Virus record (IMG/VR): IMGVR_UViG_3300046167_000733
Span: 1 to 64,000 of that record
DNA from: a virus
Reading direction: 5' to 3' (one strand)
Length of the DNA: 64,000 nt
Part shown: positions 1-64,000 of the stretch, one piece after another
Numbering within the stretch: the first letter of the stretch is position 1
Layout: each line of letters begins with the position of its first letter
The notes under the pieces: generated by a model
The model's input: only the letters and a program-made list of their open reading frames with translations
Database searches by the model: none
What the model was told of the DNA's origin: nothing
Program-made: the position numbers and the translations under genes

Positions 1-11
1 AGGTTTTTATT

Positions 12-305
12 ATGAGAGAAGGTAATCCAAAATACAAATACAGTGAGGACTTGAACCTTGCTGACTTATGGAACTATGTTGATGATACATATGGTCAACA
101 TTATTCTAAGAACAAGTTTCAGGCAACAGAGTTTATTATCGACGGAGGTCATGGAGATGGTTTCTGTATCGGTAATATTATGAAGTATGCCCAACGCTAT
201 GGTAACAAGAATGGTTACAATCGCGATGACATAATGAAGGTACTTCACTATGCATTAATACAACTACATGTTCATGACCACTACGGGAGAGAAGAAGATG
301 AATAG
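12..305 (+). CDS. DUF3310-like (SaV / T7 gp1.7-related) protein
   Basis: Motifs HY...QATEFI...GFCIGNIMKYAQRYG.K.G...DIMKVLHYA are typical of the DUF3310 family. Confidence 0.75.
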   Translation: MREGNPKYKYSEDLNLADLWNYVDDTYGQHYSKNKFQATEFIIDGGHGDGFCIGNIMKYAQRYGNKNGYNRDDIMKVLHYALIQLHVHDHYGREEDE

Positions 306-510
306 AAAACTAAGAAGAACAACTGATGCCGCAATGAGAGGTACATCTGTCATAGATAGAGAACTGGATATGTGGGCAGCAAAATATTCAAGTGGAGGTT
401 CTGTTCCTCGCTCTGTAAAGTTACGAGTTGCAAGACTAGTAGAAGCACGTAAGGTTGCCGGTACAGATGGAAGAAGAGAAGACCGATGGATAGTATTGTC
501 TTACCAATGA
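298..510 (+). CDS. hypothetical protein
   Basis: ATG at 298 overlaps the end of the previous gene; its stop overlaps the next ATG (ATGA). Confidence 0.55.
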   Translation: MNRKLRRTTDAAMRGTSVIDRELDMWAAKYSSGGSVPRSVKLRVARLVEARKVAGTDGRREDRWIVLSYQ

Positions 511-581
511 CTATCATATGGACTATTGCTTTTATGGCATTAATCTATATGGCAATATTATTGGGTGATAAAAATGAGTAG
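507..581 (+). CDS. 24-aa single-TM micropeptide MTIIWTIAFMALIYMAILLGDKNE
   Basis: Translated by hand; ATGA coupling; uninterrupted hydrophobic core and charged C-tail. Confidence 0.55.
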   Translation: MTIIWTIAFMALIYMAILLGDKNE

Positions 582-657
582 TATTCCGATGGAAGTATGG
601 GCGGCATGTTATGTCTTCGTCTGTATTTTCATCGCAATAATTTGGAAAGACGAATAG
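574..657 (+). CDS. 27-aa single-TM micropeptide MSSIPMEVWAACYVFVCIFIAIIWKDE
   Basis: Translated by hand; overlaps the previous micro-ORF by 8 nt; ends AIIWKDE. Confidence 0.55.
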   Translation: MSSIPMEVWAACYVFVCIFIAIIWKDE

Positions 658-659
658 TA

Positions 660-755
660 ATGTTAGATTGGATAACAAACCTTGGAACACCTACTCTAGT
701 GAGTGCGTGGATAGGTGGAGCATTACTCGTCGCAATTATGTGGAAGGATGATTAA
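660..755 (+). CDS. 31-aa single-TM micropeptide MLDWITNLGTPTLVSAWIGGALLVAIMWKDD
   Basis: Translated by hand; starts 2 nt after the previous stop; ends AIMWKDD, like the previous peptide. Confidence 0.55.
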   Translation: MLDWITNLGTPTLVSAWIGGALLVAIMWKDD

Positions 756-827
756 ATGTTGGGATATATTTTTATAGCGGCAGTAGTTACAGCAATACTT
801 GTAAACTATGTAGAAAACTTTATTTAA
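756..827 (+). CDS. 23-aa single-TM micropeptide MLGYIFIAAVVTAILVNYVENFI
   Basis: ATG immediately follows the previous TAA; hydrophobic. Confidence 0.5.
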   Translation: MLGYIFIAAVVTAILVNYVENFI

Positions 828-845
828 AAAAAGTGAAAATAATGC

Positions 846-874
846 TTGACATTCTCTGTTAAGTATGTTACTGT
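846..874 (+). promoter_or_regulatory. sigma70-type early promoter
   Basis: TTGACA-17 nt-TACTGT with TGn extension, A-rich UP element, downstream RBS GAAAGGAAATATTATG. Confidence 0.8.
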
Positions 875-899
875 AAGACATAATAAGAAAGGAAATATT

Positions 900-1052
900 A
901 TGTTTATAGTTAGATGTGCAGATACCCACCGAATGGTATGGGGACTTTTGCAAGAAATCAAAACAGAAGCAGAAGCAATACTTCGTGGACAACAGTTCGT
1001 GGATTGTGGTTTCATTCAGAGATTTGTAATAGAGAGGATAGAAAATGACTAA
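900..1052 (+). CDS. small early hypothetical protein
   Basis: ATG at 900 after an AAAGGA RBS. Confidence 0.65.
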   Translation: MFIVRCADTHRMVWGLLQEIKTEAEAILRGQQFVDCGFIQRFVIERIEND

Positions 1053-1416
1053 AGAAATACTTTGTCGTCTACTAAGGAAAGACGAACTCGATAAAATACA
1101 CGGAACCTGTAGGATAGGTGAAATCCGAGCAACTCGAAAACAGTTGGCAAAGATACTTGGTAAACCTCGTAAGACTAAGGTGCGTCCTCATATGACAAAA
1201 ACTTTGTTCGAATGGGACTTGGCACTCAAGACCAAAAGTGGTAAAGAGTTCATCGCGACTATACATGATTGGAAGTCGTGGGAGAATGGTATCAAACCAG
1301 AGAACATTACTGAGTGGACGCTTGGAGGTAATCGTAAAAGTGCCAAGAGAACTTCAGATTTATTGGAAGAAGTTCTTTCTGCAGACTCTAGGATTATTGT
1401 TTGGAGGAACGCATGA
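1045..1416 (+). CDS. hypothetical early protein
   Basis: ORF with GAGG RBS, coupled to its neighbours. Confidence 0.65.
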   Translation: MTKEILCRLLRKDELDKIHGTCRIGEIRATRKQLAKILGKPRKTKVRPHMTKTLFEWDLALKTKSGKEFIATIHDWKSWENGIKPENITEWTLGGNRKSAKRTSDLLEEVLSADSRIIVWRNA

Positions 1417-1562
1417 TTAGATTATTAGTTGGATTTTTTCTGATGGCAGGAGGAGTAGGTGGTATAGAACAAAATACCGATATGTTCCCTAGTATCTGTT
1501 TCGCGATTGCGGGGTGTCTATTGATGTTCTCTGCAGACTTTGAAAAACTTTCGAAAGATTAA
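1413..1562 (+). CDS. 49-aa two-TM membrane peptide
   Basis: MIRLLVGFFLMAGGVGGIEQNTDMFPSICFAIAGCLLMFSADFEKLSKD; GGAGG RBS; ATGA coupling. Confidence 0.6.
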   Translation: MIRLLVGFFLMAGGVGGIEQNTDMFPSICFAIAGCLLMFSADFEKLSKD

Positions 1563-1571
1563 AATTAGTGC

Positions 1572-1600
1572 TTGACATTCTATGAAAAATAGTGTATAGT
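1572..1600 (+). promoter_or_regulatory. sigma70-type early promoter
   Basis: TTGACA-17-TATAGT, followed by GAAAGGAAATATTATG. Confidence 0.8.
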
Positions 1601-1622
1601 AGTAATATAGAAAGGAAATATT

Positions 1623-1826
1623 ATGTATTCAAGAAGAAGAGAAATAGACGAGATGAAGCATTGTCCTCTTGAGTCAACTATGTTGGCGACTGAGAACTAC
1701 AACCTAATCCGTCCAGAGTTTTATGAATTAGTAGAGAAAACTTTTGGAGACAATATCGTCTACAAAAACTACGCCATTGCCGAGTATAACTTTATACAGG
1801 CAGATATTGATGCGGTAGGTTACTAA
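1623..1826 (+). CDS. small early hypothetical protein
   Basis: Strong RBS behind an early promoter. Confidence 0.65.
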   Translation: MYSRRREIDEMKHCPLESTMLATENYNLIRPEFYELVEKTFGDNIVYKNYAIAEYNFIQADIDAVGY

Positions 1827-2134
1827 TGCAACTGTTACATGGTTCAATGACTCACAACATACATGGTCGAAAACGCTCGACCAACGCATGGAAGAAGGCA
1901 AAACCTTACCAACCAAAGGTTAGACTAGAGGATACATATTCTCTGGGCGATGAGGGTAAAAAACATCGTGAGGCATATCCTTCTCTAAGTGAAATGGGCA
2001 TGGACTATGTAACACCAGAAGACAAGTCATATAAGTTGAAGGAATCAAAAAACTACACAGTGGCAATCGGATATAACAAAGGTACATACCAAGTTATTCC
2101 ACAAGACGAAATAAAAAGTATTGGTAGAAAATAA
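1826..2134 (+). CDS. conserved hypothetical T4-like phage protein
   Basis: C-terminal YTVAIGYNKGTYQVI motif recalled from marine T4-like phages; TAATG coupling. Confidence 0.65.
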   Translation: MQLLHGSMTHNIHGRKRSTNAWKKAKPYQPKVRLEDTYSLGDEGKKHREAYPSLSEMGMDYVTPEDKSYKLKESKNYTVAIGYNKGTYQVIPQDEIKSIGRK

Positions 2135-2140
2135 GGAAGG

Positions 2141-2148
2141 TATAAATA
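2141..2148 (+). promoter_or_regulatory. T4-type late promoter (gp55-dependent)
   Basis: Exact TATAAATA just upstream of the tmRNA acceptor piece. Confidence 0.75.
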
Positions 2149-2154
2149 AGAATA

Positions 2155-2530
2155 TAGTTTGTTAATACGAACTGAAAACTAGGCAGGACGGGGGTGCGAA
2201 TCCCCCCGCCTCCACCATAAGAACTGATGAGACCCACGGAGGGATGCATACCTCTTCGCAATGAGGGCAATAGGTGATACTATCTGACCCCATTTGACCA
2301 GACGCGCAATCGAAAGTCTCTAAACCAATGTCGGTGCATTTGGGTCAGTCTTTTTGATGGGGGCGAATAGTATCGACTGATAGGAATAAGTGAGAGTAGA
2401 ACTATCGTATGACCGCGACATAGGTCAATCTAAACTAACCGCAAATGATAACTCATTCGCACATGAAAACTTTGCCCTAGCGGCATAGTCTTTCGGGGTT
2501 CGGGGACACCTAGCAACAGAAGTCCTCACT
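2155..2530 (+). ncRNA. ssrA: circularly permuted (two-piece) tmRNA gene
   Basis: 3' acceptor half (GGACGGGGGTGCGAATCCCCCCGCCTCCACCA, CCA end 2217) lies upstream of the 5' half (GGGGGCGAATAGTATCGAC from 2359). GGGGGCG pairs with CGCCTCC and includes the G3:U70 Ala identity pair. Tag ORF 2441-2488 encodes ANDNSFAHENFALAA*. Outer ends are approximate. Confidence 0.93.
2441..2488 (+). other. tmRNA proteolysis-tag reading frame (A)ANDNSFAHENFALAA
   Basis: GCA resume codon, AND.. start and ..ALAA* end, typical of ClpXP tags. Confidence 0.92.
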
Positions 2531-2549
2531 TATTAATAATGGAGAATTT

Positions 2550-2861
2550 ATGAAAGAATTTATATACAATAGTTGGAACGCAATCTTTGACCACAAGTCA
2601 AACCCCCTGAGAAACATACCCGATATAGGTGTACGCCATATGGTGTTACAAGTACTCGCATGGATGTGGTGTATTGTGTTCGCAGTAATCTTAGGAAGTT
2701 TCCTCGCAGGAGTGTATAGTATGATATTACATATGTTAACACTTGCCGCGATTACGATTACAGTAGGAACCTTTGAAACCGCAAAGAGAAAACCAGAAGT
2801 GTTCATAAGACCTTCTTCAAGTTCAACCTCTTCACGCGGATATGGTGGAGAACACGAATAA
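2550..2861 (+). CDS. two-TM membrane protein (NPLRNIPD...VLQVLAWMWC family of marine phages/bacteria)
   Basis: GGAG RBS, two hydrophobic segments. Confidence 0.7.
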   Translation: MKEFIYNSWNAIFDHKSNPLRNIPDIGVRHMVLQVLAWMWCIVFAVILGSFLAGVYSMILHMLTLAAITITVGTFETAKRKPEVFIRPSSSSTSSRGYGGEHE

Positions 2862-2923
2862 GGGTTGGTCGCCTAATAGACCCGTGAGGTGACATGGTCA
2901 GCACCTCTTTCCTTTCGAGAGTG

Positions 2924-2953
2924 GGGACATCTTAATTGGTGTCCCTTTTTTTT
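2924..2953 (+). terminator. intrinsic terminator
   Basis: GGGACATC-TTAATT-GGTGTCCC hairpin followed by T8. Confidence 0.85.
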
Positions 2954-2974
2954 GTGTTTGTAGGATATAATATG

Positions 2975-2982
2975 TATAAATA
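2975..2982 (+). promoter_or_regulatory. T4-type late promoter for the csgF/csgG/cyclase operon
   Basis: Exact TATAAATA directly before the ATG at 2988. Confidence 0.75.
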
Positions 2983-2987
2983 GGAAT

Positions 2988-3269
2988 ATGGACGCGGTAT
3001 TTACATTAATAAAAGAACTTGGTTTCCCTGTCGCAATGGCAATGATAGGTGGGTTCTTTATGTTTCTTACACTAAAATATATTATGGAAGGTGTTATTGG
3101 ACAAGTAAAAACCCTACATAGTATTACAGGTGCATTAGATAATCGTGTAAAGACTATGAACCACGATATGATAAGGATTGATACAACACTATGTGTCATA
3201 CTTGGATTGAGACCAGACCTTGACAGGATATCAAGGGCAGACGGAAAGAACGACGCAAGAAGAGATTGA
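2988..3269 (+). CDS. small TM + coiled-coil protein (GFP motif, YvrJ-like)
   Basis: LIKELGFPVA + TM + heptad-like tail. Confidence 0.7.
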   Translation: MDAVFTLIKELGFPVAMAMIGGFFMFLTLKYIMEGVIGQVKTLHSITGALDNRVKTMNHDMIRIDTTLCVILGLRPDLDRISRADGKNDARRD

Positions 3270-3271
3270 TT

Positions 3272-3514
3272 ATGGATGAGATAGTGAACGCGGTAAAGGA
3301 CTTTGGGTTTCCCATAGTTGCCGCAGTTGGAATGTTATATATGATTTACTTTGTATGGAAAACCATTACAGAGGAGATTGAAGCAAAGTTAGGTGACGCG
3401 CACGTTACCCTGATTGGACTTATTGATAGAATAAGAATGTTAGATAACGATATCATAAGACTACAACAGAAGTTAGATACCTGCGATAGAGATGAAGAGA
3501 AAACAAGATGAATA
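3272..3514 (+). CDS. small TM + coiled-coil protein, paralogue of the previous gene (probable +1 error near 3480)
   Basis: AVKDFGFPIVA + TM + LIDRIRMLDNDIIRL aligns with LDNRVKTMNHDMIRI of 2988. Confidence 0.7.
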
Positions 3515-3993
3515 GAGACGATATACTAGATAGAATAAAATACTTCTTTGGAGGTTTGATTATTGCGTGGTTGTTAGTCGCAATACAGAATACGAGTGCT
3601 TGTGCCGCACCTATAGACCATAGGTTCAAGTCACCTTCATTCAATGGACAGAATACATCAAGTCATTACCTAACGATTGAGAACCAAGAACGAACTCGTA
3701 AAGATGCGTTGGAACAAGAGATAGAAGATGCCTTAGAAGAAGCGGCAAGGGAAGCAGAGAATACTACCCTCGCAAGGTTTCTGAGAAACGTGGAGAGTAG
3801 GATTTATTCTACACTCTCAAGACAGTTAGTGGATAGCATGTTCGGAGAAGACCCATCAGATACAGGTGAGTTTTTTGTGGATGGCGCAGGGATTAGTTAT
3901 GTCGTCGATGGCGATAAAGTGGAGTTAACAATTACAGATGAATTCGGGAATGTTACGGTCATTGTTATTCCTATTGGGAATTTTGGTATCTAG
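3508..3993 (+). CDS. csgF: curli assembly protein CsgF-like
   Basis: Signal peptide, then HRFKSPSFNG (CsgF F.F.NP.FGG motif); LARFLRNVESRIYSTLSRQL; C-terminal V.LTITD..G..T.I.IP. Confidence 0.8.
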   Translation: MNRDDILDRIKYFFGGLIIAWLLVAIQNTSACAAPIDHRFKSPSFNGQNTSSHYLTIENQERTRKDALEQEIEDALEEAAREAENTTLARFLRNVESRIYSTLSRQLVDSMFGEDPSDTGEFFVDGAGISYVVDGDKVELTITDEFGNVTVIVIPIGNFGI

Positions 3994-4759
3994 TTGTTCA
4001 AGTCTTGGTATTGAGGAAATCACACTAAGACAAACAGTAGAAGATGCCCAAGTCCAACAAGAGTTACTCTCAGAGAAACTCAAGAATGTTGGAGAACCCG
4101 TTAGGAAACCTTCGGTTGCGATTTATTCGTTTACTGATAAGACAGGACAAAAGAGACAGACAAGTAGTGGTGGTACTTCATTTAGTTCTGCCGTTACACA
4201 AGCACCAGATACTTATCTGATACGCGCGTTGACTCGTGCGGGGAATGGTAAGTTTTTCAAGGTGGTTGACAGGACTCAACTTGAGTCGTTGACAAGAGAA
4301 AGACAACTTATAAGACAGACTAGAAGTTCTTATGAGGGGGAAGGTGCAAAGAAACTACCTGCATTGACTTTTGCGGGTATGATTATTGCAGGAGGTATTG
4401 TGGGTTACGACCACAGTATCGAATCAGGCGGTGATGGTGCGAGGTATCTCGGTATCGGTTCATCGCGTGAGTTTAGTCGTGACACGGTGACTATAAACAT
4501 ACGATTGATAAGTGTCGCGACGGGTGAAGTTTTACTTGATGTAATAACAAGTAAGACTATTTTGTCTACTGCCATTGGCGGTGACATATTTCGTTTTGTA
4601 GAACAGGGTACTAGACTTGTTGAGGTTGAGTCTGGTGTTGCCCGTAACGAGAGTGTTTCGATTGCAACTCAACGTGCTATTGAGACAGGGGTTTTAGAAC
4701 TTATTATTCGGGGAAAAGATAAAAAGTACTGGACTTTAATTAAAGATATAAGAGGATAA
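3950..4759 (+). CDS. csgG: curli secretion channel CsgG (outer-membrane lipoprotein)
   Basis: Lipobox LVSSC; VAIYSFTDKTGQ, FSSAVTQ, LTRERQLIR, GGDGARYLGIG, TGEVL motifs of CsgG. Confidence 0.9.
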   Translation: MLRSLLFLLGILVSSCSSLGIEEITLRQTVEDAQVQQELLSEKLKNVGEPVRKPSVAIYSFTDKTGQKRQTSSGGTSFSSAVTQAPDTYLIRALTRAGNGKFFKVVDRTQLESLTRERQLIRQTRSSYEGEGAKKLPALTFAGMIIAGGIVGYDHSIESGGDGARYLGIGSSREFSRDTVTINIRLISVATGEVLLDVITSKTILSTAIGGDIFRFVEQGTRLVEVESGVARNESVSIATQRAIETGVLELIIRGKDKKYWTLIKDIRG

Positions 4760-4763
4760 TCTA

Positions 4764-5492
4764 ATGGCGATTTTTAAAAATATCGTTTTTGTTATGATGT
4801 TTTTACTGCCTAGTTTTGCGTTCGCGCAGGACAATGAAATCTATATAGACCAATCTGGTGCGGGTGTCACAATCGATATCACACAAGATGGTTCTGGTAA
4901 CAAAGTGGGTGGTTCAGATACTGACTCAACTAAAATGCTAATAAGTGGTGATAATATTGCCCTTAGTATCGATGCGGTTGGAACAGGTAACGACGTGATT
5001 GGTAATATTGTTGGAGACAATAATAGTGTCGATTTAGATGTTGTTGGTTCAACAAACGCAATCAATCTAAACATTGATGCGGCAGATGTATACGGTTCAA
5101 CAGGGGGTTCATTCAATCTAAACCTTGCTGGTTCTGGTAATAATGTTGACCTTGATGTTGCAGGAAATGACCAAGCAAACAACGCAGACTTTGATTGGTT
5201 ACTTGATGGGGATTACAACACCCTTGATTTTGATATCGACGCAAACGACTATACAAGTGAAATGGATATCATAGGTGACAATAATACTTTGACAGTAGAT
5301 GTCGATGGGTATGATGGTCACAGTATGAATATAGATGGTTCGGGTAGTTATTGGGATGTCACTATTGACCAACAATCAACATTACAAACCGATAGTTTGG
5401 AGATAGATTTCAATGGTTCTGGAACAAGTACGACACCTGCTACGATTTGTATTAGTCAGTCTGATTCTGGTACTGCCACAGGTTGCAACTAG
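4764..5492 (+). CDS. secreted curlin-like (CsgA/CsgB-like) beta-solenoid repeat protein
   Basis: Sec signal ending AFA; about 11-aa periodic I.Q/V.G..N repeats (NEIYIDQSG, IDITQDGSGN, NIVGDNN, DVVGSTN, NLAGSGNN); very acidic; terminal Cys pair. Confidence 0.7.
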   Translation: MAIFKNIVFVMMFLLPSFAFAQDNEIYIDQSGAGVTIDITQDGSGNKVGGSDTDSTKMLISGDNIALSIDAVGTGNDVIGNIVGDNNSVDLDVVGSTNAINLNIDAADVYGSTGGSFNLNLAGSGNNVDLDVAGNDQANNADFDWLLDGDYNTLDFDIDANDYTSEMDIIGDNNTLTVDVDGYDGHSMNIDGSGSYWDVTIDQQSTLQTDSLEIDFNGSGTSTTPATICISQSDSGTATGCN

Positions 5493-6542
5493 TCTAGAAG
5501 ATATAGGTGCTGTTGACCGCGCAGTCGGTTGGCGACAGGTAGTAAGAGAAACAAAAGAGTTAGAACCCAACAAGGGTTTTGACGTTATATCAAACGATGA
5601 CCTTCGTACAGGTGACGGACGAATGCAAGTACGTTTCGTTGATGACAGTAAACTACGGATGACAGAACATACCCGTATCGTCATTGACAATGTTGTGTTC
5701 GACAAAGACCCAAGTAAGTCAGACCTTGCTATGACCTTTGCCCAAGGAACTGCCAGATTTATTTCTGGTGGACTTGGTAAGGTAGACAAAGAGAATATCA
5801 GACTCAAAACTCCGACTGCCACGATTGGTATCAGGGGTACAGATTTTACAGTTACTGTAGATGAGTTTCGGTAAGAGTCTTGATTGTTCTCCTTCCCGAC
5901 ATAAACGGAGTATCCTCTGGTGAGATTATTGTATCCACTATGGCAGGGGAAGTTGTTCTCAATAAACCTTTTGAGAGTACAACGACAACTCTATTTGAAT
6001 CACCACCTTCCAATCCTGCTATCCTAAATTTGAGTTTGGATATGTTGAACAACATCATGATAATAAATCCACCAAAGGAAGAACAGACCTATGCTGACTT
6101 TATGGATACACTCAACGAAAAGAAGAATATAAATCCTCTTGATATTGACTTCCTTGATGAAGCACTATTAGATGAAGACGAACTTGACAGAGACTACCTT
6201 GAGTTTACAGAATTAGATGTAGACTTTTTGAATGTTGATTTCTTACAAGACCTTCTTGATGATTACTCTGACATACTAGATGACAAAGGTTTCCTTAGTG
6301 ATGAACAGAAAGGTGGCGACCTACGCATAGAAGGAACTGAAGAGGGATTTGACACTACTACACAGTTCAACACAATCGTAGATGCCAAGGAAGTAAGACT
6401 ACTTAGAAATGTAAATGATATTGTTGACATAAGTACTGATGTAGAACAATCTACTAGAATAATATATGAGAGTGATGGAATAGAGTTTGACGACATCGTA
6501 ATAAATGGTGGTCAATCTACAACACTAACGATAAAGCAATAA
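5413..6542 (+). CDS. periplasmic FecR-domain protein with acidic C-terminal extension (frameshift near 5867)
   Basis: Signal peptide; D.LRTGDGRMQVRFVDDSKLRMTEHT and LKTPTATIGIRGTDFTVTVDE FecR motifs; removing one T joins the two ORFs. Confidence 0.8.
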
Positions 6543-6543
6543 T

Positions 6544-8369
6544 ATGAAAAACTGGCACGTACTCGTAACACTCGGACTACTTTTACTAGTGAGAATATCC
6601 GACCCATTTATGTTAGAGAGTGCTAGGTTATCTTGGTTTGATGGATTACAGAGAGACCAAGAACCTACTAAGTCAGAACAGATTGTTCTCGTAGATATAG
6701 ACGAACCTACACTGGAGAAGTTAGGGTCAGTATCCTATACCAAGAGATATCCTAGCAGAATATATTGATGAAGCACCAGAGGCACTTATTGGATTGAATG
6801 TCTTGTTATCAGAAGAAGACAGGTTCGGAGGAGATGCCGCACTCGCATCAGCATTGTCCTGGAAGAATAGTGTCCTTGCTATAACTCCTTCAAGTAAAAC
6901 GAATACAAAATACAGACCACCACAAATTGGTACTGCTACATTCGGAGAGAAGGACGCAACGGACTTCCTACCAGAACTCAACGGAATGTTATTTGCGAGA
7001 GAAGAACTTCACGACGCATCACTAGGATATGGTACAATATCTTCATCACGAGATGTGGACGGAATACTACGACGCGCACCTCTACTTGAATACTTTGACA
7101 ATAGAATATATCCCGCATTCGCATTAGATATACTCAGGGTTGCGGCAGGAGATATCTCATATCAAATCAGTCACAGACGATTATGGTATTCAGTTTGTTA
7201 GGATACCTGCCTTCAAGAACATACCTACAGATATAAACGGCAATGTTCAGATAGCATTCTGGAATCAGTTCGAACGATATTCCTTTACAGATATAGACAA
7301 GATACCCGAAGGAAGTATTGCGATAGTTGGTGCGACCTTTGAGGGAAGTCCTGTTGTAACAACTCCTATCGGTAATATGTATCCACACGATATTCAAGCA
7401 AACCTTATCAAGACGATGATAGATGGTGTTGTCATAACAAGACCAGACGAGTTCTTTATATACGAACTTCTCTTTACACTGGTTGTATCTTTACTACTTC
7501 TCTTTGCTCTTGTCAAGTTATCGATATGGGTATCAGGGGTGGGATTTGTTGCGATATCTGTTCTGTCTGTAATGGGTGCTACATCACTCTTCACTAAATC
7601 GTATCTATTGATTGACCCTGTGTTCCCGTTACTCGCATTACTACTTGTATTCTCACACGGAAGTTTCGTTCAGTTCTATACTCAGTTCAAACTAAAACAA
7701 CAAATCAAAGCACAGTTCGGAACCTACCTAGACCCAAGACAAGTCGAACAACTTCAGAAAAATCCAGACCTATTGAAGTTAGGTGGAGAGAGACGCGAGA
7801 TGTCTTATATGTTTACTGACATTATTGGGTTTACTCCTATATCAGAACACTATAAGAACAACGATGACCCCGAAGGATTATGCGAACTTATAAATGAATA
7901 CCTAGATGAAGTCACTCAAATCGTTTTGAATAATGGTGGTATGATTGACAAGTTCATGGGCGACTGCATAATGGCAGTATTCTCCGCACCTATTGTAATG
8001 GAGAACCACGCAGAGATGGCAGTCAAGTCTGCTATAGAGATAGAACAGAAGACCCTTGAACTCAAGAAGTTATATAAAGAACGAGGACTACCCGATATAA
8101 ATGTTGGGACAGGGGTGAATACTGGAACCGCAATCCTTGGTAACATGGGTAGTAGTACACGATTTGATTACTCTGTAATTGGTGATGCCGTCAATCTTGC
8201 GGCACGATTAGAAGCAACTGCGGGTAGAGGAGACTATAAAGACACTCCAACAATCTATTCATCATATACAAAAGACCTCTTACCCGACACAATAAAGTCT
8301 GTCAAGATAGGCGATATCAAAGTCAAGGGTAAAGAAGAACTCATCGAAATATACTCCCCACAAAAATAA
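6544..8369 (+). CDS. CHASE2-domain, multi-TM class III adenylate cyclase (frameshifts near 6725 and 7169)
   Basis: N-terminal TM, IVLVDIDE CHASE2 start, three TMs, then FTDIIGFT, IDKFMGDCIMA, GVNTG, DYSVIGDAVNLAARLE. Both metal Asp, substrate Lys/Ser and transition-state Asn/Arg are present. Confidence 0.9.
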
Positions 8370-8393
8370 TATCCTTATTATTAAAATAAGTGC

Positions 8394-8422
8394 TTGACTT
8401 TCTCTGTTGTTTGTGATATACT
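8394..8422 (+). promoter_or_regulatory. sigma70-type early promoter
   Basis: TTGACT-17-TATACT with TGn. Confidence 0.8.
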
Positions 8423-8457
8423 GTAAGTATAGTCAATAATAAAGAAAGGAAAATATT

Positions 8458-9420
8458 ATGGCACATGAACTAGAAATCCGAAAAGGTAAAGCACAAATCG
8501 CATATGCAGGGGATGTCCCTTGGCATGGTATGGGCACAAAGGTAGATTCAAATCTAACTCCCGCAGAGATACAAATCGCGGCAGGTCTTGATTGGGATGT
8601 CCAAAAAGAAACGATGACAACATCATCTGGTGTTGAAATCAAAGGAAAGAAAGCACTCGTTCGTTCGGGTGACAACAAAGTCCTTGATGTAGTTGGAGAC
8701 AACTGGAACCCTGTTCAGAATGACGAAGCATTTGAGTTCTTCTCAGAGTTTGTCAATGCAGGTGATATGGAGATGCACACTGCAGGTTCACTGAAAGGTG
8801 GTAAGATGGTTTGGGCACTTGCGAAAGTGAAGGAATCATTTGATGTACTGAAGGGTGACCAAGTTGATTCATATCTCTTGTTCTCAAATCCTCATATGTA
8901 TGGTAAGTCAATTGATGTTAGGTTCACACCTATCCGCGTTGTATGTAACAATACATTATCTCTCTCACTGGAGATGTCATCTGCTAACGCAACTAAGATG
9001 TCACATCGTAAGGTCTTTGACCCAAGTGAAGTAAAAGAGACTATGGGTCTTGCACACGACAAGTTTGAGAAGTTCAGAGAGACTGCTCAGTTCCTTGCGT
9101 CACGTCAGTTCAATAGTGACTCACTTATAAAGTATTACAATGAAGTGTTCCCAAGAACATACAAAGGTAAGACTGAAGTGAAAGTCAAGTCTGTTGAAGA
9201 CCTAACCAACAATGCAAAGAAAGCATATGACCTTCTTGGTACTCAAGCAGGTGCAGAGTTTGGTAAAGGGTCTTGGTGGTCTGCATTCAATAGTGTGACT
9301 TACTTCACTGACCACGAGATGGGTCGTAATGCGGATACTCGTTTATCCTCTGCATGGTTTGGTGCGAACCAGACACGCAAAGTGAAGGCACTGGAGAAAG
9401 CAGTGGAGTTTGCACTGTAA
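8458..9420 (+). CDS. DUF932 / TIGR03299-family phage protein
   Basis: PWHGMG, AGLDWDV, VQN.EAFEFF, TAGSLKGGK.VW, FTPIRVVCNNTL motifs. Confidence 0.88.
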   Translation: MAHELEIRKGKAQIAYAGDVPWHGMGTKVDSNLTPAEIQIAAGLDWDVQKETMTTSSGVEIKGKKALVRSGDNKVLDVVGDNWNPVQNDEAFEFFSEFVNAGDMEMHTAGSLKGGKMVWALAKVKESFDVLKGDQVDSYLLFSNPHMYGKSIDVRFTPIRVVCNNTLSLSLEMSSANATKMSHRKVFDPSEVKETMGLAHDKFEKFRETAQFLASRQFNSDSLIKYYNEVFPRTYKGKTEVKVKSVEDLTNNAKKAYDLLGTQAGAEFGKGSWWSAFNSVTYFTDHEMGRNADTRLSSAWFGANQTRKVKALEKAVEFAL

Positions 9421-10508
9421 TGTTGAAATCAAAAGTAAATACAAATGAAATCACTGACGAACTCAGTAAGGATTTTGATTACGAGTTTGATGGGACAACA
9501 GAGTTTCAACCTCCTGTCATCACATCACTTGATAGAGCAACTTACCTTGATAAGGAGTTCTCTATCGGGTTGATAGTGGGTGCAAGTGGTTCGGGTAAAT
9601 CAAGTCTTCTCAAAGAGTTTGGAAAAGAAGAAACCATTACTTGGAATGGAGACGAAGCAGTTTGTTCTCATTTTGATAATGCAAAAGATGCAAGAGAACG
9701 ACTAAGTGCGGTTGGATTCAATTCAATCCCTGCTTGGATGCGACCTTATCATCTACTCTCTAATGGAGAACGATTTAGGGCAGACCTCGCGCGTCGTTTG
9801 AAAGACAACGCAGTAATAGATGAATACACATCTGTGGTGGATAGAAATGTAGCAAAGAGTTGTTCACACGCAACTCGTAGATACATAGACAAAAAAGGAA
9901 TCAAGAATGTAATCTTTGCAACTTGTCATTATGATATTGTTGAATGGTTACAACCTGATTGGGTCTATGATACTGCTACAGGTCAGTTCACCACAAGGGG
10001 GTCTCTTCGGCAACCCGAAATCAGTTTGGAAATATTACCTTGCACAACAAAGGCGTGGAAGATGTTCCGCGACCATCACTATCTCTCAGGAGACCTCAAC
10101 CAAAGTTCACGGTGTTATCTCGGAATCTGGAACGACATCATTGTGGGATTTAATGCAGTGATAACAAATCCAAGTGGCACTCTCAAACACGCATGGAGAG
10201 AACACAGAACTGTGATACTTCCAGACTTTCAAGGTCTTGGTTTAGGTACTCGTTTCTCTGATGCGATTGGTGAGATTATGTTGGCAGAAGGTAAGAGATA
10301 CTTTTCAAAGACTGCTCACCCAAGATTGGGAGAGTATAGAGAGGTATCACCTAAGTGGAGACCTACGTCACATAACAAAAAGGCAAGAATGGATTACCTA
10401 AACAGACCGAATGATAACAAATACAGTGACACCTTGAGGTCGAAACATAAAAACCGAATATGTTTTGCTCACGAATATATAGGTGAAAAAAATGAATTAT
10501 TTACTTGA
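9420..10508 (+). CDS. ABC-type ATPase fused to a GNAT-fold acetyltransferase
   Basis: Walker A GASGSGKS, signature LSNGE, Walker B VIDE, H-switch ATCH; C-terminal HHYLS and RTVILPDFQGLGLG acetyl-CoA motif. Confidence 0.85.
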   Translation: MLKSKVNTNEITDELSKDFDYEFDGTTEFQPPVITSLDRATYLDKEFSIGLIVGASGSGKSSLLKEFGKEETITWNGDEAVCSHFDNAKDARERLSAVGFNSIPAWMRPYHLLSNGERFRADLARRLKDNAVIDEYTSVVDRNVAKSCSHATRRYIDKKGIKNVIFATCHYDIVEWLQPDWVYDTATGQFTTRGSLRQPEISLEILPCTTKAWKMFRDHHYLSGDLNQSSRCYLGIWNDIIVGFNAVITNPSGTLKHAWREHRTVILPDFQGLGLGTRFSDAIGEIMLAEGKRYFSKTAHPRLGEYREVSPKWRPTSHNKKARMDYLNRPNDNKYSDTLRSKHKNRICFAHEYIGEKNELFT

Positions 10509-10533
10509 CATTCTCTGTAAAGTATGGTACAAG
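10505..10533 (+). promoter_or_regulatory. sigma70-type early promoter
   Basis: TTGACA-17-TACAAG with TGn; same CTTGACATTCTCTG core as the other copies. Confidence 0.7.
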
Positions 10534-10566
10534 TAAGTATAAGATAAATTATGAAAGGAAAAAAAT

Positions 10567-11142
10567 ATGTCTTTTAATATGTTACCAGAAGTAGATTCAA
10601 AGGGTTTGAAGAACTACCCTTGTTTCTCTGGTGAAGGTCGTCACTTGATAGTTGGAGTGGCAGGTGCCTTTGAAAAAAGTTCTAATGAAATGTTCAATAG
10701 CATTTGGCGAATGATTCGTGACAATGAAGTGTTGAACCCTGCGATGACTTCTAGTGGAAGTATGATTGATTCTGTGAATATAGTTTCAGTTGATAGTTCT
10801 GCGACTATGACTGGTTGGAAAAACACTTGCTCAAATGATTTGAATTATCCCATTACTTTTATTGGTGATGTGAACGGAGAGTTTACTCGTAAAATGGGTA
10901 TGAGTACAGTGTTTGCTGATGGTAGTACTAGAAGTTGGTTCTACTTCGCAATGGTCAGTGATGGTTTCTTCGATGTCTGGACTCCTGCTAAAGGATTCCG
11001 TGACGGCACAGAAGTCAACTCGCACTCGCACTCGAACTCAGATGTTATCTACAATGCTTCTAGAAGTTTCCATAACGAAATTCGTGACTTCATTGATGAG
11101 TTGATTGAAGAAGAAGAGTTCAATTCGGTGGCAGGAAAGTAG
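10567..11142 (+). CDS. peroxiredoxin (Prx5/redoxin)-fold protein lacking the peroxidatic Cys
   Basis: GVAGAFEKSS (vs PGAFTPTCS), VSVDS..TM..W, GDVNGEFTRKMGM, RSW.Y..V.DG. Confidence 0.75.
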   Translation: MSFNMLPEVDSKGLKNYPCFSGEGRHLIVGVAGAFEKSSNEMFNSIWRMIRDNEVLNPAMTSSGSMIDSVNIVSVDSSATMTGWKNTCSNDLNYPITFIGDVNGEFTRKMGMSTVFADGSTRSWFYFAMVSDGFFDVWTPAKGFRDGTEVNSHSHSNSDVIYNASRSFHNEIRDFIDELIEEEEFNSVAGK

Positions 11143-11145
11143 TAT

Positions 11146-12288
11146 ATGACACACGTAAACTATGATTGTCCCGAAAAGTTTGTTCCTTATATCAAGGGGT
11201 GTCTTGATGTTCTGGGTCTATGGAAATATCCTGACCTAGAACTGACAGTCGTGATGGAACCTACTATTACAGGTGGGGCACATGGATACTGTTGGGGAGA
11301 TACCGAAGAGGTAGAGATTGAAATTGCTACAGACAAAGTTGCGATGGACGAAGTATGCCTAACGATTGCCCACGAACTCATTCACGCAAAACAATATGCC
11401 TCTGGTGTATTAGAAGATATGAACTGGAAAGGTAAGTGTTATAGGGATACTAAGTATTATACAGAGTTACCTTGGGAAGAAGAAGCATTCAGAAAAGAAG
11501 AAGAAGTGATGCGAAAGGCAATAGAGATTATGACAAGGGAAAATATGATGCAGAAAGTGATAGGACTCATACCCGCAAGATGGGAATCAAGTAGGTTTCC
11601 TGGCAAACCACTAGCAGAGATAGATGGCATACCTATGATACAAAGAGTGTATGAGCAATGTCTAATGGCAAAAAAACTCTATTCAGTAATAGTTGTAACA
11701 GACAATGTTGCTATTCATCAATATTGTAGAGATAACTTTATGGAAGTTGTTATGGTAGATGATGATGTTGAAACAGGTACAGACAGGATTGCTCTCGCAG
11801 TACGAAATATGCATGGAGTAAGATACTCAGATATCTTTATCAATATACAAGGTGATGAACCTGTTATCAATCCTGAAGCAATAGACAAGATGGTTGAAAC
11901 CTTTGACCACGAGATTGGTGTATCGGTTGCGTATAGAGTAATGACTGACTATAGTAAATTGAATGATAGAAACGTAACTAAGGTTGTTATAAATGACAAT
12001 GGTCATGCTATGTTCTTCTCAAGACTTCCTGTATCTAAGTTACAGTCACTAGGGTTGTTTGCTTTTAATGCGAAGACACTACAAAACTTCTCAAGACGAG
12101 ATGAGTCACCCGACACTACCGAGAGTATTGAGATGAGAAGGTTCCTTGAACGAGGGCAACTTGTAAAGATGGTAGAGGTACAAGACGAAGGTCTAGCAGT
12201 TGATATACCAGAAGATATAAAGAAGATTGAAGAGTTTCTTAAATTAAAAAGGTTTATAAAAAAGAAAACACTTGACTTACAAGAGTAA
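11146..12288 (+). CDS. kdsB: N-terminal HExxH zinc-peptidase-like domain fused to a CMP-Kdo synthetase (KdsB-like) domain
   Basis: TIAHELIHAKQY...PWEEEAF, then IPARWESSRFPGKPLA.I.G.PMIQRVYE, TGTDR, INIQGDEP, AMFFSR, VD.PED. Confidence 0.8.
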   Translation: MTHVNYDCPEKFVPYIKGCLDVLGLWKYPDLELTVVMEPTITGGAHGYCWGDTEEVEIEIATDKVAMDEVCLTIAHELIHAKQYASGVLEDMNWKGKCYRDTKYYTELPWEEEAFRKEEEVMRKAIEIMTRENMMQKVIGLIPARWESSRFPGKPLAEIDGIPMIQRVYEQCLMAKKLYSVIVVTDNVAIHQYCRDNFMEVVMVDDDVETGTDRIALAVRNMHGVRYSDIFINIQGDEPVINPEAIDKMVETFDHEIGVSVAYRVMTDYSKLNDRNVTKVVINDNGHAMFFSRLPVSKLQSLGLFAFNAKTLQNFSRRDESPDTTESIEMRRFLERGQLVKMVEVQDEGLAVDIPEDIKKIEEFLKLKRFIKKKTLDLQE

Positions 12289-12300
12289 GTGTGATACACT
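12272..12300 (+). promoter_or_regulatory. sigma70-type promoter
   Basis: TTGACT-17-TACACT with TGn. Confidence 0.7.
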
Positions 12301-12325
12301 AGTAGGTAACAAAGAAAGATAAAAT

Positions 12326-13004
12326 ATGTTTATACACGAATCAGTAAAACTCACAGAGATGGATGCCGTCACAACCGAGAAGGGTCGTAAATATCGTACA
12401 CCCGAAGGTGTTGACTTGCCCTCTATCACAACAGTACTTTCAATCCTGTCAAGAGATAGTATTGCGAAGTGGCGTAAGAGAGTAGGAGCAAAAGAAGCAA
12501 ACCGTATCTCTGGTAAGGCATCGGGTCGTGGTACTCGCGTTCATGAGATTACCGAGAAGTATATTGACAATAACCCTAACTACAAAGAAGGGTACACCCC
12601 TGATATCATTCATTCCGTTCAATGTGATGAAACCAATCCTTGATGGATTTATTGGTAAGGTCTATGCTCAAGAAGCACCTCTGTATTCCAATCACCTTGG
12701 AGTTGCAGGACGAGTTGACTGCGTTGCTGAGTTTGATGGAGTACTATCCATCATCGACTTCAAGACCTCAATGAAACCTAAGAAGAGAGAATGGGTCAAG
12801 AACTACTTTATGCAGGAAGCGGCATATGCCATAATGTGGGAAGAACGTACAGGTCAACCTATCACTCAACTTGTCACTATCATATCAGTAGATGGCAAAG
12901 ACAAACCACAAATCTATGTAGAACATCGTGATAACTGGATAAACACTCTGAGAGACACAATAAAAAAGTATAATGAGGAAAACTCTAGTTCCGTTTTGTT
13001 ATAA
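12326..13004 (+). CDS. PD-(D/E)XK exonuclease (frameshift near 12615)
   Basis: LPSITTVLS, RGTRVHE, AGRVDCV, IIDFKTS, YFMQ.AAYA motifs. Confidence 0.85.
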
Positions 13005-13007
13005 ATA
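13000..13007 (+). promoter_or_regulatory. T4-type late promoter
   Basis: TATAAATA upstream of the 13-20 kb cluster. Confidence 0.7.
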
Positions 13008-13045
13008 GATGTATAATTTAACTTTATTACAAATGGGACTTATTG

Positions 13046-14335
13046 ATGTTTTCTTTTTTAAATTTTTTATCAGAAGAGGTTTCTAAAAAAGATTTTCCTT
13101 CAGAGATTTTTGGTGAACTTTCTGTCGAAAAAAAATCTGAAAATAGTAAGACCGCAATATTCGTTGTTAGGTCAAATGATAGGTTAGATGACCGTGATGA
13201 AATACTACGTAACCTAGACCAAGCAGGAATCAAAGCAGAAGTTCGAAATAAAACAGGACAATCTGTTGACCCAATCTTCATTGATTCTCATTTTGATGTT
13301 AAGGTGATTCTTCTTATAAAACCTAAATCTGGTGGTATGGGTGAAACAACCCTTAATGCATCTATTACTGAATTGTTTCCACTCATAGCATGGGAAAAGA
13401 ACTACAGGATGGGAACTAGTATTGACAAGTTCTATGACTTCTTATTAGAACAAGAACCAACAACCCTTAAATGTGTTCTTGGTAAAGACTCTAAAGCGGC
13501 AGTAGATACTATTCAAAAAGCATCTGAATCTTCTAAGTTCTCAGAGAAAATGTTAAACGCAATGGGTGTTTATAAATATCTAGTCGATGAGAACAAAGGT
13601 AAACCTATCAAGAATGTTTATTGGGGATATCGTGCGAAACCTACAGGTGTTCCAAAGGGACATCCAGGAGATATCTTTTTAGAATTTAGTGATGGAATGC
13701 TAGGAGTATCACTCAAAGCAGGTGGTAAGAAAACAAAAGAACCTAAACTTAATACCTATGTCAACCCTATCTTCACTGCATTCAACAAAGAACGCAACGT
13801 AATTGCATTACGCAGAAAATTACATACCGAAGTGTATTCTAAGATTGAAGGTATGCCTCCATCTGGTTCATATGATAAGTCCAAGAAAAGAGATACCTCA
13901 AAATTACTTATTAAACTGAATAAAGAAGATAAAGCAAGATATGAAAAACTTTATGACCAACACCTAGAGATTTGTAGACAGAGTGTTATTGACTTATTTA
14001 ATCAAAATAAAGAAAATACTCTCGAATATATTCGTTCTGCAATACTTCGTGATGCACCTTCAGTTCCTACAAAGGTTATAAAAGCAGTTGAAGATAATTT
14101 TGAAGAAGTTACAGAAACAGACGAACTAGGTGTGTTCTTACCTCTTGTTAAGTTTGTAAAAGCATATGCATCAAAAAGTTCTAAACAGAATTGGTTTTTA
14201 GAGTTAAAATCTCGTGAACAAACCATTACGATGGCAATGTCAATTAGAACTAATAAGAGTGGTACCGCAGGAAATAAAAAGTTAGGGCAGTTCTTTAATC
14301 TTTCAGTTAAATACAATTCGTTGAGTACCGAGTAA
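13046..14335 (+). CDS. restriction-endonuclease-like (PD...SxK) protein with a capsid-targeting-like N-terminus
   Basis: N-terminus MFSFLNFLSEE; HPGDIFLEFSDGMLGVSLK. Confidence 0.6.
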   Translation: MFSFLNFLSEEVSKKDFPSEIFGELSVEKKSENSKTAIFVVRSNDRLDDRDEILRNLDQAGIKAEVRNKTGQSVDPIFIDSHFDVKVILLIKPKSGGMGETTLNASITELFPLIAWEKNYRMGTSIDKFYDFLLEQEPTTLKCVLGKDSKAAVDTIQKASESSKFSEKMLNAMGVYKYLVDENKGKPIKNVYWGYRAKPTGVPKGHPGDIFLEFSDGMLGVSLKAGGKKTKEPKLNTYVNPIFTAFNKERNVIALRRKLHTEVYSKIEGMPPSGSYDKSKKRDTSKLLIKLNKEDKARYEKLYDQHLEICRQSVIDLFNQNKENTLEYIRSAILRDAPSVPTKVIKAVEDNFEEVTETDELGVFLPLVKFVKAYASKSSKQNWFLELKSREQTITMAMSIRTNKSGTAGNKKLGQFFNLSVKYNSLSTE

Positions 14336-15566
14336 TGGAAAAGTTTTCATCTTTCATAACAGAGAATAAGAATACTCACATGACTCATATTGAGGACAAG
14401 GTTCTCTATGGAGGTGTGAAGGGTACACGAGAAGCAATCAATGCATTGCGTGAACTAAGAGATATGCTCGCAGGAAAGACAGACGCAAAACTCTCGGTCA
14501 AGTGGGATGGTGCTCCTGCAATATTCTGTGGACAAGACCCAAGTGACGGAGTAGTTCTTTGTTGCGAAAGAAAGGTATCTTCAATGCGAACCCTAAAGTC
14601 TATAAGACAGACGAAGAGATTGATGCAGACACTTCGGGTGAACTCGCAAAGAAACTCAAAGAGGCATTGAAGTATCTACCCTGACCTTGGCATCACGGGT
14701 GTGATACAGGGAGACTTCTTGTTTTCAAAAGAAGATGTTACCAAAAAAGAAACTATTGACGGACAAAACTATACAACCTTTCATCCTAACACAATCATAT
14801 ATGCGGTTCCTTATGACCAAGCAAAGACTGTAAGAGATGCAAAGATAGGTGTTCGTATGGCATACAACCTATACAGGAAAAGACTTTGCATCAATGAGAG
14901 CATCATATGGTGTTGATGTGTCTAAGTTTAAAAAGACTAAGAATGTCTGGTCACAGGATGCGATGTTGACTAATGTAGGTGAAGCAACACTCACCGCCAA
15001 AGAGACAGAAGAAGTAAATAAACACTTGACAAATTGCGGTAAGTTGTTTAATAAGATATCGGGTTCTACATTAAGAGAACTCGAAGGTAATCAAATGCTC
15101 GCACAACACATAGAACAATACAACAATACATTCGTAAGAGAGGGTCAACTCTTACCTCCAAGTGCATCTCATGTGAACGGACTTATTAAATGGATAGATA
15201 AGAAGTATAAGGAAAGAAATGGATAAACGTAAAACAGACAAGGGAAAGAAGACCCAACAGGATAAACTAGACATTATTATGAAGTTTTTCTCTACTACAA
15301 ACAAAAAATCGTTAATAAATATGTTCGATTTACAAAAAAGTATTGTATTGGCGAAGTTAAAACTTATAAATAAACTTAATAGTATAGAAAATACTGATGC
15401 ATTTGTTCAGACCAAAAAAGGTTATAAGGTTAGGACAGGGGCAGAGGGTTTCGTTGCTATTGACAAATTAGGTGGTGACGCGGTTAAGTTAGTTGACCGC
15501 ATGGAATTTTCGTATAATAACTTTAGTCCAGATGTACTAAAGGGATGGGACAAACCAAGGAAGTAA
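14335..15566 (+). CDS. DUF6267-like protein with ATP-dependent ligase/nucleotidyltransferase motifs (several apparent indels)
   Basis: MEKFSSFITE start; MTHIED; motif I KWDG, III IQGD, IV EGFV, V VKL spread over four ORF fragments. Confidence 0.75.
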
Positions 15567-15567
15567 A

Positions 15568-15969
15568 ATGAGCAATAAACCTCTAGGATTCAATGCATTC
15601 ACTCAAAGTGAAGACCCCGAAGTTGAAACAGAAGCACTCAACATTCAACAAAGACTTGCACGTAAACGTTCGTTCGCAAAGAACAAGGCAAAGATTGCTT
15701 TGGGTCGTAAACGTGCGGCACGTAAAGTTGCGAGTATGGATGTCCTAAAGAAACGTGCAGTCAAAGCGGCACGAAAGAAAGTTGCTCTCAAACTTACAAA
15801 AGGTATCCCTTCATCAGAACTGAGTATGGCACGTAAGATTGATATAGAAAAGAAACTTGAGTCGAAAAAAGGTAAGATACAAAAGATTGCCAAGAAGTTA
15901 CTACCCGCTATCCGTAAAAAAGAGTTAGCAAAGAAACAGAAGAAGGGCACTAACGAGGACGATAAGTAG
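15568..15969 (+). CDS. Lys/Arg-rich basic protein, probably virion-internal
   Basis: Acidic leader ending VETE, then a highly basic helical body. Confidence 0.65.
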   Translation: MSNKPLGFNAFTQSEDPEVETEALNIQQRLARKRSFAKNKAKIALGRKRAARKVASMDVLKKRAVKAARKKVALKLTKGIPSSELSMARKIDIEKKLESKKGKIQKIAKKLLPAIRKKELAKKQKKGTNEDDK

Positions 15970-15972
15970 ATA

Positions 15973-17442
15973 ATGATTAAGAATTTTAAAGACTATTTGA
16001 TTGAAGAGACCCGTGAGGTCTACTTCACGTTTGGAAGAATGAATCCACCCTACAATAGGTCACGGAAAAGTATTAGACACGATTGCAACTAAAGCATCTG
16101 GTGCAGACTGGAAAGTCTATGTATCTCATAGTACTGGACCCAAAGACCCATTAACATATTCAGATAAGATTAAACACCTACGCAAGATGTTCCCAAAGCA
16201 TGGTCGTAACATCATAGTCGATAAGAGTGTCAAGAATGTATTCGATATTGCGAGAGTATTATACGACGCAGGATACAAACGCATCAACATGGTAGTTGGA
16301 GAAGACCGACTACGAGAGTTCGATGTACTACTCAATAAATATAACGGCAAGAAAGCACGCCACGGATTCTATAACTTTGAGTCAATCAAGAGTAGTATCT
16401 GCAGGGTCGTAGAGACCCTGATGCCGAAGGTGTAGAAGGAATGTCTGCATCTAAACAACGTGCCAACGCAACAGATAATAACTATCAAGCATTCACTTTG
16501 GGTGTTCCAAAGAATATGAATGATAAAGATACACGCAAACTCTTTAATGACGTAAGGAAAGGTTTAGGTCTTAAAGAACAAACAACATTTAAAAATCACA
16601 TCGACCTTGGTAAGAAAGATGATACTCGTGAGGCATATGTCAACGGGACTCTATTTGAACTGGGCGATACAGTAGCAATAAAAGAGAGCGATGAGATAGG
16701 AACCGTAACCGTATTAGGTGCGAACTATGTTATCGTTGAATGTGGCGAAAGGAAGTTACGAAAATGGTTAGACGCAGTTCAGTTAGTTGAACGACAAGAC
16801 CCTGATGTAAAGGATAAGAAGGGAACACAACCTGCCAAGTATTACGCAAAGGATGCTAAAGGTAAGGAGATGTCTAAGTCTACCAAATCGAAACGCGACG
16901 CCCACTTTAAGAAAGGTACGGCAATGGATGACGATAATCCAAATGCCTACAAACCTGCTCCGGGTGACAAATCAGCGAAGACGAAACCAAGTAAGTATAC
17001 CAAAGACTATGAAAAGATGTTCGGAGAGAACGCAGGGGAAATAGGCACAGACAAACTAAAAAAGAAATACACAGACGATACACCACTAGAAGAAATCTTT
17101 GGAAAGCATATTGACCTATCGGGTCGTCCTTTCCTATCAAACTTTGATGGTGTTGTCAACGGGGATATTCACAGAAAGATTATTCGTAGATGGATAAAGG
17201 ATGTTGCGAGAAAGAAGTTTGATGCAACTCAAGCACAAAAACATTTAGGAGACCTCGTTAGACTCATAGGTGGTAATATTAATAATGTCCAAAAAACACT
17301 ATTTAAAATCTTTGATAGGAAGGCATTGCCCGCGCGTCTTGACTATCGTAAAACAAGAACATTTATGAAGTCAGATGTAACAGTCAATAAAAAAGACCTC
17401 GCAAAGAGAATAACAGAAACACGAAGAAGGTTAAAGAAATGA
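15973..17442 (+). CDS. HIGH-superfamily (cytidylyltransferase-like) nucleotidyltransferase with C-terminal extension (indels near 16048 and 16390)
   Basis: MIKNFKDYLIEE start; FTFGRMNPPTIGH after removing one C; MVVGEDR; MSASK.R (KMSKS-like). Confidence 0.8.
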
Positions 17443-17675
17443 CATCTAGTTTCAAAGAATTTATTACCGAAGCAGACGAAGCACTCAAGAAGAAGAGTGA
17501 AAAGTCTGGAGTATCTTATGGCGTTTTGAAGAAGGTTTATGATAGAGGAGTTGCCGCGTGGAGGACAGGACATCGTCCAGGAACCACTCCTCAACAATGG
17601 GGATATGCACGAGTAAATGCATTCATAGTCAAAAAGAAAAAAGGTGGTCTGAACCACGATAAGGATTTAGCGTAA
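17439..17675 (+). CDS. DUF5824-like small protein with a capsid-targeting-like N-terminus
   Basis: MTSSFKEFITE; LKKVYDRGVAAWRTGHRPG.TPQQWGYARVNAF. Confidence 0.75.
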   Translation: MTSSFKEFITEADEALKKKSEKSGVSYGVLKKVYDRGVAAWRTGHRPGTTPQQWGYARVNAFIVKKKKGGLNHDKDLA

Positions 17676-19983
17676 TGAAAAACATAAACGAAAATGTAAT
17701 CAACAAGATGAAAAAGATTGTCAAGGACAAACAAGCAATGAAGATTGATGGTGTTATGGTTGACCTCTATACTGCCTCTGCGGTTACTAAAATATATGAC
17801 ATTGTAAATCCTGCCAATAAAAAGAAGATGGAAAAGATGTCTCCACAAGGTCTTGCGACTGCCGCGTTCAAGATACTGGGTAAGAAAGAAAGTGTTTCTG
17901 AAGAGAAGGCAACCCCTGAAGAGAAAGCAGAACTTGCATTGAAACATGCTAAAGAAACTGAATCACTCAAAGATAAGCAAGGAAGAGAAAAAGAAACTCT
18001 AATGCAACAGAGAAGATGCCAGTGGTATGAACCCTAAACAGAAAATGAAGTTCGACCAACTTATGAAAAAGTTAAAAGGTGGTAAGGAACATATGAAGTT
18101 CAAACGCATGGCAGATAACCCTGTTGAGGGTGACGACATGTTCCACGGATATGTCAAAGACCTTGCAATGAAAGAAGCAGTAGATTTCTCAGATGCACAA
18201 TTATCAAAAATGAAGAAGGCATACTCAACTCTCAAACACATTGACCCGTCCTCTCAAAACTATAAGAAGTTGAAGACATCGATTCGCAAGTTAGATGTTA
18301 ATAGACTAGAACAACTTGCACGAGCAAAAATTAAGTTTGTGTCTACGATTGCGGCGGGTGAGTACGCAATAAAAAGTGGTAAACGATTACACGCAAGAGA
18401 CTATCTGGAGTCAACTGAACTTGAAGAAAGTGTCAAGATATCTTTCCATAGTAAGGGTGCGAAAACTAAGTGGATGAAGAAACAAGGAGTTGCTTCAAAG
18501 GAAATCATAAACCAAACGCCTACAAGTGTTGAGTTACCTTCTAGATGGAAAGACCTTTCAAAGAAAAAAGACCACGACGAAATCTTCTCAGTTATAACTG
18601 AATATACAACTGTGTCTCCTAAGATGGCAAAAGTATTTGATAGTCTAAAAGTAGGTGATAAAATCGCATACAAAACTAAAAGATATTCCAGTGATGGTCA
18701 TAAAGTCACAAAAAAGGAAATGCTTCGACACAACCAAGCAGGTATAGAACGAATTACTCTTGGAAAAGGTGTATATCTTTTAAAGAATGAAAAGACAAAA
18801 GAAGTGATGATGAAATCAGGTAATATGCCAGTTACAATTATTGATTTGGTAAAAGAATCATTAAACGAAGCACCGAAACCTTTCGGGCGGGTTGGACCAC
18901 CCATACCGAAACCATCACAAGTTCGTTCTGCAATATCAAGAGTTAAAAAACAACTGATGAAAAAGTATAAACAAAAAGGTGGATACGAAAACTTCGGTCA
19001 AAAAGAATTAGAAAAAATGAAAACTCAGTTCAATTACAATCCTTCTGGTGAACCAGATGAAAGAGAAATTGCAAAAATGTTACGTGCATTCGATGATTGG
19101 GCAATGGACTATGATGGTGACATGAGAGAAGGTATAATAGAAAAGGCAATGACTCTTGGTGGTACTAACGCACCTTCTGGGAGAGACATACATGGGTGAT
19201 AAAGGTATCCAAAAAATGGTTGCACTATCTAAAAAGAATCCTAATATCGAATACACTGTTAAGTCAGACAACTTTGGTGATTTCAAAGCACATTGGTTGA
19301 AGAATGGTAAGTTCGCAAAACGAACTGTTGCAAACATCAACTTTGACATGGATAAAAATGCTGTTCGTGGTGTACCAAAGGGCAAAACTGTTAAGAGTAC
19401 TATCTTTGTATTACGATATAGTGTCAATGAAGGTGTCCAGATGGAAAATGATGAGTATGATAACGAAGGTGGAATGGCACTGAGTCAACTCAGAACTGCG
19501 AAGTCTGCGGTAGAAGATTTAATGTCATCTATAAAAGAGATGGACAATCTACCTGAGTGGGTTCAATCTAAGTTAACAAAAGCAGTTGACTATATGGATA
19601 GTGTCCGTGACTATATGGCAAGTGAAGAAGGTGAAGAACCTGTCGAAGAGTCAATGGCGCGTGCTCGTGCAGATGCGAGACGAGATATGGGTGGTAGAGG
19701 TGCGCAAAAAGGTATGGCGCCCCTGAAGAAAGATGTTGACAATGATGCAACAGACGGAGACCGCAAAGCGGCATCCAAACATATCATACAACAACTCAGA
19801 AAAGCGGCAGACCTACCAAATGGTGCAGAAGTTGAGTTCAAGAATGGTAAAGGTAAAGTAGACCGAAATAGTGCTCAGATGGTTCTCAAGAAATATCTTG
19901 CGATAAAGAAACCTATGGACAAAGAAAAGTTCCAAGCAAACATCAAGTCTCTTTCTGATGTAAAGAAAATATTAGGTAGATAG
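17675..19983 (+). CDS. modular Lys-rich polyprotein, probable internal head protein (three ORF-track fragments joined by indels near 18008 and 19180)
   Basis: Upstream frames run open across both junctions; short basic modules are separated by hydrophobic-x-E sites. Confidence 0.55.
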
Positions 19984-20511
19984 TTGTTGAAGTTTACGGA
20001 ACATACGAACTGTGGTACATCTGATTGTTGTAATCAATGTTCATCTTTGATTGAAGACAATTGGTATCGTGTAGGTTCCGAGAAGTACTATGAGTATTTC
20101 CGTGAGGCACGAGACAAGTATTATGAAGGCAACCTAGAAGTAACAGGTAATGACCTTGAGATAATAGAGAGTAACCTTGGTGAGTTTGCTACATTCAACG
20201 GAGATAATGTTGCGTTAGATTGTATCTTCGAGGAGGAAGAACCTGAACTGAACAAACCGAAACGCGGTGGACCAAAGAAGTATTACGTACATGTCAAAGA
20301 CCCCACGACAGGTAATATTAAAAAGATTTCGTGGGGAGACACTACAGGATTAAAGGTGAAACTGAATGACCCTGCCGCACGTAAGTCTTTTGTTGCACGA
20401 CATAAGTGTGATACAAAGAACGATAAGATGACCGCAGGGTATTGGGCATGTAGACTACCTCGTTATGCGAAACAACTAGGATTGAGTGGAGGAGGAAACT
20501 TCTTTTGGTAA
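19984..20511 (+). CDS. DUF6321-like protein with N-terminal Cys cluster
   Basis: ELNKPKRGGPKKYYVHVKDP..RKSFVARHKC..AGYWAC; TTG start. Confidence 0.7.
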   Translation: MLKFTEHTNCGTSDCCNQCSSLIEDNWYRVGSEKYYEYFREARDKYYEGNLEVTGNDLEIIESNLGEFATFNGDNVALDCIFEEEEPELNKPKRGGPKKYYVHVKDPTTGNIKKISWGDTTGLKVKLNDPAARKSFVARHKCDTKNDKMTAGYWACRLPRYAKQLGLSGGGNFFW

Positions 20512-20759
20512 ATCCTTATTGTGATAATAACAATGTAAGAACTTTCTCTGAGGAAGTTGACGAACTTGATTTGATATGGCATCGTGATAGAGAGGACAGA
20601 AGGATTGTAGTTGAGTCTGGTAACGGATGGAAACTTCAAAAGGACAATCAACTTCCTATCGTGATGGAACAGAATAAAGAATACAATATAAAGGCGATGG
20701 AGTATCATCGTATAATAAAAGGGTGCGATGATTTAGTTATTCGCATTTTTGAAGAGTAA
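20505..20759 (+). CDS. small cupin-like protein
   Basis: WHRD.EDR...W.LQ.DN.LP...YHRIIKG. Confidence 0.65.
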   Translation: MVNPYCDNNNVRTFSEEVDELDLIWHRDREDRRIVVESGNGWKLQKDNQLPIVMEQNKEYNIKAMEYHRIIKGCDDLVIRIFEE

Positions 20760-20765
20760 AATAAG

Positions 20766-20773
20766 TATAAATA
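20766..20773 (+). promoter_or_regulatory. T4-type late promoter
   Basis: Intergenic TATAAATA. Confidence 0.75.
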
Positions 20774-20811
20774 GAAGTAGAATATTTCTACATCAAATGG
20801 GAAACTGATAA

Positions 20812-21090
20812 ATGGCAGACACACAAAAAGAAAGATTAGACCGTATAGAGTTTAAACTTGACCAGATGGCAGAAGTCATGGTCAGTCTCGCACGAGTTGA
20901 AGAGAAGTTGCAGGCAAGCGAGGAAGTTCGCACGAATGCAGTAGAGAGAATGAATAGGTTCTCTGTGAAACTTGACGAAATAGAGAAGGTCTGTGATAGT
21001 AATCACGGAACAATAAAGGTTATAAATAAAATAGTATGGTTGATAAGTGCCGCAATAATTGCGGGAACTATCAACGTAATCTGGATGTAA
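20812..21090 (+). CDS. coiled-coil protein with C-terminal TM
   Basis: Heptad pattern, then hydrophobic IVWLISAAIIAGTINVIW. Confidence 0.7.
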   Translation: MADTQKERLDRIEFKLDQMAEVMVSLARVEEKLQASEEVRTNAVERMNRFSVKLDEIEKVCDSNHGTIKVINKIVWLISAAIIAGTINVIWM

Positions 21091-21104
21091 ATAGGGAGAT
21101 ACTA

Positions 21105-22507
21105 ATGAAAACATCTGATATAAACAATCTTGGTAATGCGTATCGTTCTATATACGAAGCAAAGACCAAAGAAGAAGAAGTTTCTGATAACAAAGACTTC
21201 AAACCTCATATGATGTATGACCCTGAGACAGGAAAAGGTTACAAGGCAGAGAAACCTGAAGACCACGAACGTATGTCAAAGATGGGTTATACTCACGAAG
21301 AACCTGATATGGTAAAAGAGAAAAAGTTACCGCGTCAAATGCTTGACCCAAAGAAAGATGTTATGGTCGTCAAGAATAATAAAGTACTTGTGGTTGACAA
21401 GTCCAAAGAAAAAGAGTATCTCAAAAAAGGTTGGGGTCTTGCAGAACAGAAGAAGCAGTATCCCCTGAACAACAAGCGGCAATCGCCATAAACAAAAAAG
21501 AGAAAGAAGAAATGAAAAACGAAGGTAGCGTAAAAGACCTCGCAATGAAAATAGATAAAGTTGTTGCGAAGATGAACAAGGACAGTAAACTCAAATCATT
21601 TGCAAAGAAGTTTGCTTCAATGGCAATGGATACAATGGACATAGAAAAGTCTCTAGAGAAAGTACTACCAAGTTCTGTATCTGGTGCAGTGATGATTGGA
21701 TTACTAGAAGGTAAGACAAAGAGTGAAGATGCATCACAGTTCGTTGCCGCCGCTAGACAAGCAAAGAAAGATGGTAAAGATACTTTTATATTTGCGGATA
21801 AAGAGTATCCTGTTACTTGTAAAGAAGTAGAAGAAGCAGAAAAGAAACTTGACCCTGTTGACGATGCCGCGAACGATAAGAAGTTCAAAGACCGTAAGGA
21901 CAAAGACATTGACAACGATGGTGATGTAGATGATAGTGACGAGTACTTACACAATCGTCGTGCTAAAGTTGATGACGAAATCGATGGTGGTAAGAAACCT
22001 GCTAAGAAAGAAGAAGAAGAAAAAGACCCTAAAAAGAAAGTTGTTGCTAAGTCTCCTAAGACTGCAGAGATTTCTAAGATAGGTGAAGACTTTGTTGCAA
22101 TGTTAGAAGCATCACTTCTTGAGAAAGCAGAACCCGAAGCAATGGATGATAAAGAATCACCAAAAGGTAAAGAGTTCATTGCGAAACACAAGAAGTCTGA
22201 GAAAGACCTTGAGGATAAAGAAGAAGAAGCAGAAGAGGAAACTCCGAAAGCAGGAAAAGTTACCAAAGAGAAATCTGGTAAACGCACTTCAGATAGTACT
22301 GTAGGTGATAAAGAGGTTGTTAAATCAACTGAAGCACCTATAAAAGAAATGACCCTTGTAGATATGGCACGCGCCCATCTTGCAGGAGAAAAGGTTGACT
22401 TCTCAACAGGTAAAGTAGTTAAAGAGAAAAATCCTTATGATGGTCGTATGAAACTTGCAAAGGAATTCATGCAACGTATGGATAAGAGAAAGGGTGTAAA
22501 AAAATGA
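21105..22507 (+). CDS. highly charged virion/prohead-core-like protein (indel near 21445)
   Basis: FKPHMMYDP and DKDIDNDGDVDDSDEYLHNRR motifs, many xxE sites. Confidence 0.6.
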
Positions 22508-22764
22508 TTAGACTTTTAGGAACACAAGCGGCATGTGGCACTACATCTGGTGCGGCATCTACATTTGGTGACTCAAATGTAGTACGTTTGTTTAATGGAG
22601 GAACCGCAGTTCACTTGGTAACTCTTGAAAAGGCAGACGGAACCGATATCGGTACTATCTCAATCAACGCAAAAGCAGATGTATTATTGCGTAAATCCCC
22701 TACTGACAAAATCTTTGCCGCGAATGCCGCAGTATTAGGTGTAGCAGTAGGATTCAGTTATTAA
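22504..22764 (+). CDS. small beta-rich hypothetical (virion) protein
   Basis: ATGA-coupled ORF in a late cluster. Confidence 0.65.
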   Translation: MIRLLGTQAACGTTSGAASTFGDSNVVRLFNGGTAVHLVTLEKADGTDIGTISINAKADVLLRKSPTDKIFAANAAVLGVAVGFSY

Positions 22765-22780
22765 TTAAAGAGAGAAAATT

Positions 22781-23122
22781 ATGAGCAAGATACAAGCACC
22801 CGCATGGTGTGAACACGCAGTACCAACAGCAAATGGTTGGGAAGACCCAACTAGTGGAGAACTATTCAAGTCAGGTGGTTTTACACCAGAACAAATAGCA
22901 GAATGGCATGGTGACCTACCTGAACCTGCTTCACCCCCACCTTCATTAGAAGAAAGACGTGCCGCATCAATGTTGACAGAAGCACCTGTAGGTAACAGGT
23001 CTCTGGATGAGATGACCAAGGTAGAGTTAGAAGCACTAGGTCGTCAACACGGTATTGAACTTGATAGAAGAAAAAATAAAAAGGTTCTAGTAGAAACTAT
23101 GAAGGACTTACTAGAAGACTAA
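22781..23122 (+). CDS. hypothetical protein with C-terminal HeH/Rho-N-like motif
   Basis: LDEMTKVELEALGRQHGIELDRRKNK. Confidence 0.65.
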   Translation: MSKIQAPAWCEHAVPTANGWEDPTSGELFKSGGFTPEQIAEWHGDLPEPASPPPSLEERRAASMLTEAPVGNRSLDEMTKVELEALGRQHGIELDRRKNKKVLVETMKDLLED

Positions 23123-23153
23123 GTAGAAGTATAAACTTTTACTTGGATACATA

Positions 23154-23510
23154 ATGCAACTGACTAAAGACAATATTGTACTCTATGCCGCTAAGAACTA
23201 CCATACTCCTAAAAGCATAGACAGTGAAGAATTCTTTGCAGACTTAAAAAGATTTAAGTACATAAAAAGACTTCTCATTAGATATAGCAACACAGGTGAG
23301 ATATCTGAAAGATTGATATTGAATCACCTTATTGTTATATTCAATGTCTTTGGTTATGAAGCAGGTTTGAATATGTTAGAACTAAGAATAGAGAAGGAAC
23401 ACTGGGTAGCACTAAAACCATTTCTAATCTTTCTTAAAGCAATAAGAAACGATATGTATACCAACATTCATATGGATAAGAGTGTTGTTATGAAACTAAG
23501 AGAGATATAA
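23154..23510 (+). CDS. conserved T4-like phage hypothetical protein
   Basis: YAAKNY..EEF..DLKRFKYIKRLL..ERLILNHLIVIFNVFG. Confidence 0.75.
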   Translation: MQLTKDNIVLYAAKNYHTPKSIDSEEFFADLKRFKYIKRLLIRYSNTGEISERLILNHLIVIFNVFGYEAGLNMLELRIEKEHWVALKPFLIFLKAIRNDMYTNIHMDKSVVMKLREI

Positions 23511-24128
23511 ATGGGAATATTAAAGAGTGCGGCAGACCTAGTCTACACAATCCGCTTCCTAAAAATGCTCGTTACTCCTTTCGAAAAGATGGGTGCATTC
23601 AAAGCAGGTATCATAGACAAAGACGGTAATAAACTTATAAAAAGTGGTGACCCATTTTTTAATAAAATTGCAAATCGTGAAGCATATTCAGCACACTACA
23701 CTTCATTCATTAGATTAGTAATCAATCTCAAAAAACTCATGGCAAAAGTTCCGGGTGGTAAATCTGTTATCGCAAGGTATGGTGCGGCACTACTTCTCAT
23801 CAAAGAAGATGGTGACCTCTCTGACAAACAAATCAATATGATACATGAAGAGACAGGTATCGACATTCTAGATTGTCTTGTAGAACAAACTCAGTGGTAT
23901 ATGCTAGAGGGTAAAGAACTTTCACAAGGTGTATATCGTTCTAAGTTTGATACTGTAATCACATCGGGTGAAGAGATTGTAACTAGAGGTGATAAGGTTC
24001 GTGTGGTCGAAGGACATGCATTACCTATTGATAGTGTATTGGGTATAGACATATATGAAGGTATTCATCTGAACTCTGGACAGAAGATGTACTTCTCAAC
24101 AGGAGAGATAGAAAATGAAAAACTTTAA
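23511..24128 (+). CDS. conserved T4-like phage hypothetical protein
   Basis: ADLVYTIRFLKMLVTPF..AFKAGIIDKDG..YT.F.RLV.NLKKL. Confidence 0.75.
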   Translation: MGILKSAADLVYTIRFLKMLVTPFEKMGAFKAGIIDKDGNKLIKSGDPFFNKIANREAYSAHYTSFIRLVINLKKLMAKVPGGKSVIARYGAALLLIKEDGDLSDKQINMIHEETGIDILDCLVEQTQWYMLEGKELSQGVYRSKFDTVITSGEEIVTRGDKVRVVEGHALPIDSVLGIDIYEGIHLNSGQKMYFSTGEIENEKL

Positions 24129-24300
24129 ACAATTTTTAGAACAAACAAATGAGATGACAGGGACAGGTGCGGTAGCAGGGGCAGGAGATGACTCTGAGAC
24201 AGTTCCAGTATATATAGATAAAGAGAAGAAGAAAAGACACAAAGTCTTGAAGAAGTTTATTCAAGCACAAGAAGATAGTAAACAAAAATGGAGTAGATAA
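24115..24300 (+). CDS. small protein with a capsid-targeting-like N-terminus
   Basis: MKNFKQFLEQTNE. Confidence 0.6.
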   Translation: MKNFKQFLEQTNEMTGTGAVAGAGDDSETVPVYIDKEKKKRHKVLKKFIQAQEDSKQKWSR

Positions 24301-24761
24301 TGCTAAGTGGTATTTTAGGAACTGCTTTAGGTTTTGGAGGTTCTATTGTTCCCGCAATAACAGACCACCTAAAGACTAAGGCAAACAATAAGTTTGAACT
24401 AAAGAAAATGGAAAAGATGGCAGAACTGCGTGCCGCAGGGTTTGACCATGAAATGAAAATGTTCGAGACGCAAGCGGCAGACAACGAACATAAGAGATTG
24501 ATAGAACATGACATATCAATCAATCAGGGTGTAGGGATTATTGCAGGATTGCAAAAGTCTGTACGACCTATCATAACGTATGCATTCTTTGGGTTGTTTT
24601 GTGCAATCGAAGTTACGTTATTGTTAGAGGCAGTCAATCAAGGTTCCTCTATCCAAGACTCACTCGGTATCCTATGGGATGATGATACAAAGGCAATCTT
24701 TGCCGCTATCATATCATTCTGGTTTGGTTCTCGTGCAATAGATAAAAGTCGCGGTAAATAA
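24300..24761 (+). CDS. 3TM holin-like membrane protein
   Basis: SVRPIITY and IISFWFGSR motifs of the GTA-type 3TM holin family. Confidence 0.65.
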   Translation: MLSGILGTALGFGGSIVPAITDHLKTKANNKFELKKMEKMAELRAAGFDHEMKMFETQAADNEHKRLIEHDISINQGVGIIAGLQKSVRPIITYAFFGLFCAIEVTLLLEAVNQGSSIQDSLGILWDDDTKAIFAAIISFWFGSRAIDKSRGK

Positions 24762-24779
24762 AATAAATTAAAAAAAAGT

Positions 24780-24808
24780 TTGACTTTGTTCCATTATTAT
24801 GGTATAAT
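24780..24808 (+). promoter_or_regulatory. sigma70-type promoter for nrdAB
   Basis: TTGACT-17-TATAAT with TGn. Confidence 0.8.
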
Positions 24809-24882
24809 GGTGGTTCTGAAGATGTGGAAAAGTATAAGTAGTACTACCCCCAAAAAATAAATATGTGTCCTATGGAGATGAA

Positions 24883-26866
24883 ATGACAGTGAAGATTGAC
24901 CGCAAGAAAGATAAACTATTAGCGGATTATGCGGTAGGGATGTTGAAAGATTTCTACCTTAGAGGTAATGAGAAAAGTCCCCAAGACGGATTCAAAAGGG
25001 CATCAGAGGCATGGAGTAAATACCGAGACGAGATAGACGACGAACTCGCACAACGTCTTTATAATTATGTGTCACAGAAGTGGTTCATGTTTGCGTCTCC
25101 AGTATTGTCCAATGCACCTAACGGAACTGGTAAGAGTAAGGGGATGCCTATCTCTTGTTTCCTTACCTATGTTCCTGATACACTTAGAAGGACTTATTGG
25201 TCACACTTCAGAACTTAGATGGTTATCCGTTTATGGTGGAGGTGTCGGTGGTCATTGGTCTGATGTAAGAACAGTATCTGACATTGCTCCTGGACCCATG
25301 CCATTTCTTCATACCGTAGACGCAGATATGATTGCATACCGACAAGGTAAAACTCGTAAGGGTTCCTATGCGGCATATATGGATATCTCTCATCCCGACA
25401 TACTTGAGTTTTTGAATATGCGTATTCCTACTGGAGACGTACAACGTAAGGCATTGAACCTACATAACGCAATTAATATCTCTGATGAGTTTATGACTGC
25501 GGTAGTAGAAGGTACAGACTTTGACCTACGAGACCCCAAAGACAACTCAGTAAAAGAAACTATTGATGCTCGTAAACTCTGGGAAAGAATACTGGAGACA
25601 AGATTTAGAACAGGGGAACCTTATCTAAACTTTATTGATACTGCCAACGCAACTCTACCACAACCCCTCAAGGATTTAGGTCTCAAGATAAATGGTTCGA
25701 ACCTTTGTAATGAGATACATCTACCTACGAGTGCCGATAGAACTGCGGTGTGTTGTTTGAGTTCTCTCAATCTAGAGTATTATGATGAGTGGAAAGATAC
25801 ACCTATCATTCGTGACCTCGTAAGAATGCTTGATAATGTATTGGAATACTTTATAGAGAAAGCACCCGATACTATTACTCGTGCGAAGTATAGTGCTCAA
25901 CGCGAAAGGTCTATTGGTCTTGGTGCGATGGGTTTCCATAGTCTCTTACAGAAACACGGAGTTGCGTGGGAGAGTGAAGCGGCAAGAGATATCAATACGA
26001 CTGTGTTTGAACATATCAATAGAGAAGCACACGCAGAAACAGAGTTACTCGCAGAAGAACGCGGTGAGTATCCTGATGGTATCGGTAGTGGTAAGAGAAA
26101 CTCTCACTTACTTGCGATTGCTCCTAATGCGTCCTCTGGTATTATTCTCAGTACAAGTCCTTCTATAGAACCTCTAAAGGCAAACGCATATACGCATCGT
26201 ACACGGGCAGGTTCCTTTCTCGTAAAGAATAAGTATCTTACACAACTCCTTGATGAGAAGGGTGAGAATAACGATTCAAACTGGACTTCTATTATTACAA
26301 ACAAAGGTTCAGTACAACATCTACCTTTCTTTACGGAAGGAGAGAAGTCAGTATTCAAGACCGCACAAGAGTTAGACCAAATGTGGGTAGTAAAACATGC
26401 CGCAGAAAGACAAGAGTTTATATGTCAAGGTCAATCGGTCAATCTATTTTTCCCATCAGGGGCAGACAAGTCTTATGTAAATAAGGTTCATCTATCCGCG
26501 TGGAAGAAAGGTCTGAAAGGATTATACTATCTACGAACAGAAGCAAAACAACGTGCTGAGAATGTATCGGAGAAAGTAGAAAGAGTTGCCCTTGAGGGTG
26601 ATAAAAGAAATGTAGTCTATGGTAAGAGAAACTGCCCATATTGTCAACTCGCAAAAGAGGAGATGAAGTTGCGCGGTATACCTTATGACTATGTTGATTT
26701 ACAAGAGGTAGGTAAGACTGCCAGAGAAGTAACAGGTCGTGATGTCAAAACTGTACCACAGATATATATCCAAGGAGACTATATCGGTGGGTATGATGAC
26801 TTTATGATTTGGTTAGAGAAACCCTTTGAGAGTGACGACGGAGAATGTCGTGCTTGTGAAGGTTAG
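24883..26866 (+). CDS. nrdA: class Ia ribonucleotide reductase alpha subunit with fused glutaredoxin domain (indel near 25188)
   Basis: PISCFL, SNLCNEI, VCCLSSLNL, APNASS, KGLYYLR; Grx CPYC/TVPQI/IGG; terminal ECRACEG. Confidence 0.93.
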
Positions 26867-26891
26867 ATAAACAAACAAAGAAAGGTGACAC

Positions 26892-27857
26892 ATGTCCTTA
26901 TTAGAATTTTCAAAAACTTATAAACCATTCAAGTATCCGTGGGCAGTAGAACTCACCAAGAAACATGAAGAAATCCATTGGGTAGAAGACGAGGCAGAAC
27001 TCTCTGAAGACGTAATGGATTGGAAGACCAAACTAAACGACGCAGAGAAAGACTTCATCACACAGGTACTTAGATTGTTTACTCAGTCTGACGTACAGGT
27101 AGGTGAGAACTATCACGAGTTACTCATACCCAAGTTTAGAAATAATGAAGCACGCAATATGTTATCCTCATTCGCAAATCGTGAAGGAGTACATCAACGC
27201 GCATACGCATTATTGAATGATACACTAGGATTACCTGATGAGGACTTTCATAAGTTCCTTGAGTATACCGAGATGTCAGATAAGATTGACTTTATGAAAC
27301 AGGGTGACATAAACTCTCATACTGGGTTAGCACTCTCTCTTGCGCAATCTGTATTCAACGAAGGACTCTCTGTGTTTGCGTCATTCGTAATGCTACTGAA
27401 CTTCCAACGCTATGGTAAGATGAAGGGAATGGGCACGATTGTAGAATGGTCTATCCGAGATGAGACACTTCACGTTCAGGGTAACGCAAAGTTATTCCGA
27501 GAGTTTTGTCAAGAACATCCTCGTATCGTAAACGATGAATTGAAGTCCAAGATATATCAAATGGCAAAGGATGTCGTGAAGTTAGAGGATAGGTTTATCA
27601 AACTTGCGTTCAACGGATTAGAGATGGAAGGTCTTACAGAGACTGATGTAAAACAATACATAAGACATATTGCTGACCGTAGATTACTACAACTTGGTAT
27701 GAAACCAAACTTCAAAGTAAAAGACAATCCGTTACCTTGGTTAGATTGGGTACTGAATGGTGCGTCGCATGACAACTTCTTTGAGAAACGAGTTACCGAA
27801 TATTCCGTAAATGGTATGGAAGGTGACTGGGGTTGGGATGTCGAGGACGCGGCATAA
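26892..27857 (+). CDS. nrdB: class Ia ribonucleotide reductase beta subunit
   Basis: FTQSD, REGVHQRAY, EG, SIRDETLH, NFFEKRVTEY. Confidence 0.95.
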   Translation: MSLLEFSKTYKPFKYPWAVELTKKHEEIHWVEDEAELSEDVMDWKTKLNDAEKDFITQVLRLFTQSDVQVGENYHELLIPKFRNNEARNMLSSFANREGVHQRAYALLNDTLGLPDEDFHKFLEYTEMSDKIDFMKQGDINSHTGLALSLAQSVFNEGLSVFASFVMLLNFQRYGKMKGMGTIVEWSIRDETLHVQGNAKLFREFCQEHPRIVNDELKSKIYQMAKDVVKLEDRFIKLAFNGLEMEGLTETDVKQYIRHIADRRLLQLGMKPNFKVKDNPLPWLDWVLNGASHDNFFEKRVTEYSVNGMEGDWGWDVEDAA

Positions 27858-27982
27858 TGAACGACGAGGACGAAACCTTTCATATGGATTGTTTCGTCTG
27901 TGAAACTAAGTCTGAAGTTAGAGTATTGAACTCTGACGAACAACCTTTTTTCTGCCCCATGTGTGGGACGGAGATGGAATAA
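27857..27982 (+). CDS. 41-aa zinc-ribbon protein
   Basis: CFVC...FCPMCG; TAATG coupling to nrdB. Confidence 0.7.
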   Translation: MNDEDETFHMDCFVCETKSEVRVLNSDEQPFFCPMCGTEME

Positions 27983-28001
27983 AAATATTATATATATCTG
28001 T

Positions 28002-28415
28002 ATGTGGATATATAATAATGAAGAGTTTTCCCCGACGGACGAATTCCTTGAACCTTTTCAAGGGTTCGTCTATTGTCTCACGGAAGAATCAACGGGCAAG
28101 AAGTACATCGGAAAGAAGTTCTTCTGGAAACCCAAGACATTACCCAAGAACAGTAAACGCAAAAGAAAAATAAAGACCAGAGTTCAATCTGACTGGAGAG
28201 ATTACTATGGTTCGTCGGCAGAGGTAAAATTACTCCTAGAAGGGGGCGAGAGGTTCCATAGACGCATCCTGAGACTGTGTTTTTCAAAAGGGGAGTGTTC
28301 ATACTATGAATTACGTGAACAAATGATAAATGATGTTTTGTTGAAACCCGATGAATATTATAATGCTTTCGTTGGAGGTAAGATACACAGAAGGCATGTA
28401 TTGAAAAAAAAGTGA
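28002..28415 (+). CDS. GIY-YIG endonuclease
   Basis: GFVYCLT..TGKKYIGKK..DWRDYYGSS..YYE..YYN. Confidence 0.85.
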   Translation: MWIYNNEEFSPTDEFLEPFQGFVYCLTEESTGKKYIGKKFFWKPKTLPKNSKRKRKIKTRVQSDWRDYYGSSAEVKLLLEGGERFHRRILRLCFSKGECSYYELREQMINDVLLKPDEYYNAFVGGKIHRRHVLKKK

Positions 28416-28433
28416 AAAAAATGAAAAAAGTGC

Positions 28434-28462
28434 TTGACATTCTCTGTTGAATCTGGTACTGT
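28434..28462 (+). promoter_or_regulatory. sigma70-type early promoter
   Basis: TTGACA-17-TACTGT with TGn and an A-tract UP element. Confidence 0.8.
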
Positions 28463-28494
28463 AAGGTATAGTTAGATGAAAGGAAAAAAAAACT

Positions 28495-28962
28495 ATGGCA
28501 TATATTTCACAAGAAGAAAAGAAAGAACTCGCTCCCGCAATCAAGGCAGTTGCTAAGAAATACGGACGCAAGGTTACTATCGGTATCAGAAACCACATGG
28601 ATTTAGTTGTAAAGGTAAAAGGTGCTGAAGACATCTACAAAAGACATTATGCAAAAACGGTAGAAGACAGAATACTTGCGGGTCGTGACAAACACGGTGA
28701 CTCAATACAAGATGATATTGATTGGGATGCTCCGATTGACCCATCTGTCTTTTCTAGAATGACTTACCTTGACCCTGAGTTATCTAAGTTTGGATATTCA
28801 ATTAACACACATTGGATTGATGAAAACTACGAAGAGAAAGACCAAGCATTCTTGAATGAGTTACATGCTTCTATGCATAGTAAAGACTTTTTCATCGATG
28901 ACGATGTTTACACAGATTACTTCAGCAGAAGTTATTACACATCAATAGAATTACACAAGTAG
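28495..28962 (+). CDS. early hypothetical protein
   Basis: MAYISQEEKKELAPAIKAV...D.YTDYF..SYY; strong RBS. Confidence 0.7.
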   Translation: MAYISQEEKKELAPAIKAVAKKYGRKVTIGIRNHMDLVVKVKGAEDIYKRHYAKTVEDRILAGRDKHGDSIQDDIDWDAPIDPSVFSRMTYLDPELSKFGYSINTHWIDENYEEKDQAFLNELHASMHSKDFFIDDDVYTDYFSRSYYTSIELHK

Positions 28963-28976
28963 AAAAGGAGAAGAGA

Positions 28977-29231
28977 GTGTCAATAAAAGATGGAAAATGG
29001 GATAAGGATGCATATCCTTTACAGGGGTTTGAAGGAGACCCTGACCGAGAACCACAATGGTGGGATAAAAAGTTCAAATGGGTAGACAAGTTTAGAACAT
29101 ATTCAAAACAAGAACTATTGGATTATGCCAACGAGCACTACAACCCATATGCACCAAGCAGGCAAGAAGACCATGTTTGGGGTGCGATGGAAGAGTTATT
29201 CAGACGATATGGTATTGCGTTCGGGGACTAA
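28977..29231 (+). CDS. hypothetical protein
   Basis: GTG start after an AAGGAG RBS. Confidence 0.6.
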   Translation: MSIKDGKWDKDAYPLQGFEGDPDREPQWWDKKFKWVDKFRTYSKQELLDYANEHYNPYAPSRQEDHVWGAMEELFRRYGIAFGD

Positions 29232-29306
29232 AAAATCTAATTTATTTTCATACTATATACATCTAGAGAAGAATAAAAGACTATATAGTAATAGAGAAAG
29301 AATAAT

Positions 29307-29720
29307 ATGGAACTAGAAGTATTCGAAATCTTTGAACGATACGCGAAACTAAAAACTCGCAAAGAGAAGATACAGTATCTCAAAGACAACAACATACCCG
29401 CATTACGTGATGTGTGTCGTGGCATATATGATGAACGACTTGAGTTCATTATTCCAGAAGGTAAACCACCTTATACCCCAAATAAACCTGAGAGTGTACC
29501 CTCATCACTGAAAAGAAAACATCGTGACTTCGGTTACTTTGTGAAGGGTGCAATATCAGCAGGACTACCTCAGTACAAGATAGAAAAAATGTATATTCAA
29601 GTGTTGGAATCAATCCACGCAGAAGATGCTGAGATTGTAATTAATATGGTGCAACGTAAAGCACCAAAGGGTTTGACAAAGAAAATAGTAGAGGAGACGT
29701 TTCCGAAACTTTTATCTTAA
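29307..29720 (+). CDS. conserved T4-like hypothetical protein (DUF6433-like)
   Basis: PEGKPPY..E.MYIQVLESIH.EDAE..GLT..V.E.FP. Confidence 0.7.
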   Translation: MELEVFEIFERYAKLKTRKEKIQYLKDNNIPALRDVCRGIYDERLEFIIPEGKPPYTPNKPESVPSSLKRKHRDFGYFVKGAISAGLPQYKIEKMYIQVLESIHAEDAEIVINMVQRKAPKGLTKKIVEETFPKLLS

Positions 29721-29775
29721 TCCATTTCGTTATGTTTGTAATGTTGTTTTAACACTAACAATAAAAGGAATGCTT

Positions 29776-29946
29776 ATGCCAAAAAACCAAATAGAGAGAT
29801 TGAAGAATGATTCTAGACAACTAGATAATTATATTCATCGTCTAAGAAAAAGGGGCAAAGACAATCTTGCACATAAGATAACGATGAAGAGAGAATATCT
29901 CAATCAAACTATTACAGAATACGAACAAATGGATTTAACAGCATAA
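29776..29946 (+). CDS. small basic hypothetical protein
   Basis: MPKNQIERLKNDSRQLDNYIHRLRKRG...; AAAGGA RBS. Confidence 0.6.
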   Translation: MPKNQIERLKNDSRQLDNYIHRLRKRGKDNLAHKITMKREYLNQTITEYEQMDLTA

Positions 29947-30012
29947 AAAGGTAGGTGATGTATCTCGTGGGGGGTGCTAGTCACCCCCAACGTTACACAG
30001 AGAGAATATATC

Positions 30013-30249
30013 ATGCCACTATACACAATCATAAATGACAAAACAAATGAGATGGAAGACCTCTTCTGTTCATATGACGAAATGCAAAAGACCCTAAAAG
30101 AAAAGGGCGACTCTTGGAGAAACATTATCGGAATGCCTGCTTTGGTATCCTCTACAGGTAATGTTGTTAATAAAACAAGTGGTGACTGGAAGAACCTTTT
30201 ACAGAAAATAGAAAAGGGTTCTGGTAGAGGGGCAAACTTCAAGACATGA
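30013..30249 (+). CDS. FmdB-like small regulatory protein
   Basis: MPLYT start, positioned directly upstream of phoH. Confidence 0.6.
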   Translation: MPLYTIINDKTNEMEDLFCSYDEMQKTLKEKGDSWRNIIGMPALVSSTGNVVNKTSGDWKNLLQKIEKGSGRGANFKT

Positions 30250-30932
30250 CAATGAAACGTCTCAAGGAGGAACACCTCCTTAACTTCGACCCCATAACAC
30301 AAAAACAAAAAGATGCCTTTGATGCATGGGACGACAGGAACCATATGATACTTGCAGGAAGCGCGGGTACAGGTAAGACCTTCATCGGAATGTATCTTGG
30401 ACTTGAAGTAGTACTGGACAAAGACGAACCCCAAAAGAAACTTGTTATCGTAAGAAGTGTTGTTCCCACAAGGGACATGGGATTTCTGCCAGGAGGTATC
30501 GAAGAAAAGATTGACACATACACTGCACCATATAGAGGGATTGCGGCAGAGTTATTTGACCAACAGAACGCATACGAGTTACTAGAGACGCAGGGTGCGA
30601 TAGAGTTTCTCTCAACATCATTCATACGAGGCACCACATTAGACAATGCGGTTATACTTGTAGATGAAATGCAGAACCTCACATTTCACGAACTTGATAG
30701 TATCATAACAAGGGTAGGTCGTAATAGTCGTATTATATTCAGTGGAGACTACTATCAAACAGATTTAAATAAGGATGCCGACAAAAAGGGTATCCTAGAG
30801 TTCCTAAATATAATGGAAGTCATGAATAACTTCACGACAATAGAATTTGGGTGGGCAGACATTGTTCGTTCAGACTTTGTGAGAGACTATATAATGACAA
30901 AAGATATGGTAACACGAGGAGAAATACAATGA
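30246..30932 (+). CDS. phoH: PhoH-like ATPase
   Basis: GSAGTGKT, GFLPG..EEK, FIRGTTL, VDEMQN, TRVG..S.IIFSGD..QTDL, IVRS. Confidence 0.95.
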   Translation: MTMKRLKEEHLLNFDPITQKQKDAFDAWDDRNHMILAGSAGTGKTFIGMYLGLEVVLDKDEPQKKLVIVRSVVPTRDMGFLPGGIEEKIDTYTAPYRGIAAELFDQQNAYELLETQGAIEFLSTSFIRGTTLDNAVILVDEMQNLTFHELDSIITRVGRNSRIIFSGDYYQTDLNKDADKKGILEFLNIMEVMNNFTTIEFGWADIVRSDFVRDYIMTKDMVTRGEIQ

Positions 30933-31393
30933 ACCTATCGAAAAACTTTACTCTAAGAGAGTTTACAAAATCACAGACTGCCACTAGACATGGCATCGAC
31001 AATACACCACAGGGTCAACACCTTGAGAGTGCCAAAGAGTTGTTCGAGAAAGTCGTACAACCTGTAAGAGACCACTTCGGGGTAACTCGATTGAACTCTG
31101 GATATCGTAGTCCTGAGTTGAACAAAGCAGTAGGTGGTTCCGCAACAAGTCAACATTGTAAAGGTGAAGCAGTTGATATGGAAGTTCCAGGAGTTCCTAA
31201 CTACGAACTTGCAAAGTGGATAGAAGACAACCTAGAGTTCGACCAACTCATACTGGAGTTCTATACATCTGGAATACCTGATAGTGGATGGGTACATTGT
31301 TCATATAAACAGGGTGGACCACAACGCAAGTCAGTATTAACTGCCGCACGAGTAGATGGTAAGACAAAATATTCTGTAGGATTAATTGAATAA
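30929..31393 (+). CDS. peptidase M15A (Zn D-Ala-D-Ala carboxypeptidase-like), putative endolysin
   Basis: LSKNFTL.EF..S.TA, SGYRSPELN..VGG...SQH..GEAVD, FDQLILE, WVH.SY. Confidence 0.88.
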   Translation: MNLSKNFTLREFTKSQTATRHGIDNTPQGQHLESAKELFEKVVQPVRDHFGVTRLNSGYRSPELNKAVGGSATSQHCKGEAVDMEVPGVPNYELAKWIEDNLEFDQLILEFYTSGIPDSGWVHCSYKQGGPQRKSVLTAARVDGKTKYSVGLIE

Positions 31394-31408
31394 AAATGCA
31401 ATTTTCTC

Positions 31409-31437
31409 TTGACATTCTCTGTTCTTTGTGATATAGT
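31409..31437 (+). promoter_or_regulatory. sigma70-type early promoter
   Basis: TTGACA-17-TATAGT with TGn. Confidence 0.8.
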
Positions 31438-31464
31438 GATACTATAATGAGAAAGGAAATGTTT

Positions 31465-32049
31465 ATGGAAAACTATGAAAAAGTAATTTTGACAGATGCC
31501 GATGGGGTTCTGTTCAACTGGAAGTATGCCTTCGATGTATATGCCGAGAAACGTGGATACGTTATGGTAGACAAGAACGTCTACGATATCGCAGAGTGTT
31601 ACGGTATAGAAAAGAAGGAAGCAAAACGTCTTGTACGAGACTTCAACGAGAGTGCCGCGATTGGTTACTTACCTCCTTTGAGAGATGCCATACACTACGT
31701 GAAGAAGATTCACGAAGAGTTAGGTTATGTCTTTCACTGCATCACTTCTTTGAGTGACGATGAGAACGCACAAAGGTTGCGTACTATGAACTTGAAAAAG
31801 TTGTTTGGTGAGACTGTCTTCGAGAAGTTCACATACTTAGACACTGGTGCTGACAAGGACGAAGTTCTTGCTAAGTACGAAGGTAAAGATTACTTGTGGA
31901 TTGAAGACAAGGTTGAGAACGCACTTGAAGGTGCAAAGGTTGGACTTGAGGGTTGTGTTATGAAACATGGTTTCAACATTCACGACATCGAACCAAACGG
32001 TTTGACAGGTTTTGCCAACTGGAAAGAAATCTACGAGTACTTAAAATAG
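31465..32049 (+). CDS. HAD-family 5'(3')-deoxyribonucleotidase-like protein (T4 gp30.2-like)
   Basis: ILTDADGVL, CITSL, WIEDK. Confidence 0.8.
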   Translation: MENYEKVILTDADGVLFNWKYAFDVYAEKRGYVMVDKNVYDIAECYGIEKKEAKRLVRDFNESAAIGYLPPLRDAIHYVKKIHEELGYVFHCITSLSDDENAQRLRTMNLKKLFGETVFEKFTYLDTGADKDEVLAKYEGKDYLWIEDKVENALEGAKVGLEGCVMKHGFNIHDIEPNGLTGFANWKEIYEYLK

Positions 32050-32050
32050 T

Positions 32051-32058
32051 TATAAATA
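32051..32058 (+). promoter_or_regulatory. T4-type late promoter
   Basis: Intergenic TATAAATA. Confidence 0.7.
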
Positions 32059-32087
32059 TCCTTGTAATGTAAACAAGGAGAATAACA

Positions 32088-32474
32088 ATGGCACAACAAA
32101 CCGTTGACACACCTACAGGACAAGCAACTGTTGACTTGGAAAAGTACACGGAACTTGTCCTAAAAGTAGATGAAGCACAAGACAAAATAAAAGAGATGGA
32201 GTCTCTCTCAAAAGAACTCAAAGTCGCGACAGCAGTAGCAAAACCTGTACAAAAAGGTTTTCTATCTATATTCCGAGACGAAAATAATATCAATGAAAAA
32301 TCAATTATTGGTTTCGCATCATTTCTCATGATGGTTGCGTTTGGTGTTGTTGACTTAATAACAGGTCTCGATGGTACACCTCTAGAAATATCTGATACAA
32401 TCTATACATCCTTTGTTGTTGTAACACTGGGTTCATTTGGTATTGCTGAAGCAGGAAAAGCATTCGGAAAATAA
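32088..32474 (+). CDS. coiled-coil + two-TM membrane protein (holin-like)
   Basis: INEKSIIGFASF TM and SFVVVTLGSFGI TM; late promoter. Confidence 0.65.
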   Translation: MAQQTVDTPTGQATVDLEKYTELVLKVDEAQDKIKEMESLSKELKVATAVAKPVQKGFLSIFRDENNINEKSIIGFASFLMMVAFGVVDLITGLDGTPLEISDTIYTSFVVVTLGSFGIAEAGKAFGK

Positions 32475-32482
32475 AATAGTGC

Positions 32483-32511
32483 TTGACTTATGTTGCATAA
32501 TGTGATATACT
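32483..32511 (+). promoter_or_regulatory. sigma70-type promoter for the glycosylation island
   Basis: TTGACT-17-TATACT with TGn. Confidence 0.75.
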
Positions 32512-32544
32512 TAAAGTACTCTTTAGGGAAGGTTGGATATACAC

Positions 32545-32709
32545 ATGAGAACTATCAAAGAAAACATATGGCATTTCGTGTGTTCATCCTGTAAGGGATG
32601 GTTTAGCATTGCTACAATGGATGAATGGAAACCTAAGAAACTGTATTGTCCACACTGTGGAGAGCATCACACATCAGAAGTTTATGATAAATGGAAAGAT
32701 AGAACATGA
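32545..32709 (+). CDS. 54-aa zinc-ribbon protein
   Basis: WHFVCSSCKGWFS...LYCPHCG; ATGA coupling. Confidence 0.65.
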   Translation: MRTIKENIWHFVCSSCKGWFSIATMDEWKPKKLYCPHCGEHHTSEVYDKWKDRT

Positions 32710-33501
32710 AAAAAATAAGAAGATTGATATACCAAGTAGCAGTTGGTAAACCGAGTAAGTTATATGAACACTGTATACAATCTGTTGCAGACTACTGTGA
32801 CAAATATGATATAGAACATATAGTACTACGTGAACCTAAGTTGCGTATCAAACCAGATGTCTTTACAGATTATCGTAGTAAGGAATCCTATGAGAAACAC
32901 GGAGGGTATCTTCCTATCTATGAGAAAGAGAATGCCTTTGACCTGATTGATAACTATGACCAGATTGGTATCATAGATGCTGACATTTATATAAGACCTG
33001 ACTCACCCAATATATTTACTGAGTTTGGACATGATTGTGCATGGGGTTCAGTAAGTGAACGTGAGATGGATATCAATGATAACTATGTAAGGAAGATACA
33101 AAACTATTCTCATATGCAGTATGCAAGTTTGCATGGTAGACTATGTGACTTTCGACCTAAACAAGAGAGGTTATGAGTTCTTCAATATGGGTATGATACT
33201 TATTAATTGTCAACTCTTCAAACCTTATCTCAAAGGACAGAACGCAAATGACTTTCTAATGAGAGCAGAGTTCAAAGACTTTGTTGATGGTAAGGGTGGT
33301 TGGAAGTGGAGTACAGACCAAACACTCCTGAACTATTTCCTGAAGAGATACAAGATACCTACTAAACATATGGATGGTAAATGGAATGGTCTGTATACCG
33401 CAGTCAATAATATAAAGGATTGTCACTTTGTTCATTTCTTCCTAAAAGATAAACTACCATCTAGTGGAGAGAATATAGAGGAGTTGATGAAAACGATATG
33501 A
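32706..33501 (+). CDS. GT-A glycosyltransferase (GT8/GT34-like; indel near 33155)
   Basis: IIDADIY DxD motif, FFNMGMIL, DQTLLNY, WN, HFVHFF. Confidence 0.75.
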
Positions 33502-34196
33502 AGTTATTTATTCACATACCAAAAAATGGTGGAATGACAATCCGTAAGATTGATGGAATACAAAATAAAGTTATGTTCTGTTCTCACGGTAATCACATCA
33601 GTATGGATTATACCAAAAGACTTGAAGGAAAGATGCATTCTACTAATGACCACCAAGGGTATGAACATGCCCGTTGGAGAGATTGGAGAAAGGATTTACG
33701 AGAACAATATAAAGCATTTGCAATCGTAAGAAATCCTTGGGACAGAGTTGTATCACGATATCTCTTTGCAAAGAAACTAATATTACACGAAGGAACTCAA
33801 CCACCTTCATATGCAGATATATCTTCATTCGAAGCATTTCTTGAGGAGAGACATAAGTGGGGTGATGAAGAGTTTATGTGGCATCGTGCAGTAAGAGGTT
33901 GGTATCCTACCTTTGACCACGTAAGTGATGAGAAGGGTGAGAAAGTAAAGTGCGACATACTAAGGTTCGAACACTATAACGAAGATACAAAATTGTATCT
34001 AGGATTGTTACAAAATCCTAATCCAAGAAATATCACTAGAGTTGCTCATGATAATGGTAGAACAGGATACGGCACATCTTATAAGGATATATACACTAAA
34101 GAGACAATACAGATTATAGCAGATTGGTATAAGAAAGACATCGACTATTGGGGATTTGACTTCGATACGAGCGCAACACGGAACTATTGGAAATGA
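33498..34196 (+). CDS. sulfotransferase family 2 protein
   Basis: FIHIPKNGG (5'-PSB), VRNPWDRVVS.Y (3'-PB), ILRFE, Y..DI..WGF. Confidence 0.85.
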   Translation: MKLFIHIPKNGGMTIRKIDGIQNKVMFCSHGNHISMDYTKRLEGKMHSTNDHQGYEHARWRDWRKDLREQYKAFAIVRNPWDRVVSRYLFAKKLILHEGTQPPSYADISSFEAFLEERHKWGDEEFMWHRAVRGWYPTFDHVSDEKGEKVKCDILRFEHYNEDTKLYLGLLQNPNPRNITRVAHDNGRTGYGTSYKDIYTKETIQIIADWYKKDIDYWGFDFDTSATRNYWK

Positions 34197-34822
34197 GTAA
34201 TTTAAGAGATTTATTTGATAAGTATAACTGCGATAAGGGTACAGAGAAACATCATTACTATAAAGAGTATGAACCTTATTTTGAAAACAAGCGAAACGAA
34301 CCTGTAAACATACTTGAGATAGGAACATTGGCAGGAGCATCTACTGCGGCATTCTCAGAATATTTTGGTGATAAAGGAACTGTCTATACAATAGATACCT
34401 TTGAACGCATTCACCCAAGAGACATACCGATACTTGAAAAGGATAATGTAAAGTGGTTGAGAGGAAACTCAATGGATGCATCTCTTCCCAACATTATTAA
34501 GAATACTTGGGGAAAGCATATAAAGTTTGATTTCATTATAGATGATGGTGCACATTACCCTGAAGCAAATAGATTGACCTTTGAAAACTGCTATCCCTTT
34601 CTAAAAAAGAATGGTACTTATTTTATTGAAGATTTCTATCCTATGCATATTATGACAAAACAACAACTTGGTCACTATTGGTTACAGAAACACCCTGATA
34701 GATTCAATATATTAAAACATAATAGATTCATGAATGACCTTGACAATTACAACTATGTGTGTTATGATAGAAGGAAAGAAACTGGTAATTGGGATACCTT
34801 TGTTGTGGCAGTAACAAAATGA
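34193..34822 (+). CDS. class I SAM-dependent (sugar O-) methyltransferase
   Basis: DKG..H.Y...Y, ILEIG, FDFIIDDGAH, G.YFIED. Confidence 0.85.
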   Translation: MSNLRDLFDKYNCDKGTEKHHYYKEYEPYFENKRNEPVNILEIGTLAGASTAAFSEYFGDKGTVYTIDTFERIHPRDIPILEKDNVKWLRGNSMDASLPNIIKNTWGKHIKFDFIIDDGAHYPEANRLTFENCYPFLKKNGTYFIEDFYPMHIMTKQQLGHYWLQKHPDRFNILKHNRFMNDLDNYNYVCYDRRKETGNWDTFVVAVTK

Positions 34823-36166
34823 TTAAACTTATATTATTTGACTTAGATGGTGTATTGATTGACACCAAGAATATTCACTTCATTGCATTGAACAAGGCAT
34901 TGGGAGGAGAGTTCGCAATAACAGAAGAAGAACATCTCTCTCATTATGATGGATTGAAAACAACACAGAAACTTGACCTGTTGACAAAACATAAAGGGTT
35001 GCCTGTTTCTTTACATGAGAGTATCAGTGTGGAGAAACAAAAATACACACGAGACTTACTCACAACACTGAGACCTGTAGAAGAGATACAAAAACTATTT
35101 CAAGAGTTAGAGGACAAGGGATATACTATCGGTGTATGCTCTAATGCTATTCGTAGGACAGTACTGACATCTCTTGCGAAGGTAAAACTTCTGCAACACT
35201 GTTCACTTGTATTGTCTAACGAAGATGTTGTGAACGGTAAACCTCACCCTGAGATGTATTGGAAAGCAATGTCTATGATGAAGGTTATTCCTGAAGAGAC
35301 AGTGATTGTAGAAGATAGTCCATATGGATTGCTTGCGGCACAAAGGTCTGGTGCAAAACATATTCCGTGTAGATAATCCTAGTGATGTGACACGAGAGAA
35401 GATATTTGCGAACCTTACAAGTACACCTATGACTCGTAAATGGAAGAACGAGAAACTCAATGTTCTGATTCCAATGGCAGGTGCAGGAAGTCGTTTCTCA
35501 GAGGCAGGATATACATTCCCGAAACCCCTGATTGATGTAAACGGCAAACCTATGATACAGACTGTAGTAGAGAACCTTGGTCTTGATGCGAAGTATCACT
35601 TTGTAGTTCAGAAAGAACATCGCGAGAAATATAATCTTGATTCTATGTTGAACCTTATCTCCCCTGATTGTAATGTGATTGAAGTAGATGGTATTACAGA
35701 GGGTGCGGCATGTACTGCACTCCTCGCAAAAGAATATATTGATAATGATTATCCTCTTTTCTTTGCCAACTCAGACCAATTTGTTGAATGGGATGTAATG
35801 GAGTTCATGTATTCAATGAACGAGAAGAACGCAGACGGAGGTATCGTTACCTTTGAAGCAACTCACCCTAAGTGGAGTTACGCAAAGATAGATGAACGCG
35901 GTTGTGTTACTGAAGTTGCAGAGAAGAACCCTATCAGTAACAATGCTACTGTAGGATATTACTATTGGAAAAATGGTAAGGACTTCGTGAAGTATGCAGA
36001 ACAAATGATTGAACGCGATATACGAGTAAACAATGAGTTCTATGTTTGTCCAGTATTCAATCAAGCAATAGAGGACAACAAAAAAATATACACTCATACT
36101 GCCGATAAGATGTGGGGACTTGGTACACCCGAAGACCTGAGATACTTTTTGGACAAACACAAATGA
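34819..36166 (+). CDS. HAD phosphatase fused to a sugar-nucleotidyltransferase (indel near 35366)
   Basis: FDLDGVLID, KPHPEMY, VEDS; then IPMAGAGSRF..PKPLI, TEGAACT, NSDQ, GLGTPEDL. Confidence 0.82.
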
Positions 36167-36948
36167 AACTCGCGGTCTGTATAAGTGGTGCGATGGGTAA
36201 GTCTAAAAGATTGAGAGACAATCTAAAGATAAACCAAGACATAATAAGGAAGGCAACCTATCCTTACTTTGAAGTTGATTACTTCCTTGCGACGTGGGAA
36301 AATACAATCAACACTACTCTTGAACCTAACTTTATATATGAAACACCCGAAATGCATTACCATCCTGTAATGGATACCGAACCGTTTCCAACATACAAAC
36401 ACACAAACTATAAGTCAGTGGTTGTAGGTGATGACCCTGTTCATCATTCTCTCAAAGAGAAGACACTACACCGAACAAAACAAATTCTCATTCATAACTA
36501 TCTCATAGAAGAGATTGAACACGATGGATATGATATGGTGATTCGTCTGAGATATGATTCTGTATTGAGTGACAAGATAGATTGGAAAGAACTCATAATG
36601 AAATCTTATTGGTCAAAGAAAGCAATGGGATTTGCGATACGATATAAGAGGTGGACTGATGCTCACAGACTATACGATATTCCACACATATATAATCCTA
36701 AAGACAAAGTACCAAATAATGAAGGAGAAAAGGGTTCACAGGATTGGAACTATTCTATAAATGACCATATGATTATTCATCCAATGTCATTGTGGAGCAC
36801 AAAAAGAGTACACGAGTTACACGAGAATAAAAAGTTACAAGTAGCAGAATGGGGTTGGTATCAAGTTTTGAGTCAACCTTACGGAGACAATCATCATTCT
36901 TATTATGGTGGTGTCACATTAGAAAGACATTTTAAGTATACGATATGA
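36163..36948 (+). CDS. putative glycosyltransferase-like protein
   Basis: MKLAVCISG..ATW..YDMVIRLRYD; located in the glyco-island. Confidence 0.55.
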   Translation: MKLAVCISGAMGKSKRLRDNLKINQDIIRKATYPYFEVDYFLATWENTINTTLEPNFIYETPEMHYHPVMDTEPFPTYKHTNYKSVVVGDDPVHHSLKEKTLHRTKQILIHNYLIEEIEHDGYDMVIRLRYDSVLSDKIDWKELIMKSYWSKKAMGFAIRYKRWTDAHRLYDIPHIYNPKDKVPNNEGEKGSQDWNYSINDHMIIHPMSLWSTKRVHELHENKKLQVAEWGWYQVLSQPYGDNHHSYYGGVTLERHFKYTI

Positions 36949-37661
36949 TAAAAGGTTACATCATAACACTTGACAACAATCAACCTAGTGTTGAAGCATG
37001 TCATAAATGTATCGGTTCAATCCGTAGTACAAAGAGTGAGATAGACCCTTCTGTATTTGTTGCGACTGTCCCACGACAAATTAAAAGACATCTTGAAGAG
37101 ATTGATATGGGTAACTGTGAATGGACTTACCCTGTCACAAAAGAAGAAGATGGACTTGATATTTTGTCGGGATTATACCTGAGACATTATCCTACCGCAA
37201 ATAATAATAATCGTGTTGCTTGTGCAGTCTCTCATATGCGACTATGGCATAAATGTTCTATAGGTAAGAAACCTATTATCATACTTGAACACGACGCAAT
37301 CTTTACAAGGAAGTTTGTGTTTGAACCTTTGGAAGAAGAGTTCAAGGGAGGGATACTCGGATTGAATGACCCACGAGGTGCAACAAGACGAAGTAATGTA
37401 TTCCATAATGTTGCGAGTTCTAAGATGGGGTTACAACCTGTACCGACAGTAGATGACATGGAAGTCCCACAAGGTCTTGCAGGAAACTCTGCATATCTTA
37501 TCACACCAAAGGGTGCTAAGAAACTACTAGATAAAGTAAGAGAAGTTGGAATATGGGCAAACGATGCTCTTATGTGTAAACAGTTTTTCCCTTGGATGCA
37601 AATAGTGTATCCATACTATACAACAATACAAAGAGGATTGAAATCAACAACTACATCATGA
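36945..37661 (+). CDS. glycosyltransferase family 25
   Basis: ACAVSH.RLW, IILEHDA, AYLITPKGAKKLL. Confidence 0.82.
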   Translation: MIKGYIITLDNNQPSVEACHKCIGSIRSTKSEIDPSVFVATVPRQIKRHLEEIDMGNCEWTYPVTKEEDGLDILSGLYLRHYPTANNNNRVACAVSHMRLWHKCSIGKKPIIILEHDAIFTRKFVFEPLEEEFKGGILGLNDPRGATRRSNVFHNVASSKMGLQPVPTVDDMEVPQGLAGNSAYLITPKGAKKLLDKVREVGIWANDALMCKQFFPWMQIVYPYYTTIQRGLKSTTTS

Positions 37662-38311
37662 CAAAAGCATATGTAATAACAATATTAGAGAATGAAAAGT
37701 CTGTCAAGGTTGCTAACAGATGTATAAGTTCCGCAAAGGTTCAAGGGTTGGAGGTGGAGAAGTTTCCTGCGATTACTCCAAAAGATGACCCCATAAAACT
37801 CTTACAGGATAAAGGCATTGACCCAAATGTATTTGATGAAGTCTACTCACGTAATCTAAATTGTATTGCCGCGTTTCTGTCACACTATTCTCTCTGGGAG
37901 AAGTGCGCAAAGGGTAATGAAAACTTTGTTATATTCGAACACGATGCCTTTGTATTTTCACCTGTTCCTGTCAACGCAAACTTTACATATGTAATGAATA
38001 TAGGTCAACCCTCTTATGGTAGTTATGCAACACCATCTGTATTAGGAATCAATCCCCTGACCACAAAGAGATACTTTGGTGGGGCACACGCATATATGGT
38101 AACTCCTACAGGGGCAAAACTACTTGTAGAGAATGCACCTTTACACGCACGACCTACTGATATCTATATGAACCTTGCAACGTTTCCTTGGTTACAAGAA
38201 TACTATCCCTTTGTTGCTGATGCAAGAGATAGTTTCACTACGATACAAGTAGAACGAGGGTGTACCGCGAAACATAACTACAGAGATGGATATGAGATAA
38301 TCGATGCGTGA
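37658..38311 (+). CDS. glycosyltransferase family 25
   Basis: AAFLSHYSLW, IFEHDA, AHAYMVTPTGAKLL. Confidence 0.82.
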   Translation: MTKAYVITILENEKSVKVANRCISSAKVQGLEVEKFPAITPKDDPIKLLQDKGIDPNVFDEVYSRNLNCIAAFLSHYSLWEKCAKGNENFVIFEHDAFVFSPVPVNANFTYVMNIGQPSYGSYATPSVLGINPLTTKRYFGGAHAYMVTPTGAKLLVENAPLHARPTDIYMNLATFPWLQEYYPFVADARDSFTTIQVERGCTAKHNYRDGYEIIDA

Positions 38312-38952
38312 GGTATTTTTAACAGGATGTGATAAAAAAACTGAGTGGCAACTCCCTTGGTTTATAAATAACTTTAATAGGTTTGTTCCTAGCGGAGACC
38401 TAGTGATTGCTGACTTTGGTATGAGTGAAGAGATGTTGAGTCATATCTCAATGTTTGAAGTGATACCTATACAGTCTGGAGAGAAGGGTTGGTTCAAGAA
38501 ACCTCGTGCTATGCTTGCCGCATCTTCTCTACCTAAAGTAAAGAAAGGTATGTTGGTTAGATACTGACTGTGAGATTGCAGGACGTGTTGACCATATATT
38601 TGATTTGAGTGAACCGCATAAACTAGGAATGGTAGAAGACAGACCTTGGACGGCACGAAGAAATGAACTTGGTAAATGGTATAATAGTGGTGTTGTTTTG
38701 ATAGAAGGAACACCCAAGATACTGAAGGATTGGGCAAACGAATGTTTATCTAACCCTGTTCAAGGTGACCAAGAAGTATTGTATCTTATGATGGGAGGAG
38801 ATGAGATAAAGAAACTATCCTTTATCAATCCTTTGCCTCACACATACAATACTTTAAGATTAGACTATATAGATAATATCGCAGTAGAAAACCCAAGAAT
38901 AATTCATCATACTGGTGAGAAGGGAAATCAAGTAATAAGGAAACAGTTATGA
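38304..38952 (+). CDS. nucleotide-diphospho-sugar transferase (GT-A; indel near 38550)
   Basis: WFKKP, WLDTDCE, YNSGVV, GDQEVL, IIHHTG. Confidence 0.75.
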
Positions 38953-39158
38953 AGAACGCACATTTGATAAACGCATTAATAAAGAAACTAGAGGGTGAGA
39001 TTGCAGTTGCAGAAGCAAATGTAAGTGTCTACCTACAGAACCCTGCAGGTATTGGAGAACATTCTGATATCGTGGAATCTATCGAAACAGAAATCGGTAA
39101 GATGGCAGAAGCACAAGATAAGATAGAGGCATGTCAACGAGTACTCTCTAATGTATGA
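38949..39158 (+). CDS. small conserved marine-phage hypothetical protein
   Basis: ANVSVYLQNPAGIGEHSDIVE. Confidence 0.7.
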   Translation: MKNAHLINALIKKLEGEIAVAEANVSVYLQNPAGIGEHSDIVESIETEIGKMAEAQDKIEACQRVLSNV

Positions 39159-39600
39159 GTACAAATGTAAGATAGTCAAAATCATTGACGGTGACACTGT
39201 TGATGTTGACATTGACTTAGGGTTTGGTATGTGGGTACATAAAGAACGTATTCGTTTATTTGGTATCGATACCCCTGAGTCACGTACAAGAGACTTAGAA
39301 GAAAAACACTTTGGTCTCAAAGCAAAACAATTTCTTACCGATATGCTAAATGACCCCAAGGGTATTAAACTTGTTACCAAGAAAGATGGCAAGGGTAAGT
39401 ACGGACGCATACTGGGCGAACTCTGGAGATGCGGCAACTTCGGTGACCAATCCATAAATGATTATATGATTGAGAAGGGGCATGCCGCCGCATACTTTGG
39501 TCAATCAAAAGAACTGATTGCAGAGAAACATATAGAGAATAGACTGAAGGTTGACCCTGAGTGGAACCCTGATACCTTTGTGTTTGGTGAAACAAAATAG
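39151..39600 (+). CDS. thermonuclease (SNase) family protein
   Basis: IIDGDTVDVDIDLGF, RIRLFGIDTPESRT, KYGRILG. Confidence 0.9.
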   Translation: MYEYKCKIVKIIDGDTVDVDIDLGFGMWVHKERIRLFGIDTPESRTRDLEEKHFGLKAKQFLTDMLNDPKGIKLVTKKDGKGKYGRILGELWRCGNFGDQSINDYMIEKGHAAAYFGQSKELIAEKHIENRLKVDPEWNPDTFVFGETK

Positions 39601-39603
39601 TGC

Positions 39604-39632
39604 TTGACTTATAACACAAAATAGTATATAAT
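39604..39632 (+). promoter_or_regulatory. sigma70-type promoter
   Basis: TTGACT-17-TATAAT. Confidence 0.75.
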
Positions 39633-39638
39633 GGTAAT

Positions 39639-40268
39639 ATGACAAAACGTGTAAACATACTTGGTAATGGTGATAGTGCAGGAATGTTCAAGAGAGGAAC
39701 CCCTGGGAAACTTCTTGTCTGCAATATGCCTCCGTTTGAGATTACACGTCAAGAAGTACACGCAACTTGTATGGTCGATTTCAAGATGATGAAGTCTCTT
39801 CAAGCAGGTCATCTTCAACTTGATATGTATGATTGGGTATTGGGTACTCGCCCAAAGATATGGATGGAACAACAAGGTTCTTTCTATTTGAGATACTCAC
39901 ATCTTGTAAGAGGTTTTTATACTCACATACCTGAGTATGTTACTGAGATTGCAGGAAGTCCACAACAGGCGGCAACCAACTTCAACTGTGGTCATTTGGC
40001 AACACACTATGCCTGTAATAAAATGAAAGCAGAAGAAGTTCATCTCTATGGGTTTGATAGTATCTTTGATATGAATCTAAATAGTTTCACTGACTTGTTA
40101 TTAGAGTCAGACCGAAGTACAGGGAACACAGTCAGATTGAATAATTGGTGGAGACCTATCTGGGAAAATATGTTTAAAGAGTTCCCTAATACTAAGTTTG
40201 TTCTTCATCATATACACCCTAACATAAAGATTAGGTTGCCTGAGAACTGCAGTATAGAAGTTAAATAA
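39639..40268 (+). CDS. DUF115/sialyltransferase-like Rossmann protein
   Basis: ILGNG.S, CN, N.GH.A, VHLYGFD. Confidence 0.6.
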   Translation: MTKRVNILGNGDSAGMFKRGTPGKLLVCNMPPFEITRQEVHATCMVDFKMMKSLQAGHLQLDMYDWVLGTRPKIWMEQQGSFYLRYSHLVRGFYTHIPEYVTEIAGSPQQAATNFNCGHLATHYACNKMKAEEVHLYGFDSIFDMNLNSFTDLLLESDRSTGNTVRLNNWWRPIWENMFKEFPNTKFVLHHIHPNIKIRLPENCSIEVK

Positions 40269-40270
40269 CT

Positions 40271-40278
40271 TATAAATA
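40271..40278 (+). promoter_or_regulatory. T4-type late promoter
   Basis: Intergenic TATAAATA. Confidence 0.7.
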
Positions 40279-40306
40279 AATATATTACTAGTAAAGGAGT
40301 AAAAAC

Positions 40307-40507
40307 ATGGAAAAACTAAAAAGTTTAGGAATGAAAATCGGTGCGAAGGTAGATGCCTTACGCGCAACAAGAAAAGGTTTATGGGTCGGTCTAGGACTTG
40401 GCATACTTAACCTTGTAGTAGGTATACCGTCTGGTAATGTTGTTATGATGGTTACAGGTGGATTATTGATTATTGTGGATGGATATGACCTATGGAAGGC
40501 AAAGTAA
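40307..40507 (+). CDS. small two-TM membrane protein
   Basis: AAGGAG RBS; hydrophobic hairpin. Confidence 0.65.
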   Translation: MEKLKSLGMKIGAKVDALRATRKGLWVGLGLGILNLVVGIPSGNVVMMVTGGLLIIVDGYDLWKAK

Positions 40508-40719
40508 ATAAATCTAGAGCAGTCTTTGCACCAGAGGATTATCCTGTGATACGCAAAGCACTTCAAATATATTTACATACCGAGAAGAGTGCCCACGAAA
40601 GTCGGATACTCTCTCGGTTACTACATCGATTACATCGTGTAGAGTATGAACACGAAAAGAATAAAAAGAATCAAAATACAGATTATGAACTATTTAACAG
40701 CGAAATGAACAAAAGGTGA
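40492..40719 (+). CDS. hypothetical protein
   Basis: ORF fills the gap on the coding strand. Confidence 0.55.
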   Translation: MEGKVNKSRAVFAPEDYPVIRKALQIYLHTEKSAHESRILSRLLHRLHRVEYEHEKNKKNQNTDYELFNSEMNKR

Positions 40720-40722
40720 AAA

Positions 40723-40899
40723 ATGACTAACGAACGATATTATGACTATATGAGAAAAAGAATTATTGAAGAGAGAAGATTAAGAGATGGCGAGGGTCAA
40801 CCCACCATCAGAAATCTTGAGAGTAGAATATCTCGTCTCGAAAGACGCATAGAGTTTTTAGAAGATAAAGACTTCGAAAGATACACAGAGAATAATTAG
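40723..40899 (+). CDS. small coiled-coil protein
   Basis: MTNERYYDYMRKRII...LESRISRLERRIEFLE; AGGTG RBS. Confidence 0.55.
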   Translation: MTNERYYDYMRKRIIEERRLRDGEGQPTIRNLESRISRLERRIEFLEDKDFERYTENN

Positions 40900-40901
40900 A
40901 C

Positions 40902-41612
40902 TTACTTAACGGGAGTTCTTTTGAATGAAGTAATACCCTTTTTCTTCATCTCTGCTTTCTTCCAATTTTTGTAGATAGCAGTTGTTGGTTCTTTGTTTAT
41001 CCAAGGTTTAAGTTTCTGCATCGCTTTATTGCATTGAGCAGTTAGGTCTTCTATTGTTGTTGTAGTTGCATTCTCTATCTCAATAAACTGTTTACCAAAC
41101 ATTCTCTTGAAATCATTACGATTTGCCTGAACTCTTTTCCAAGTCTGCGTGACTAACTTTGGTCCAATGGTTCTTTTCCTATTCTTATCTCTTTCAATAG
41201 AAGTCTCAAGTGGGGTGTTGACAAAAATCATACCAACCTCATAACCCATGTCCATCATTGCTTGACACTCTTCTTTCACATCGTCAAGGTCTTTACCTGT
41301 ACCGTCAACTATGAGACCTAATCTACCCTTCAACCATTGTTCCTTTTGTTTATCAGTAAGTATCTTTGCATCTCCACGGATTGCTTGACCCTGTGCTGAC
41401 GCAATATCATCGGGCGTCAATGTAAGTCCTGCCTTTGCGAGCATTCTTTCATAATTGGGGTCACTATTTGATACCTTCATTCCATACGCTCTTAAACCTG
41501 CCAGTGCTATGACAAAACTTTTACCTGACCCTGCGCCACCTGCCATCATGATTGCCTTGAAAGAAGCAGTGTCTTCCAAACCTTCTGATATAAAACTTTT
41601 AAAATCTAACAT
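40902..41612 (-). CDS. P-loop kinase (AAA_33 / zeta-toxin / Pnk-kinase-like) with a capsid-targeting-like N-terminus
   Basis: MLDFKSFISE; MAGGAGSGKS, NSD, LIVDGTG, FV.TPLETSIER...R. Confidence 0.8.
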   Translation of the reverse strand: MLDFKSFISEGLEDTASFKAIMMAGGAGSGKSFVIALAGLRAYGMKVSNSDPNYERMLAKAGLTLTPDDIASAQGQAIRGDAKILTDKQKEQWLKGRLGLIVDGTGKDLDDVKEECQAMMDMGYEVGMIFVNTPLETSIERDKNRKRTIGPKLVTQTWKRVQANRNDFKRMFGKQFIEIENATTTTIEDLTAQCNKAMQKLKPWINKEPTTAIYKNWKKAEMKKKGITSFKRTPVK

Positions 41613-42326
41613 TATCCTACCTTATATATTTGTTCTATGGATTCTATATTATGAAATACTCGTTGGTATTTATCTGTTTCTTTTTGTCTGCTCATATCCT
41701 CGTTGAGAATAATATTAGATACGAGTTGAACATTTTCTCTTGGTAATATTCCACCCTGTAGAGTTCTATCTGAACCCCTGTAGATATCAATCAAGTCAAA
41801 CACTTCAGTACAATGAGGTGAGAAGACTGCTTTTATTTCGTGTAACTTATGTTTACTGTTTGTGAGTGATTCGTTTCCAAGTAGGACAACAGCATCAAAA
41901 GGTTCTCCGTCATGGTTCATTCTAACCTTGTCTTGTCCTAGATGATAGAACGAATCAACTTCTACAATATCAACATCGAGGTCTTCATACAACCCACCAA
42001 ATCTATTCTCTAATCTCTTTGGTGTTGTTACACTCATCTTACCTACTCCATAATTGAACTTATGTATTGCAGGGATAAGATGGTCACCTTCACTGTGTGT
42101 AGGATTACTTGATGTCACAACAAGAATATTCTTATAATCACCTGCAAGTATCATAGCACTCATAACAGAAGCATCACTTATCAAATCAACAACATCATCA
42201 TCCTTTAAGTGCTTTTATGTATTCTCTTATATTTGCGAGAAGGTCTTTCTTGCGTTGACGATTGTTAATGACAGATTTAAACTCTCCATCAACATATCCC
42301 ATAGGTTGTGTTCTATAGCGTATCAT
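41612..42326 (-). CDS. hypothetical protein (indel near 42215)
   Basis: ATG at 42326; frame continues into ORF 41612-42184. Confidence 0.5.
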
Positions 42327-42328
42327 AA

Positions 42329-42592
42329 CTATCCCTGATATATCTTTTGTATGTGGTCTTCGAACTGTTCTACCTTCTCAAGTCTATTCTGCCACAGGAT
42401 GTAATCTTTCTCTGGGTTCTTCTTGAGGTTATTGAGTAGAGGTGTTATTGCGTTATATAGTTTATCTAGTCTGTCTTGTGTCTCGGATACTGATGTAGAT
42501 ACAGTCTCAACCTTTGCAGTTGCCTGTTGTACTGCTTCTAGTTCCTGTTCATCTACTATCGTAAAACCGAAATCGAATAAATCGTCTGCCAT
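42329..42592 (-). CDS. conserved T4-like hypothetical protein
   Basis: FDFGFT.VDE.EL..LL.NLKKNPEKDYILW.NR; late promoter upstream. Confidence 0.75.
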   Translation of the reverse strand: MADDLFDFGFTIVDEQELEAVQQATAKVETVSTSVSETQDRLDKLYNAITPLLNNLKKNPEKDYILWQNRLEKVEQFEDHIQKIYQG

Positions 42593-42610
42593 TTGTAAAT
42601 CTCCTAGTTC

Positions 42611-42618
42611 TATTTATA
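42611..42618 (-). promoter_or_regulatory. T4-type late promoter (minus strand)
   Basis: TATTTATA = TATAAATA on the minus strand, upstream of an AGGAG RBS. Confidence 0.75.
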
Positions 42619-42661
42619 TAAAAAATAATTACAAAAAAGTGAAAAAAAATGAATTATTCAC

Positions 42662-42690
42662 TTGACAAAAGATGTTTCATATGTTACTGT
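42662..42690 (+). promoter_or_regulatory. sigma70-type early promoter
   Basis: TTGACA-17-TACTGT; shares TATGTTACTGTAAGACATAATAAGAAA with the promoter at 846. Confidence 0.8.
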
Positions 42691-42727
42691 AAGACATAAT
42701 AAGAAATATATAGAAAGGAAAATTATT

Positions 42728-43018
42728 ATGAATTATTTAAATACTATAACAAAAACTAACGTTGACAGACTGATAGGTTTGCTTGACCCTGATAGTGGTG
42801 TATCAGTAACACGAAATGTGTACCCTGATATGATAAACCCTAAAGGTCATGTTACTCACAAGTATATAGTTGACACTATAAATCGTGATGCTAAACTAAG
42901 TAAACTCAACACTAAAGATAAAACATATCTTAGAAGATTGGTACAGTCAGTCTACGGTTGCTGTTGCTTACGTAAACTAGAATTAGAAAGGAAATATTAT
43001 GAAAAAAATAGATTATGA
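42728..43018 (+). CDS. early hypothetical protein
   Basis: GAAAGGAAAATTATTATG RBS. Confidence 0.65.
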   Translation: MNYLNTITKTNVDRLIGLLDPDSGVSVTRNVYPDMINPKGHVTHKYIVDTINRDAKLSKLNTKDKTYLRRLVQSVYGCCCLRKLELERKYYEKNRL

Positions 43019-43256
43019 ATGTGAAGGTTGGGCATCTGGAGTCAATGGCGAAACAGCATCTGCTACCATTGAGTTTACTGCGACAATAGTAAACGGAAAT
43101 GCAGTTGTTGATGCTGAGTCCATTATGGTTTGGGCAGAAGGTATATCTGATTGTTCTGAAACAGTTACTGAAATGCAGTGTCCACAAGATATGATGGAAC
43201 AATGTAATGAGTACTTAGAATTTTTAGGTAATGAAGAAATATATTCATACGCATAG
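42999..43256 (+). CDS. acidic early hypothetical protein
   Basis: GAAAGGAAATATTATG RBS. Confidence 0.7.
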   Translation: MKKIDYECEGWASGVNGETASATIEFTATIVNGNAVVDAESIMVWAEGISDCSETVTEMQCPQDMMEQCNEYLEFLGNEEIYSYA

Positions 43257-43268
43257 AAAGGAAATATT

Positions 43269-43406
43269 ATGAATAATTTATGTGAAAGATGTGATGGAAG
43301 TGGAACCGAGTGGTTCAACGGAGTAGAGTCAGAAGATGACTGTATGACCTGTGACGGAACAGGCACTCAAGAAGGATGTGATGATTTATTCAGGTCCATT
43401 CGGTAA
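43269..43406 (+). CDS. 45-aa DnaJ-type CxxCxGxG zinc-finger peptide
   Basis: CERCDGSG...CMTCDGTG; GAAAGGAAATATTATG RBS. Confidence 0.7.
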   Translation: MNNLCERCDGSGTEWFNGVESEDDCMTCDGTGTQEGCDDLFRSIR

Positions 43407-43440
43407 AGTAGATTTTAGAAAATAAAATATATTATTTAGC

Positions 43441-43469
43441 TTGACAAAAGATGTTCCGTATGATACTTT
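43441..43469 (+). promoter_or_regulatory. sigma70-type early promoter
   Basis: TTGACA-17-TACTTT with TGn; core TTGACAAAAGATGTT shared with 42662. Confidence 0.75.
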
Positions 43470-43493
43470 AATAATATAAGAAAGGAACTTATT

Positions 43494-43745
43494 ATGAAAC
43501 TAGTATATGAAACGCAAATCGTAATAGAGAATAAATGTAAAGGTGGCAACATCTTTGTGTTCGATGTCTCTATTGAAGAGGCGCAGTCTGAAGACTACTC
43601 TCGTTTCTATAACGAGATGAACTTGCCAGACGGTAAAGATTATTGGGAATGTATCCGTTCCGAGTACCTCGTGGACGAATGCGATTGGGCAGAATGGTTG
43701 GATGATTGTCCAACATACCTACAGAAAGGAATAATTTATGGGTAA
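43494..43745 (+). CDS. early hypothetical protein
   Basis: GAAAGGA RBS. Confidence 0.65.
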   Translation: MKLVYETQIVIENKCKGGNIFVFDVSIEEAQSEDYSRFYNEMNLPDGKDYWECIRSEYLVDECDWAEWLDDCPTYLQKGIIYG

Positions 43746-44350
43746 TACACTAAAACTAAAATATCGAAAATATCTAGGTGAGTTTCATCTAAGACAAAAC
43801 CGTGGTGCAAGAAGAACACGCGATACTGAGAAAAGAAAGACTTATCGTGCCGAATGGGCATACACCAGAAACATGGGTGGTAAAGATATGTTCGAATCTA
43901 TTGAAGAAGCAGAGAAGTTTGCTAAAAGAATATACAAGTCTAAGACTTGGAATAAACTTTGGGAAGAAAACTTTAGGAGTTGGCAAACTGAAAATGTAGG
44001 AACTAGAAAACCTATCATACTTGCGGCACAAAGAGAGTCAAAAAGACTTGGTGGACATACAGATGGTCATAGGGTTACTCTTTATAAGAGTGGTCTTTGC
44101 AAGTATACTCTACTTCATGAACTTGCGCATTGCCTCGGTCATATGCATCATGGTCGGTCATTCCGTAAAACAGTCCTTGCTTTGGTAGGAACCTTTCCTA
44201 GGAGCAGACCATAAGAAAGAACTGAAGAGATGTTTCAAAGAACAAGGTCTCAAGTATGGAGACGCAAGGAAACCAAAAACCTTTGAACAATGGCAGAAGT
44301 CTTATACACACATGATGTTGTTGAGACATAGACAAAGGCAAGCAAAATGA
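43738..44350 (+). CDS. HExxH zinc metalloprotease-like protein (indel near 44200)
   Basis: Y.AE, LLHELAH..HHGRSF. Confidence 0.65.
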
Positions 44351-44511
44351 GTAGAGAACTATATATGGAAAGAATCAAGAATGCCTATGAAGCATCGTAT
44401 CGATGTGAAGGGGGTTCTTGGGGTCGCGGATATTGGAACAGTGTAGTTGAACAACTTCACAGGAACTATTGGCGAGGAATAGAAAAATCTAAAAATGATT
44501 TACACAGGTAA
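44347..44511 (+). CDS. small hypothetical protein
   Basis: MSRELYMERIKNAYEAS...WG..YW..V; translated by hand. Confidence 0.55.
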   Translation: MSRELYMERIKNAYEASYRCEGGSWGRGYWNSVVEQLHRNYWRGIEKSKNDLHR

Positions 44512-44517
44512 GAAGGT

Positions 44518-45060
44518 ATGAATATATTTCACGTAGATACTGACCCAAAGATTTGTGCCGAACAGATGTGTGACAAGCACGTAGTGAAGATGGTAATTGA
44601 GACTGCTCAGTTACTATCAACCACGCATCGTGTTGTAGATGGTAAAGAGTATAAGGGTAAGACAAAGTCTAATCGTAATATCAAACGTTGGTTACACCCT
44701 GACTCAGAGATGGAAACAAAACTTTACAAAGCATGTCACGTCAATCATCCCTCTACTATTTGGACAAGAGAAACATCATCAAACTATGAATGGTTGTATA
44801 CACACTTCATTGCGTTGTGTGATGAATACACTCATAGGTATGGTAAGGTACATATGACTGACACTAAGTTACGCAATACATTATCTCGAACACCTCGCAA
44901 TCTTTTACAGGGTGGAGTGACTGAGTTCAAACAATGTATGCCTGACTACTGTAAACGCAAGAACCCTATTGAGGCATATCGCGTTTACTATATTAATGAA
45001 AAGAAAGATTTCGCTAGATGGACGAAAAGAAATATTCCATCTTGGTATATTAGTGCTTGA
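44518..45060 (+). CDS. pyrimidine-dimer DNA glycosylase (DenV-like)
   Basis: MNIF..D.DP..CA...CDKHVVKMVIETAQLLST, H.NHPS..W, L..EYT.RYGK.H, AYR.YY..EK. Confidence 0.85.
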   Translation: MNIFHVDTDPKICAEQMCDKHVVKMVIETAQLLSTTHRVVDGKEYKGKTKSNRNIKRWLHPDSEMETKLYKACHVNHPSTIWTRETSSNYEWLYTHFIALCDEYTHRYGKVHMTDTKLRNTLSRTPRNLLQGGVTEFKQCMPDYCKRKNPIEAYRVYYINEKKDFARWTKRNIPSWYISA

Positions 45061-45085
45061 CTTATTGTGTAAAGTATGATATAGT
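45057..45085 (+). promoter_or_regulatory. sigma70-type promoter
   Basis: TTGACT-17-TATAGT with TGn. Confidence 0.75.
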
Positions 45086-45120
45086 ATAATATGTAACAAC
45101 TAATAATAGAAAGGTTTAAT

Positions 45121-45306
45121 ATGAATTATAGTTGGGAAAAAAGAAGACGCCGTGAAAACAAGAAAGTGGTTGAGGACATGTTCTCTGGGAACTATGACAA
45201 AGACTACAAGAAAGGCATTTCATGGGGAAATGATAATAAATATGCAGACTCACTCGTAGGTGATATCTGTCGTAATACAAGAGCATACGAAAATGACTGG
45301 AATTAA
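45121..45306 (+). CDS. small hypothetical protein
   Basis: GAAAGG RBS behind a promoter. Confidence 0.6.
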   Translation: MNYSWEKRRRRENKKVVEDMFSGNYDKDYKKGISWGNDNKYADSLVGDICRNTRAYENDWN

Positions 45307-45307
45307 T

Positions 45308-45568
45308 ATGACATACGAAGAAATAGTAAACACACTCCGAGAGGGTGTAGTAAAGTTATCCTTTACGAAAGTGAAGGATGGTGGCGTTCGTGATATGACC
45401 GCAACCTTGAAATCGGATTTGATACCCGAAGACAAGATGCCTAAAACAGACGCGAACGAGAAACTTCAGAAGAACCAAACTGCGGTACGAGTATTTGATA
45501 CTGACCTCAATGACTGGAGAAGTTTCCGCGTTGATAGTTTACTAACCTTCAATCGCGCCACCGCATAA
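45308..45568 (+). CDS. SH3/WYL-like fold protein
   Basis: V.LSFTK..G.VRDM.ATL..VFD....WRSFR.DS. Confidence 0.75.
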   Translation: MTYEEIVNTLREGVVKLSFTKVKDGGVRDMTATLKSDLIPEDKMPKTDANEKLQKNQTAVRVFDTDLNDWRSFRVDSLLTFNRATA

Positions 45569-45569
45569 T

Positions 45570-46038
45570 ATGGCAAAGAAGAAACGTAAACTCAGCTGAG
45601 GAACAACGTCTTGCCGCGAGTGAACGTCTTGCGAAAGCACGACTTGCTCGTGGGCATGATGGCAGTGCATCGGTTCATGAGGATATACGAGACTTACCTG
45701 AAGACCATGCCTTGCATTGGAAGAAAGTAAAACAGTGGATAAAGAACTGTGAACTTGATATCAAAACAAAGGACATGCGTCTGAAGAGAGACTCAAAGAA
45801 TTGGAAAGAACGTAACGAGTATACGAAACTCCAAGTCTATATTGCTAACATGAAGTCATATCTCAAAACAGGAATGTGGTTAGATATGTTTTATGGTGAT
45901 GAGATGCAACATAAAACAAGATGGACTGTTCTCAAAAAAGGTTACCATGATAATGGTGAAGTGAAACGTGTCACGGGTCTTTGGTATGATGATATCGGAG
46001 TATGGGACAAAACAAAGAAAGAAGAATATGAAAGTTGA
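45570..46038 (+). CDS. conserved T4-like hypothetical protein (indel near 45595)
   Basis: EEQR.AASERLAKAR..VKQWIK..YI.NM..YL.TG.W.D.FYG. Confidence 0.65.
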
Positions 46039-46306
46039 TTTTATACAGGGTGGAGCAGATAGTCCTACCGACGAAAAAGAAGAAAGTAATTTCTTAAACA
46101 AAAAAATGTTCAGTAAGTTGATAGAAGATACCGTAAGGAAAATGTCTATGTCTTATATGGATGCCGTAGTATATCTCTGCGAGGAGATGACAATCGAGAT
46201 TGAAGATGTTAAGAAATATCTATCAGTATCTATCAAAGAGAGGATTGAGGCAGAAGCAATGAACCTAAACTTTCTTGAGAAGTCTCACCCATTACCCACA
46301 ACATAG
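46028..46306 (+). CDS. gp33: late transcription coactivator gp33
   Basis: FS..IE..V....SYMDAVV..CEE..IE.E.V.K..S..IKE.IE.EA..LNFL; immediately upstream of gp32. Confidence 0.85.
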   Translation: MKVDFIQGGADSPTDEKEESNFLNKKMFSKLIEDTVRKMSMSYMDAVVYLCEEMTIEIEDVKKYLSVSIKERIEAEAMNLNFLEKSHPLPTT

Positions 46307-46319
46307 GAGATAAAAATGT

Positions 46320-46359
46320 TATAAATACACTTGACTTTACAGTCACAATATGATATAAT
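46320..46359 (+). promoter_or_regulatory. tandem late (TATAAATA 46320-46327) and sigma70 (TTGACT-17-TATAAT 46331-46359) promoters of gene 32
   Basis: Near-consensus elements. Confidence 0.8.
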
Positions 46360-46402
46360 ACAAACAATACAAAAAACACAAAACATACAAGGAAAAATAT
46401 AT

Positions 46403-47329
46403 ATGTCTTTTGCTAATCTAAAATCTAATCGTACTGATGTTTCTAAACTCGCTAATGCCGCCGCAGAAATGTCAACCACAAAAAAATCCACAAATAAATA
46501 TGAAGACTTACGGTTCTGGAAACCGACTGTCGATGAGTCTGGCAATGGTTATGCTGTTGTAAGATTTCTTCCTGCAGGGGAAGGTCAAGAATTACCTTGG
46601 GTAAGATACTTTGACCATTTCTTTAAAGGTGCTACAGGTCAATGGTATGTAGAGAAATCTCTTACCACACTGGGTGGACAAGCAGACCCTGTGAGTGAAT
46701 ACAACTCACGTCTTTGGAACTCTGGTATCGAAGAGGACAAAGAAACTGCTCGTAAACAAAAGAGACGACTACATTATGTAACCAACATTATGGTACTAAG
46801 TGACCCATCTAATCCTTCTAACAATGGTAAAGTATTCCTTTACGACTTTGGTAAGAAAATCTTTGATAAGATTATGGATAAGATGCAACCTGAGTATCCT
46901 GATGAAACTCCTGTCAACCCATTTGACTTTTGGAGTGGTGCTGATTTCCAACTCAAGATACGTAACGTTGCGGGATATCGTAACTACGACAAGTCTGAGT
47001 TCAAGTCTCCGACACCTCTATTAGAAGGTGAAGAAACTAAACTAGAAGCAACCTATAATACTATGCATGACATGAGTGAGTTTACTGACCCATCATCATA
47101 CAAGTCTTATGATGACTTGAAGGCACGACTTGAAGTTGTGTTAGGTCAAGCAACTGGTTCTGGTTCTACTATGAAGAATGAATCATTACAGAGAACTGCC
47201 GAGACTGTTGGGTCTAAGTCAGTTGAACCTCAAGTGATACCGTCTGCACCTCAACCGAAGGTCGCGATGGCATCTGAGGGAGATGATGATACATTATCCT
47301 ACTTCGCGAAACTCGCGGCAGAGGATTAG
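46403..47329 (+). CDS. gp32: single-stranded DNA-binding protein gp32
   Basis: D.RFWKP.VD.SGNGYAVVRFLPA, GKKIFDKI, NPFDFW.GA.F.LKIR.V.GYRNYDKSEF, acidic tail DDTLSYF.KLA. Confidence 0.95.
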   Translation: MSFANLKSNRTDVSKLANAAAEMSTTKKSTNKYEDLRFWKPTVDESGNGYAVVRFLPAGEGQELPWVRYFDHFFKGATGQWYVEKSLTTLGGQADPVSEYNSRLWNSGIEEDKETARKQKRRLHYVTNIMVLSDPSNPSNNGKVFLYDFGKKIFDKIMDKMQPEYPDETPVNPFDFWSGADFQLKIRNVAGYRNYDKSEFKSPTPLLEGEETKLEATYNTMHDMSEFTDPSSYKSYDDLKARLEVVLGQATGSGSTMKNESLQRTAETVGSKSVEPQVIPSAPQPKVAMASEGDDDTLSYFAKLAAED

Positions 47330-47336
47330 GACTAAG

Positions 47337-47363
47337 GGGAGACTTTCGGGTCTCCCTTTTTTT
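47337..47363 (+). terminator. intrinsic terminator between convergent genes
   Basis: GGGAGAC-T-TTCG-G-GTCTCCC hairpin + T7. Confidence 0.9.
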
Positions 47364-47364
47364 A

Positions 47365-48855
47365 TCACATTCCTTGAATAAGACTACTACCATATCCTCT
47401 AGCAAGTCCAAATCTATCTTCTCTATTAAGTGCATCAGAAATCATACCCACGAGACTAAATCCACCACTGCTATTATGGATTTGACTATTGTCGGTTGTT
47501 GGAGCATTGACTATAATTGGTAGGTTCGTTCCTAACAACTGACTATTTGGTCCTCTTTCTAATAAATCTTCCAAGTTTTTAAGGCGTATTGCCTGTTTCT
47601 CCAAGTGTCTTATTCTGTCAATTTCTATCTGCTCAAGTCTATCATAAATTTCTGGGTTAGGTAATAATTTTAATCTACTAAACTCATCAAGTTCTGTTTG
47701 AGTTCTACCCGTCATATTAAATTTTGCTAATTGTCTTTCAATCCTCAAATCCCCTATACCTTCCCTACCACTTCTTCTTCCCTTTAGAAAATTTCTTGAC
47801 ATTTCTCCAATTCCACCTGGAAGAATAGTGCCTAATGTCGCAACAGTATCTCCTAAAACATTTGTAACTGGCGCAACTATTCCTTCATCAAATCCAAATA
47901 AAGTCCCTCTGACAATACCCATTTTTTTTATTGCTTTATCTTGTACTTCAAATCTTGCTTTTTGTTCTACAAACTTTGTATTAAAAGATGCTCTCTGTCT
48001 TTCTCTGAATGTTCCATTTTGAATTACGGCATCCATAATTTCTTTTTGTTTGTCTTGAAGTTTTTGACTTTTAAACAGTCTTCCTATAATACCATATGCC
48101 TCAGACTGAAAATTAATTGCCTCATCATTCATTCTTGCCATTAATGCACCAAAACCAAATTGTTCTCTAAATTTTAAAACATTCATTCTGGACTTCTGGT
48201 AAAAATTCATCTCCTCATCAGCAATCTCATTAAACTGTTCACCTCTCTTCTTTGTAGAGGTTATTTTATCTAACGCCAAACCAATACCACGCGCGGCAAA
48301 GTTCAACACAGGGGTACCTTTAAACTTATCTTTTAATCCCTGTTCACTTGCACCCATCCTGCGTGGTTCAATTAAATTTCTTTTTTCTTGAACCTCCTCA
48401 TCACCTACGACTACATCTTTTATATTATCAAGAAGTTTTCTTATTGGTCCAATTGATTTTGAAAGTGCTAATAAAGCAAGACCTATTCCTACAATTCCTA
48501 ATAAGAATAATCCAAAAAACTTCAGTGTTTTCATAGAGAAGAGTTTGAACTTTTCATCACTTTTTTTCTTATCTTTTTTCTGATTCTTGAAGAAACCAAA
48601 TAATTTAGAGAACTTTCCATCAGTCTTTTTATCATTATTCTTTTTTCTCTTTTCACCTTCTGCAGTATCACCTTCTTTAGAGTTTTTGTCTCTTTTTAAA
48701 CCTTTAAACTGTTTATCAAATATTTTTATTTGTGTTACTAATAACTCATTTGTTGTGTCAACCTTTTCCGCAGTTTGCGCGGCAAAAAACGCAGTTTCTC
48801 CGAGTGCCGCTTGTTGTTCATCTCGCATCTTTTCTGTTACATCTTTTAATGCCAT
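47365..48855 (-). CDS. baseplate hub / tape-measure protein (gp29-like)
   Basis: Position after gp26-gp51; helical, with a hydrophobic segment and C-terminal IVNAPTTDNS. Confidence 0.55.
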   Translation of the reverse strand: MALKDVTEKMRDEQQAALGETAFFAAQTAEKVDTTNELLVTQIKIFDKQFKGLKRDKNSKEGDTAEGEKRKKNNDKKTDGKFSKLFGFFKNQKKDKKKSDEKFKLFSMKTLKFFGLFLLGIVGIGLALLALSKSIGPIRKLLDNIKDVVVGDEEVQEKRNLIEPRRMGASEQGLKDKFKGTPVLNFAARGIGLALDKITSTKKRGEQFNEIADEEMNFYQKSRMNVLKFREQFGFGALMARMNDEAINFQSEAYGIIGRLFKSQKLQDKQKEIMDAVIQNGTFRERQRASFNTKFVEQKARFEVQDKAIKKMGIVRGTLFGFDEGIVAPVTNVLGDTVATLGTILPGGIGEMSRNFLKGRRSGREGIGDLRIERQLAKFNMTGRTQTELDEFSRLKLLPNPEIYDRLEQIEIDRIRHLEKQAIRLKNLEDLLERGPNSQLLGTNLPIIVNAPTTDNSQIHNSSGGFSLVGMISDALNREDRFGLARGYGSSLIQGM

Positions 48856-48879
48856 ATCTTTACCTTATTACTCTAAGAA

Positions 48880-49049
48880 TTATTTATTCTTTTCTGCCTC
48901 TTCTTCAAGATGTGTTTCCAACAATGTCAAATAAACTTCTCTTTCCCAAGGCATCATATGATTGATATCAGTAAGAGAATAATTGAAATGTTGCATCAAC
49001 GCGAAATTAGTTTGATAGTGATTAATTAAACTATCATGTGAGAGGCATA
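48880..49049 (-). CDS. gp51: baseplate hub assembly catalyst gp51-like (first ATG at 48996; conserved-looking frame starts earlier)
   Basis: HDSLINHYQTNFALMQHFNYSLTDINHMMPWEREVYLTLL, translated by hand. Confidence 0.8.
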
Positions 49050-49757
49050 CTAAAAAAAATCTGAGAGACCCTCCAATGTTAATTTGTTTTCTCTATTACA
49101 AGCAGAACAAGTCCACTCAATCTTTTTCTGTAGTGAAGGAGTACTATCAATAAACTCTGTAACTTTCTCAAATTGTTGAGTTGTCATAGAGTCAATAAAC
49201 CCTGTTATTTCTTCTGAACTCCACTCCGTTATTCTTTCGTCTGGTGTGTTTATAGAAACTATACAATCCTTTACCATAATCATACCAAACTCTGAACCTG
49301 ACATACCTTCTTTATAATTATTAATAAATGCTAGATAAGTTGGATATCTTAATTCTATACTTATTTCTTCGTTTAATTCGATAGTAGGACTCTTTGGATT
49401 GTCTTGAACAATTTCCACACTCGTCAAGTCAACAACAACTTCTGTACTTGCTTCACAACCTTCCTGTTGACATTTTGCGTTAAAGTTTGAGGTTTCTCCT
49501 ACAGACCTTGCGCGTATTTGAGTAAACAAATATTCAACATCATATGTTGTTAACATTTTTGGGTTTAGTGTATCATATACACATGCAACAATAGTATCTA
49601 TCATTGCCCTCATAGAAAGTTTTTCATCTTTAGACTCAAATGCCTGTAAAAGTATTTTCTCTTCTTTTACGAAATAGGGTCTGAAAGTTATTTTCTTTTT
49701 TGAAGAGGGTATCTCAAGTTCATATCTGATTGATTCATTTAATTTAGGTAGTGCCAT
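49050..49757 (-). CDS. gp26: baseplate hub assembly protein gp26-like
   Basis: MALPKL..YEL.IPS..RPY.VKEEKILL, DVEYLF.QIRARSVGE, LEGLSDFF. Confidence 0.88.
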   Translation of the reverse strand: MALPKLNESIRYELEIPSSKKKITFRPYFVKEEKILLQAFESKDEKLSMRAMIDTIVACVYDTLNPKMLTTYDVEYLFTQIRARSVGETSNFNAKCQQEGCEASTEVVVDLTSVEIVQDNPKSPTIELNEEISIELRYPTYLAFINNYKEGMSGSEFGMIMVKDCIVSINTPDERITEWSSEEITGFIDSMTTQQFEKVTEFIDSTPSLQKKIEWTCSACNRENKLTLEGLSDFF

Positions 49758-49789
49758 AATATTTATTTTTTCTCCATAGTAATATTATA

Positions 49790-50494
49790 TTAAAAGATTT
49801 TTCTTAGTATTCCACCAAGTAGTGCTTCGCCTAGTTGACTTCCTCGTGTTTTAAAGTTTTTGCTTTCCCAATTTTTGTAAGATAGTTGAACAGTAACTTC
49901 CATCAATCCTCCCTCACCTGTTGCGAGAGGTAATACATTCATTGATGTAGGAAAAGCATTTATAAGTTTACATTCATATACAACATCTTCTGGTAATATA
50001 GCATTGAGGTCAAACTCACCTTGTGCGAAATCTAGAGGTCCAAGTCTCGGTAATCTTCCCCTAATACTTGATGGTATCTTACCTGTATCAAATAATTTTT
50101 TCTTTGCAATAGGAAATGCCACACCTTTTTTGAGTTGTTGTATTGTTACAGTTTTGGTATAGTCGCTATGATAACCTATAGTTTGTGCTTCTTGATTAAA
50201 CGCAAGATTTTGCCATTCTTCAAAATACGACCTTGTTTTGTAATCATTCAAAATATAAAAAGACATCGCAACATCTGCAACTATATATCCATACGCAACC
50301 TTTTCCACTTCAGTTCCTGAACGAGAATCAATCGTTGTTATTTGTCTTCCTGGAAGGTCACATCTAGTACAAAGTATTGTCATTTCTCTTGCATTATCAT
50401 TAATAGGAGGCAACTGAACCCTGAACATATTGCCCATTGCCATACCACCACCAGATGATACCTCTGAAAGGAAATCGTCTATACTTACTGCCAT
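49790..50494 (-). CDS. gp54: tail tube initiator gp54 / tube-like protein
   Basis: N.FRV.LP, LPGR.I.T, F..WQ, L.NAFP.S, V.V.LSY..W. Confidence 0.75.
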   Translation of the reverse strand: MAVSIDDFLSEVSSGGGMAMGNMFRVQLPPINDNAREMTILCTRCDLPGRQITTIDSRSGTEVEKVAYGYIVADVAMSFYILNDYKTRSYFEEWQNLAFNQEAQTIGYHSDYTKTVTIQQLKKGVAFPIAKKKLFDTGKIPSSIRGRLPRLGPLDFAQGEFDLNAILPEDVVYECKLINAFPTSMNVLPLATGEGGLMEVTVQLSYKNWESKNFKTRGSQLGEALLGGILRKIF

Positions 50495-50497
50495 ATC

Positions 50498-51085
50498 TTA
50501 ACCTATCATTTTTCTTGAATCTTTATACGCAGTAAGAGGATTAGGTATCTTAGCAAACTGAGCAATCGGAAGGAATGTTGCAATCTCCCATTCAGGGGCG
50601 GGTACTCTCGCGAACTGACTTTTTACATGGGCAGAAAGGTAATGTTTAAAACACGGTTTGAAATATCTCATACTACTCATACCTTTGAGTCTTTCATATG
50701 TAATATCAAACTTTGCGTTAGGTGATTTCTTACTTGTAGCAACTTCCATTAATGAGTCTAACATCTTTGCCCTTAGTACAGGGGGAAGGTAGTGAAGATT
50801 CAATCCATAGAAACCTTTCTCAGCAGGACCAACTACAACAACCAAAGGAAACTTATCGTAATAAGGTAGTGTATCTTTTGTCTTTGGGTCATAGAAGAAC
50901 ATCTGCATAGAACCAACGATTTCTTGTCCACCTCTTTCGATAGGGTCTTCTTGCATTAGGTCTTTACGATTGATTCCACGTAATGCCTTTGCACGTTGAC
51001 GAAACCACTTACGTGATTCATCGGTACGAGGGTTCACACCCGCGCGGAATGCTTCTCTTGATAGTGTATCGAATATCTTACTCAT
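50498..51085 (-). CDS. gp2: DNA end protector protein gp2
   Basis: FFYDPK.K.TLPYYD.FPL, GLNLHYLP..R, PCFKHYL..HV, FLP.AQF. Confidence 0.9.
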   Translation of the reverse strand: MSKIFDTLSREAFRAGVNPRTDESRKWFRQRAKALRGINRKDLMQEDPIERGGQEIVGSMQMFFYDPKTKDTLPYYDKFPLVVVVGPAEKGFYGLNLHYLPPVLRAKMLDSLMEVATSKKSPNAKFDITYERLKGMSSMRYFKPCFKHYLSAHVKSQFARVPAPEWEIATFLPIAQFAKIPNPLTAYKDSRKMIG

Positions 51086-51090
51086 ACGTC

Positions 51091-51098
51091 TATTTATA
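51091..51098 (-). promoter_or_regulatory. T4-type late promoter (minus strand)
   Basis: TATAAATA just before the gp2 ATG. Confidence 0.75.
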
Positions 51099-51584
51099 CT
51101 ATTTTTTACGACGTTTGTAAGGTTTTATTGGTTTTAATGGTTTGGTTGACTTAGGTATAATAGACTTAAGAGGTTCGTTCTTCTCAGTCCATATCACAAA
51201 CTCCCAACCCCTGTCCTTGGCATATTCTTCTGCCGCTTCCCATTTGTTCACGTTCTTAATATAAGTTAAACTCTCGGTAAGATATCTCTTTGTCCTTCTT
51301 GCCCCCTTGGGAGGTCTTGTCTGTCCATCGGGTTTTATCTCCACAAGGAATGTCTTACCCTGTTTAGTTGAAAGTTTCAAGTCCATAAAGTATCGGTGAT
51401 ACTTCCTATCTACTTCATATAGATAAGGTATAACAACTTCTTCAGATGACCATTTAATTATATTGGGGTTGTCGTCACACCACTTGAAGGCATGTCGTTC
51501 CCATAGAGAACGATAGATGACCTTGGTTGGGTCACCCTCATACTTAGATGGATTTTTTACTGAATATCTTCCAGAATATGCCAT
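51099..51584 (-). CDS. gp4: head completion nuclease gp4
   Basis: Y.G.Y...NP.KY.GDP..V.YRSLWER, WSSEE..IPY, HRYF.D, VEIKP, N..KW.AA. Confidence 0.92.
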   Translation of the reverse strand: MAYSGRYSVKNPSKYEGDPTKVIYRSLWERHAFKWCDDNPNIIKWSSEEVVIPYLYEVDRKYHRYFMDLKLSTKQGKTFLVEIKPDGQTRPPKGARRTKRYLTESLTYIKNVNKWEAAEEYAKDRGWEFVIWTEKNEPLKSIIPKSTKPLKPIKPYKRRKK

Positions 51585-51592
51585 AAAAACCT

Positions 51593-51600
51593 TATAAATA
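51593..51600 (+). promoter_or_regulatory. T4-type late promoter
   Basis: TATAAATA upstream of gp48. Confidence 0.75.
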
Positions 51601-51637
51601 GACTTGACGAATATAAACTATTTAGTAGGAAAATAAA

Positions 51638-52852
51638 ATGGCGTTTATGACTCCACCAGACATTAACAAACCTAATGAAACTTTAGCAAACTCTCAGAAT
51701 GTTTATGGGGGAGAAGGTAGTGAAGTTATAGTAACTGCACAAATAAATAGAGATATGCAAGACAAAGACCTAAGATATCCTCTTGATGTTGGAGAAACTG
51801 CAGGTTTAGACAGTTATATTGAATTTAGATTAGTTAACGAAGAAACTCTTGATATAGGTAATGTGGTTAAAAGTATTGTAGATACTGCAGTTGCTCTCAA
51901 GAATAAAACAGTTAAACTTGGTAAAGATGTCGGTGGTGCCTTTGTAGCGGGTGCAACTGAAGAAGAGATAAAGATAGGACAAGCGGCAATACGTACTACC
52001 GCTGTAGAGGTTGGAGGTTCCTTTTTAAATACTGGCAATGAGTTGCTAAACACAGTAAGTGCAGGTTTTCAGACAGGAGCAAACACTGCAATGTTTGTAG
52101 ACGATGGTGAGGTAGTATATGTGGAACCCGAAACAAAAGGAAGAACAGTAAAACTTTATATGCCTCCTAGTTTTTCTTATTCTGACGGTGTAAACTATGA
52201 TAATGTTGAATTGGGTGTTGGTGGTGCTATGAGTTTAAATGCTTTAACTAAAGATAGAAAAACAAGCGTACTAAAAGATGCACTATCATTAGGTGCAAGT
52301 ACTATAGGTGCAATGGCATCAGGTAATTCTGAAATGACCTCTCTTGCTTACCAAAGAGTAGCAGGAAAACTTTCTAGTGTTCTAGGTGTTGAACAACTTG
52401 CAAGTGGTACGGGAATGGCAGTAACAAAAGCGGCAACAAGAATTGTTACTAGTCCTAATGTAAGAGTTCTTTTCAACAGTACAAATATGAGAAACTTCTC
52501 TATGACATTTAATCTTATAGCATCATCAAAAAAAGAAGCAGAAGAAATAAAAGAGATTGTAAAACATTTTAGAAAAAATCTTTATCCTATCGCAAAGGTA
52601 GCAAACTTTGGTGGTAAACCTGTAGAGTTGGGATTAAAATATCCAGATAGGTTTCTTATTAATATGATGTTTCAAGGTAAAGAAGTTTTCACTAAAATAA
52701 AACCTTGTTACTTGACAGGTGTTCAAACCGTTTACAATGCTGAACAAACAGGAATGCATGCTGACGGGAATCCTTACAAGGTTGATGTAACACTTAACTT
52801 TGCAGAATCACTTGCTATAAACAGGCAAGATGTAGAATATGGAGGATACTAA
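51638..52852 (+). CDS. gp48: baseplate tail tube cap gp48
   Basis: LRYP, LYMP, P....LF....R.F..TF, EA.EI..IV..FR, C.L..V...Y, L.F.E. Confidence 0.8.
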   Translation: MAFMTPPDINKPNETLANSQNVYGGEGSEVIVTAQINRDMQDKDLRYPLDVGETAGLDSYIEFRLVNEETLDIGNVVKSIVDTAVALKNKTVKLGKDVGGAFVAGATEEEIKIGQAAIRTTAVEVGGSFLNTGNELLNTVSAGFQTGANTAMFVDDGEVVYVEPETKGRTVKLYMPPSFSYSDGVNYDNVELGVGGAMSLNALTKDRKTSVLKDALSLGASTIGAMASGNSEMTSLAYQRVAGKLSSVLGVEQLASGTGMAVTKAATRIVTSPNVRVLFNSTNMRNFSMTFNLIASSKKEAEEIKEIVKHFRKNLYPIAKVANFGGKPVELGLKYPDRFLINMMFQGKEVFTKIKPCYLTGVQTVYNAEQTGMHADGNPYKVDVTLNFAESLAINRQDVEYGGY

Positions 52853-53610
52853 TGCCTACTTCATATTTCAAAAACTTTGCTACTATAGGTTACAGATTTG
52901 GTGACAATGAACTTCCTGTTGCCTTCAAACAACTTTCTCAATATGTTTCTGTATTAGAAGAAACATTTAATAATGCTACTTTGTTTAATAAGTATACAGT
53001 AATCGCAGGAGAAAGACCTGACACATTATCGTTTAAACTCTATGGAACAACAGACCACTATTGGACATTCTTTCTTATGAACGAACATCTCCGTGAGTCG
53101 GGTTGGGCAATACCGTCTTATGATTTACTTGATGAAGCAAAGTCTCGTTATCCTTATAGAACTGTAACAACAAACACAGATGTCTCTGCAAACTTTCCAG
53201 TAGGTCAAGTCGTGACAGGAGCATCAAGTGGCACAACAGGAACTATCATTCGTAAGATACCTGATTTAGGACAACTTGTGATTGATACAGGCGCAGAACC
53301 TAATACCGACAAATTTAGTTCTACTGAAAACATAACCTATCAAGATACTGATGGTAATATACAATCTGCAGTTCTCATTGCAGAGTCCGAACAATATAAT
53401 TCTGTTCATCACTATGAAGATGCTGATGGAGTTTATCAAGACTTAACATTATTTGATTTTGGAACAGTAGGTGCATCTTTAACGCCTGTTACATATAGAG
53501 ATAGAATTGAATCACGAAACGATGAGTTGAAAGAGATTGTTGTTATCAAACCAAGTGCTATTGATGGAGTATCCCTTCAATTCAAAGAACTTATGAAACA
53601 AAGATTATAA
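52852..53610 (+). CDS. gp53: baseplate wedge subunit gp53 (LysM-like)
   Basis: YF.NF, GERPD.LS..LYG....YW..FLMN, VHHYED, E..N.E...I. Confidence 0.85.
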   Translation: MPTSYFKNFATIGYRFGDNELPVAFKQLSQYVSVLEETFNNATLFNKYTVIAGERPDTLSFKLYGTTDHYWTFFLMNEHLRESGWAIPSYDLLDEAKSRYPYRTVTTNTDVSANFPVGQVVTGASSGTTGTIIRKIPDLGQLVIDTGAEPNTDKFSSTENITYQDTDGNIQSAVLIAESEQYNSVHHYEDADGVYQDLTLFDFGTVGASLTPVTYRDRIESRNDELKEIVVIKPSAIDGVSLQFKELMKQRL

Positions 53611-53616
53611 TATATA

Positions 53617-55052
53617 ATGCAAAATAATAATCAAAAGGCACAATATACAATAACATCTGCTGTCATTCACGCGGATAGGTTTACTATTACGGGTAGTAAA
53701 AGTGAAACGAGACTTATAGACTTTGAGGTTTTTAGTAATTTAGTAGAACTTGTTATCTATGAATCTCTTGACAAATTATATCTTACAGGGCAAGTTTCTA
53801 TTTTAGACAAACAAGGAATTTTTTCAACTATACAATTTCAAGGAACCGAAAAAATAACCTTTGCGATTAGTACTGCAGATGTAAATGATACTCCAATTAT
53901 ATTCAATAAAACTTTTATAATGAGTGAGATTATAAGTCAAACTAAACATAAATCGGGAAAGTCAAGTCTTTTTGTATTCAACCTTATAGACGAGCATGGT
54001 TTTCTTGGTCGTGTTTCTAAGATAAGTAAATCCTATAACGGAAGTCTTGAAACAATTATAAAAAGAATTTTACAAAACGAGTTAGGAAGGACAGTTGATA
54101 TTGCCTATACAGGTGCTAAGAGTGGTGATGAAGAGTTTAGTATTCAAGGAGATATCACATGTATCATTCCAAATATGACTCCAATCACTGCTATAAATTG
54201 GTTGTGTAATAGAATAACAACAGATAATGGCACTCCTTACTTTGCGTATTCAACACTTAATTTACCCAATCAAAAGGGCGAGAGTGACGAATCACAATTA
54301 GATGATGAAGATAAAGAAAAAGGGTAATCTTATCAGAATTGGTAACTTAGATACTATGTTGACTCAAGAGGCATTCAATAATATACCGTTTGTATACAAC
54401 CCCAACTCAAGAAGTGGTTTACAGGTCAAGTGTTATTGAACAACTCTTTAAAATTAAAAACATAAGTTTTGATAGAACATCGAACACATTGAAATTATTA
54501 GAACTTGGGGCAGTTTCATCAGAATACTCAAACACAAATTTAGGAACAGGTGAAGTATTCACAACAAAACATGTGTTGAGTGACCAACTTAGAAATCTAT
54601 CAAGTAATTCTATCATAGGCAAGAATGAAGAAACCACACAGAATGTTTTTGATGAAGAATTATTATTGAAAGGTTCTAGGGTTGAGACATACTCTGCAAA
54701 AAATTATCATACCATTACCTCTACAGGAACATATGGTAATTTGAAAAGTTATCATGACGAGACAGACGAGAATAAATTTAAAGTAAAAATCTCTTCAACC
54801 GCAATTAAAAATGTTCTTCATAAAAATAGTATAACTATTGTTGTAGAAGGGGCATCACTTGCTATTGGTAGAGTTACTGTTGGAGACATTATAAATATTG
54901 TTGTTGTAAGTGATAATGTGGATGACGAAGGTAGGGGTGTACCTGATATGAAAAATTCAGGAAAACATTTAATATACGACCTCAAGCATACCTTTTCAGG
55001 TGAGATACATAATGCTACATTAACCCTTTGTAAATTGGAGTCTATTCAGTAA
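53617..55052 (+). CDS. baseplate hub protein (gp27-like; indel near 54322)
   Basis: IYES..K.YLTG...I.D, G.EKI, IIPN..P..AI.WL, SG..LI....H; position between gp53 and gp5. Confidence 0.7.
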
Positions 55053-55864
55053 TGTTAGAATATTATGGTGATAGCACTCGTTGGTTCATAGCAACAGTTG
55101 TAAACTCAACTCCCCCTGCAGGGTATGAAGGGCGAGTAAAGATACGCATACACGGATTGCATAGTTCATCTACACAAGATATTCCAGAAGACCATCTACC
55201 TTGGGCACAATGTGTTCTCCCCACAACAGAAGGTGGAGTATCGGGTATCGGTAAGATACCTCGTGTGTTACCTAGTGCATTAGTGTTCGGAATGTTTATG
55301 GACGGAAAAAGTTCACAGACACCTATTGTTTTGGGTTCACTTCCTAAAATAGAAAGTCCTTCTGAAATACAAAAACTTACAAAACAAAGTAGTGTTGAAC
55401 AAGGTGCGGTTCTTGCAAGTACATTAGATATAAAGAATGCAGTACTTGATGTTCCTGATGCAACAATCAAAAACAACAGGATTGAGTTTTGTTTACAGTT
55501 TTTTCTTAACTTAGGATACAGTTATATTCAAGCAAAAGGTATTACCGAAAATCTTTCACAAAAAGGAATGGTTTCAGGATTTAGGGGAGAAGATGAAAGT
55601 GGTCGGTTTGGTGTTGCAGAATGGTCAGGAGAAAGATTTAAAAATCTAAAAGCATTCTCTGAATATTTTAAACGATTTACAACACAACTTGAATTTATTG
55701 CATTTGAACTAAACGGAACACAAAGGTCTGCCAACATTCGTTTATTACAGACAGATAGGTATAGTGGAGAAAAGGGTTCCTTAAATATATTTGCTAAATA
55801 CTACTTGAAATTAGATTTGCTTCAATTAGAACAACTTGAAAGCAAAGGAGATTATAGTGAGTAA
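55052..55864 (+). CDS. gp5: gp5 N-terminal OB-fold fused to a phage-tail-lysozyme-like domain
   Basis: WFIA.V..GRVKIRIHGLH..LPWA..V.G.FMDG..Q.P.VLG; then FG.A.W...R...L...QL.FI..EL. Confidence 0.8.
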   Translation: MLEYYGDSTRWFIATVVNSTPPAGYEGRVKIRIHGLHSSSTQDIPEDHLPWAQCVLPTTEGGVSGIGKIPRVLPSALVFGMFMDGKSSQTPIVLGSLPKIESPSEIQKLTKQSSVEQGAVLASTLDIKNAVLDVPDATIKNNRIEFCLQFFLNLGYSYIQAKGITENLSQKGMVSGFRGEDESGRFGVAEWSGERFKNLKAFSEYFKRFTTQLEFIAFELNGTQRSANIRLLQTDRYSGEKGSLNIFAKYYLKLDLLQLEQLESKGDYSE

Positions 55865-58274
55865 AATAATCAATAGTTTAAATACTGAACTAAAAAGAAA
55901 GTCTGATAAACTTGCTCAAAGAACTTTGATGCCTAAAGTTAAAAAGATTAAAAATCTTGATGGCGCAATTAGATATGCGTCAGGATTAGATGAGATTCAA
56001 GTTAATACTAATTTCAATGTTCCTACTTTTGGTGGTGCAAACAGATTAATAGGAACTCAACTTGATAGATTAAATATTCAAACACAATCTATAATAGGAA
56101 ATAACACAGACGGAGAAGTTTTTGGTGGATTTGCTAAGTCAATTGGTAATACAGGTGGTGAAGTAGGTCTTGTTAAGTTTGTGAGTACTGCAGGGTTAGA
56201 TAATGTTGTTACTCCAAACTTTAAAGTATATGCTTCTGGCGCACCACAAGCAATTAGTATAGCAAGTAAAGACATAGAGAAAAAGATAAATGCTCAAAAA
56301 GTAGAAATAAATACTTTTCTTGATAGTCTACCTCAAGTGCTTGGAAGACCTTCAGGTGGTTTCCTTGGTTCCATTCTCAAAGTTGCAGGTATAGCAGGAG
56401 GTTTAAATGGTTTGTTACAACAGATATCTCCTCTTGCAAATATATCAAATCAATTAAATAATATCAAAGACCAAGTTTTAGACCAAACAGGAATAAGCGG
56501 TTTTCTTGACCAAGTTAATGGTCTGGCAGATAATGTAACAAACTATGTTAATACTTCTCTAGATGCAGTTTCAACTTCTCTTGGAGAAGCAATCGGTAAT
56601 CCTTTATCAGAATTAGATAATGCTTTAAGTATTAATATTGGAGAAGAAACTTTTAGCACTAACCTTGGTGGATTCGCGAACGATTTATTAGAAAGTGTTA
56701 CTGGAGACCTTCGTTCTCGTACAAACAATTTTATTTCAGGAGCAATACCTGATGTTGAAATAGGAGGATTAGTTAGTGGTATTGTAAGTGATGATATTAC
56801 GGAAAGAGTATCTTCCATTGGTAGGATAACTCAATATGACAATGTAGTAAGAGAAAACCTTACTTTATTTGAACCTTGGAGTGCTGTTGAAAATGCTTCA
56901 TCTCCAAGGGATGCAATTTTTCAGATAGAAACGAACGGTAAGAAGAACGGAGCAAGTGCGGCAAATATTTCTTATGTGCAAGGTTTATATGCATCAATAA
57001 TATCAAAGACCGAAAATAACACTTTCAACGCAGGACTATCTTCTGTTATTGCTATAGGTTCAAGTCCTTTACTTTCTGTCAATCCATTACCCCTTTCAAA
57101 GAAGTTTACATATGTTTCGTCCATAGAAGAACTTGAACTAGAGATATCAAGTAGACTTGTAGTAAGTGCCGCAAGAGATGTAAGTAGTGTTGTTATTCAT
57201 GCAACCGAAACATTCACAAATAAGAATATAGGTGCAGAAGAAATAGATGCAATACAGAAAAAACTAGGTGAAGATGAAGTAGGTTATCACTATGTGATTA
57301 GAAGAGACGGCAGACTTCAACGCGGAAGACCTGTTGAGAAAGAAGGAAGTCATTGTCCCACAGGCAACTATGATAAAACTTCTATAGGTATTGTAATGGT
57401 AGGGGGTATTAATCGTGCCTCTACAGAACAGTCCTTTGAAACCTCTAGTGCTTCATTTACACGCGCACAATATAACACATTAGAACAATTCCTTCAAGTG
57501 TTTTATAATAACTTTTCTGGTGGAGAAGTATTTGGTCATAGTGATATTGAAACAGATGAACTAGACCCTTACTTTGATGTGAGTGAATATATACTATCGT
57601 TATTTGGTAAAATAAATTCTTCATCATTAGGTGTTCCTGAAATTGAAGGTGATTTTGAACCTACTGCTCCTGAAGGTATAACTGAAGAAACAGGAACAAA
57701 TGCTCCAACAACTCGTGTTCAAGTTACTCCCGAAGAATTAAATGTTGCTCCAGACGAAGTTCCAAAGGATGTTGAAGTTGTGGTTGATAATGAATCTACG
57801 TTTAAAGTTATATATGAACCACAAAAGAAAAACTTCAATTTACCTGTTGACCCTGATGCTTTATTAGATGATATACCAGAAAAGTTACAGAAACTTGCGA
57901 ATTATATGAAAAGAGATATAAGAGTTACAAGTGGATATCGTGACGAAGAACATAATAGAAGGGCAGGTGGCGCAAAGTTCTCTCCACATTTATCACGAAA
58001 GGCAGTAGATATAAGTAGAAGTGATAGGGCACCAACAGTAGGAGGATGGAGATACACATCGTCCTTGATGAGTGATGCCCAAGTTGCTGATTTAGTGCAA
58101 AAAGCATCCGAGTTGGGATTTAAAGGTATTGGAATATATGATGGTTATTTGCATCTTGATACTAGGTCAGGAAAAAAATGTTGGGCAACATCCAAAATAT
58201 TGAGAGTTTCTTCTATTCCAAGATTTGCACAGATAGCAACAGTTCTAAGAAATAATGATTGGGATAATGTATGA
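55857..58274 (+). CDS. baseplate-associated protein with N-acetylmuramoyl-L-alanine amidase (T7-lysozyme type) and peptidase M15 domains
   Basis: VVIHAT..GYHYVIRRDG..GRP..SIGI..VGG..GH.D; then TSGYR...N..GG..SPH...AVDI..GIGIY...LHLD.R; GTG start with AGGAG RBS. Confidence 0.82.
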   Translation: MSKIINSLNTELKRKSDKLAQRTLMPKVKKIKNLDGAIRYASGLDEIQVNTNFNVPTFGGANRLIGTQLDRLNIQTQSIIGNNTDGEVFGGFAKSIGNTGGEVGLVKFVSTAGLDNVVTPNFKVYASGAPQAISIASKDIEKKINAQKVEINTFLDSLPQVLGRPSGGFLGSILKVAGIAGGLNGLLQQISPLANISNQLNNIKDQVLDQTGISGFLDQVNGLADNVTNYVNTSLDAVSTSLGEAIGNPLSELDNALSINIGEETFSTNLGGFANDLLESVTGDLRSRTNNFISGAIPDVEIGGLVSGIVSDDITERVSSIGRITQYDNVVRENLTLFEPWSAVENASSPRDAIFQIETNGKKNGASAANISYVQGLYASIISKTENNTFNAGLSSVIAIGSSPLLSVNPLPLSKKFTYVSSIEELELEISSRLVVSAARDVSSVVIHATETFTNKNIGAEEIDAIQKKLGEDEVGYHYVIRRDGRLQRGRPVEKEGSHCPTGNYDKTSIGIVMVGGINRASTEQSFETSSASFTRAQYNTLEQFLQVFYNNFSGGEVFGHSDIETDELDPYFDVSEYILSLFGKINSSSLGVPEIEGDFEPTAPEGITEETGTNAPTTRVQVTPEELNVAPDEVPKDVEVVVDNESTFKVIYEPQKKNFNLPVDPDALLDDIPEKLQKLANYMKRDIRVTSGYRDEEHNRRAGGAKFSPHLSRKAVDISRSDRAPTVGGWRYTSSLMSDAQVADLVQKASELGFKGIGIYDGYLHLDTRSGKKCWATSKILRVSSIPRFAQIATVLRNNDWDNV

Positions 58275-59959
58275 CAACTAAAAATGACAATTATAAAGCA
58301 AGAACAGAGAAAGAAGGTTTAGGTCTTGGTTCTGAACTATCTGTCGGTGTCCCTGATAATGGAATGCAGAATGCTTCGGGCGATTATCCTAAGAGAGAAT
58401 ATAATTTTGGTTCTTCGGTTAACAAAGCAACAGTTGGAACCAAGGTAAACAAACTCTATACAGGTGGTGGTGAGATTGGTGTTCCATTGAACATACCAGA
58501 ACAGATGCCTTCTCAGTATCCATTCAATCAAGTAGATGAAACTCCAAGTGGACATGTCATTGAGATGGACGATACTCCAGGAGGAGAAAGAGTTCTTATT
58601 AAACATCGTAAAGGTTCGGGCGTAGAGTTACGCGCAGACGGTACGGTTGTAATATCTGCATTGAATAATAAGGTTGAGGTGACAGGGGGAGACCAAACTG
58701 TTATTATTGAAGGTCATGGTAATCTTGTGTATAACGGAAACCTTAATCTCAAAGTAAGTGGTGACTATAATGTTGAGGTTGGCGGTAACTATAATGTAGA
58801 TGTTGCAGGTTATTCTCAAAAGACAATCGGAAGTTTCTATTCCAAAGCGGTTATAGGAGATGTCGCGCAAAAATATATGGGAACTAAAACAGAAAAGATT
58901 CTAGGTAATAGTCTCACTCTTAGATTAGGTGACGATGACTATGTTGTTAAAGGAACAAGGAATGATGTTACTGATGGTAATCATGAAATTTCATCTGGTG
59001 AAAACTTACTCATTTCTGGAGAAAAAACTGCAGAGATGATAAGTAGAAAAACTTCTATTACAGGGTCAGATAGAATAAATGTTCAAGGGTCAGAAGGTAT
59101 AATTGGTGGTGCGTTCGTTAGGTTTACAGGACAAACTTACTCAGGTGCACTCAAGAAAAGAGTTTACGGTGGTGGAGATAATTATGTTACAGGAGGAACA
59201 CCAAGTGTTGATTCAGATGGTAGTGGAAACATATCAATCTCTGGCATTGACAGTGGTTCTTCAGGTGTTTTATCTTCAAGTGATTCTGATGGTGCAGGTA
59301 ATCTTGCAACAACATATTCTTCAGGAGATGACTTTGCTTCAAGTTCGGATTATGAAACTGCTATATTTCACGGAAGTCTTCACGGTGTTGCAAAGAAAGC
59401 ACAAATGGCAGACAATGCAAATAAATCTATTATGGCAACAGTATCAATGAATGCGGTTTCTTTAAATCCATTATTTGCAATTGGTGGTTTGAAAGCATTA
59501 CCAAAAAGTTCTTTATTATCCAACTTCAACTTAGAAGCAGAAGATGTTCTTCATACAACTGTTGAACCCGACAATATTGCTAAAGTTGCACTAGGTAAAA
59601 TACCTCAAAATAATGAAACAAGCGCACATCTAAAAATTCAACCCATACAAGCAGTAAGTATTGACCCTGATGACTATGTACGAGACCTTAGTTATGGTAA
59701 AGAACATTACAATCAGACATTCTTAAAAACACCTAGAACTGCAGAAATAAGAAGTGCGTTCAGAAATAAAGAGACAAGAGAGGATGGTATTTTAGGTGCT
59801 ACTCTTGTTGCGGAAGGACTGTTAAATCGGAACTATAATTCTAAGGTTCCAAGTGCGAAATTAAGTGGAAGGGTTGTTGGTAAAGAAGCAAGTTCAAAAT
59901 ATGGTTATACACCGATAGGTAATTCTATAGAGAATAGAGGAAAAAGGTTTAGAAAATGA
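58271..59959 (+). CDS. gp5 C-terminal part (spike beta-helix)
   Basis: YP.NQV.ETPSGHVIE.DDTPG.ER..I.H..G, V.GD/V.GN repeats. Confidence 0.82.
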   Translation: MTTKNDNYKARTEKEGLGLGSELSVGVPDNGMQNASGDYPKREYNFGSSVNKATVGTKVNKLYTGGGEIGVPLNIPEQMPSQYPFNQVDETPSGHVIEMDDTPGGERVLIKHRKGSGVELRADGTVVISALNNKVEVTGGDQTVIIEGHGNLVYNGNLNLKVSGDYNVEVGGNYNVDVAGYSQKTIGSFYSKAVIGDVAQKYMGTKTEKILGNSLTLRLGDDDYVVKGTRNDVTDGNHEISSGENLLISGEKTAEMISRKTSITGSDRINVQGSEGIIGGAFVRFTGQTYSGALKKRVYGGGDNYVTGGTPSVDSDGSGNISISGIDSGSSGVLSSSDSDGAGNLATTYSSGDDFASSSDYETAIFHGSLHGVAKKAQMADNANKSIMATVSMNAVSLNPLFAIGGLKALPKSSLLSNFNLEAEDVLHTTVEPDNIAKVALGKIPQNNETSAHLKIQPIQAVSIDPDDYVRDLSYGKEHYNQTFLKTPRTAEIRSAFRNKETREDGILGATLVAEGLLNRNYNSKVPSAKLSGRVVGKEASSKYGYTPIGNSIENRGKRFRK

Positions 59960-60558
59960 ATGTACTCCCTGACCCAAAATATAATCCTGACTTACACGGT
60001 TTTGTAACTTCGAAAACAAGACTTGAACGTGGGATAACTATGGCAAAATTCTTAGGTGCATATGGAGACAAAACATCTTTGAATCATATAACAAATGAAT
60101 CTGTACGCAAACGGATTGCTCGTAACCTAACTTTACATGCAAGAGCAATAAATATGGTGAACGGTAATACCAATAGATTTAATGATGTAAGAATTATTGT
60201 AAGTGAAGGAATCTATAATAGACAAGCACTCTCAGATTTTGGTAGTTATGCGATGATAGAAAAAGCATTTGGAGAACTTGTATATTATCAAGTCATAGAT
60301 ACTGATGGTAAGATTGACTTTGAGAAAACATTTGATGTTGCAGAGTATTGGAAAGACCATATAAAATTTAGGGAACTTGTATTAGATTATGATGAGTATA
60401 ATACAGACGGAAGTTTAACAGCACAGATTGGATTGACAATGCCAATTGTTCCAACCTCATATGATATCATTGATTCTGAGTTTAAACAAAACATAAATAC
60501 AGTGTTTAATAATAATATTTTTACTAAAAACGAACTTACTGAAATAATTCCAAGATAA
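59956..60558 (+). CDS. hypothetical baseplate-region protein
   Basis: ATGA-coupled ORF; IIVSEG.Y and ELVLDY weakly resemble a degenerate M15-like fold. Confidence 0.6.
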   Translation: MNVLPDPKYNPDLHGFVTSKTRLERGITMAKFLGAYGDKTSLNHITNESVRKRIARNLTLHARAINMVNGNTNRFNDVRIIVSEGIYNRQALSDFGSYAMIEKAFGELVYYQVIDTDGKIDFEKTFDVAEYWKDHIKFRELVLDYDEYNTDGSLTAQIGLTMPIVPTSYDIIDSEFKQNINTVFNNNIFTKNELTEIIPR

Positions 60559-60572
60559 ACCAATTAAAAACA

Positions 60573-60580
60573 TATAAATA
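60573..60580 (+). promoter_or_regulatory. T4-type late promoter
   Basis: TATAAATA before the gp25 ATG. Confidence 0.75.
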
Positions 60581-60585
60581 GAACT

Positions 60586-61035
60586 ATGACAAGAAGAGCA
60601 TACTCACAAGAAGACGCAAACTTAGGAACTAACTCAGTTCCTATAGCACGAAAGCGTGAATATAAGGATATAGACCTGACACTCGCGGTCAAACCAACGA
60701 GTGGTGATATCTATAAGAAACTTGATGCGGCGGCAGTTAAGCAATCAGTAAAAAATCTTATCATGACGAACCAACTTGAAAAACCATTTAAACCTAGATT
60801 TGGTGCTAATATAAGAAATTTACTTTTTGAATTGATTGATAATAATTCAGATGCATTAGTTAAGAAAAGACTTTTTTCTGCAATAACAAGGTCTGAACCA
60901 AGAGTAAGAGTATTAGATATCCGAGTATCCTATACTGATAACTATAGCAATACTTTGGATACAACAATAACATTTAAAGTTTTGAACTCACCAGAGGTGT
61001 TTCAAATAACTACAAATCTCGCAAGGTTAAGATAA
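60586..61035 (+). CDS. gp25: baseplate wedge subunit gp25
   Basis: YKDIDL, AVKQSVKNLI.T...EKPF.P.FG..I..LLFE, EPRV. Confidence 0.92.
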   Translation: MTRRAYSQEDANLGTNSVPIARKREYKDIDLTLAVKPTSGDIYKKLDAAAVKQSVKNLIMTNQLEKPFKPRFGANIRNLLFELIDNNSDALVKKRLFSAITRSEPRVRVLDIRVSYTDNYSNTLDTTITFKVLNSPEVFQITTNLARLR

Positions 61036-61036
61036 A

Positions 61037-62863
61037 ATGGCAACAACAATAAATTCAACAGACTTAGATTTTGATTCAATAAAAAATAATCTTAAGACTT
61101 CTCTTCAAAATTCTGGAGAGTTCAATGATTATAACTTTGAAGCATCGGGTCTGTCAAGTATATTAGATGTACTTGCATACAACACACACTATAATGGTCT
61201 TATCGCAAACTTTGCATTAAACGAATCCTTCTTGAGTACTGCACAACTTAGAAGTTCTGTACTTTCTCTTGCAGAAGGTATCGGATATGTTCCGAGTTCA
61301 AGAACTTCACCTCAAGCACTCGTAAACCTATCATTAAATTTGAGTGGAGTATCAGGTAGACCTTCAACCATTCAAATAAACGATGGGTTTAAATTTAATT
61401 CAAGTGTTGATGAGATAAACTATGTGTTTCAAACACGAGAAGATTTAACTGCAACTGATGATGGTAATGGAATATATTCTTTCAAAGATGTATCAGGAAG
61501 TGCTGATATAAAAATACTTGAAGGTACACTAAGAACTAAAACTTTCCTTGCATTGAAATCATTAGACAATCCTATATATGTCATACCCGATAAGAACCTA
61601 GACATATCAACTACTATAGTGAGGGTTTTTGAATCACCGTCCTCTTCTTCCTTTGTTACATATGGTAACTTACAGAACGCAAGAACAATAAACGAAAACT
61701 CTACATTGTATATATTAAGAGAAGCACCAAATGGTTTTTATGAATTATCTTTTGGTAATGGTGTTACATTAGGTAAAGCACCTTCTGTTGGTAGTAAGAT
61801 AGAAGTAGAATATCTTTCTAGTGCAGGAACACTTGCAAATACTGCAAAGATATTCTCACCACAAAACTCAATAACAATAAACTCTGTGAACTATCCTGTA
61901 ACGACATCTACTGTATCAAATGCTATTGGTGGTAATGCAAAAGAAACTATAGAGAGTATTCGTAAAAATGCCCCATTCCAATATGCATCACAGAACAGAA
62001 TGGTAACTGCAAGTGACTATGCTTCATTGATACTTAAGAACTATTCTACTTTCATAAGTGATATACAATCCTTTGGTGGAGAAGATGCTCTTGAACCAGA
62101 ATATGGTACAGTATTTGTTTCAATACTTTTCAATGATGATGTTGATGCCGCAACGCAACAAAATATAAAAGACGAGATACTACAATTATCAGACGAGTTG
62201 TCGGTAGCATCATTCAGTACTAAGTTTGAAGACCCTATCACAACATTCGTTGAAGCGCAAACATTCTTTCAATTCAATGATAACCTTACTACACTCGCAA
62301 GAAACACAATACAGAATGATGTAAATAGTGTTATCACAACTTACTTTACAAACAACACAGGTAAGTTTAATCAGTCATTCAGAAGGTCAAATTTATTATC
62401 ATTAGTAGATGCTACAAGTTCTGCAGTATTATCTTCAAGACAAGATGTAAAATTACAAAGAAGGTTTACACCAACTTTGACTGCAGTACAAGACCATAAG
62501 TTAAGATATGCCGCACCCCTTGCAACACCCGATGATATTCACTACAGAGTTACAAGTGACCAATTTACTTTTGGTGGTAATGCATGTATATTGAGAAACA
62601 AATTAAACACAAACAAACTAGAAGTGTTTGATACGGCACAAAATGTTGTTGTAGTAGATAATGTTGGAGATTACTCTGGAGACACTATCAATATAATAGG
62701 TCTAAGAGTTGATGCAATATTAGGTGGAAATGGTTTCGTTAAATTAAGTGCAACTCCTGCAAACCAGAGTGCTATTGCTCCACTAAGACAAGATGTTATT
62801 AGACTTGACGGAGATAAGTCATTCACTTCAATCGTTGATGTAGCAGATGGGGTTATTAGTTAA
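61037..62863 (+). CDS. gp6: baseplate wedge subunit gp6
   Basis: LDFD.IK.NLK, F.DY.FE.SGLS.ILDVLAYNTHY, ESFL.TAQLRSS, FG.G..G, QNR.VTA.DY. Confidence 0.93.
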   Translation: MATTINSTDLDFDSIKNNLKTSLQNSGEFNDYNFEASGLSSILDVLAYNTHYNGLIANFALNESFLSTAQLRSSVLSLAEGIGYVPSSRTSPQALVNLSLNLSGVSGRPSTIQINDGFKFNSSVDEINYVFQTREDLTATDDGNGIYSFKDVSGSADIKILEGTLRTKTFLALKSLDNPIYVIPDKNLDISTTIVRVFESPSSSSFVTYGNLQNARTINENSTLYILREAPNGFYELSFGNGVTLGKAPSVGSKIEVEYLSSAGTLANTAKIFSPQNSITINSVNYPVTTSTVSNAIGGNAKETIESIRKNAPFQYASQNRMVTASDYASLILKNYSTFISDIQSFGGEDALEPEYGTVFVSILFNDDVDAATQQNIKDEILQLSDELSVASFSTKFEDPITTFVEAQTFFQFNDNLTTLARNTIQNDVNSVITTYFTNNTGKFNQSFRRSNLLSLVDATSSAVLSSRQDVKLQRRFTPTLTAVQDHKLRYAAPLATPDDIHYRVTSDQFTFGGNACILRNKLNTNKLEVFDTAQNVVVVDNVGDYSGDTINIIGLRVDAILGGNGFVKLSATPANQSAIAPLRQDVIRLDGDKSFTSIVDVADGVIS

Positions 62864-63843
62864 TGCCTCACAATAACGATAATACTCTCAAGGATTTAAA
62901 CCGACGTAACCTTGCGTTCGGTAAGTATTCTGTAAAGGAAATTCTTCCAGAATTTTTCCGTACAGAGTATCCTAAACTAATTACATTACTTGATGAGTAT
63001 TATCATTTTGAGAAGTCAGGTGATTCTCCTTCTAAACTTGTCGATGAACTCTTTCTCAGTAGAGATATAACACAGAATGACCTTGACTTACTTACCTTTA
63101 TTGAAGATGAGTTATTGTTAGGTCAGTCTTTCTTTGAGGGTTTCCAAGATAAACGCGCGGCATCAAAATACTCTAATGTATTGTTTAGGTCAAAAGGCAC
63201 AAAGTATTCTATACAACAATTCTTCAGAACATTCTTTGGTATAGACCCCGATATTGTATATACAAAGACTCAAGTATTCAATGTAGGTGATGATATTGGT
63301 GCTGAGAGTCAGAAGTTTATTACTGACAACAAGTTGTATCAGAAACACGCAATACTTATCAGGTCAGAACTTGAGCAGAATACATGGAAAGATGCTTACA
63401 AACTCTTTGTTCACCCTGCAGGAACATTCTTAGGTTCAGAGATACAAATAGTCAGTAGTGTTGTTGATACAGTTATTGCTCCAAATGTTATTATCCAAGA
63501 ACCCGCACCAATCGCGGTATCAAGTGTTGCTAATCTATCACCACTCGCGTTTATTGACCACACATCACTTGTAAATGATTTCAATACTGACTCTTCAGGA
63601 ATACTCAGTAGGATAAGACCAGAACTTGCTAATCCAAGTGAGTTCTCAACGTTCACATTACAAGAGATAAATAATCAGTATGGAAGTTTGCGTGAAGCAC
63701 AGATTGCATCATCACCAACCTTTGATGATTCAGACCAAGACTTCTCAAACAACTTCTCATTCGAAACACTAGACCAAGGAAGACATGTATTTTATAGTTC
63801 AGACTCTGACCAATATTTATTAAATCTTGGACATCTCGGTTAA
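62863..63843 (+). CDS. baseplate wedge protein (gp7-like)
   Basis: P.F...YP....L..YY, SKGT..SI..FFR..F, I.D...YQ, FVHPAG. Confidence 0.75.
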   Translation: MPHNNDNTLKDLNRRNLAFGKYSVKEILPEFFRTEYPKLITLLDEYYHFEKSGDSPSKLVDELFLSRDITQNDLDLLTFIEDELLLGQSFFEGFQDKRAASKYSNVLFRSKGTKYSIQQFFRTFFGIDPDIVYTKTQVFNVGDDIGAESQKFITDNKLYQKHAILIRSELEQNTWKDAYKLFVHPAGTFLGSEIQIVSSVVDTVIAPNVIIQEPAPIAVSSVANLSPLAFIDHTSLVNDFNTDSSGILSRIRPELANPSEFSTFTLQEINNQYGSLREAQIASSPTFDDSDQDFSNNFSFETLDQGRHVFYSSDSDQYLLNLGHLG

Positions 63844-63850
63844 AAAAGTA

Positions 63851-63858
63851 TATAAATA
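63851..63858 (+). promoter_or_regulatory. T4-type late promoter
   Basis: Intergenic TATAAATA. Confidence 0.75.
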
Positions 63859-63882
63859 GAATAAAGAATTAGGATAATATAA

Positions 63883-64000
63883 ATGGCAAAACAAACATTA
63901 AATAAGGGAAGTTCTGCGAACGACGGTACAGGTGATACACTTCGTGCAGGTGCGCAAAAGATTAATGAGAACTTCACTGAACTCTATGGTATATTAGGAG
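63883..64000 (+). CDS. gp9/gp10-like baseplate or fibre protein, N-terminus (runs off the window)
   Basis: MAKQ.LN.G..ANDGTGDTLR.GA.KIN.NF.ELY. Confidence 0.8.
   Translation, partial: MAKQTLNKGSSANDGTGDTLRAGAQKINENFTELYGILG

Follow-up and report, generated by a model that had tools for sequence, protein, structure and literature searches.

A viral curli-type secretion module with a FecR-domain protein and a CHASE2 adenylate cyclase in a T4-like marine phage

Identity and gene content of the module

The stretch 2923-8369 of the window, i.e., of the 64,000 nucleotides of viral DNA analyzed here (positions 1 to 64,000 of IMGVR_UViG_3300046167_000733), belongs to the viral type VIII secretion (curli) modules already published for pelagimyophage/Melnitz-type T4-like marine phages, and its operon is intact in nature. 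As stated in the first-pass annotation, seven abutting genes were found on the + strand behind a hairpin terminator and a TATAAATA motif. In order, their products are a pair of small membrane proteins, CsgF and CsgG, then a curlin-like protein, a protein with a FecR domain and an adenylate cyclase of the CHASE2 type. The sigma-70-like promoter proposed as the downstream bound of the operon was also located where it had been placed. The elements are as follows:

2923..2950, + strand: intrinsic-terminator-like hairpin and T-run, closing the upstream unit (tmRNA and small ORF)
2975..2982, + strand: T4-type late-promoter-like TATAAATA motif, sole copy within 2900-8400
2988..3269, + strand: small membrane protein 1 (93 aa), phrog_18771 at 8e-32
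3266..3511, + strand: small membrane protein 2, phrog_18771 at 3e-23; 3' end shifted by an extra T at 3482
3508..3993, + strand: CsgF homologue, PF10614 at 3.2e-14 over the whole profile, phrog_35372 at 1.5e-39
3938..4759, + strand: CsgG outer-membrane lipoprotein channel, PF03783 at 2.5e-45
4764..5492, + strand: curlin-like repeat protein (242 aa), secreted and strongly acidic, all-beta solenoid predicted by AF2
5413..6542, + strand: FecR-domain protein, PF04773 at 4e-12; split in two frames by extra bases at 5866 and 5879
6544..8369, + strand: CHASE2 class III adenylate cyclase; split in three frames by extra bases at 6724 and 7168
8394..8422, + strand: sigma-70-like promoter TTGACT-17-TATACT with TG extension, next transcription unit

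The earlier suggestion that this system had not been described overshoots, since the cluster was already in print in 2022, its FecR, "HK" and cyclase being regarded as putative regulators (Wittmers et al., 2022; PMC9599517). Expression of the module in metatranscriptomes was reported in the same study, in agreement with the presence of 31-46% of the sampled words of our stretch in six metatranscriptome runs, one of which (X15) was aligned with it. What is added here concerns the bacterial neighborhoods of CHASE2 cyclases, the architecture of the FecR-domain protein and the "HK" label, which lacks Pfam support.

Frameshifts in the window

Single extra bases occur in the window at 3482, 5866, 5879, 6724 and 7168. 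All five are absent from the near-identical contigs L004 and L005 (98% and 93% DNA identity, respectively), in which the operon genes are intact, and from independent assemblies of three public runs. Essential genes in other parts of the window, for ribonucleotide reductase and for an exonuclease, are disrupted in like manner, an extra base at 12615 falling within the exonuclease break. Every such difference is an insertion in the window, at about one per kb. The damage is thus due to assembly errors only, and the check favors a working operon. A decaying operon, in which real frameshifts would make the FecR and cyclase genes pseudogenes in this phage, is how the window sequence itself reads, but it is scarcely credible in view of these observations. 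Intact versions were taken from L004 for small membrane protein 2 (L004:6010-6252), the FecR-domain protein (L004:8150-9277, 375 aa) and the cyclase (L004:9279-11111, 610 aa).

Control elements

The window contains 17 copies of the TATAAATA motif where 5.5 are expected, and in no shuffle were as many as 17 found. Of 48 distinct relatives, 25 have the motif ahead of the first gene, its start usually lying 13-16 nt 5' of the ATG. Comparable hairpin and T-run elements are found 5' of the first gene in many relatives. On the basis of its sequence, TATAAATA probably represents a T4-type late-promoter motif, and late expression of the operon is predicted. As the motif ends 5 nt 5' of the ATG at 2988, an almost leaderless mRNA is implied.

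Properties of the encoded proteins

Both small membrane proteins consist of one transmembrane helix and a coiled coil, and they are paralogues with 23% identity. In the first, the helix is N-terminal and the tail is conserved (RPDLDRI..RA..DARRD); no Pfam family, HisKA and HATPase included, was matched by this protein, and its relatives in the protein Atlas were found in viral clusters only. The nearest named Atlas family for the small membrane proteins is YvrJ (0.89), which is a lead only. These are the proteins named histidine kinases by Wittmers et al. (2022; PMC9599517); as judged from sequence, that label is without Pfam support and no kinase domain is present in the window's proteins.

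The CsgF homologue carries a signal peptide and the N-terminal motif F-K-S-P-S-F-N-G, and no match to it was found among PDB sequences. CsgG aligned with E. coli CsgG (3x2r/6l7a) at 1.5e-39 over residues 14-267, both the lipobox Cys and the constriction-loop F being matched. The curlin-like nature of the repeat protein, as claimed in the first-pass annotation, stands in part. QxGxGN-type motifs are seen in its alignment, and the HMM of the viral repeat family matches csgFG-adjacent PF07012 proteins of Alphaproteobacteria with E down to 4e-14, a kinship that is transitive only; no direct match to Pfam Curlin_rpt and no clear PDB fold match were obtained. The AF2 model of the protein has a pLDDT of 82 and a pTM of 0.79.

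In the FecR-domain protein, a signal peptide and a FecR fold are followed by ~95 aa of acidic linker, and the C-terminus is a beta domain of ~70 aa whose last residues are I-x-I-x-Q. This protein has the periplasmic fold only, without the cytoplasmic anti-sigma part and the transmembrane helix of true FecR regulators. Its AF2 model superimposed on the PupR periplasmic/cell-surface signaling domain (6ovk) with a Z of 14.9, and on the "cell surface anchoring domain" 5ix9 with a Z of 7.3 (73 of 76 residues aligned), the latter value being within the range of common arrangements. The linker, modeled with low confidence, has a net charge of -19 to -30 in most relatives; the lumen of the Melnitz CsgGF channel was predicted to be positively charged (Buchholz et al., 2022; PMC9004378). 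Profile comparison gave no match between the FecR-domain and curlin-like proteins, so an exported, curlin-like FecR C-terminus is only a guess.

The cyclase is laid out as a transmembrane helix, a periplasmic CHASE2 domain (5e-35 in the intact form), three transmembrane helices and a catalytic domain (Guanylate_cyc, 3e-17). As had been claimed, its catalytic residues are complete when compared with P. aeruginosa CyaB (3r5g): both metal Asp, Lys, Asn and Arg are present, and a Ser occupies the position of the CyaB Thr. No cNMP-binding protein was found in five module-bearing phage records nor in the window's own record.

Conservation across viruses

Gene order is strongly conserved. The FecR and cyclase genes are syntenic with csgFG wherever a related viral locus offers enough flank, which, like the frameshift check, favors a working operon: all parts were found in 41 of 41 such loci seeded with the cyclase and in 27 of 27 seeded with CsgG, and the rearranged variants L126-L128 and L130 retain every part. 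The gene set recurs in unchanged order as gp011-gp019 of the Pelagibacter phage HTVC008M and gp97-gp104 of the Methylophilales phage Melnitz, the proteins being 33-55% identical to those of the window. The window's gene set and order are also shared by uncultured myo- and podoviruses (Wittmers et al., 2022; PMC9599517). A marine origin is common to the viral modules, and a tmRNA gene lies just upstream of the module in both the window and Melnitz. In many relatives, FecR and the cyclase are separated by a second curlin-repeat gene, which the window's clade lacks; its gap is ~250 nt vs. 1,000-2,100 nt elsewhere. Some viral curli modules are without the cyclase whereas FecR is always present, according to Wittmers et al. 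(PMC9599517). Hence, cAMP cannot be the core output of the module.

Bacterial relatives of the two halves

The closest bacterial CHASE2 cyclases belong to Alphaproteobacteria, with 27-34% identity to the phage cyclase. None of their 80 closest loci carries csgG, csgF, the repeat protein or the small membrane proteins; conversely, the seven closest alphaproteobacterial csgFG loci contain no FecR, cyclase or small membrane proteins, unlike the phage module. A FecR-domain ORF lies within 10 kb in ~30 of the 80 cyclase loci, as a direct neighbor in ~15, and in these neighbors an N-terminal FecR domain is fused to cadherin-like, Big_9, RTX, TbpB-like or collagen modules. A LapG-type protease (PF06035) is present in 12 of the 80 and adjoins the cyclase in four. 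In loci of Bradyrhizobium and relatives (e.g., L154), which hold the nearest cellular counterparts of the cyclase and combine a FecR-cadherin-RTX adhesin, a LapG-type protease and a CHASE2 cyclase, the gene joining FecR to a surface or secreted module is directly upstream of the cyclase. Lap-type adhesin retention (LapA/LapG/LapD) offers a comparison for such loci. By contrast, the phage FecR protein has no RTX or cadherin part, no BTLCP protease was found in the phages, and export would proceed via CsgG rather than through a type I system.

With bacterial curli (E. coli CsgA/B, CsgE, CsgF and CsgG; alphaproteobacterial csgF-csgG-curlin), the phage module shares the CsgG lipoprotein, CsgF and a curlin-type substrate. 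However, the phage substrate has diverged too far to match Pfam directly, and CsgE, which the bacterial system has, was not found in the phages.

In S. meliloti, CHASE2 cyclases are activated by an extracellular protein signal through an outer-membrane protein (PMC13001267). CyaD1, CyaD2 and CyaK of this alphaproteobacterium are CHASE2 class III cyclases, as in the phage, but their outer-membrane partner NsrA is a beta-barrel where the phage has CsgG, and their cAMP acts on the Crp-type regulator Clr, a kind of receiver not found in the phages examined. The FecR-domain gene smc02177 is the next locus tag after cyaD1; its product is a target of the cascade and is dispensable for signal perception (PMC5498481). 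Burkholderia and Pseudomonas have a conserved operon in which a LysM-FecR gene adjoins one for a CHASE2 histidine kinase (PMC5192318). These systems (Burkholderia "BiofilmReg" and PA4035/PA4036 of P. aeruginosa) resemble the phage in that the gene for a periplasmic FecR-domain protein immediately neighbors that for a CHASE2 sensor; they differ in having a histidine kinase and response regulator as output instead of a cyclase, a LysM partner and no secretion channel.

Proposed role and alternatives

We propose with moderate confidence that, in this published curli module, FecR and the cyclase make up a sensory or regulatory arm grafted onto the secretion core. Late in infection, CsgG and CsgF would form an outer-membrane channel that the host lacks, through which the acidic curlin-like protein would be exported to form a beta-solenoid on the cell surface. 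The FecR-domain protein would be part of this channel rather than serve iron regulation: its folded N-terminal domain would stay periplasmic, while the acidic linker and the small C-terminal beta domain may engage or traverse the channel. The inner-membrane CHASE2 cyclase would then read the state of the periplasmic assembly and set cAMP, the two small membrane proteins being module-specific inner-membrane partners and not kinases. The FecR and cyclase arm may derive from the alphaproteobacterial adhesin-linked CHASE2 system and have been joined in phages to the curli core. Trans-envelope signaling, as put forward in the first-pass annotation, is a plausible hypothesis. The idea of one part per envelope layer fits the predicted topologies, with indirect support from the bacterial FecR/CHASE2 pairs and from the outside-in activation of CHASE2 cyclases in S. 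meliloti; the dispensability of SMc02177 and the modules without a cyclase weigh against signaling.

Alternatively, the module could serve to equip infected cells with curli-like amyloid fibers, whether to aggregate them ("sibling capture") or to shield them from superinfection, and FecR, the cyclase and the small membrane proteins would only regulate its expression via host factors (Zaragoza-Solas et al., 2020; Wittmers et al., 2022). This hypothesis, set out in PMC9599517, draws on a conserved set of CsgG, CsgF and curlin-type substrate and on the second curlin-repeat gene of many relatives. We consider it possible but rather unlikely, as no clumping was seen in Melnitz cultures by cytometry or TEM (Buchholz et al., 2022; PMC9004378), little time is left for transcriptional feedback after a late promoter, neither CsgE nor a cNMP-binding protein was found in the phages searched, the window's clade has a single curlin gene, and the universal periplasmic FecR-fold protein is left unexplained.

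A role in lysis timing appears less likely still. In that case, the CsgGF pore would be a gated outer-membrane breach or pinholin-like, as proposed by Buchholz et al. (2022; PMC9004378), with the small proteins acting as holin/antiholin-like partners and the timing being gated by FecR and the cyclase. The position of the module behind a late-promoter motif and the build of the small proteins, one transmembrane helix with a charged coiled coil, are consistent with it, and nine of 24 family members weakly match holin phrog_4898 (best E 1e-4 in the family scan; 7e-5 for the window's small membrane protein 2). However, this weak match is confined to one paralogue, YvrJ, the nearest named family, is a lead only, the endolysin gene lies ~27 kb away, and an outer-membrane pore does not depolarize the inner membrane. 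Moreover, a small membrane protein was found in only six of 50,697 phage records, all six also with CsgG; the family is restricted to phages with the curli module and missing from the remaining T4-like phages, and so is not the holin generally used by this group. Finally, it is very improbable that the module is an uptake route, in which phage replication would be supplied with cofactors, iron chelates or small macromolecules via an ungated CsgG pore and FecR would have an iron-related role. This idea was also raised in PMC9599517 and agrees with the failure to find a CsgE gate in the phages, but the FecR protein has a signal peptide and not the parts of a true FecR regulator, and the conserved secreted repeat protein and the cyclase are given no role by it.

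Organization of the operon and integrity of its genes

The window covers the initial 64 kb of a linear IMG/VR viral record of 107,776 bp, estimated to be 65% complete. The operon and its boundaries are organized as follows:

2923-2950, + strand: G+C-rich hairpin with a T-run
2975-2982, + strand: late-promoter motif TATAAATA, the ATG of the first gene being at 2988
2988-8369, + strand: seven abutting or overlapping genes, listed in order below
2988-3269 and 3266-3511, + strand: small proteins 1 and 2 (93 and ~80 aa), paralogues, both phrog_18771
third gene, + strand: CsgF (PF10614, 3.2e-14, profile positions 2-132 of 132)
fourth gene, + strand: CsgG (PF03783, 2.5e-45)
fifth gene, + strand: repeat protein, 242 aa, with a signal peptide
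sixth gene, + strand: FecR-domain protein (PF04773, 4e-12; phrog_37870)
seventh gene, + strand: CHASE2 and class III cyclase protein (phrog_35576)
8394-8422, + strand: sigma-70-type promoter TTGACT-17 nt-TATACT, opening the next unit

The first-pass annotation had read this region as a terminator, a late-promoter motif and seven genes bounded by a promoter at 8394, and both annotation and motif counts bear this out. The window contains 17 copies of TATAAATA where 5.5 would be expected (17 being reached in 0 shuffles), and only one of them falls within the operon. Of 48 distinct relatives, 25 have the motif in front of the operon's first gene, where it mostly starts 13-16 nt ahead of the ATG and often lies directly 3' of a hairpin with a T-run. 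Sigma-70-like matches inside the operon were at chance level (28 against 20.7 +/- 4.8 expected). The motif ends only 5 nt from the start codon (window 2975-2990), as in many relatives. In T4, transcription starts about 6 nt past the late-promoter motif, which implies that the mRNA of the first gene would be leaderless or nearly so.

In the window as assembled, the FecR gene is spread over two frames and the cyclase gene over three, and the first-pass annotation had allowed for real frameshifts in a decaying operon. This is effectively excluded by comparison with other assemblies. Alignment to two near-identical viral contigs, L004 (98.4% DNA identity) and L005, revealed single extra bases in the window at 3482, 5866, 5879, 6724 and 7168, and each frameshifted gene is one open frame in both contigs and in 24 more relatives. 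Independent assemblies from two DNA metagenomes and one metatranscriptome have one base fewer at exactly these sites, the extra base at 6724 being absent at all depth in all three runs. A run of raw reads (X21) gave only 7 reads on the stretch and did not contribute to this comparison. Unpaired single-base insertions relative to near-identical contigs amount to about 1 per kb in the window (listed at 458, 826, 2946, 3482, 5866, 5879, 6724, 7168 and 12615). The genes for the ribonucleotide reductase large subunit (24865-25218 / 25067-26866) and the phrog_298 exonuclease (12326-12643 / 12528-13004, with the extra base at 12615 inside the break) are also split. An assembly artefact should be the first assumption for “frameshifted” genes anywhere in the record, and the genes earlier termed “indel-corrected” are simply intact in better assemblies. 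The stretch was found in 20 public runs from 15 studies, 14 DNA runs containing 81-86% of its words; hence, the intact form is common in the sea.

Conservation and previous description of the module

Relatives of the cyclase were found in at least 314 IMG/VR contigs, of which 80 were examined as loci. Both small proteins, CsgF, CsgG, the repeat protein and the FecR protein were present in 41/41 cyclase-seeded loci with at least 7 kb upstream, and the cyclase in 27/27 CsgG-seeded loci with enough flank. The same gene order is annotated in the cultured Pelagibacter phage HTVC008M (gp011-gp019) and Methylophilales phage Melnitz (gp97-gp104), so that the conservation across marine viral genomes for which the first-pass annotation proposed to search is confirmed. 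Distant rearranged variants (L126-L128 and L130) keep every part. Most other clades carry a second curlin-repeat gene between FecR and cyclase, which is missing in the clade of the window.

The first-pass annotation was not aware of a description as a signalling system; the whole module was already published in 2022 (PMC9599517). Wittmers et al. (2022; PMC9599517) gave its parts as one to two “histidine kinases”, CsgF, CsgG, CsgA/B, FecR, often a second CsgA/B, and an adenylate cyclase. They detected it in pelagiphages of both podo- and myovirus type and at every one of the 65 GOV2.0 stations, reported metatranscriptome matches, and inferred an alphaproteobacterial origin. The same authors noted that bacterial curli operons lack FecR, the “HK” and the cyclase, which may regulate the system. 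No later experimental work on the viral curli module was found in the literature searched. The gene cluster itself is thus known, and what is added here is the bacterial context of the CHASE2 cyclase and of csgFG.

Predicted properties of the components

From the curli (type VIII) secretion system, the window has the CsgG channel lipoprotein and the CsgF accessory subunit. CsgG aligns full length to E. coli CsgG (1.5e-39), lipobox Cys included. Unlike the gammaproteobacterial-type system, which has the CsgE gate/adaptor, this record and four other phage records lack CsgE (PF10627; the E. coli control matched), in line with its reported absence from alphaproteobacterial systems (PMC9599517). 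With the E threshold relaxed to 5, the repeat protein still gave no direct match to Pfam Curlin_rpt (PF07012). It is modelled with confidence as an all-beta solenoid (pLDDT 82). A Foldseek comparison of this model with the PDB produced no hit reaching E 1e-3, and the CsgA fibril of E. coli (8enq) scored only E 1.2. An HMM of the viral repeat family matched proteins encoded beside csgFG in the seven closest T8SS loci of Alphaproteobacteria, with E down to 4e-14, and 7/7 such proteins scanned (from five loci) had strong PF07012 matches.

In the model of the FecR protein (375 aa), a signal helix is followed by a beta domain at 32-191 (pLDDT ~88). An acidic linker of ~95 residues, modelled with low confidence and bearing a net charge of -19 to -30 in most relatives, then leads to a C-terminal beta domain of 70 residues whose last motif is I-x-I-x-Q. 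The N-terminal domain resembles the periplasmic cell-surface-signalling domain of PupR (6ovk, Z 14.9). Its first half also resembles a “cell surface anchoring domain” (5ix9; Z 7.3, rmsd 2.4, 73/76 residues), considered as a possible counterpart of the periplasmic retention domain at the N terminus of Lap-type adhesins; this likeness falls inside the range of common arrangements. The periplasmic fold is shared with FecR-type anti-sigma regulators such as PupR, whereas the anti-sigma domain and TM helix are missing in the phage protein. As the FecR domain begins ~30 residues past the signal-peptide-like helix, with no space for a cytoplasmic anti-sigma domain, the protein is not a FecR-type regulator. 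Profile-profile comparison detected no similarity between the FecR protein and the curlin-like protein (probability 0.5%), and the I-x-I-x-Q ending common to both is therefore a short-motif resemblance only. The acidity of the FecR linker and that of the curlin-like protein covary in our alignments (A2 and A3): in pelagiphage-type clades the two are strongly acidic (net charge -19 to -39), and in a divergent clade (L123, L130, L132) the two come close to neutrality. This could reflect co-adaptation to one channel, or merely common composition.

In its intact form, the cyclase contains CHASE2 (PF05226, 5e-35, residues 10-317 of the L004 protein) and a catalytic domain (3e-17), with one hydrophobic segment before CHASE2 and three after, which is the CHASE2 receptor layout. 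Alignment to P. aeruginosa CyaB (3r5g) confirmed the claim that all class III catalytic residues are present: both metal Asp, Lys, Asn and Arg are kept, Ser replaces the CyaB Thr, and the catalytic motifs are FTDIIGFT, IDKFMGDC and DYSVIGDAVNLAARLE. This residue set fits an ATP-using class III enzyme, ATP and cAMP being predicted from the Lys/Ser pair only.

The small membrane proteins combine a single TM helix with a charged coiled coil. In 24 family members of 80-120 aa, no kinase domain (HisKA/DHp, HATPase_c) was found at E up to 1, and they are too short for an ATPase domain; the “histidine kinase” label (PMC9599517) was rejected on both grounds. Pfam matches to the 24 proteins were scattered and at chance level. 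Small protein 1 is confined, in a set of 50,697 phage records, to the six that have CsgG as well, and the protein Atlas placed it in viral clusters only (a YvrJ lead at 0.89 was not relied on). With an E cut-off of 0.001, metagenomes yield at least 8,000 members of this family, all unnamed, and some members of 150-200 aa may be fusions of both paralogues.

Bacterial relatives of the cyclase and of csgFG

Most of the 80 cellular proteins closest to the cyclase (27-34% identity) come from Alphaproteobacteria, and genes for CsgG, CsgF, a curlin protein or the small proteins lie within 10 kb in 0/80 cases. A FecR-domain ORF lies within this distance of ~30 of the 80, as a direct neighbour in ~15 cases. 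In Bradyrhizobium and relatives, the cyclase gene is directly preceded by one whose product, 1,200-2,000 aa long, carries a FecR domain at its N terminus and then cadherin-like and Big_9 domains, with RTX repeats too in 2/6 of these proteins. Further neighbours are FecR with RTX, FecR with a TbpB-like domain, FecR with collagen, and FecR alone. The viral CsgG protein had no counterpart when searched in three bacterial genomes holding cyclase loci (L154, L139, L174), and none of the seven closest bacterial csgFG loci contains FecR or cyclase. Since, in the bacteria searched, the cyclase loci lack csgFG parts and the csgFG loci lack FecR and cyclase, the phage module joins two cellular units, namely a curli secretion core and a FecR/CHASE2-cyclase pair that in bacteria is linked with surface adhesins.

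Some of these neighbourhoods contain a protease gene. In the Bradyrhizobium lablabi locus L154 (4003-12175), a LapG-type BTLCP protease (PF06035, 5e-17) is encoded divergently, adjoining the gene of a giant FecR-headed cadherin/RTX adhesin that precedes the CHASE2 cyclase. Homologues of this protease occur in 12/80 bacterial cyclase loci, with the cyclase as direct neighbour in four, and the arrangement recurs in L159, L171, L172, L135, L136, L141 and L144; no description of it was found in the literature searched. These gene neighbourhoods suggest that bacterial CHASE2 cyclases may monitor a Lap-like adhesin retention system. FecR-headed RTX adhesins and LapG-type proteases beside CHASE2 cyclases may matter in their own right; a CHASE2 ligand or partner has long been sought. 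In contrast to Lap-type RTX adhesin retention, the phage FecR protein has no RTX repeats, and the BTLCP protease is absent from the window and 130 viral loci, only the bacterial relatives having BTLCP and RTX.

A LysM-FecR gene adjoins a CHASE2 histidine kinase gene in Burkholderia and P. aeruginosa (PMC5192318), and in S. meliloti an external protein signal activates CHASE2 cyclases through the outer-membrane protein NsrA (PMC13001267). The locus tag of another S. meliloti gene, smc02177, which encodes a FecR-domain protein, is adjacent to that of cyaD1; this gene is, however, a target of the cascade and not required for perception (PMC5498481). Loss of CHASE2 is reported to make CyaD1 constitutively active.

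Possible functions of the phage module

The signalling interpretation of the first-pass annotation is partly supported, as a hypothesis, for a system of an already published kind. The component genes are established, as are the compartments predicted for the products, and the genes are intact and strictly inherited together. CsgG/CsgF would form an outer-membrane channel with the repeat protein as substrate, the FecR protein would be a periplasmic component associated with the channel, which its acidic tail may engage, and the CHASE2 cyclase would read this assembly. A positively charged channel lumen has been predicted (Buchholz et al., 2022; PMC9004378). In an outside-in sensor of this kind, the FecR-fold protein would sit at the periplasmic mouth of CsgG with its acidic tail threading to the surface beta-solenoid, as the curli-channel counterpart of the FecR-headed RTX adhesins flanking the closest bacterial CHASE2 cyclases. 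CHASE2 would then respond when the tether is pulled, lost or occupied, be it by cell contact, by channel jamming or by a superinfecting virion. The resulting cAMP would tune a late decision, e.g., lysis timing, with a host receiver or the two small membrane proteins as intermediary. This tether version of the sensor, taken as a whole, is speculative and rather unlikely. A cNMP_binding domain was not found in six phage records, and a non-canonical receiver could still be present. Wittmers et al. (2022; PMC9599517) found FecR in every viral module and the cyclase in many but not all, so that cAMP is more likely an additional output than the core function.

A fibre factory serving aggregation or exclusion, for which the predicted surface solenoid would be the product, is possible if doubtful; clumping was not observed in Melnitz by Buchholz et al. 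(2022; PMC9004378). These authors considered CsgGF of Melnitz and pelagimyophages as a possible gated secretin or pinholin involved in lysis timing. Holin phrog_4898 is weakly matched by 9/24 small membrane proteins (best E 1e-4) and no endolysin gene is adjacent to them. A module acting as a lysis-timing device seems quite unlikely. That the channel works as an uptake pore is highly improbable. The sensor hypothesis, with FecR as a channel-bound tether and CHASE2 as its reader, would turn a descriptive “auxiliary gene cluster” into a testable one. The carriers are abundant phages of SAR11-type and OM43-type ocean bacteria, which devote several per cent of their genome to a predicted envelope machine absent from their hosts.

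Genes flanking the operon

A permuted alphaproteobacterial-type tmRNA gene (2118-2530, + strand; RF01849, 1e-21; RF04321, 6e-17) lies directly upstream of the operon, with a copy of TATAAATA at 2141, and a tmRNA gene is likewise found upstream of the curli module in Melnitz. The unit after the operon (8458-10508, + strand), with a sigma-70-like promoter ahead, has two genes whose reading frames share a 66 nt overlap; the products belong to phrog_1221 and phrog_11143, the latter containing an ABC-ATPase-like stretch.

Follow-up and report, generated by a model that had tools for sequence, protein, structure and literature searches.

A leader resembling the T4 capsid targeting sequence on otherwise unrelated enzymes of a marine T4-like phage

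Six proteins encoded in a 64,000-nucleotide stretch of DNA from a marine T4-like virus (IMG/VR record IMGVR_UViG_3300046167_000733, positions 1 to 64,000; hereafter the window) begin with a common N-terminal leader. With a probability of roughly 0.7, we consider this leader to correspond in function to the T4 capsid targeting sequence (CTS), a peptide by which a protein docks, is cut by a gp21-type protease, is packaged, and leaves the head with the DNA. A T4-type CTS on unrelated enzymes had been proposed in a preliminary description of this DNA, and the motif, its enrichment, the head machinery of the phage, and virion data for orthologues agree with that proposal.

The leaders were located at 13046, 14335, 15973, 17439, and 24115 on the plus strand and at 41612 on the minus strand (Table 1), and all six N-termini named in the preliminary description were confirmed. 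Their consensus is M-x(2-3)-[FY]-x-x-[FY]-[IL]-x-E. The leaders at 13046, 14335, and 41612 are in the exact T4 register, with aromatic residues at positions 4 and 7, I/L at 8, and Glu at 10; those at 15973 and 17439 are offset by one residue, and the leader at 24115 has both aromatics in exact register but Gln instead of Glu at position 10. The combination of I/L 8 and Glu 10, which forms the gp21 cleavage site, is present in the other five, so that the description of the leader as ending in Glu applies to five of six. When the first 12 residues were removed, no significant pairwise similarity was detected among the tagged proteins, and the six leaders differ at the DNA level.

Table 1. Tagged genes, neighboring genes with motif-like N-termini, and late promoter boxes in the window.
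Feature	Position	Strand	Leader	Remarks
T4-type late promoter box TATAAATA heading the cluster	13000..13007	+		Exact box; 39 nt from its end to the ATG at 13046
429-aa protein, phrog_2496	13046..14335	+	Exact register (F4, F7, L8, E10)	
DUF6267 protein	14335..15566	+	Exact register (F4, F7, I8, E10)	Broken by five single-base insertions
133-aa basic protein	15568..15969	+	Longer N-terminus, only motif-like	Homologues in relatives have a canonical leader
HIGH-motif cytidylyltransferase-like nucleotidyltransferase	15973..17442	+	Offset (F5, Y8, L9, E11)	Broken by three single-base insertions
78-aa DUF5824 protein	17439..17675	+	Own leader (F5, F8, I9, E11)	Pfam DUF5824, E = 8e-19; start overlaps the preceding stop
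175-aa Cys-rich protein	19984..20511	+	Truncated motif only	105-aa homologues in relatives have a canonical leader
61-aa protein	24115..24300	+	Targeting type (F4, F7, L8), Gln at 10	
236-aa P-loop kinase (Zeta_toxin/AAA_33)	40902..41612	-	Exact register (F4, F7, I8, E10)	
Late promoter box TATAAATA heading the kinase operon	42611..42618	-		Ends 19 nt before ORF 42592-42329

The conserved positions of the six leaders are the same four that were mapped by mutagenesis in T4, where CTS residues 4 and 7 serve capsid targeting and residues 8 and 10 serve protease processing (PMC9026906; the T4 CTS sequence is given in PMC8442874). The loose motif [FY]xx[FYL][IL]xE was found at 5 of 153 crude gene starts, where its internal frequency predicts 0.23 (P = 5e-6), a count that omits 15973 because its reading frame is broken. 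Under a rule set beforehand from the T4 mutagenesis and applied in the exact register, 3 matches were obtained against 0.011-0.020 expected (P = 2e-7). No other genes in this genome were found to carry the motif; equal frequency in early or metabolic genes, which would have spoken against the proposal, was not observed. In T4, a residue other than Glu at position 10 stops processing, not targeting (PMC9026906). By analogy, the protein at 24115 is predicted to be targeted but left uncut at position 10, and its sole orthologue found, C48C1 CDS0102, likewise carries Gln there.

Judged from sequence comparison, the leader is under selection at the peptide level. Among 25 related loci and 240 homologues from databases, it retained the aromatic residues, I/L, and Glu and varied at the x positions, and relatives encode the conserved positions by synonymous codons, which rules out a nucleotide-level signal. 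The pattern was retained over Kyanoviridae-level divergence (Syn9, P-SSM7, P-TIM68, ACG-2014b, S-CREM2, and S-SCSM1). Such alignments also establish that the tag was gained and lost as a module: nearly all homologues of the 429-aa protein with at least 60% identity keep the leader and those below 60% are often without it, and a strict leader is found in 111 of 120 relatives of the DUF6267 protein, whereas the cyanophage DUF6267 orthologues begin at the domain itself and have none. That the leader might be a part of the domains was suspected since, in the small proteins, the DUF5824, phrog_3041, and phrog_12810 profiles already begin to align at residue 4-5, and was rejected because the fused forms have no aromatic leader at the junction. 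In the pelagiphage HTVC008M, the nucleotidyltransferase (gp130) carries DUF5824 as a C-terminal fusion with no aromatic leader before the module, and in gp053 of Atu_ph07 the kinase domain is internal and leaderless. The register-4 pattern count in HTVC008M was not above control, and its kinase and nucleotidyltransferase have partial motifs only. C48C1 CDS0086, which is alike in position and size, was considered as an untagged orthologue of the 429-aa protein and discarded after BLASTP revealed no similarity.

The genome also encodes the machinery with which such a leader would interact. A gp21-type prohead protease (Peptidase_S77, E = 1.6e-39) was identified at genome positions 96265-96705, and the head genes follow the T4 order of portal, small core proteins (gp67-like and gp68-position), protease, scaffold, and capsid. 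The scaffold protein contains 17 [IL]xE sites, and the major capsid protein has a predicted F-L-T-E cut site in an N-terminal segment just upstream of its conserved region. Directly upstream of the protease gene lies a seventh tagged protein of 70 aa with a T4-like leader. Regarding expression, the tagged genes had been placed behind late promoters. This holds directly for 13046, the only one with its own TATAAATA box, and indirectly for the kinase, which is the last gene of an operon headed by such a box (ORF 42592-42329, then 42184-41612, then the kinase); the remaining tagged genes have no late box of their own and would need co-transcription. The spacing between box and start is alike elsewhere in the window (38 nt at the baseplate gene at 51638 and 39 nt at ORF 20812).

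Virion data were available through orthologues of the nucleotidyltransferase at 15973. The proteins S-CREM2 gp154, S-SZBM1_140, and S-SCSM1_91 (E = 1e-37 to 1e-56) are all tagged and were detected by mass spectrometry in CsCl-purified virions (PMC9602691, PMC9146016, PMC10665884); their absence from the particles of related phages, which would have spoken against packaging, was thus not observed. The same papers list virion-associated NMNAT-like or cytidylyltransferase proteins, a putative label, for S-SCSM1, S-CBWM1, S-SZBM1, and S-CREM2; they report presence and speculate on carriage, with no mention of a targeting sequence or a protease site. The main text of the Sullivan 2010 cyanomyovirus paper mentions neither the nucleotidyltransferase nor the other tagged proteins. 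In a scan of the whole S-CREM2 genome, the annotated starts that carry the strict motif are those of gp6, gp14, and gp154, and all three proteins are in the virion proteome, compared with 52 of 219 proteins overall; gp13 and gp12, with a relaxed motif, were also detected. The untagged DUF6267 and phrog_2496 neighbors in S-SZBM1 are missing from the detected list. The small strict-motif proteins S-SZBM1_191, S-SZBM1_192, and S-SCSM1_30 were not reported in virion proteomes, and untagged proteins of the cyanophage cluster were detected (e.g., S-SZBM1_139 and S-SCSM1_89, 90, and 92), so the tag is neither strictly sufficient for detection nor the sole route into the particle. The tag probably accounts for the repeated presence of the nucleotidyltransferase in purified cyanophage particles. 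Mass spectrometry of orthologues covers one of the six cargo families, the nucleotidyltransferase, for which the proposed packaging is backed by three cyanophage virions; the other five are putative cargo.

If the leader functions as in T4, the tagged proteins would be made late in infection and would attach to the scaffolding core of the prohead through their two aromatic residues. The gp21-type protease would then cut after the Glu of [IL]-x-E; the mature enzyme would thereby be freed within the head and remain there during DNA packaging, and upon infection the cargo would exit together with the DNA. This cargo would consist of the 429-aa protein, the DUF6267 ligase-like enzyme, the HIGH nucleotidyltransferase, the DUF5824 module, the 61-aa protein, and the P-loop kinase, and, being pre-made, it could act ahead of any phage gene expression. 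Docking, cleavage, packaging of the five proteins other than the nucleotidyltransferase, injection, action in the host, and an anti-defence role are steps that we infer.

An unlikely alternative is that the tag does load these proteins, which then work in the head, on the packaged DNA or as accessories of the core or scaffold, and are not host effectors. It draws on the Lys/Glu-rich proteins that surround the cluster and on the cyanophage syntenic cluster (mazG to primase/nrdA), all of which gives virion mass spectrometry matches, including untagged 'structural' proteins. However, in T4 the CTS cargo, which comprises the internal proteins IPI-III and the ADP-ribosyltransferase Alt, leaves the head along with the DNA, and enzymes with nucleotide substrates have no obvious job in a sealed capsid. 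We regard it as more improbable still that the leader has a non-capsid role, for instance as a helix that binds a partner, as a degradation signal, or as the context of a translation start, and that the virion detections are carry-over. The authors of the cyanophage proteomes do raise a possible co-purification of abundant late proteins with virions, and some small tagged proteins went undetected there. Yet the conserved positions match the mapped T4 CTS positions one for one, the leader ends in a protease site that recurs in the capsid and scaffold proteins, the synonymous codon variation excludes a nucleotide-level signal, and the strict-motif proteins of S-CREM2 are all in the virion list, from which about three quarters of all its proteins are missing.

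A functionless likeness, arising by chance or by recent duplication of a 5' gene segment, is very improbable. The motif is short and was defined after viewing the data, but the T4 rule set beforehand still gave P = 2e-7, the leaders differ in DNA, and the pattern is kept across Kyanoviridae-level divergence; in practice, this explanation is already refuted by statistics and conservation.

A counterpart of the T4 CTS, our preferred reading, can be compared with several known systems. The T4 CTS and the present leader are both 10-residue N-terminal peptides with aromatics at 4 and 7 and I/L-x-E at 8-10; each occurs on otherwise unrelated proteins, its phage has a gp21-type protease and a scaffold core, and the late expression of T4 would apply here as well, as suggested by the boxes at 13046 and the kinase operon. 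In contrast to T4, where the cargo consists of small basic proteins encoded at one internal-protein locus and the first aromatic residue is Tyr, the cargo here comprises mostly mid-sized enzymes whose genes are split between a replication-proximal cluster and a distant operon, Phe stands at the first aromatic position, the register may shift by one residue, and the phage is a distant, uncultured marine relative. The ADP-ribosyltransferase Alt of T4 is likewise an enzyme that is loaded in the head, processed by gp21, injected with the DNA, and active before phage expression, a course that would apply here by inference; however, Alt has another leader and C-terminal processing as well, and this phage has no ADP-ribosyltransferase. 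The NMNAT-like or cytidylyltransferase virion proteins of cyanophages are orthologues of the 15973 protein, with the same leader in S-SCSM1, S-SZBM1, and S-CREM2. Phage P1, with its anti-restriction Dar proteins, and the SPN3US/phiKZ-like jumbo phages, with their ejection proteins, also have head-internal proteins that are processed by a prohead protease and delivered with the DNA, but these phages are unrelated and have other propeptides and another assembly hierarchy.

Several cyanophage papers found kinases in purified virions, together with an enzyme described as a cytidylyltransferase or as NMNAT-like, and left undecided whether this reflects specific carriage or contamination. A T4-type tag ending in a head-protease site supplies a mechanism for such enzymes, and it offers a simple sequence rule by which the injected proteins of abundant ocean phages could be predicted from genomes alone. 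This suggests that T4-like phages use the CTS far past the internal proteins of coliphages, for enzyme delivery. It is possible, although we hold it to be rather doubtful, that marine T4-like phages (cyanophages and pelagiphage/methylophage relatives) routinely deliver a tag-addressed nucleic-acid/nucleotide toolkit (NMNAT-like nucleotidyltransferase, ligase-like enzyme, P-loop kinase, and nuclease-like protein) that neutralizes resident defences, such as NAD depletion and RNA or DNA cleavage, before phage expression.

The identity of the cargo was examined by profile and structure searches. The AlphaFold model of the 429-aa protein (pLDDT 83.6), in which the leader (residues 1-9) is disordered, gave no Foldseek match at E <= 0.001, and the protein had no match in a Pfam search. 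Its label as nuclease-like draws on weak leads, namely a weak Foldseek match to HinP1I (E = 9e-3, TM 0.28) and the closest named ESM Atlas clusters, which have RE_HaeIII on 10-19% of members (score 0.93), and it competes with a VIA-align match of residues 5-96 to Pol-beta-type nucleotidyltransferase domains (Z up to 8.9). The fold is possibly restriction-endonuclease-like or nucleotidyltransferase-like. For the DUF6267 protein, Pfam matches (PF19782) were found on four consecutive collinear pieces in the window, the domain beginning at residue 13, and the intact 406-aa protein of the relative L006 matched with E = 6e-105, above the gathering score. The earlier ligase-fold assignment finds a basis in a KxDG motif (K56-W-D-G59) that is invariant in 17 sequences; its structural side is weak, as the model is poor (pLDDT 63), the best ligase match (T. 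brucei REL1, Z 5.9) ranked under helical-bundle noise, and PDB sequence and profile searches returned no ligase. A ligase fold is only a lead.

The nucleotidyltransferase matched the 'cytidyltransferase' families phrog_3041/395 (PHROG E = 3e-23) and, once the frameshift is read through, has the motif F-G-R-M-N-P-P followed by G-H-G; its score against PF01467 (18.6 bits) is under the 21-bit cut-off, and a PDB sequence search found no match. The frameshifts in the window are sequencing errors; genes 14335 and 15973 carry single-base insertions here and are intact in close relatives (406 aa and, for the nucleotidyltransferase of L006, 506 aa). There is no close isolate among phage records, since megablast of the region gave a single 70-nt match, located in the cytidylyltransferase gene. 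The kinase matched PF06414 (39.6 bits, cut-off 22.3) and PF13671 (28.6 bits, cut-off 27) and has a Walker A motif, G-x-G-S-G-K-S; PDB searches with it, like those with the nucleotidyltransferase, DUF6267, and two alignments, gave nothing useful. Relatives have a tagged 228-aa homologue of the kinase, encoded some 3 kb upstream of the 429-aa gene.

The Lys/Glu-rich proteins encoded at 17675-22507, around the cluster, resemble internal head or core proteins. The gene for the 133-aa basic protein is absent from L006, and BLASTP matched this protein to a 123-aa protein of the relative L016 (E = 3e-30) and to C48C1 CDS0088 (E = 7e-27), both of which have canonical leaders. The 175-aa Cys-rich protein matched C48C1 CDS0096 (E = 5e-22) and the product of L020:18072-18389 (E = 6e-20).

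The preliminary description assigned a common N-terminal pattern to six otherwise unrelated proteins. All six N-termini were located as claimed, sharing the leader M-x(2-3)-[FY]-x-x-[FY]-[IL]-x-E, and no significant mutual similarity was detected among the proteins once the first 12 residues had been removed. Three of the leaders are in the exact register of T4: residues 4 and 7 are aromatic, residue 8 is Ile or Leu, and residue 10 is Glu. Of 153 crude gene starts, 5 carried the loose motif, whereas its frequency at internal positions predicted 0.23 (P = 5e-6). Because this motif was itself read off the same data, a second rule, set beforehand from T4 genetics, was also applied and gave 3 matches versus 0.011-0.020 expected (P = 2e-7).

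Proteins of the window with a CTS-like leader
Protein	Start	Strand	Leader	Extent of split gene
429-aa protein	13046	+	exact T4 register	
DUF6267 protein	14335	+	exact T4 register	14335-15566
Nucleotidyltransferase	15973	+	shifted by one residue	15973-17442
DUF5824 protein	17439	+	shifted by one residue	
61-aa protein	24115	+	both aromatics and Leu present, Gln at position 10	
Kinase	41612	-	exact T4 register	

In T4, the ten N-terminal residues of internal proteins IPII and IPIII form the capsid targeting sequence (CTS; sequence given in PMC8442874). Amber-suppressor analysis attributed targeting mainly to residues 4 and 7 and processing to residues 8 and 10, and a non-Glu acidic residue at position 10 blocked cleavage while targeting was kept (PMC9026906). 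These functionally mapped positions are exactly the four conserved in the window leaders. The contig also encodes a Peptidase_S77 prohead protease (E = 1.6e-39) with an L-I-T-E site at its own start, a scaffold with 17 [IL]xE sites, and a capsid protein whose N-terminal segment, immediately preceding the conserved region, contains F-L-T-E at residue 55; we read this site as a predicted maturation cut comparable to that of T4 gp23. A seventh tagged protein, of 70 aa, is encoded outside the window (genome 95993-96205) immediately before the protease gene, where T4 has gp68. Its leader hardly differs from the T4 CTS, and a T4-type late promoter box, TATAAATA, lies 6 nt upstream of the gene. We put the probability at about 0.7 that the leaders represent the T4 CTS mechanism, used for new cargo in a marine lineage distant from T4.

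The window is the initial 64 kb of an IMG/VR contig of 107.8 kb with an estimated completeness of 65%. Judged by its gene content, the phage is a T4-like myovirus: PHROG matches in the window include baseplate wedge, hub, and tail tube cap, and the contig remainder has the T4 gene order of portal, prohead protease, scaffold, major capsid, sheath, and tube. Its major capsid protein is most similar to that of phage C48C1 (69% identity), followed by Methylophilales phage Melnitz (63%), Pelagibacter phage HTVC008M (60%), and cyanophages; the phage collection contained no near-identical isolate. Compared with the intact genes of a related locus (L006), single-base insertions break the frames of DUF6267 and the nucleotidyltransferase, and the same kind of split affects a nuclease (12326-13004), NrdA, and the large terminase; further affected stretches are window 24865-26866 and genome 90122-91716, the latter two among those that hold the essential genes. 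Since so many genes are split, the essential NrdA and large terminase among them, and close relatives lack the insertions, the pattern points to sequencing errors or an error-prone assembly rather than to gene decay or pseudogenes.

The tagged genes had been placed behind late promoters, which held only in part. A TATAAATA box ends 39 nt 5' of the ATG at 13046, with equal spacing at a baseplate gene (51638) and ORF 20812, and a second box at 42618 (-) heads a three-gene operon of which the kinase is the last gene, but the remaining tagged genes of the window lack a box of their own.

Across 25 related IMG/VR loci (74-90% identity), the aromatic, Ile/Leu, and Glu positions were kept in the 429-aa and DUF6267 orthologues, while the remaining leader positions varied freely. 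The conserved positions were encoded by synonymous codons (TTT/TTC, TTA/CTA/CTG/TTG, ATA/ATC/ATT, and GAA/GAG), and the distance of the leader to Met varied by one residue with fixed spacing inside the motif. A nucleotide-level signal is thereby ruled out; selection acts on the peptide. Nearly all 429-aa homologues of at least 60% identity have the leader and many below 60% lack it, and it is present in 111 of 120 DUF6267 relatives.

In such comparisons, the tag behaves as an add-on module. The Pfam DUF6267 domain begins at residue 13, and the leaderless cyanophage orthologues ACG-2014b gp162 and S-SZBM1_141 start where the conserved domain starts; Atu_ph07 gp053 (779 aa) has an internal kinase domain and no leader. 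In HTVC008M gp130 (597 aa), nucleotidyltransferase and DUF5824 are fused, and the junction has no aromatic leader; the window phage encodes DUF5824 separately, and there it has acquired a leader of its own, as expected if every cargo that is translated by itself requires an address. Additional tagged proteins of 123, 90, and 105 aa occur in relatives, and the window homologues of the 123-aa (15568) and 105-aa (19984) proteins have degenerate N-termini. The gene of the former homologue, a 133-aa basic protein (15568-15969), is missing from the otherwise collinear L006 and its homologues elsewhere carry a canonical leader, so the cargo set differs among close relatives. The GenBank start of the C48C1 cytidyltransferase (9067-10410) looks wrong, since the frame runs upstream through a canonical leader.

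The nucleotidyltransferase family is widespread in T4-like cyanophages (559 phage records). The leader is kept in Syn9 gp184, P-SSM7_191, P-TIM68, ACG-2014b gp163, S-CREM2 gp154, S-SZBM1_140, and S-SCSM1_91, and BLASTP confirmed orthology to the window gene. LC-MS of CsCl-purified virions detected the last three (PMC10665884, PMC9146016, and PMC9602691, respectively); for this enzyme, the absence from related virions that would have spoken against packaging was not seen. The authors pointed to the "frequent detection" of enzymes of this kind and of kinases and proposed no mechanism, and full-text searches found no paper that connects the CTS with cyanophages or with marine phages of the T4 type; the CTS reading probably accounts for these so far unexplained proteomes. 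When all possible starts of the whole assembled S-CREM2 genome were scanned, three annotated starts had the strict motif (SAM hydrolase gp6, APH-like kinase gp14, and nucleotidyltransferase gp154), and the virion list contains each of them but only 52 of the 219 proteins overall. The relaxed-motif proteins gp13 and gp12 are in virions too; in gp12 as annotated the motif occupies residues 19-25, and its GenBank start looks wrong. In S-SZBM1, the tagged nucleotidyltransferase was detected and its untagged DUF6267 and phrog_2496 (429-aa family) neighbours are not in the virion list. Several untagged proteins of the same cyanophage cluster were detected, and the small strict-motif proteins S-SZBM1_191, S-SZBM1_192, and S-SCSM1_30 were not reported in virion proteomes; ways into the virion other than the tag must therefore exist, and detection is limited by the depth of the MS.

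Among the cargo, the 41612 protein can be classified with confidence as a P-loop kinase from its Zeta_toxin and AAA_33 matches above cut-off. For the nucleotidyltransferase, a HIGH-type motif and matches to PHROG "cytidyltransferase" stand beside a Pfam score under the cut-off; its cyanophage virion counterparts are labelled NMNAT in the literature (PMC9602691, PMC9146016, PMC10665884). The ligase fold proposed for DUF6267 agrees with an invariant KxDG motif, but the structure was poorly predicted and REL1, the one ligase matched, scored weakly (Z 5.9). For the 429-aa protein, a confident fold was predicted (pLDDT 83.6, leader disordered), and structure comparisons returned no clear structural relative; weak leads point to a Pol-beta-type nucleotidyltransferase-like N-terminal domain (Z up to 8.9) and to restriction-endonuclease-like proteins, the latter in line with the earlier nuclease-like label. 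The cargo is plausibly a pre-made kit for nucleotide or nucleic-acid chemistry, with a putative target and a possible part in countering host defence.

Between the tagged enzymes and the conserved genes at 23154-24128, the stretch 17675-22507 encodes successive Lys/Glu-rich, low-complexity proteins that have hardly any family matches and may represent internal head or core proteins. The 118-aa protein at 23154-23510 is conserved in cyanophages (41-47% identity to S-CREM2 gp159, ACG-2014b gp168, S-SZBM1_135, and S-SCSM1_96) and marks a common syntenic block that lies between mazG and the primase/nrdA genes. The gp5-like baseplate hub is divided into two ORFs (55052-55864 and 58271-59959), and the space between them is taken by an 812-aa ORF that overlaps each and has amidase and peptidase domains at the place of the lysozyme domain of T4 gp5.
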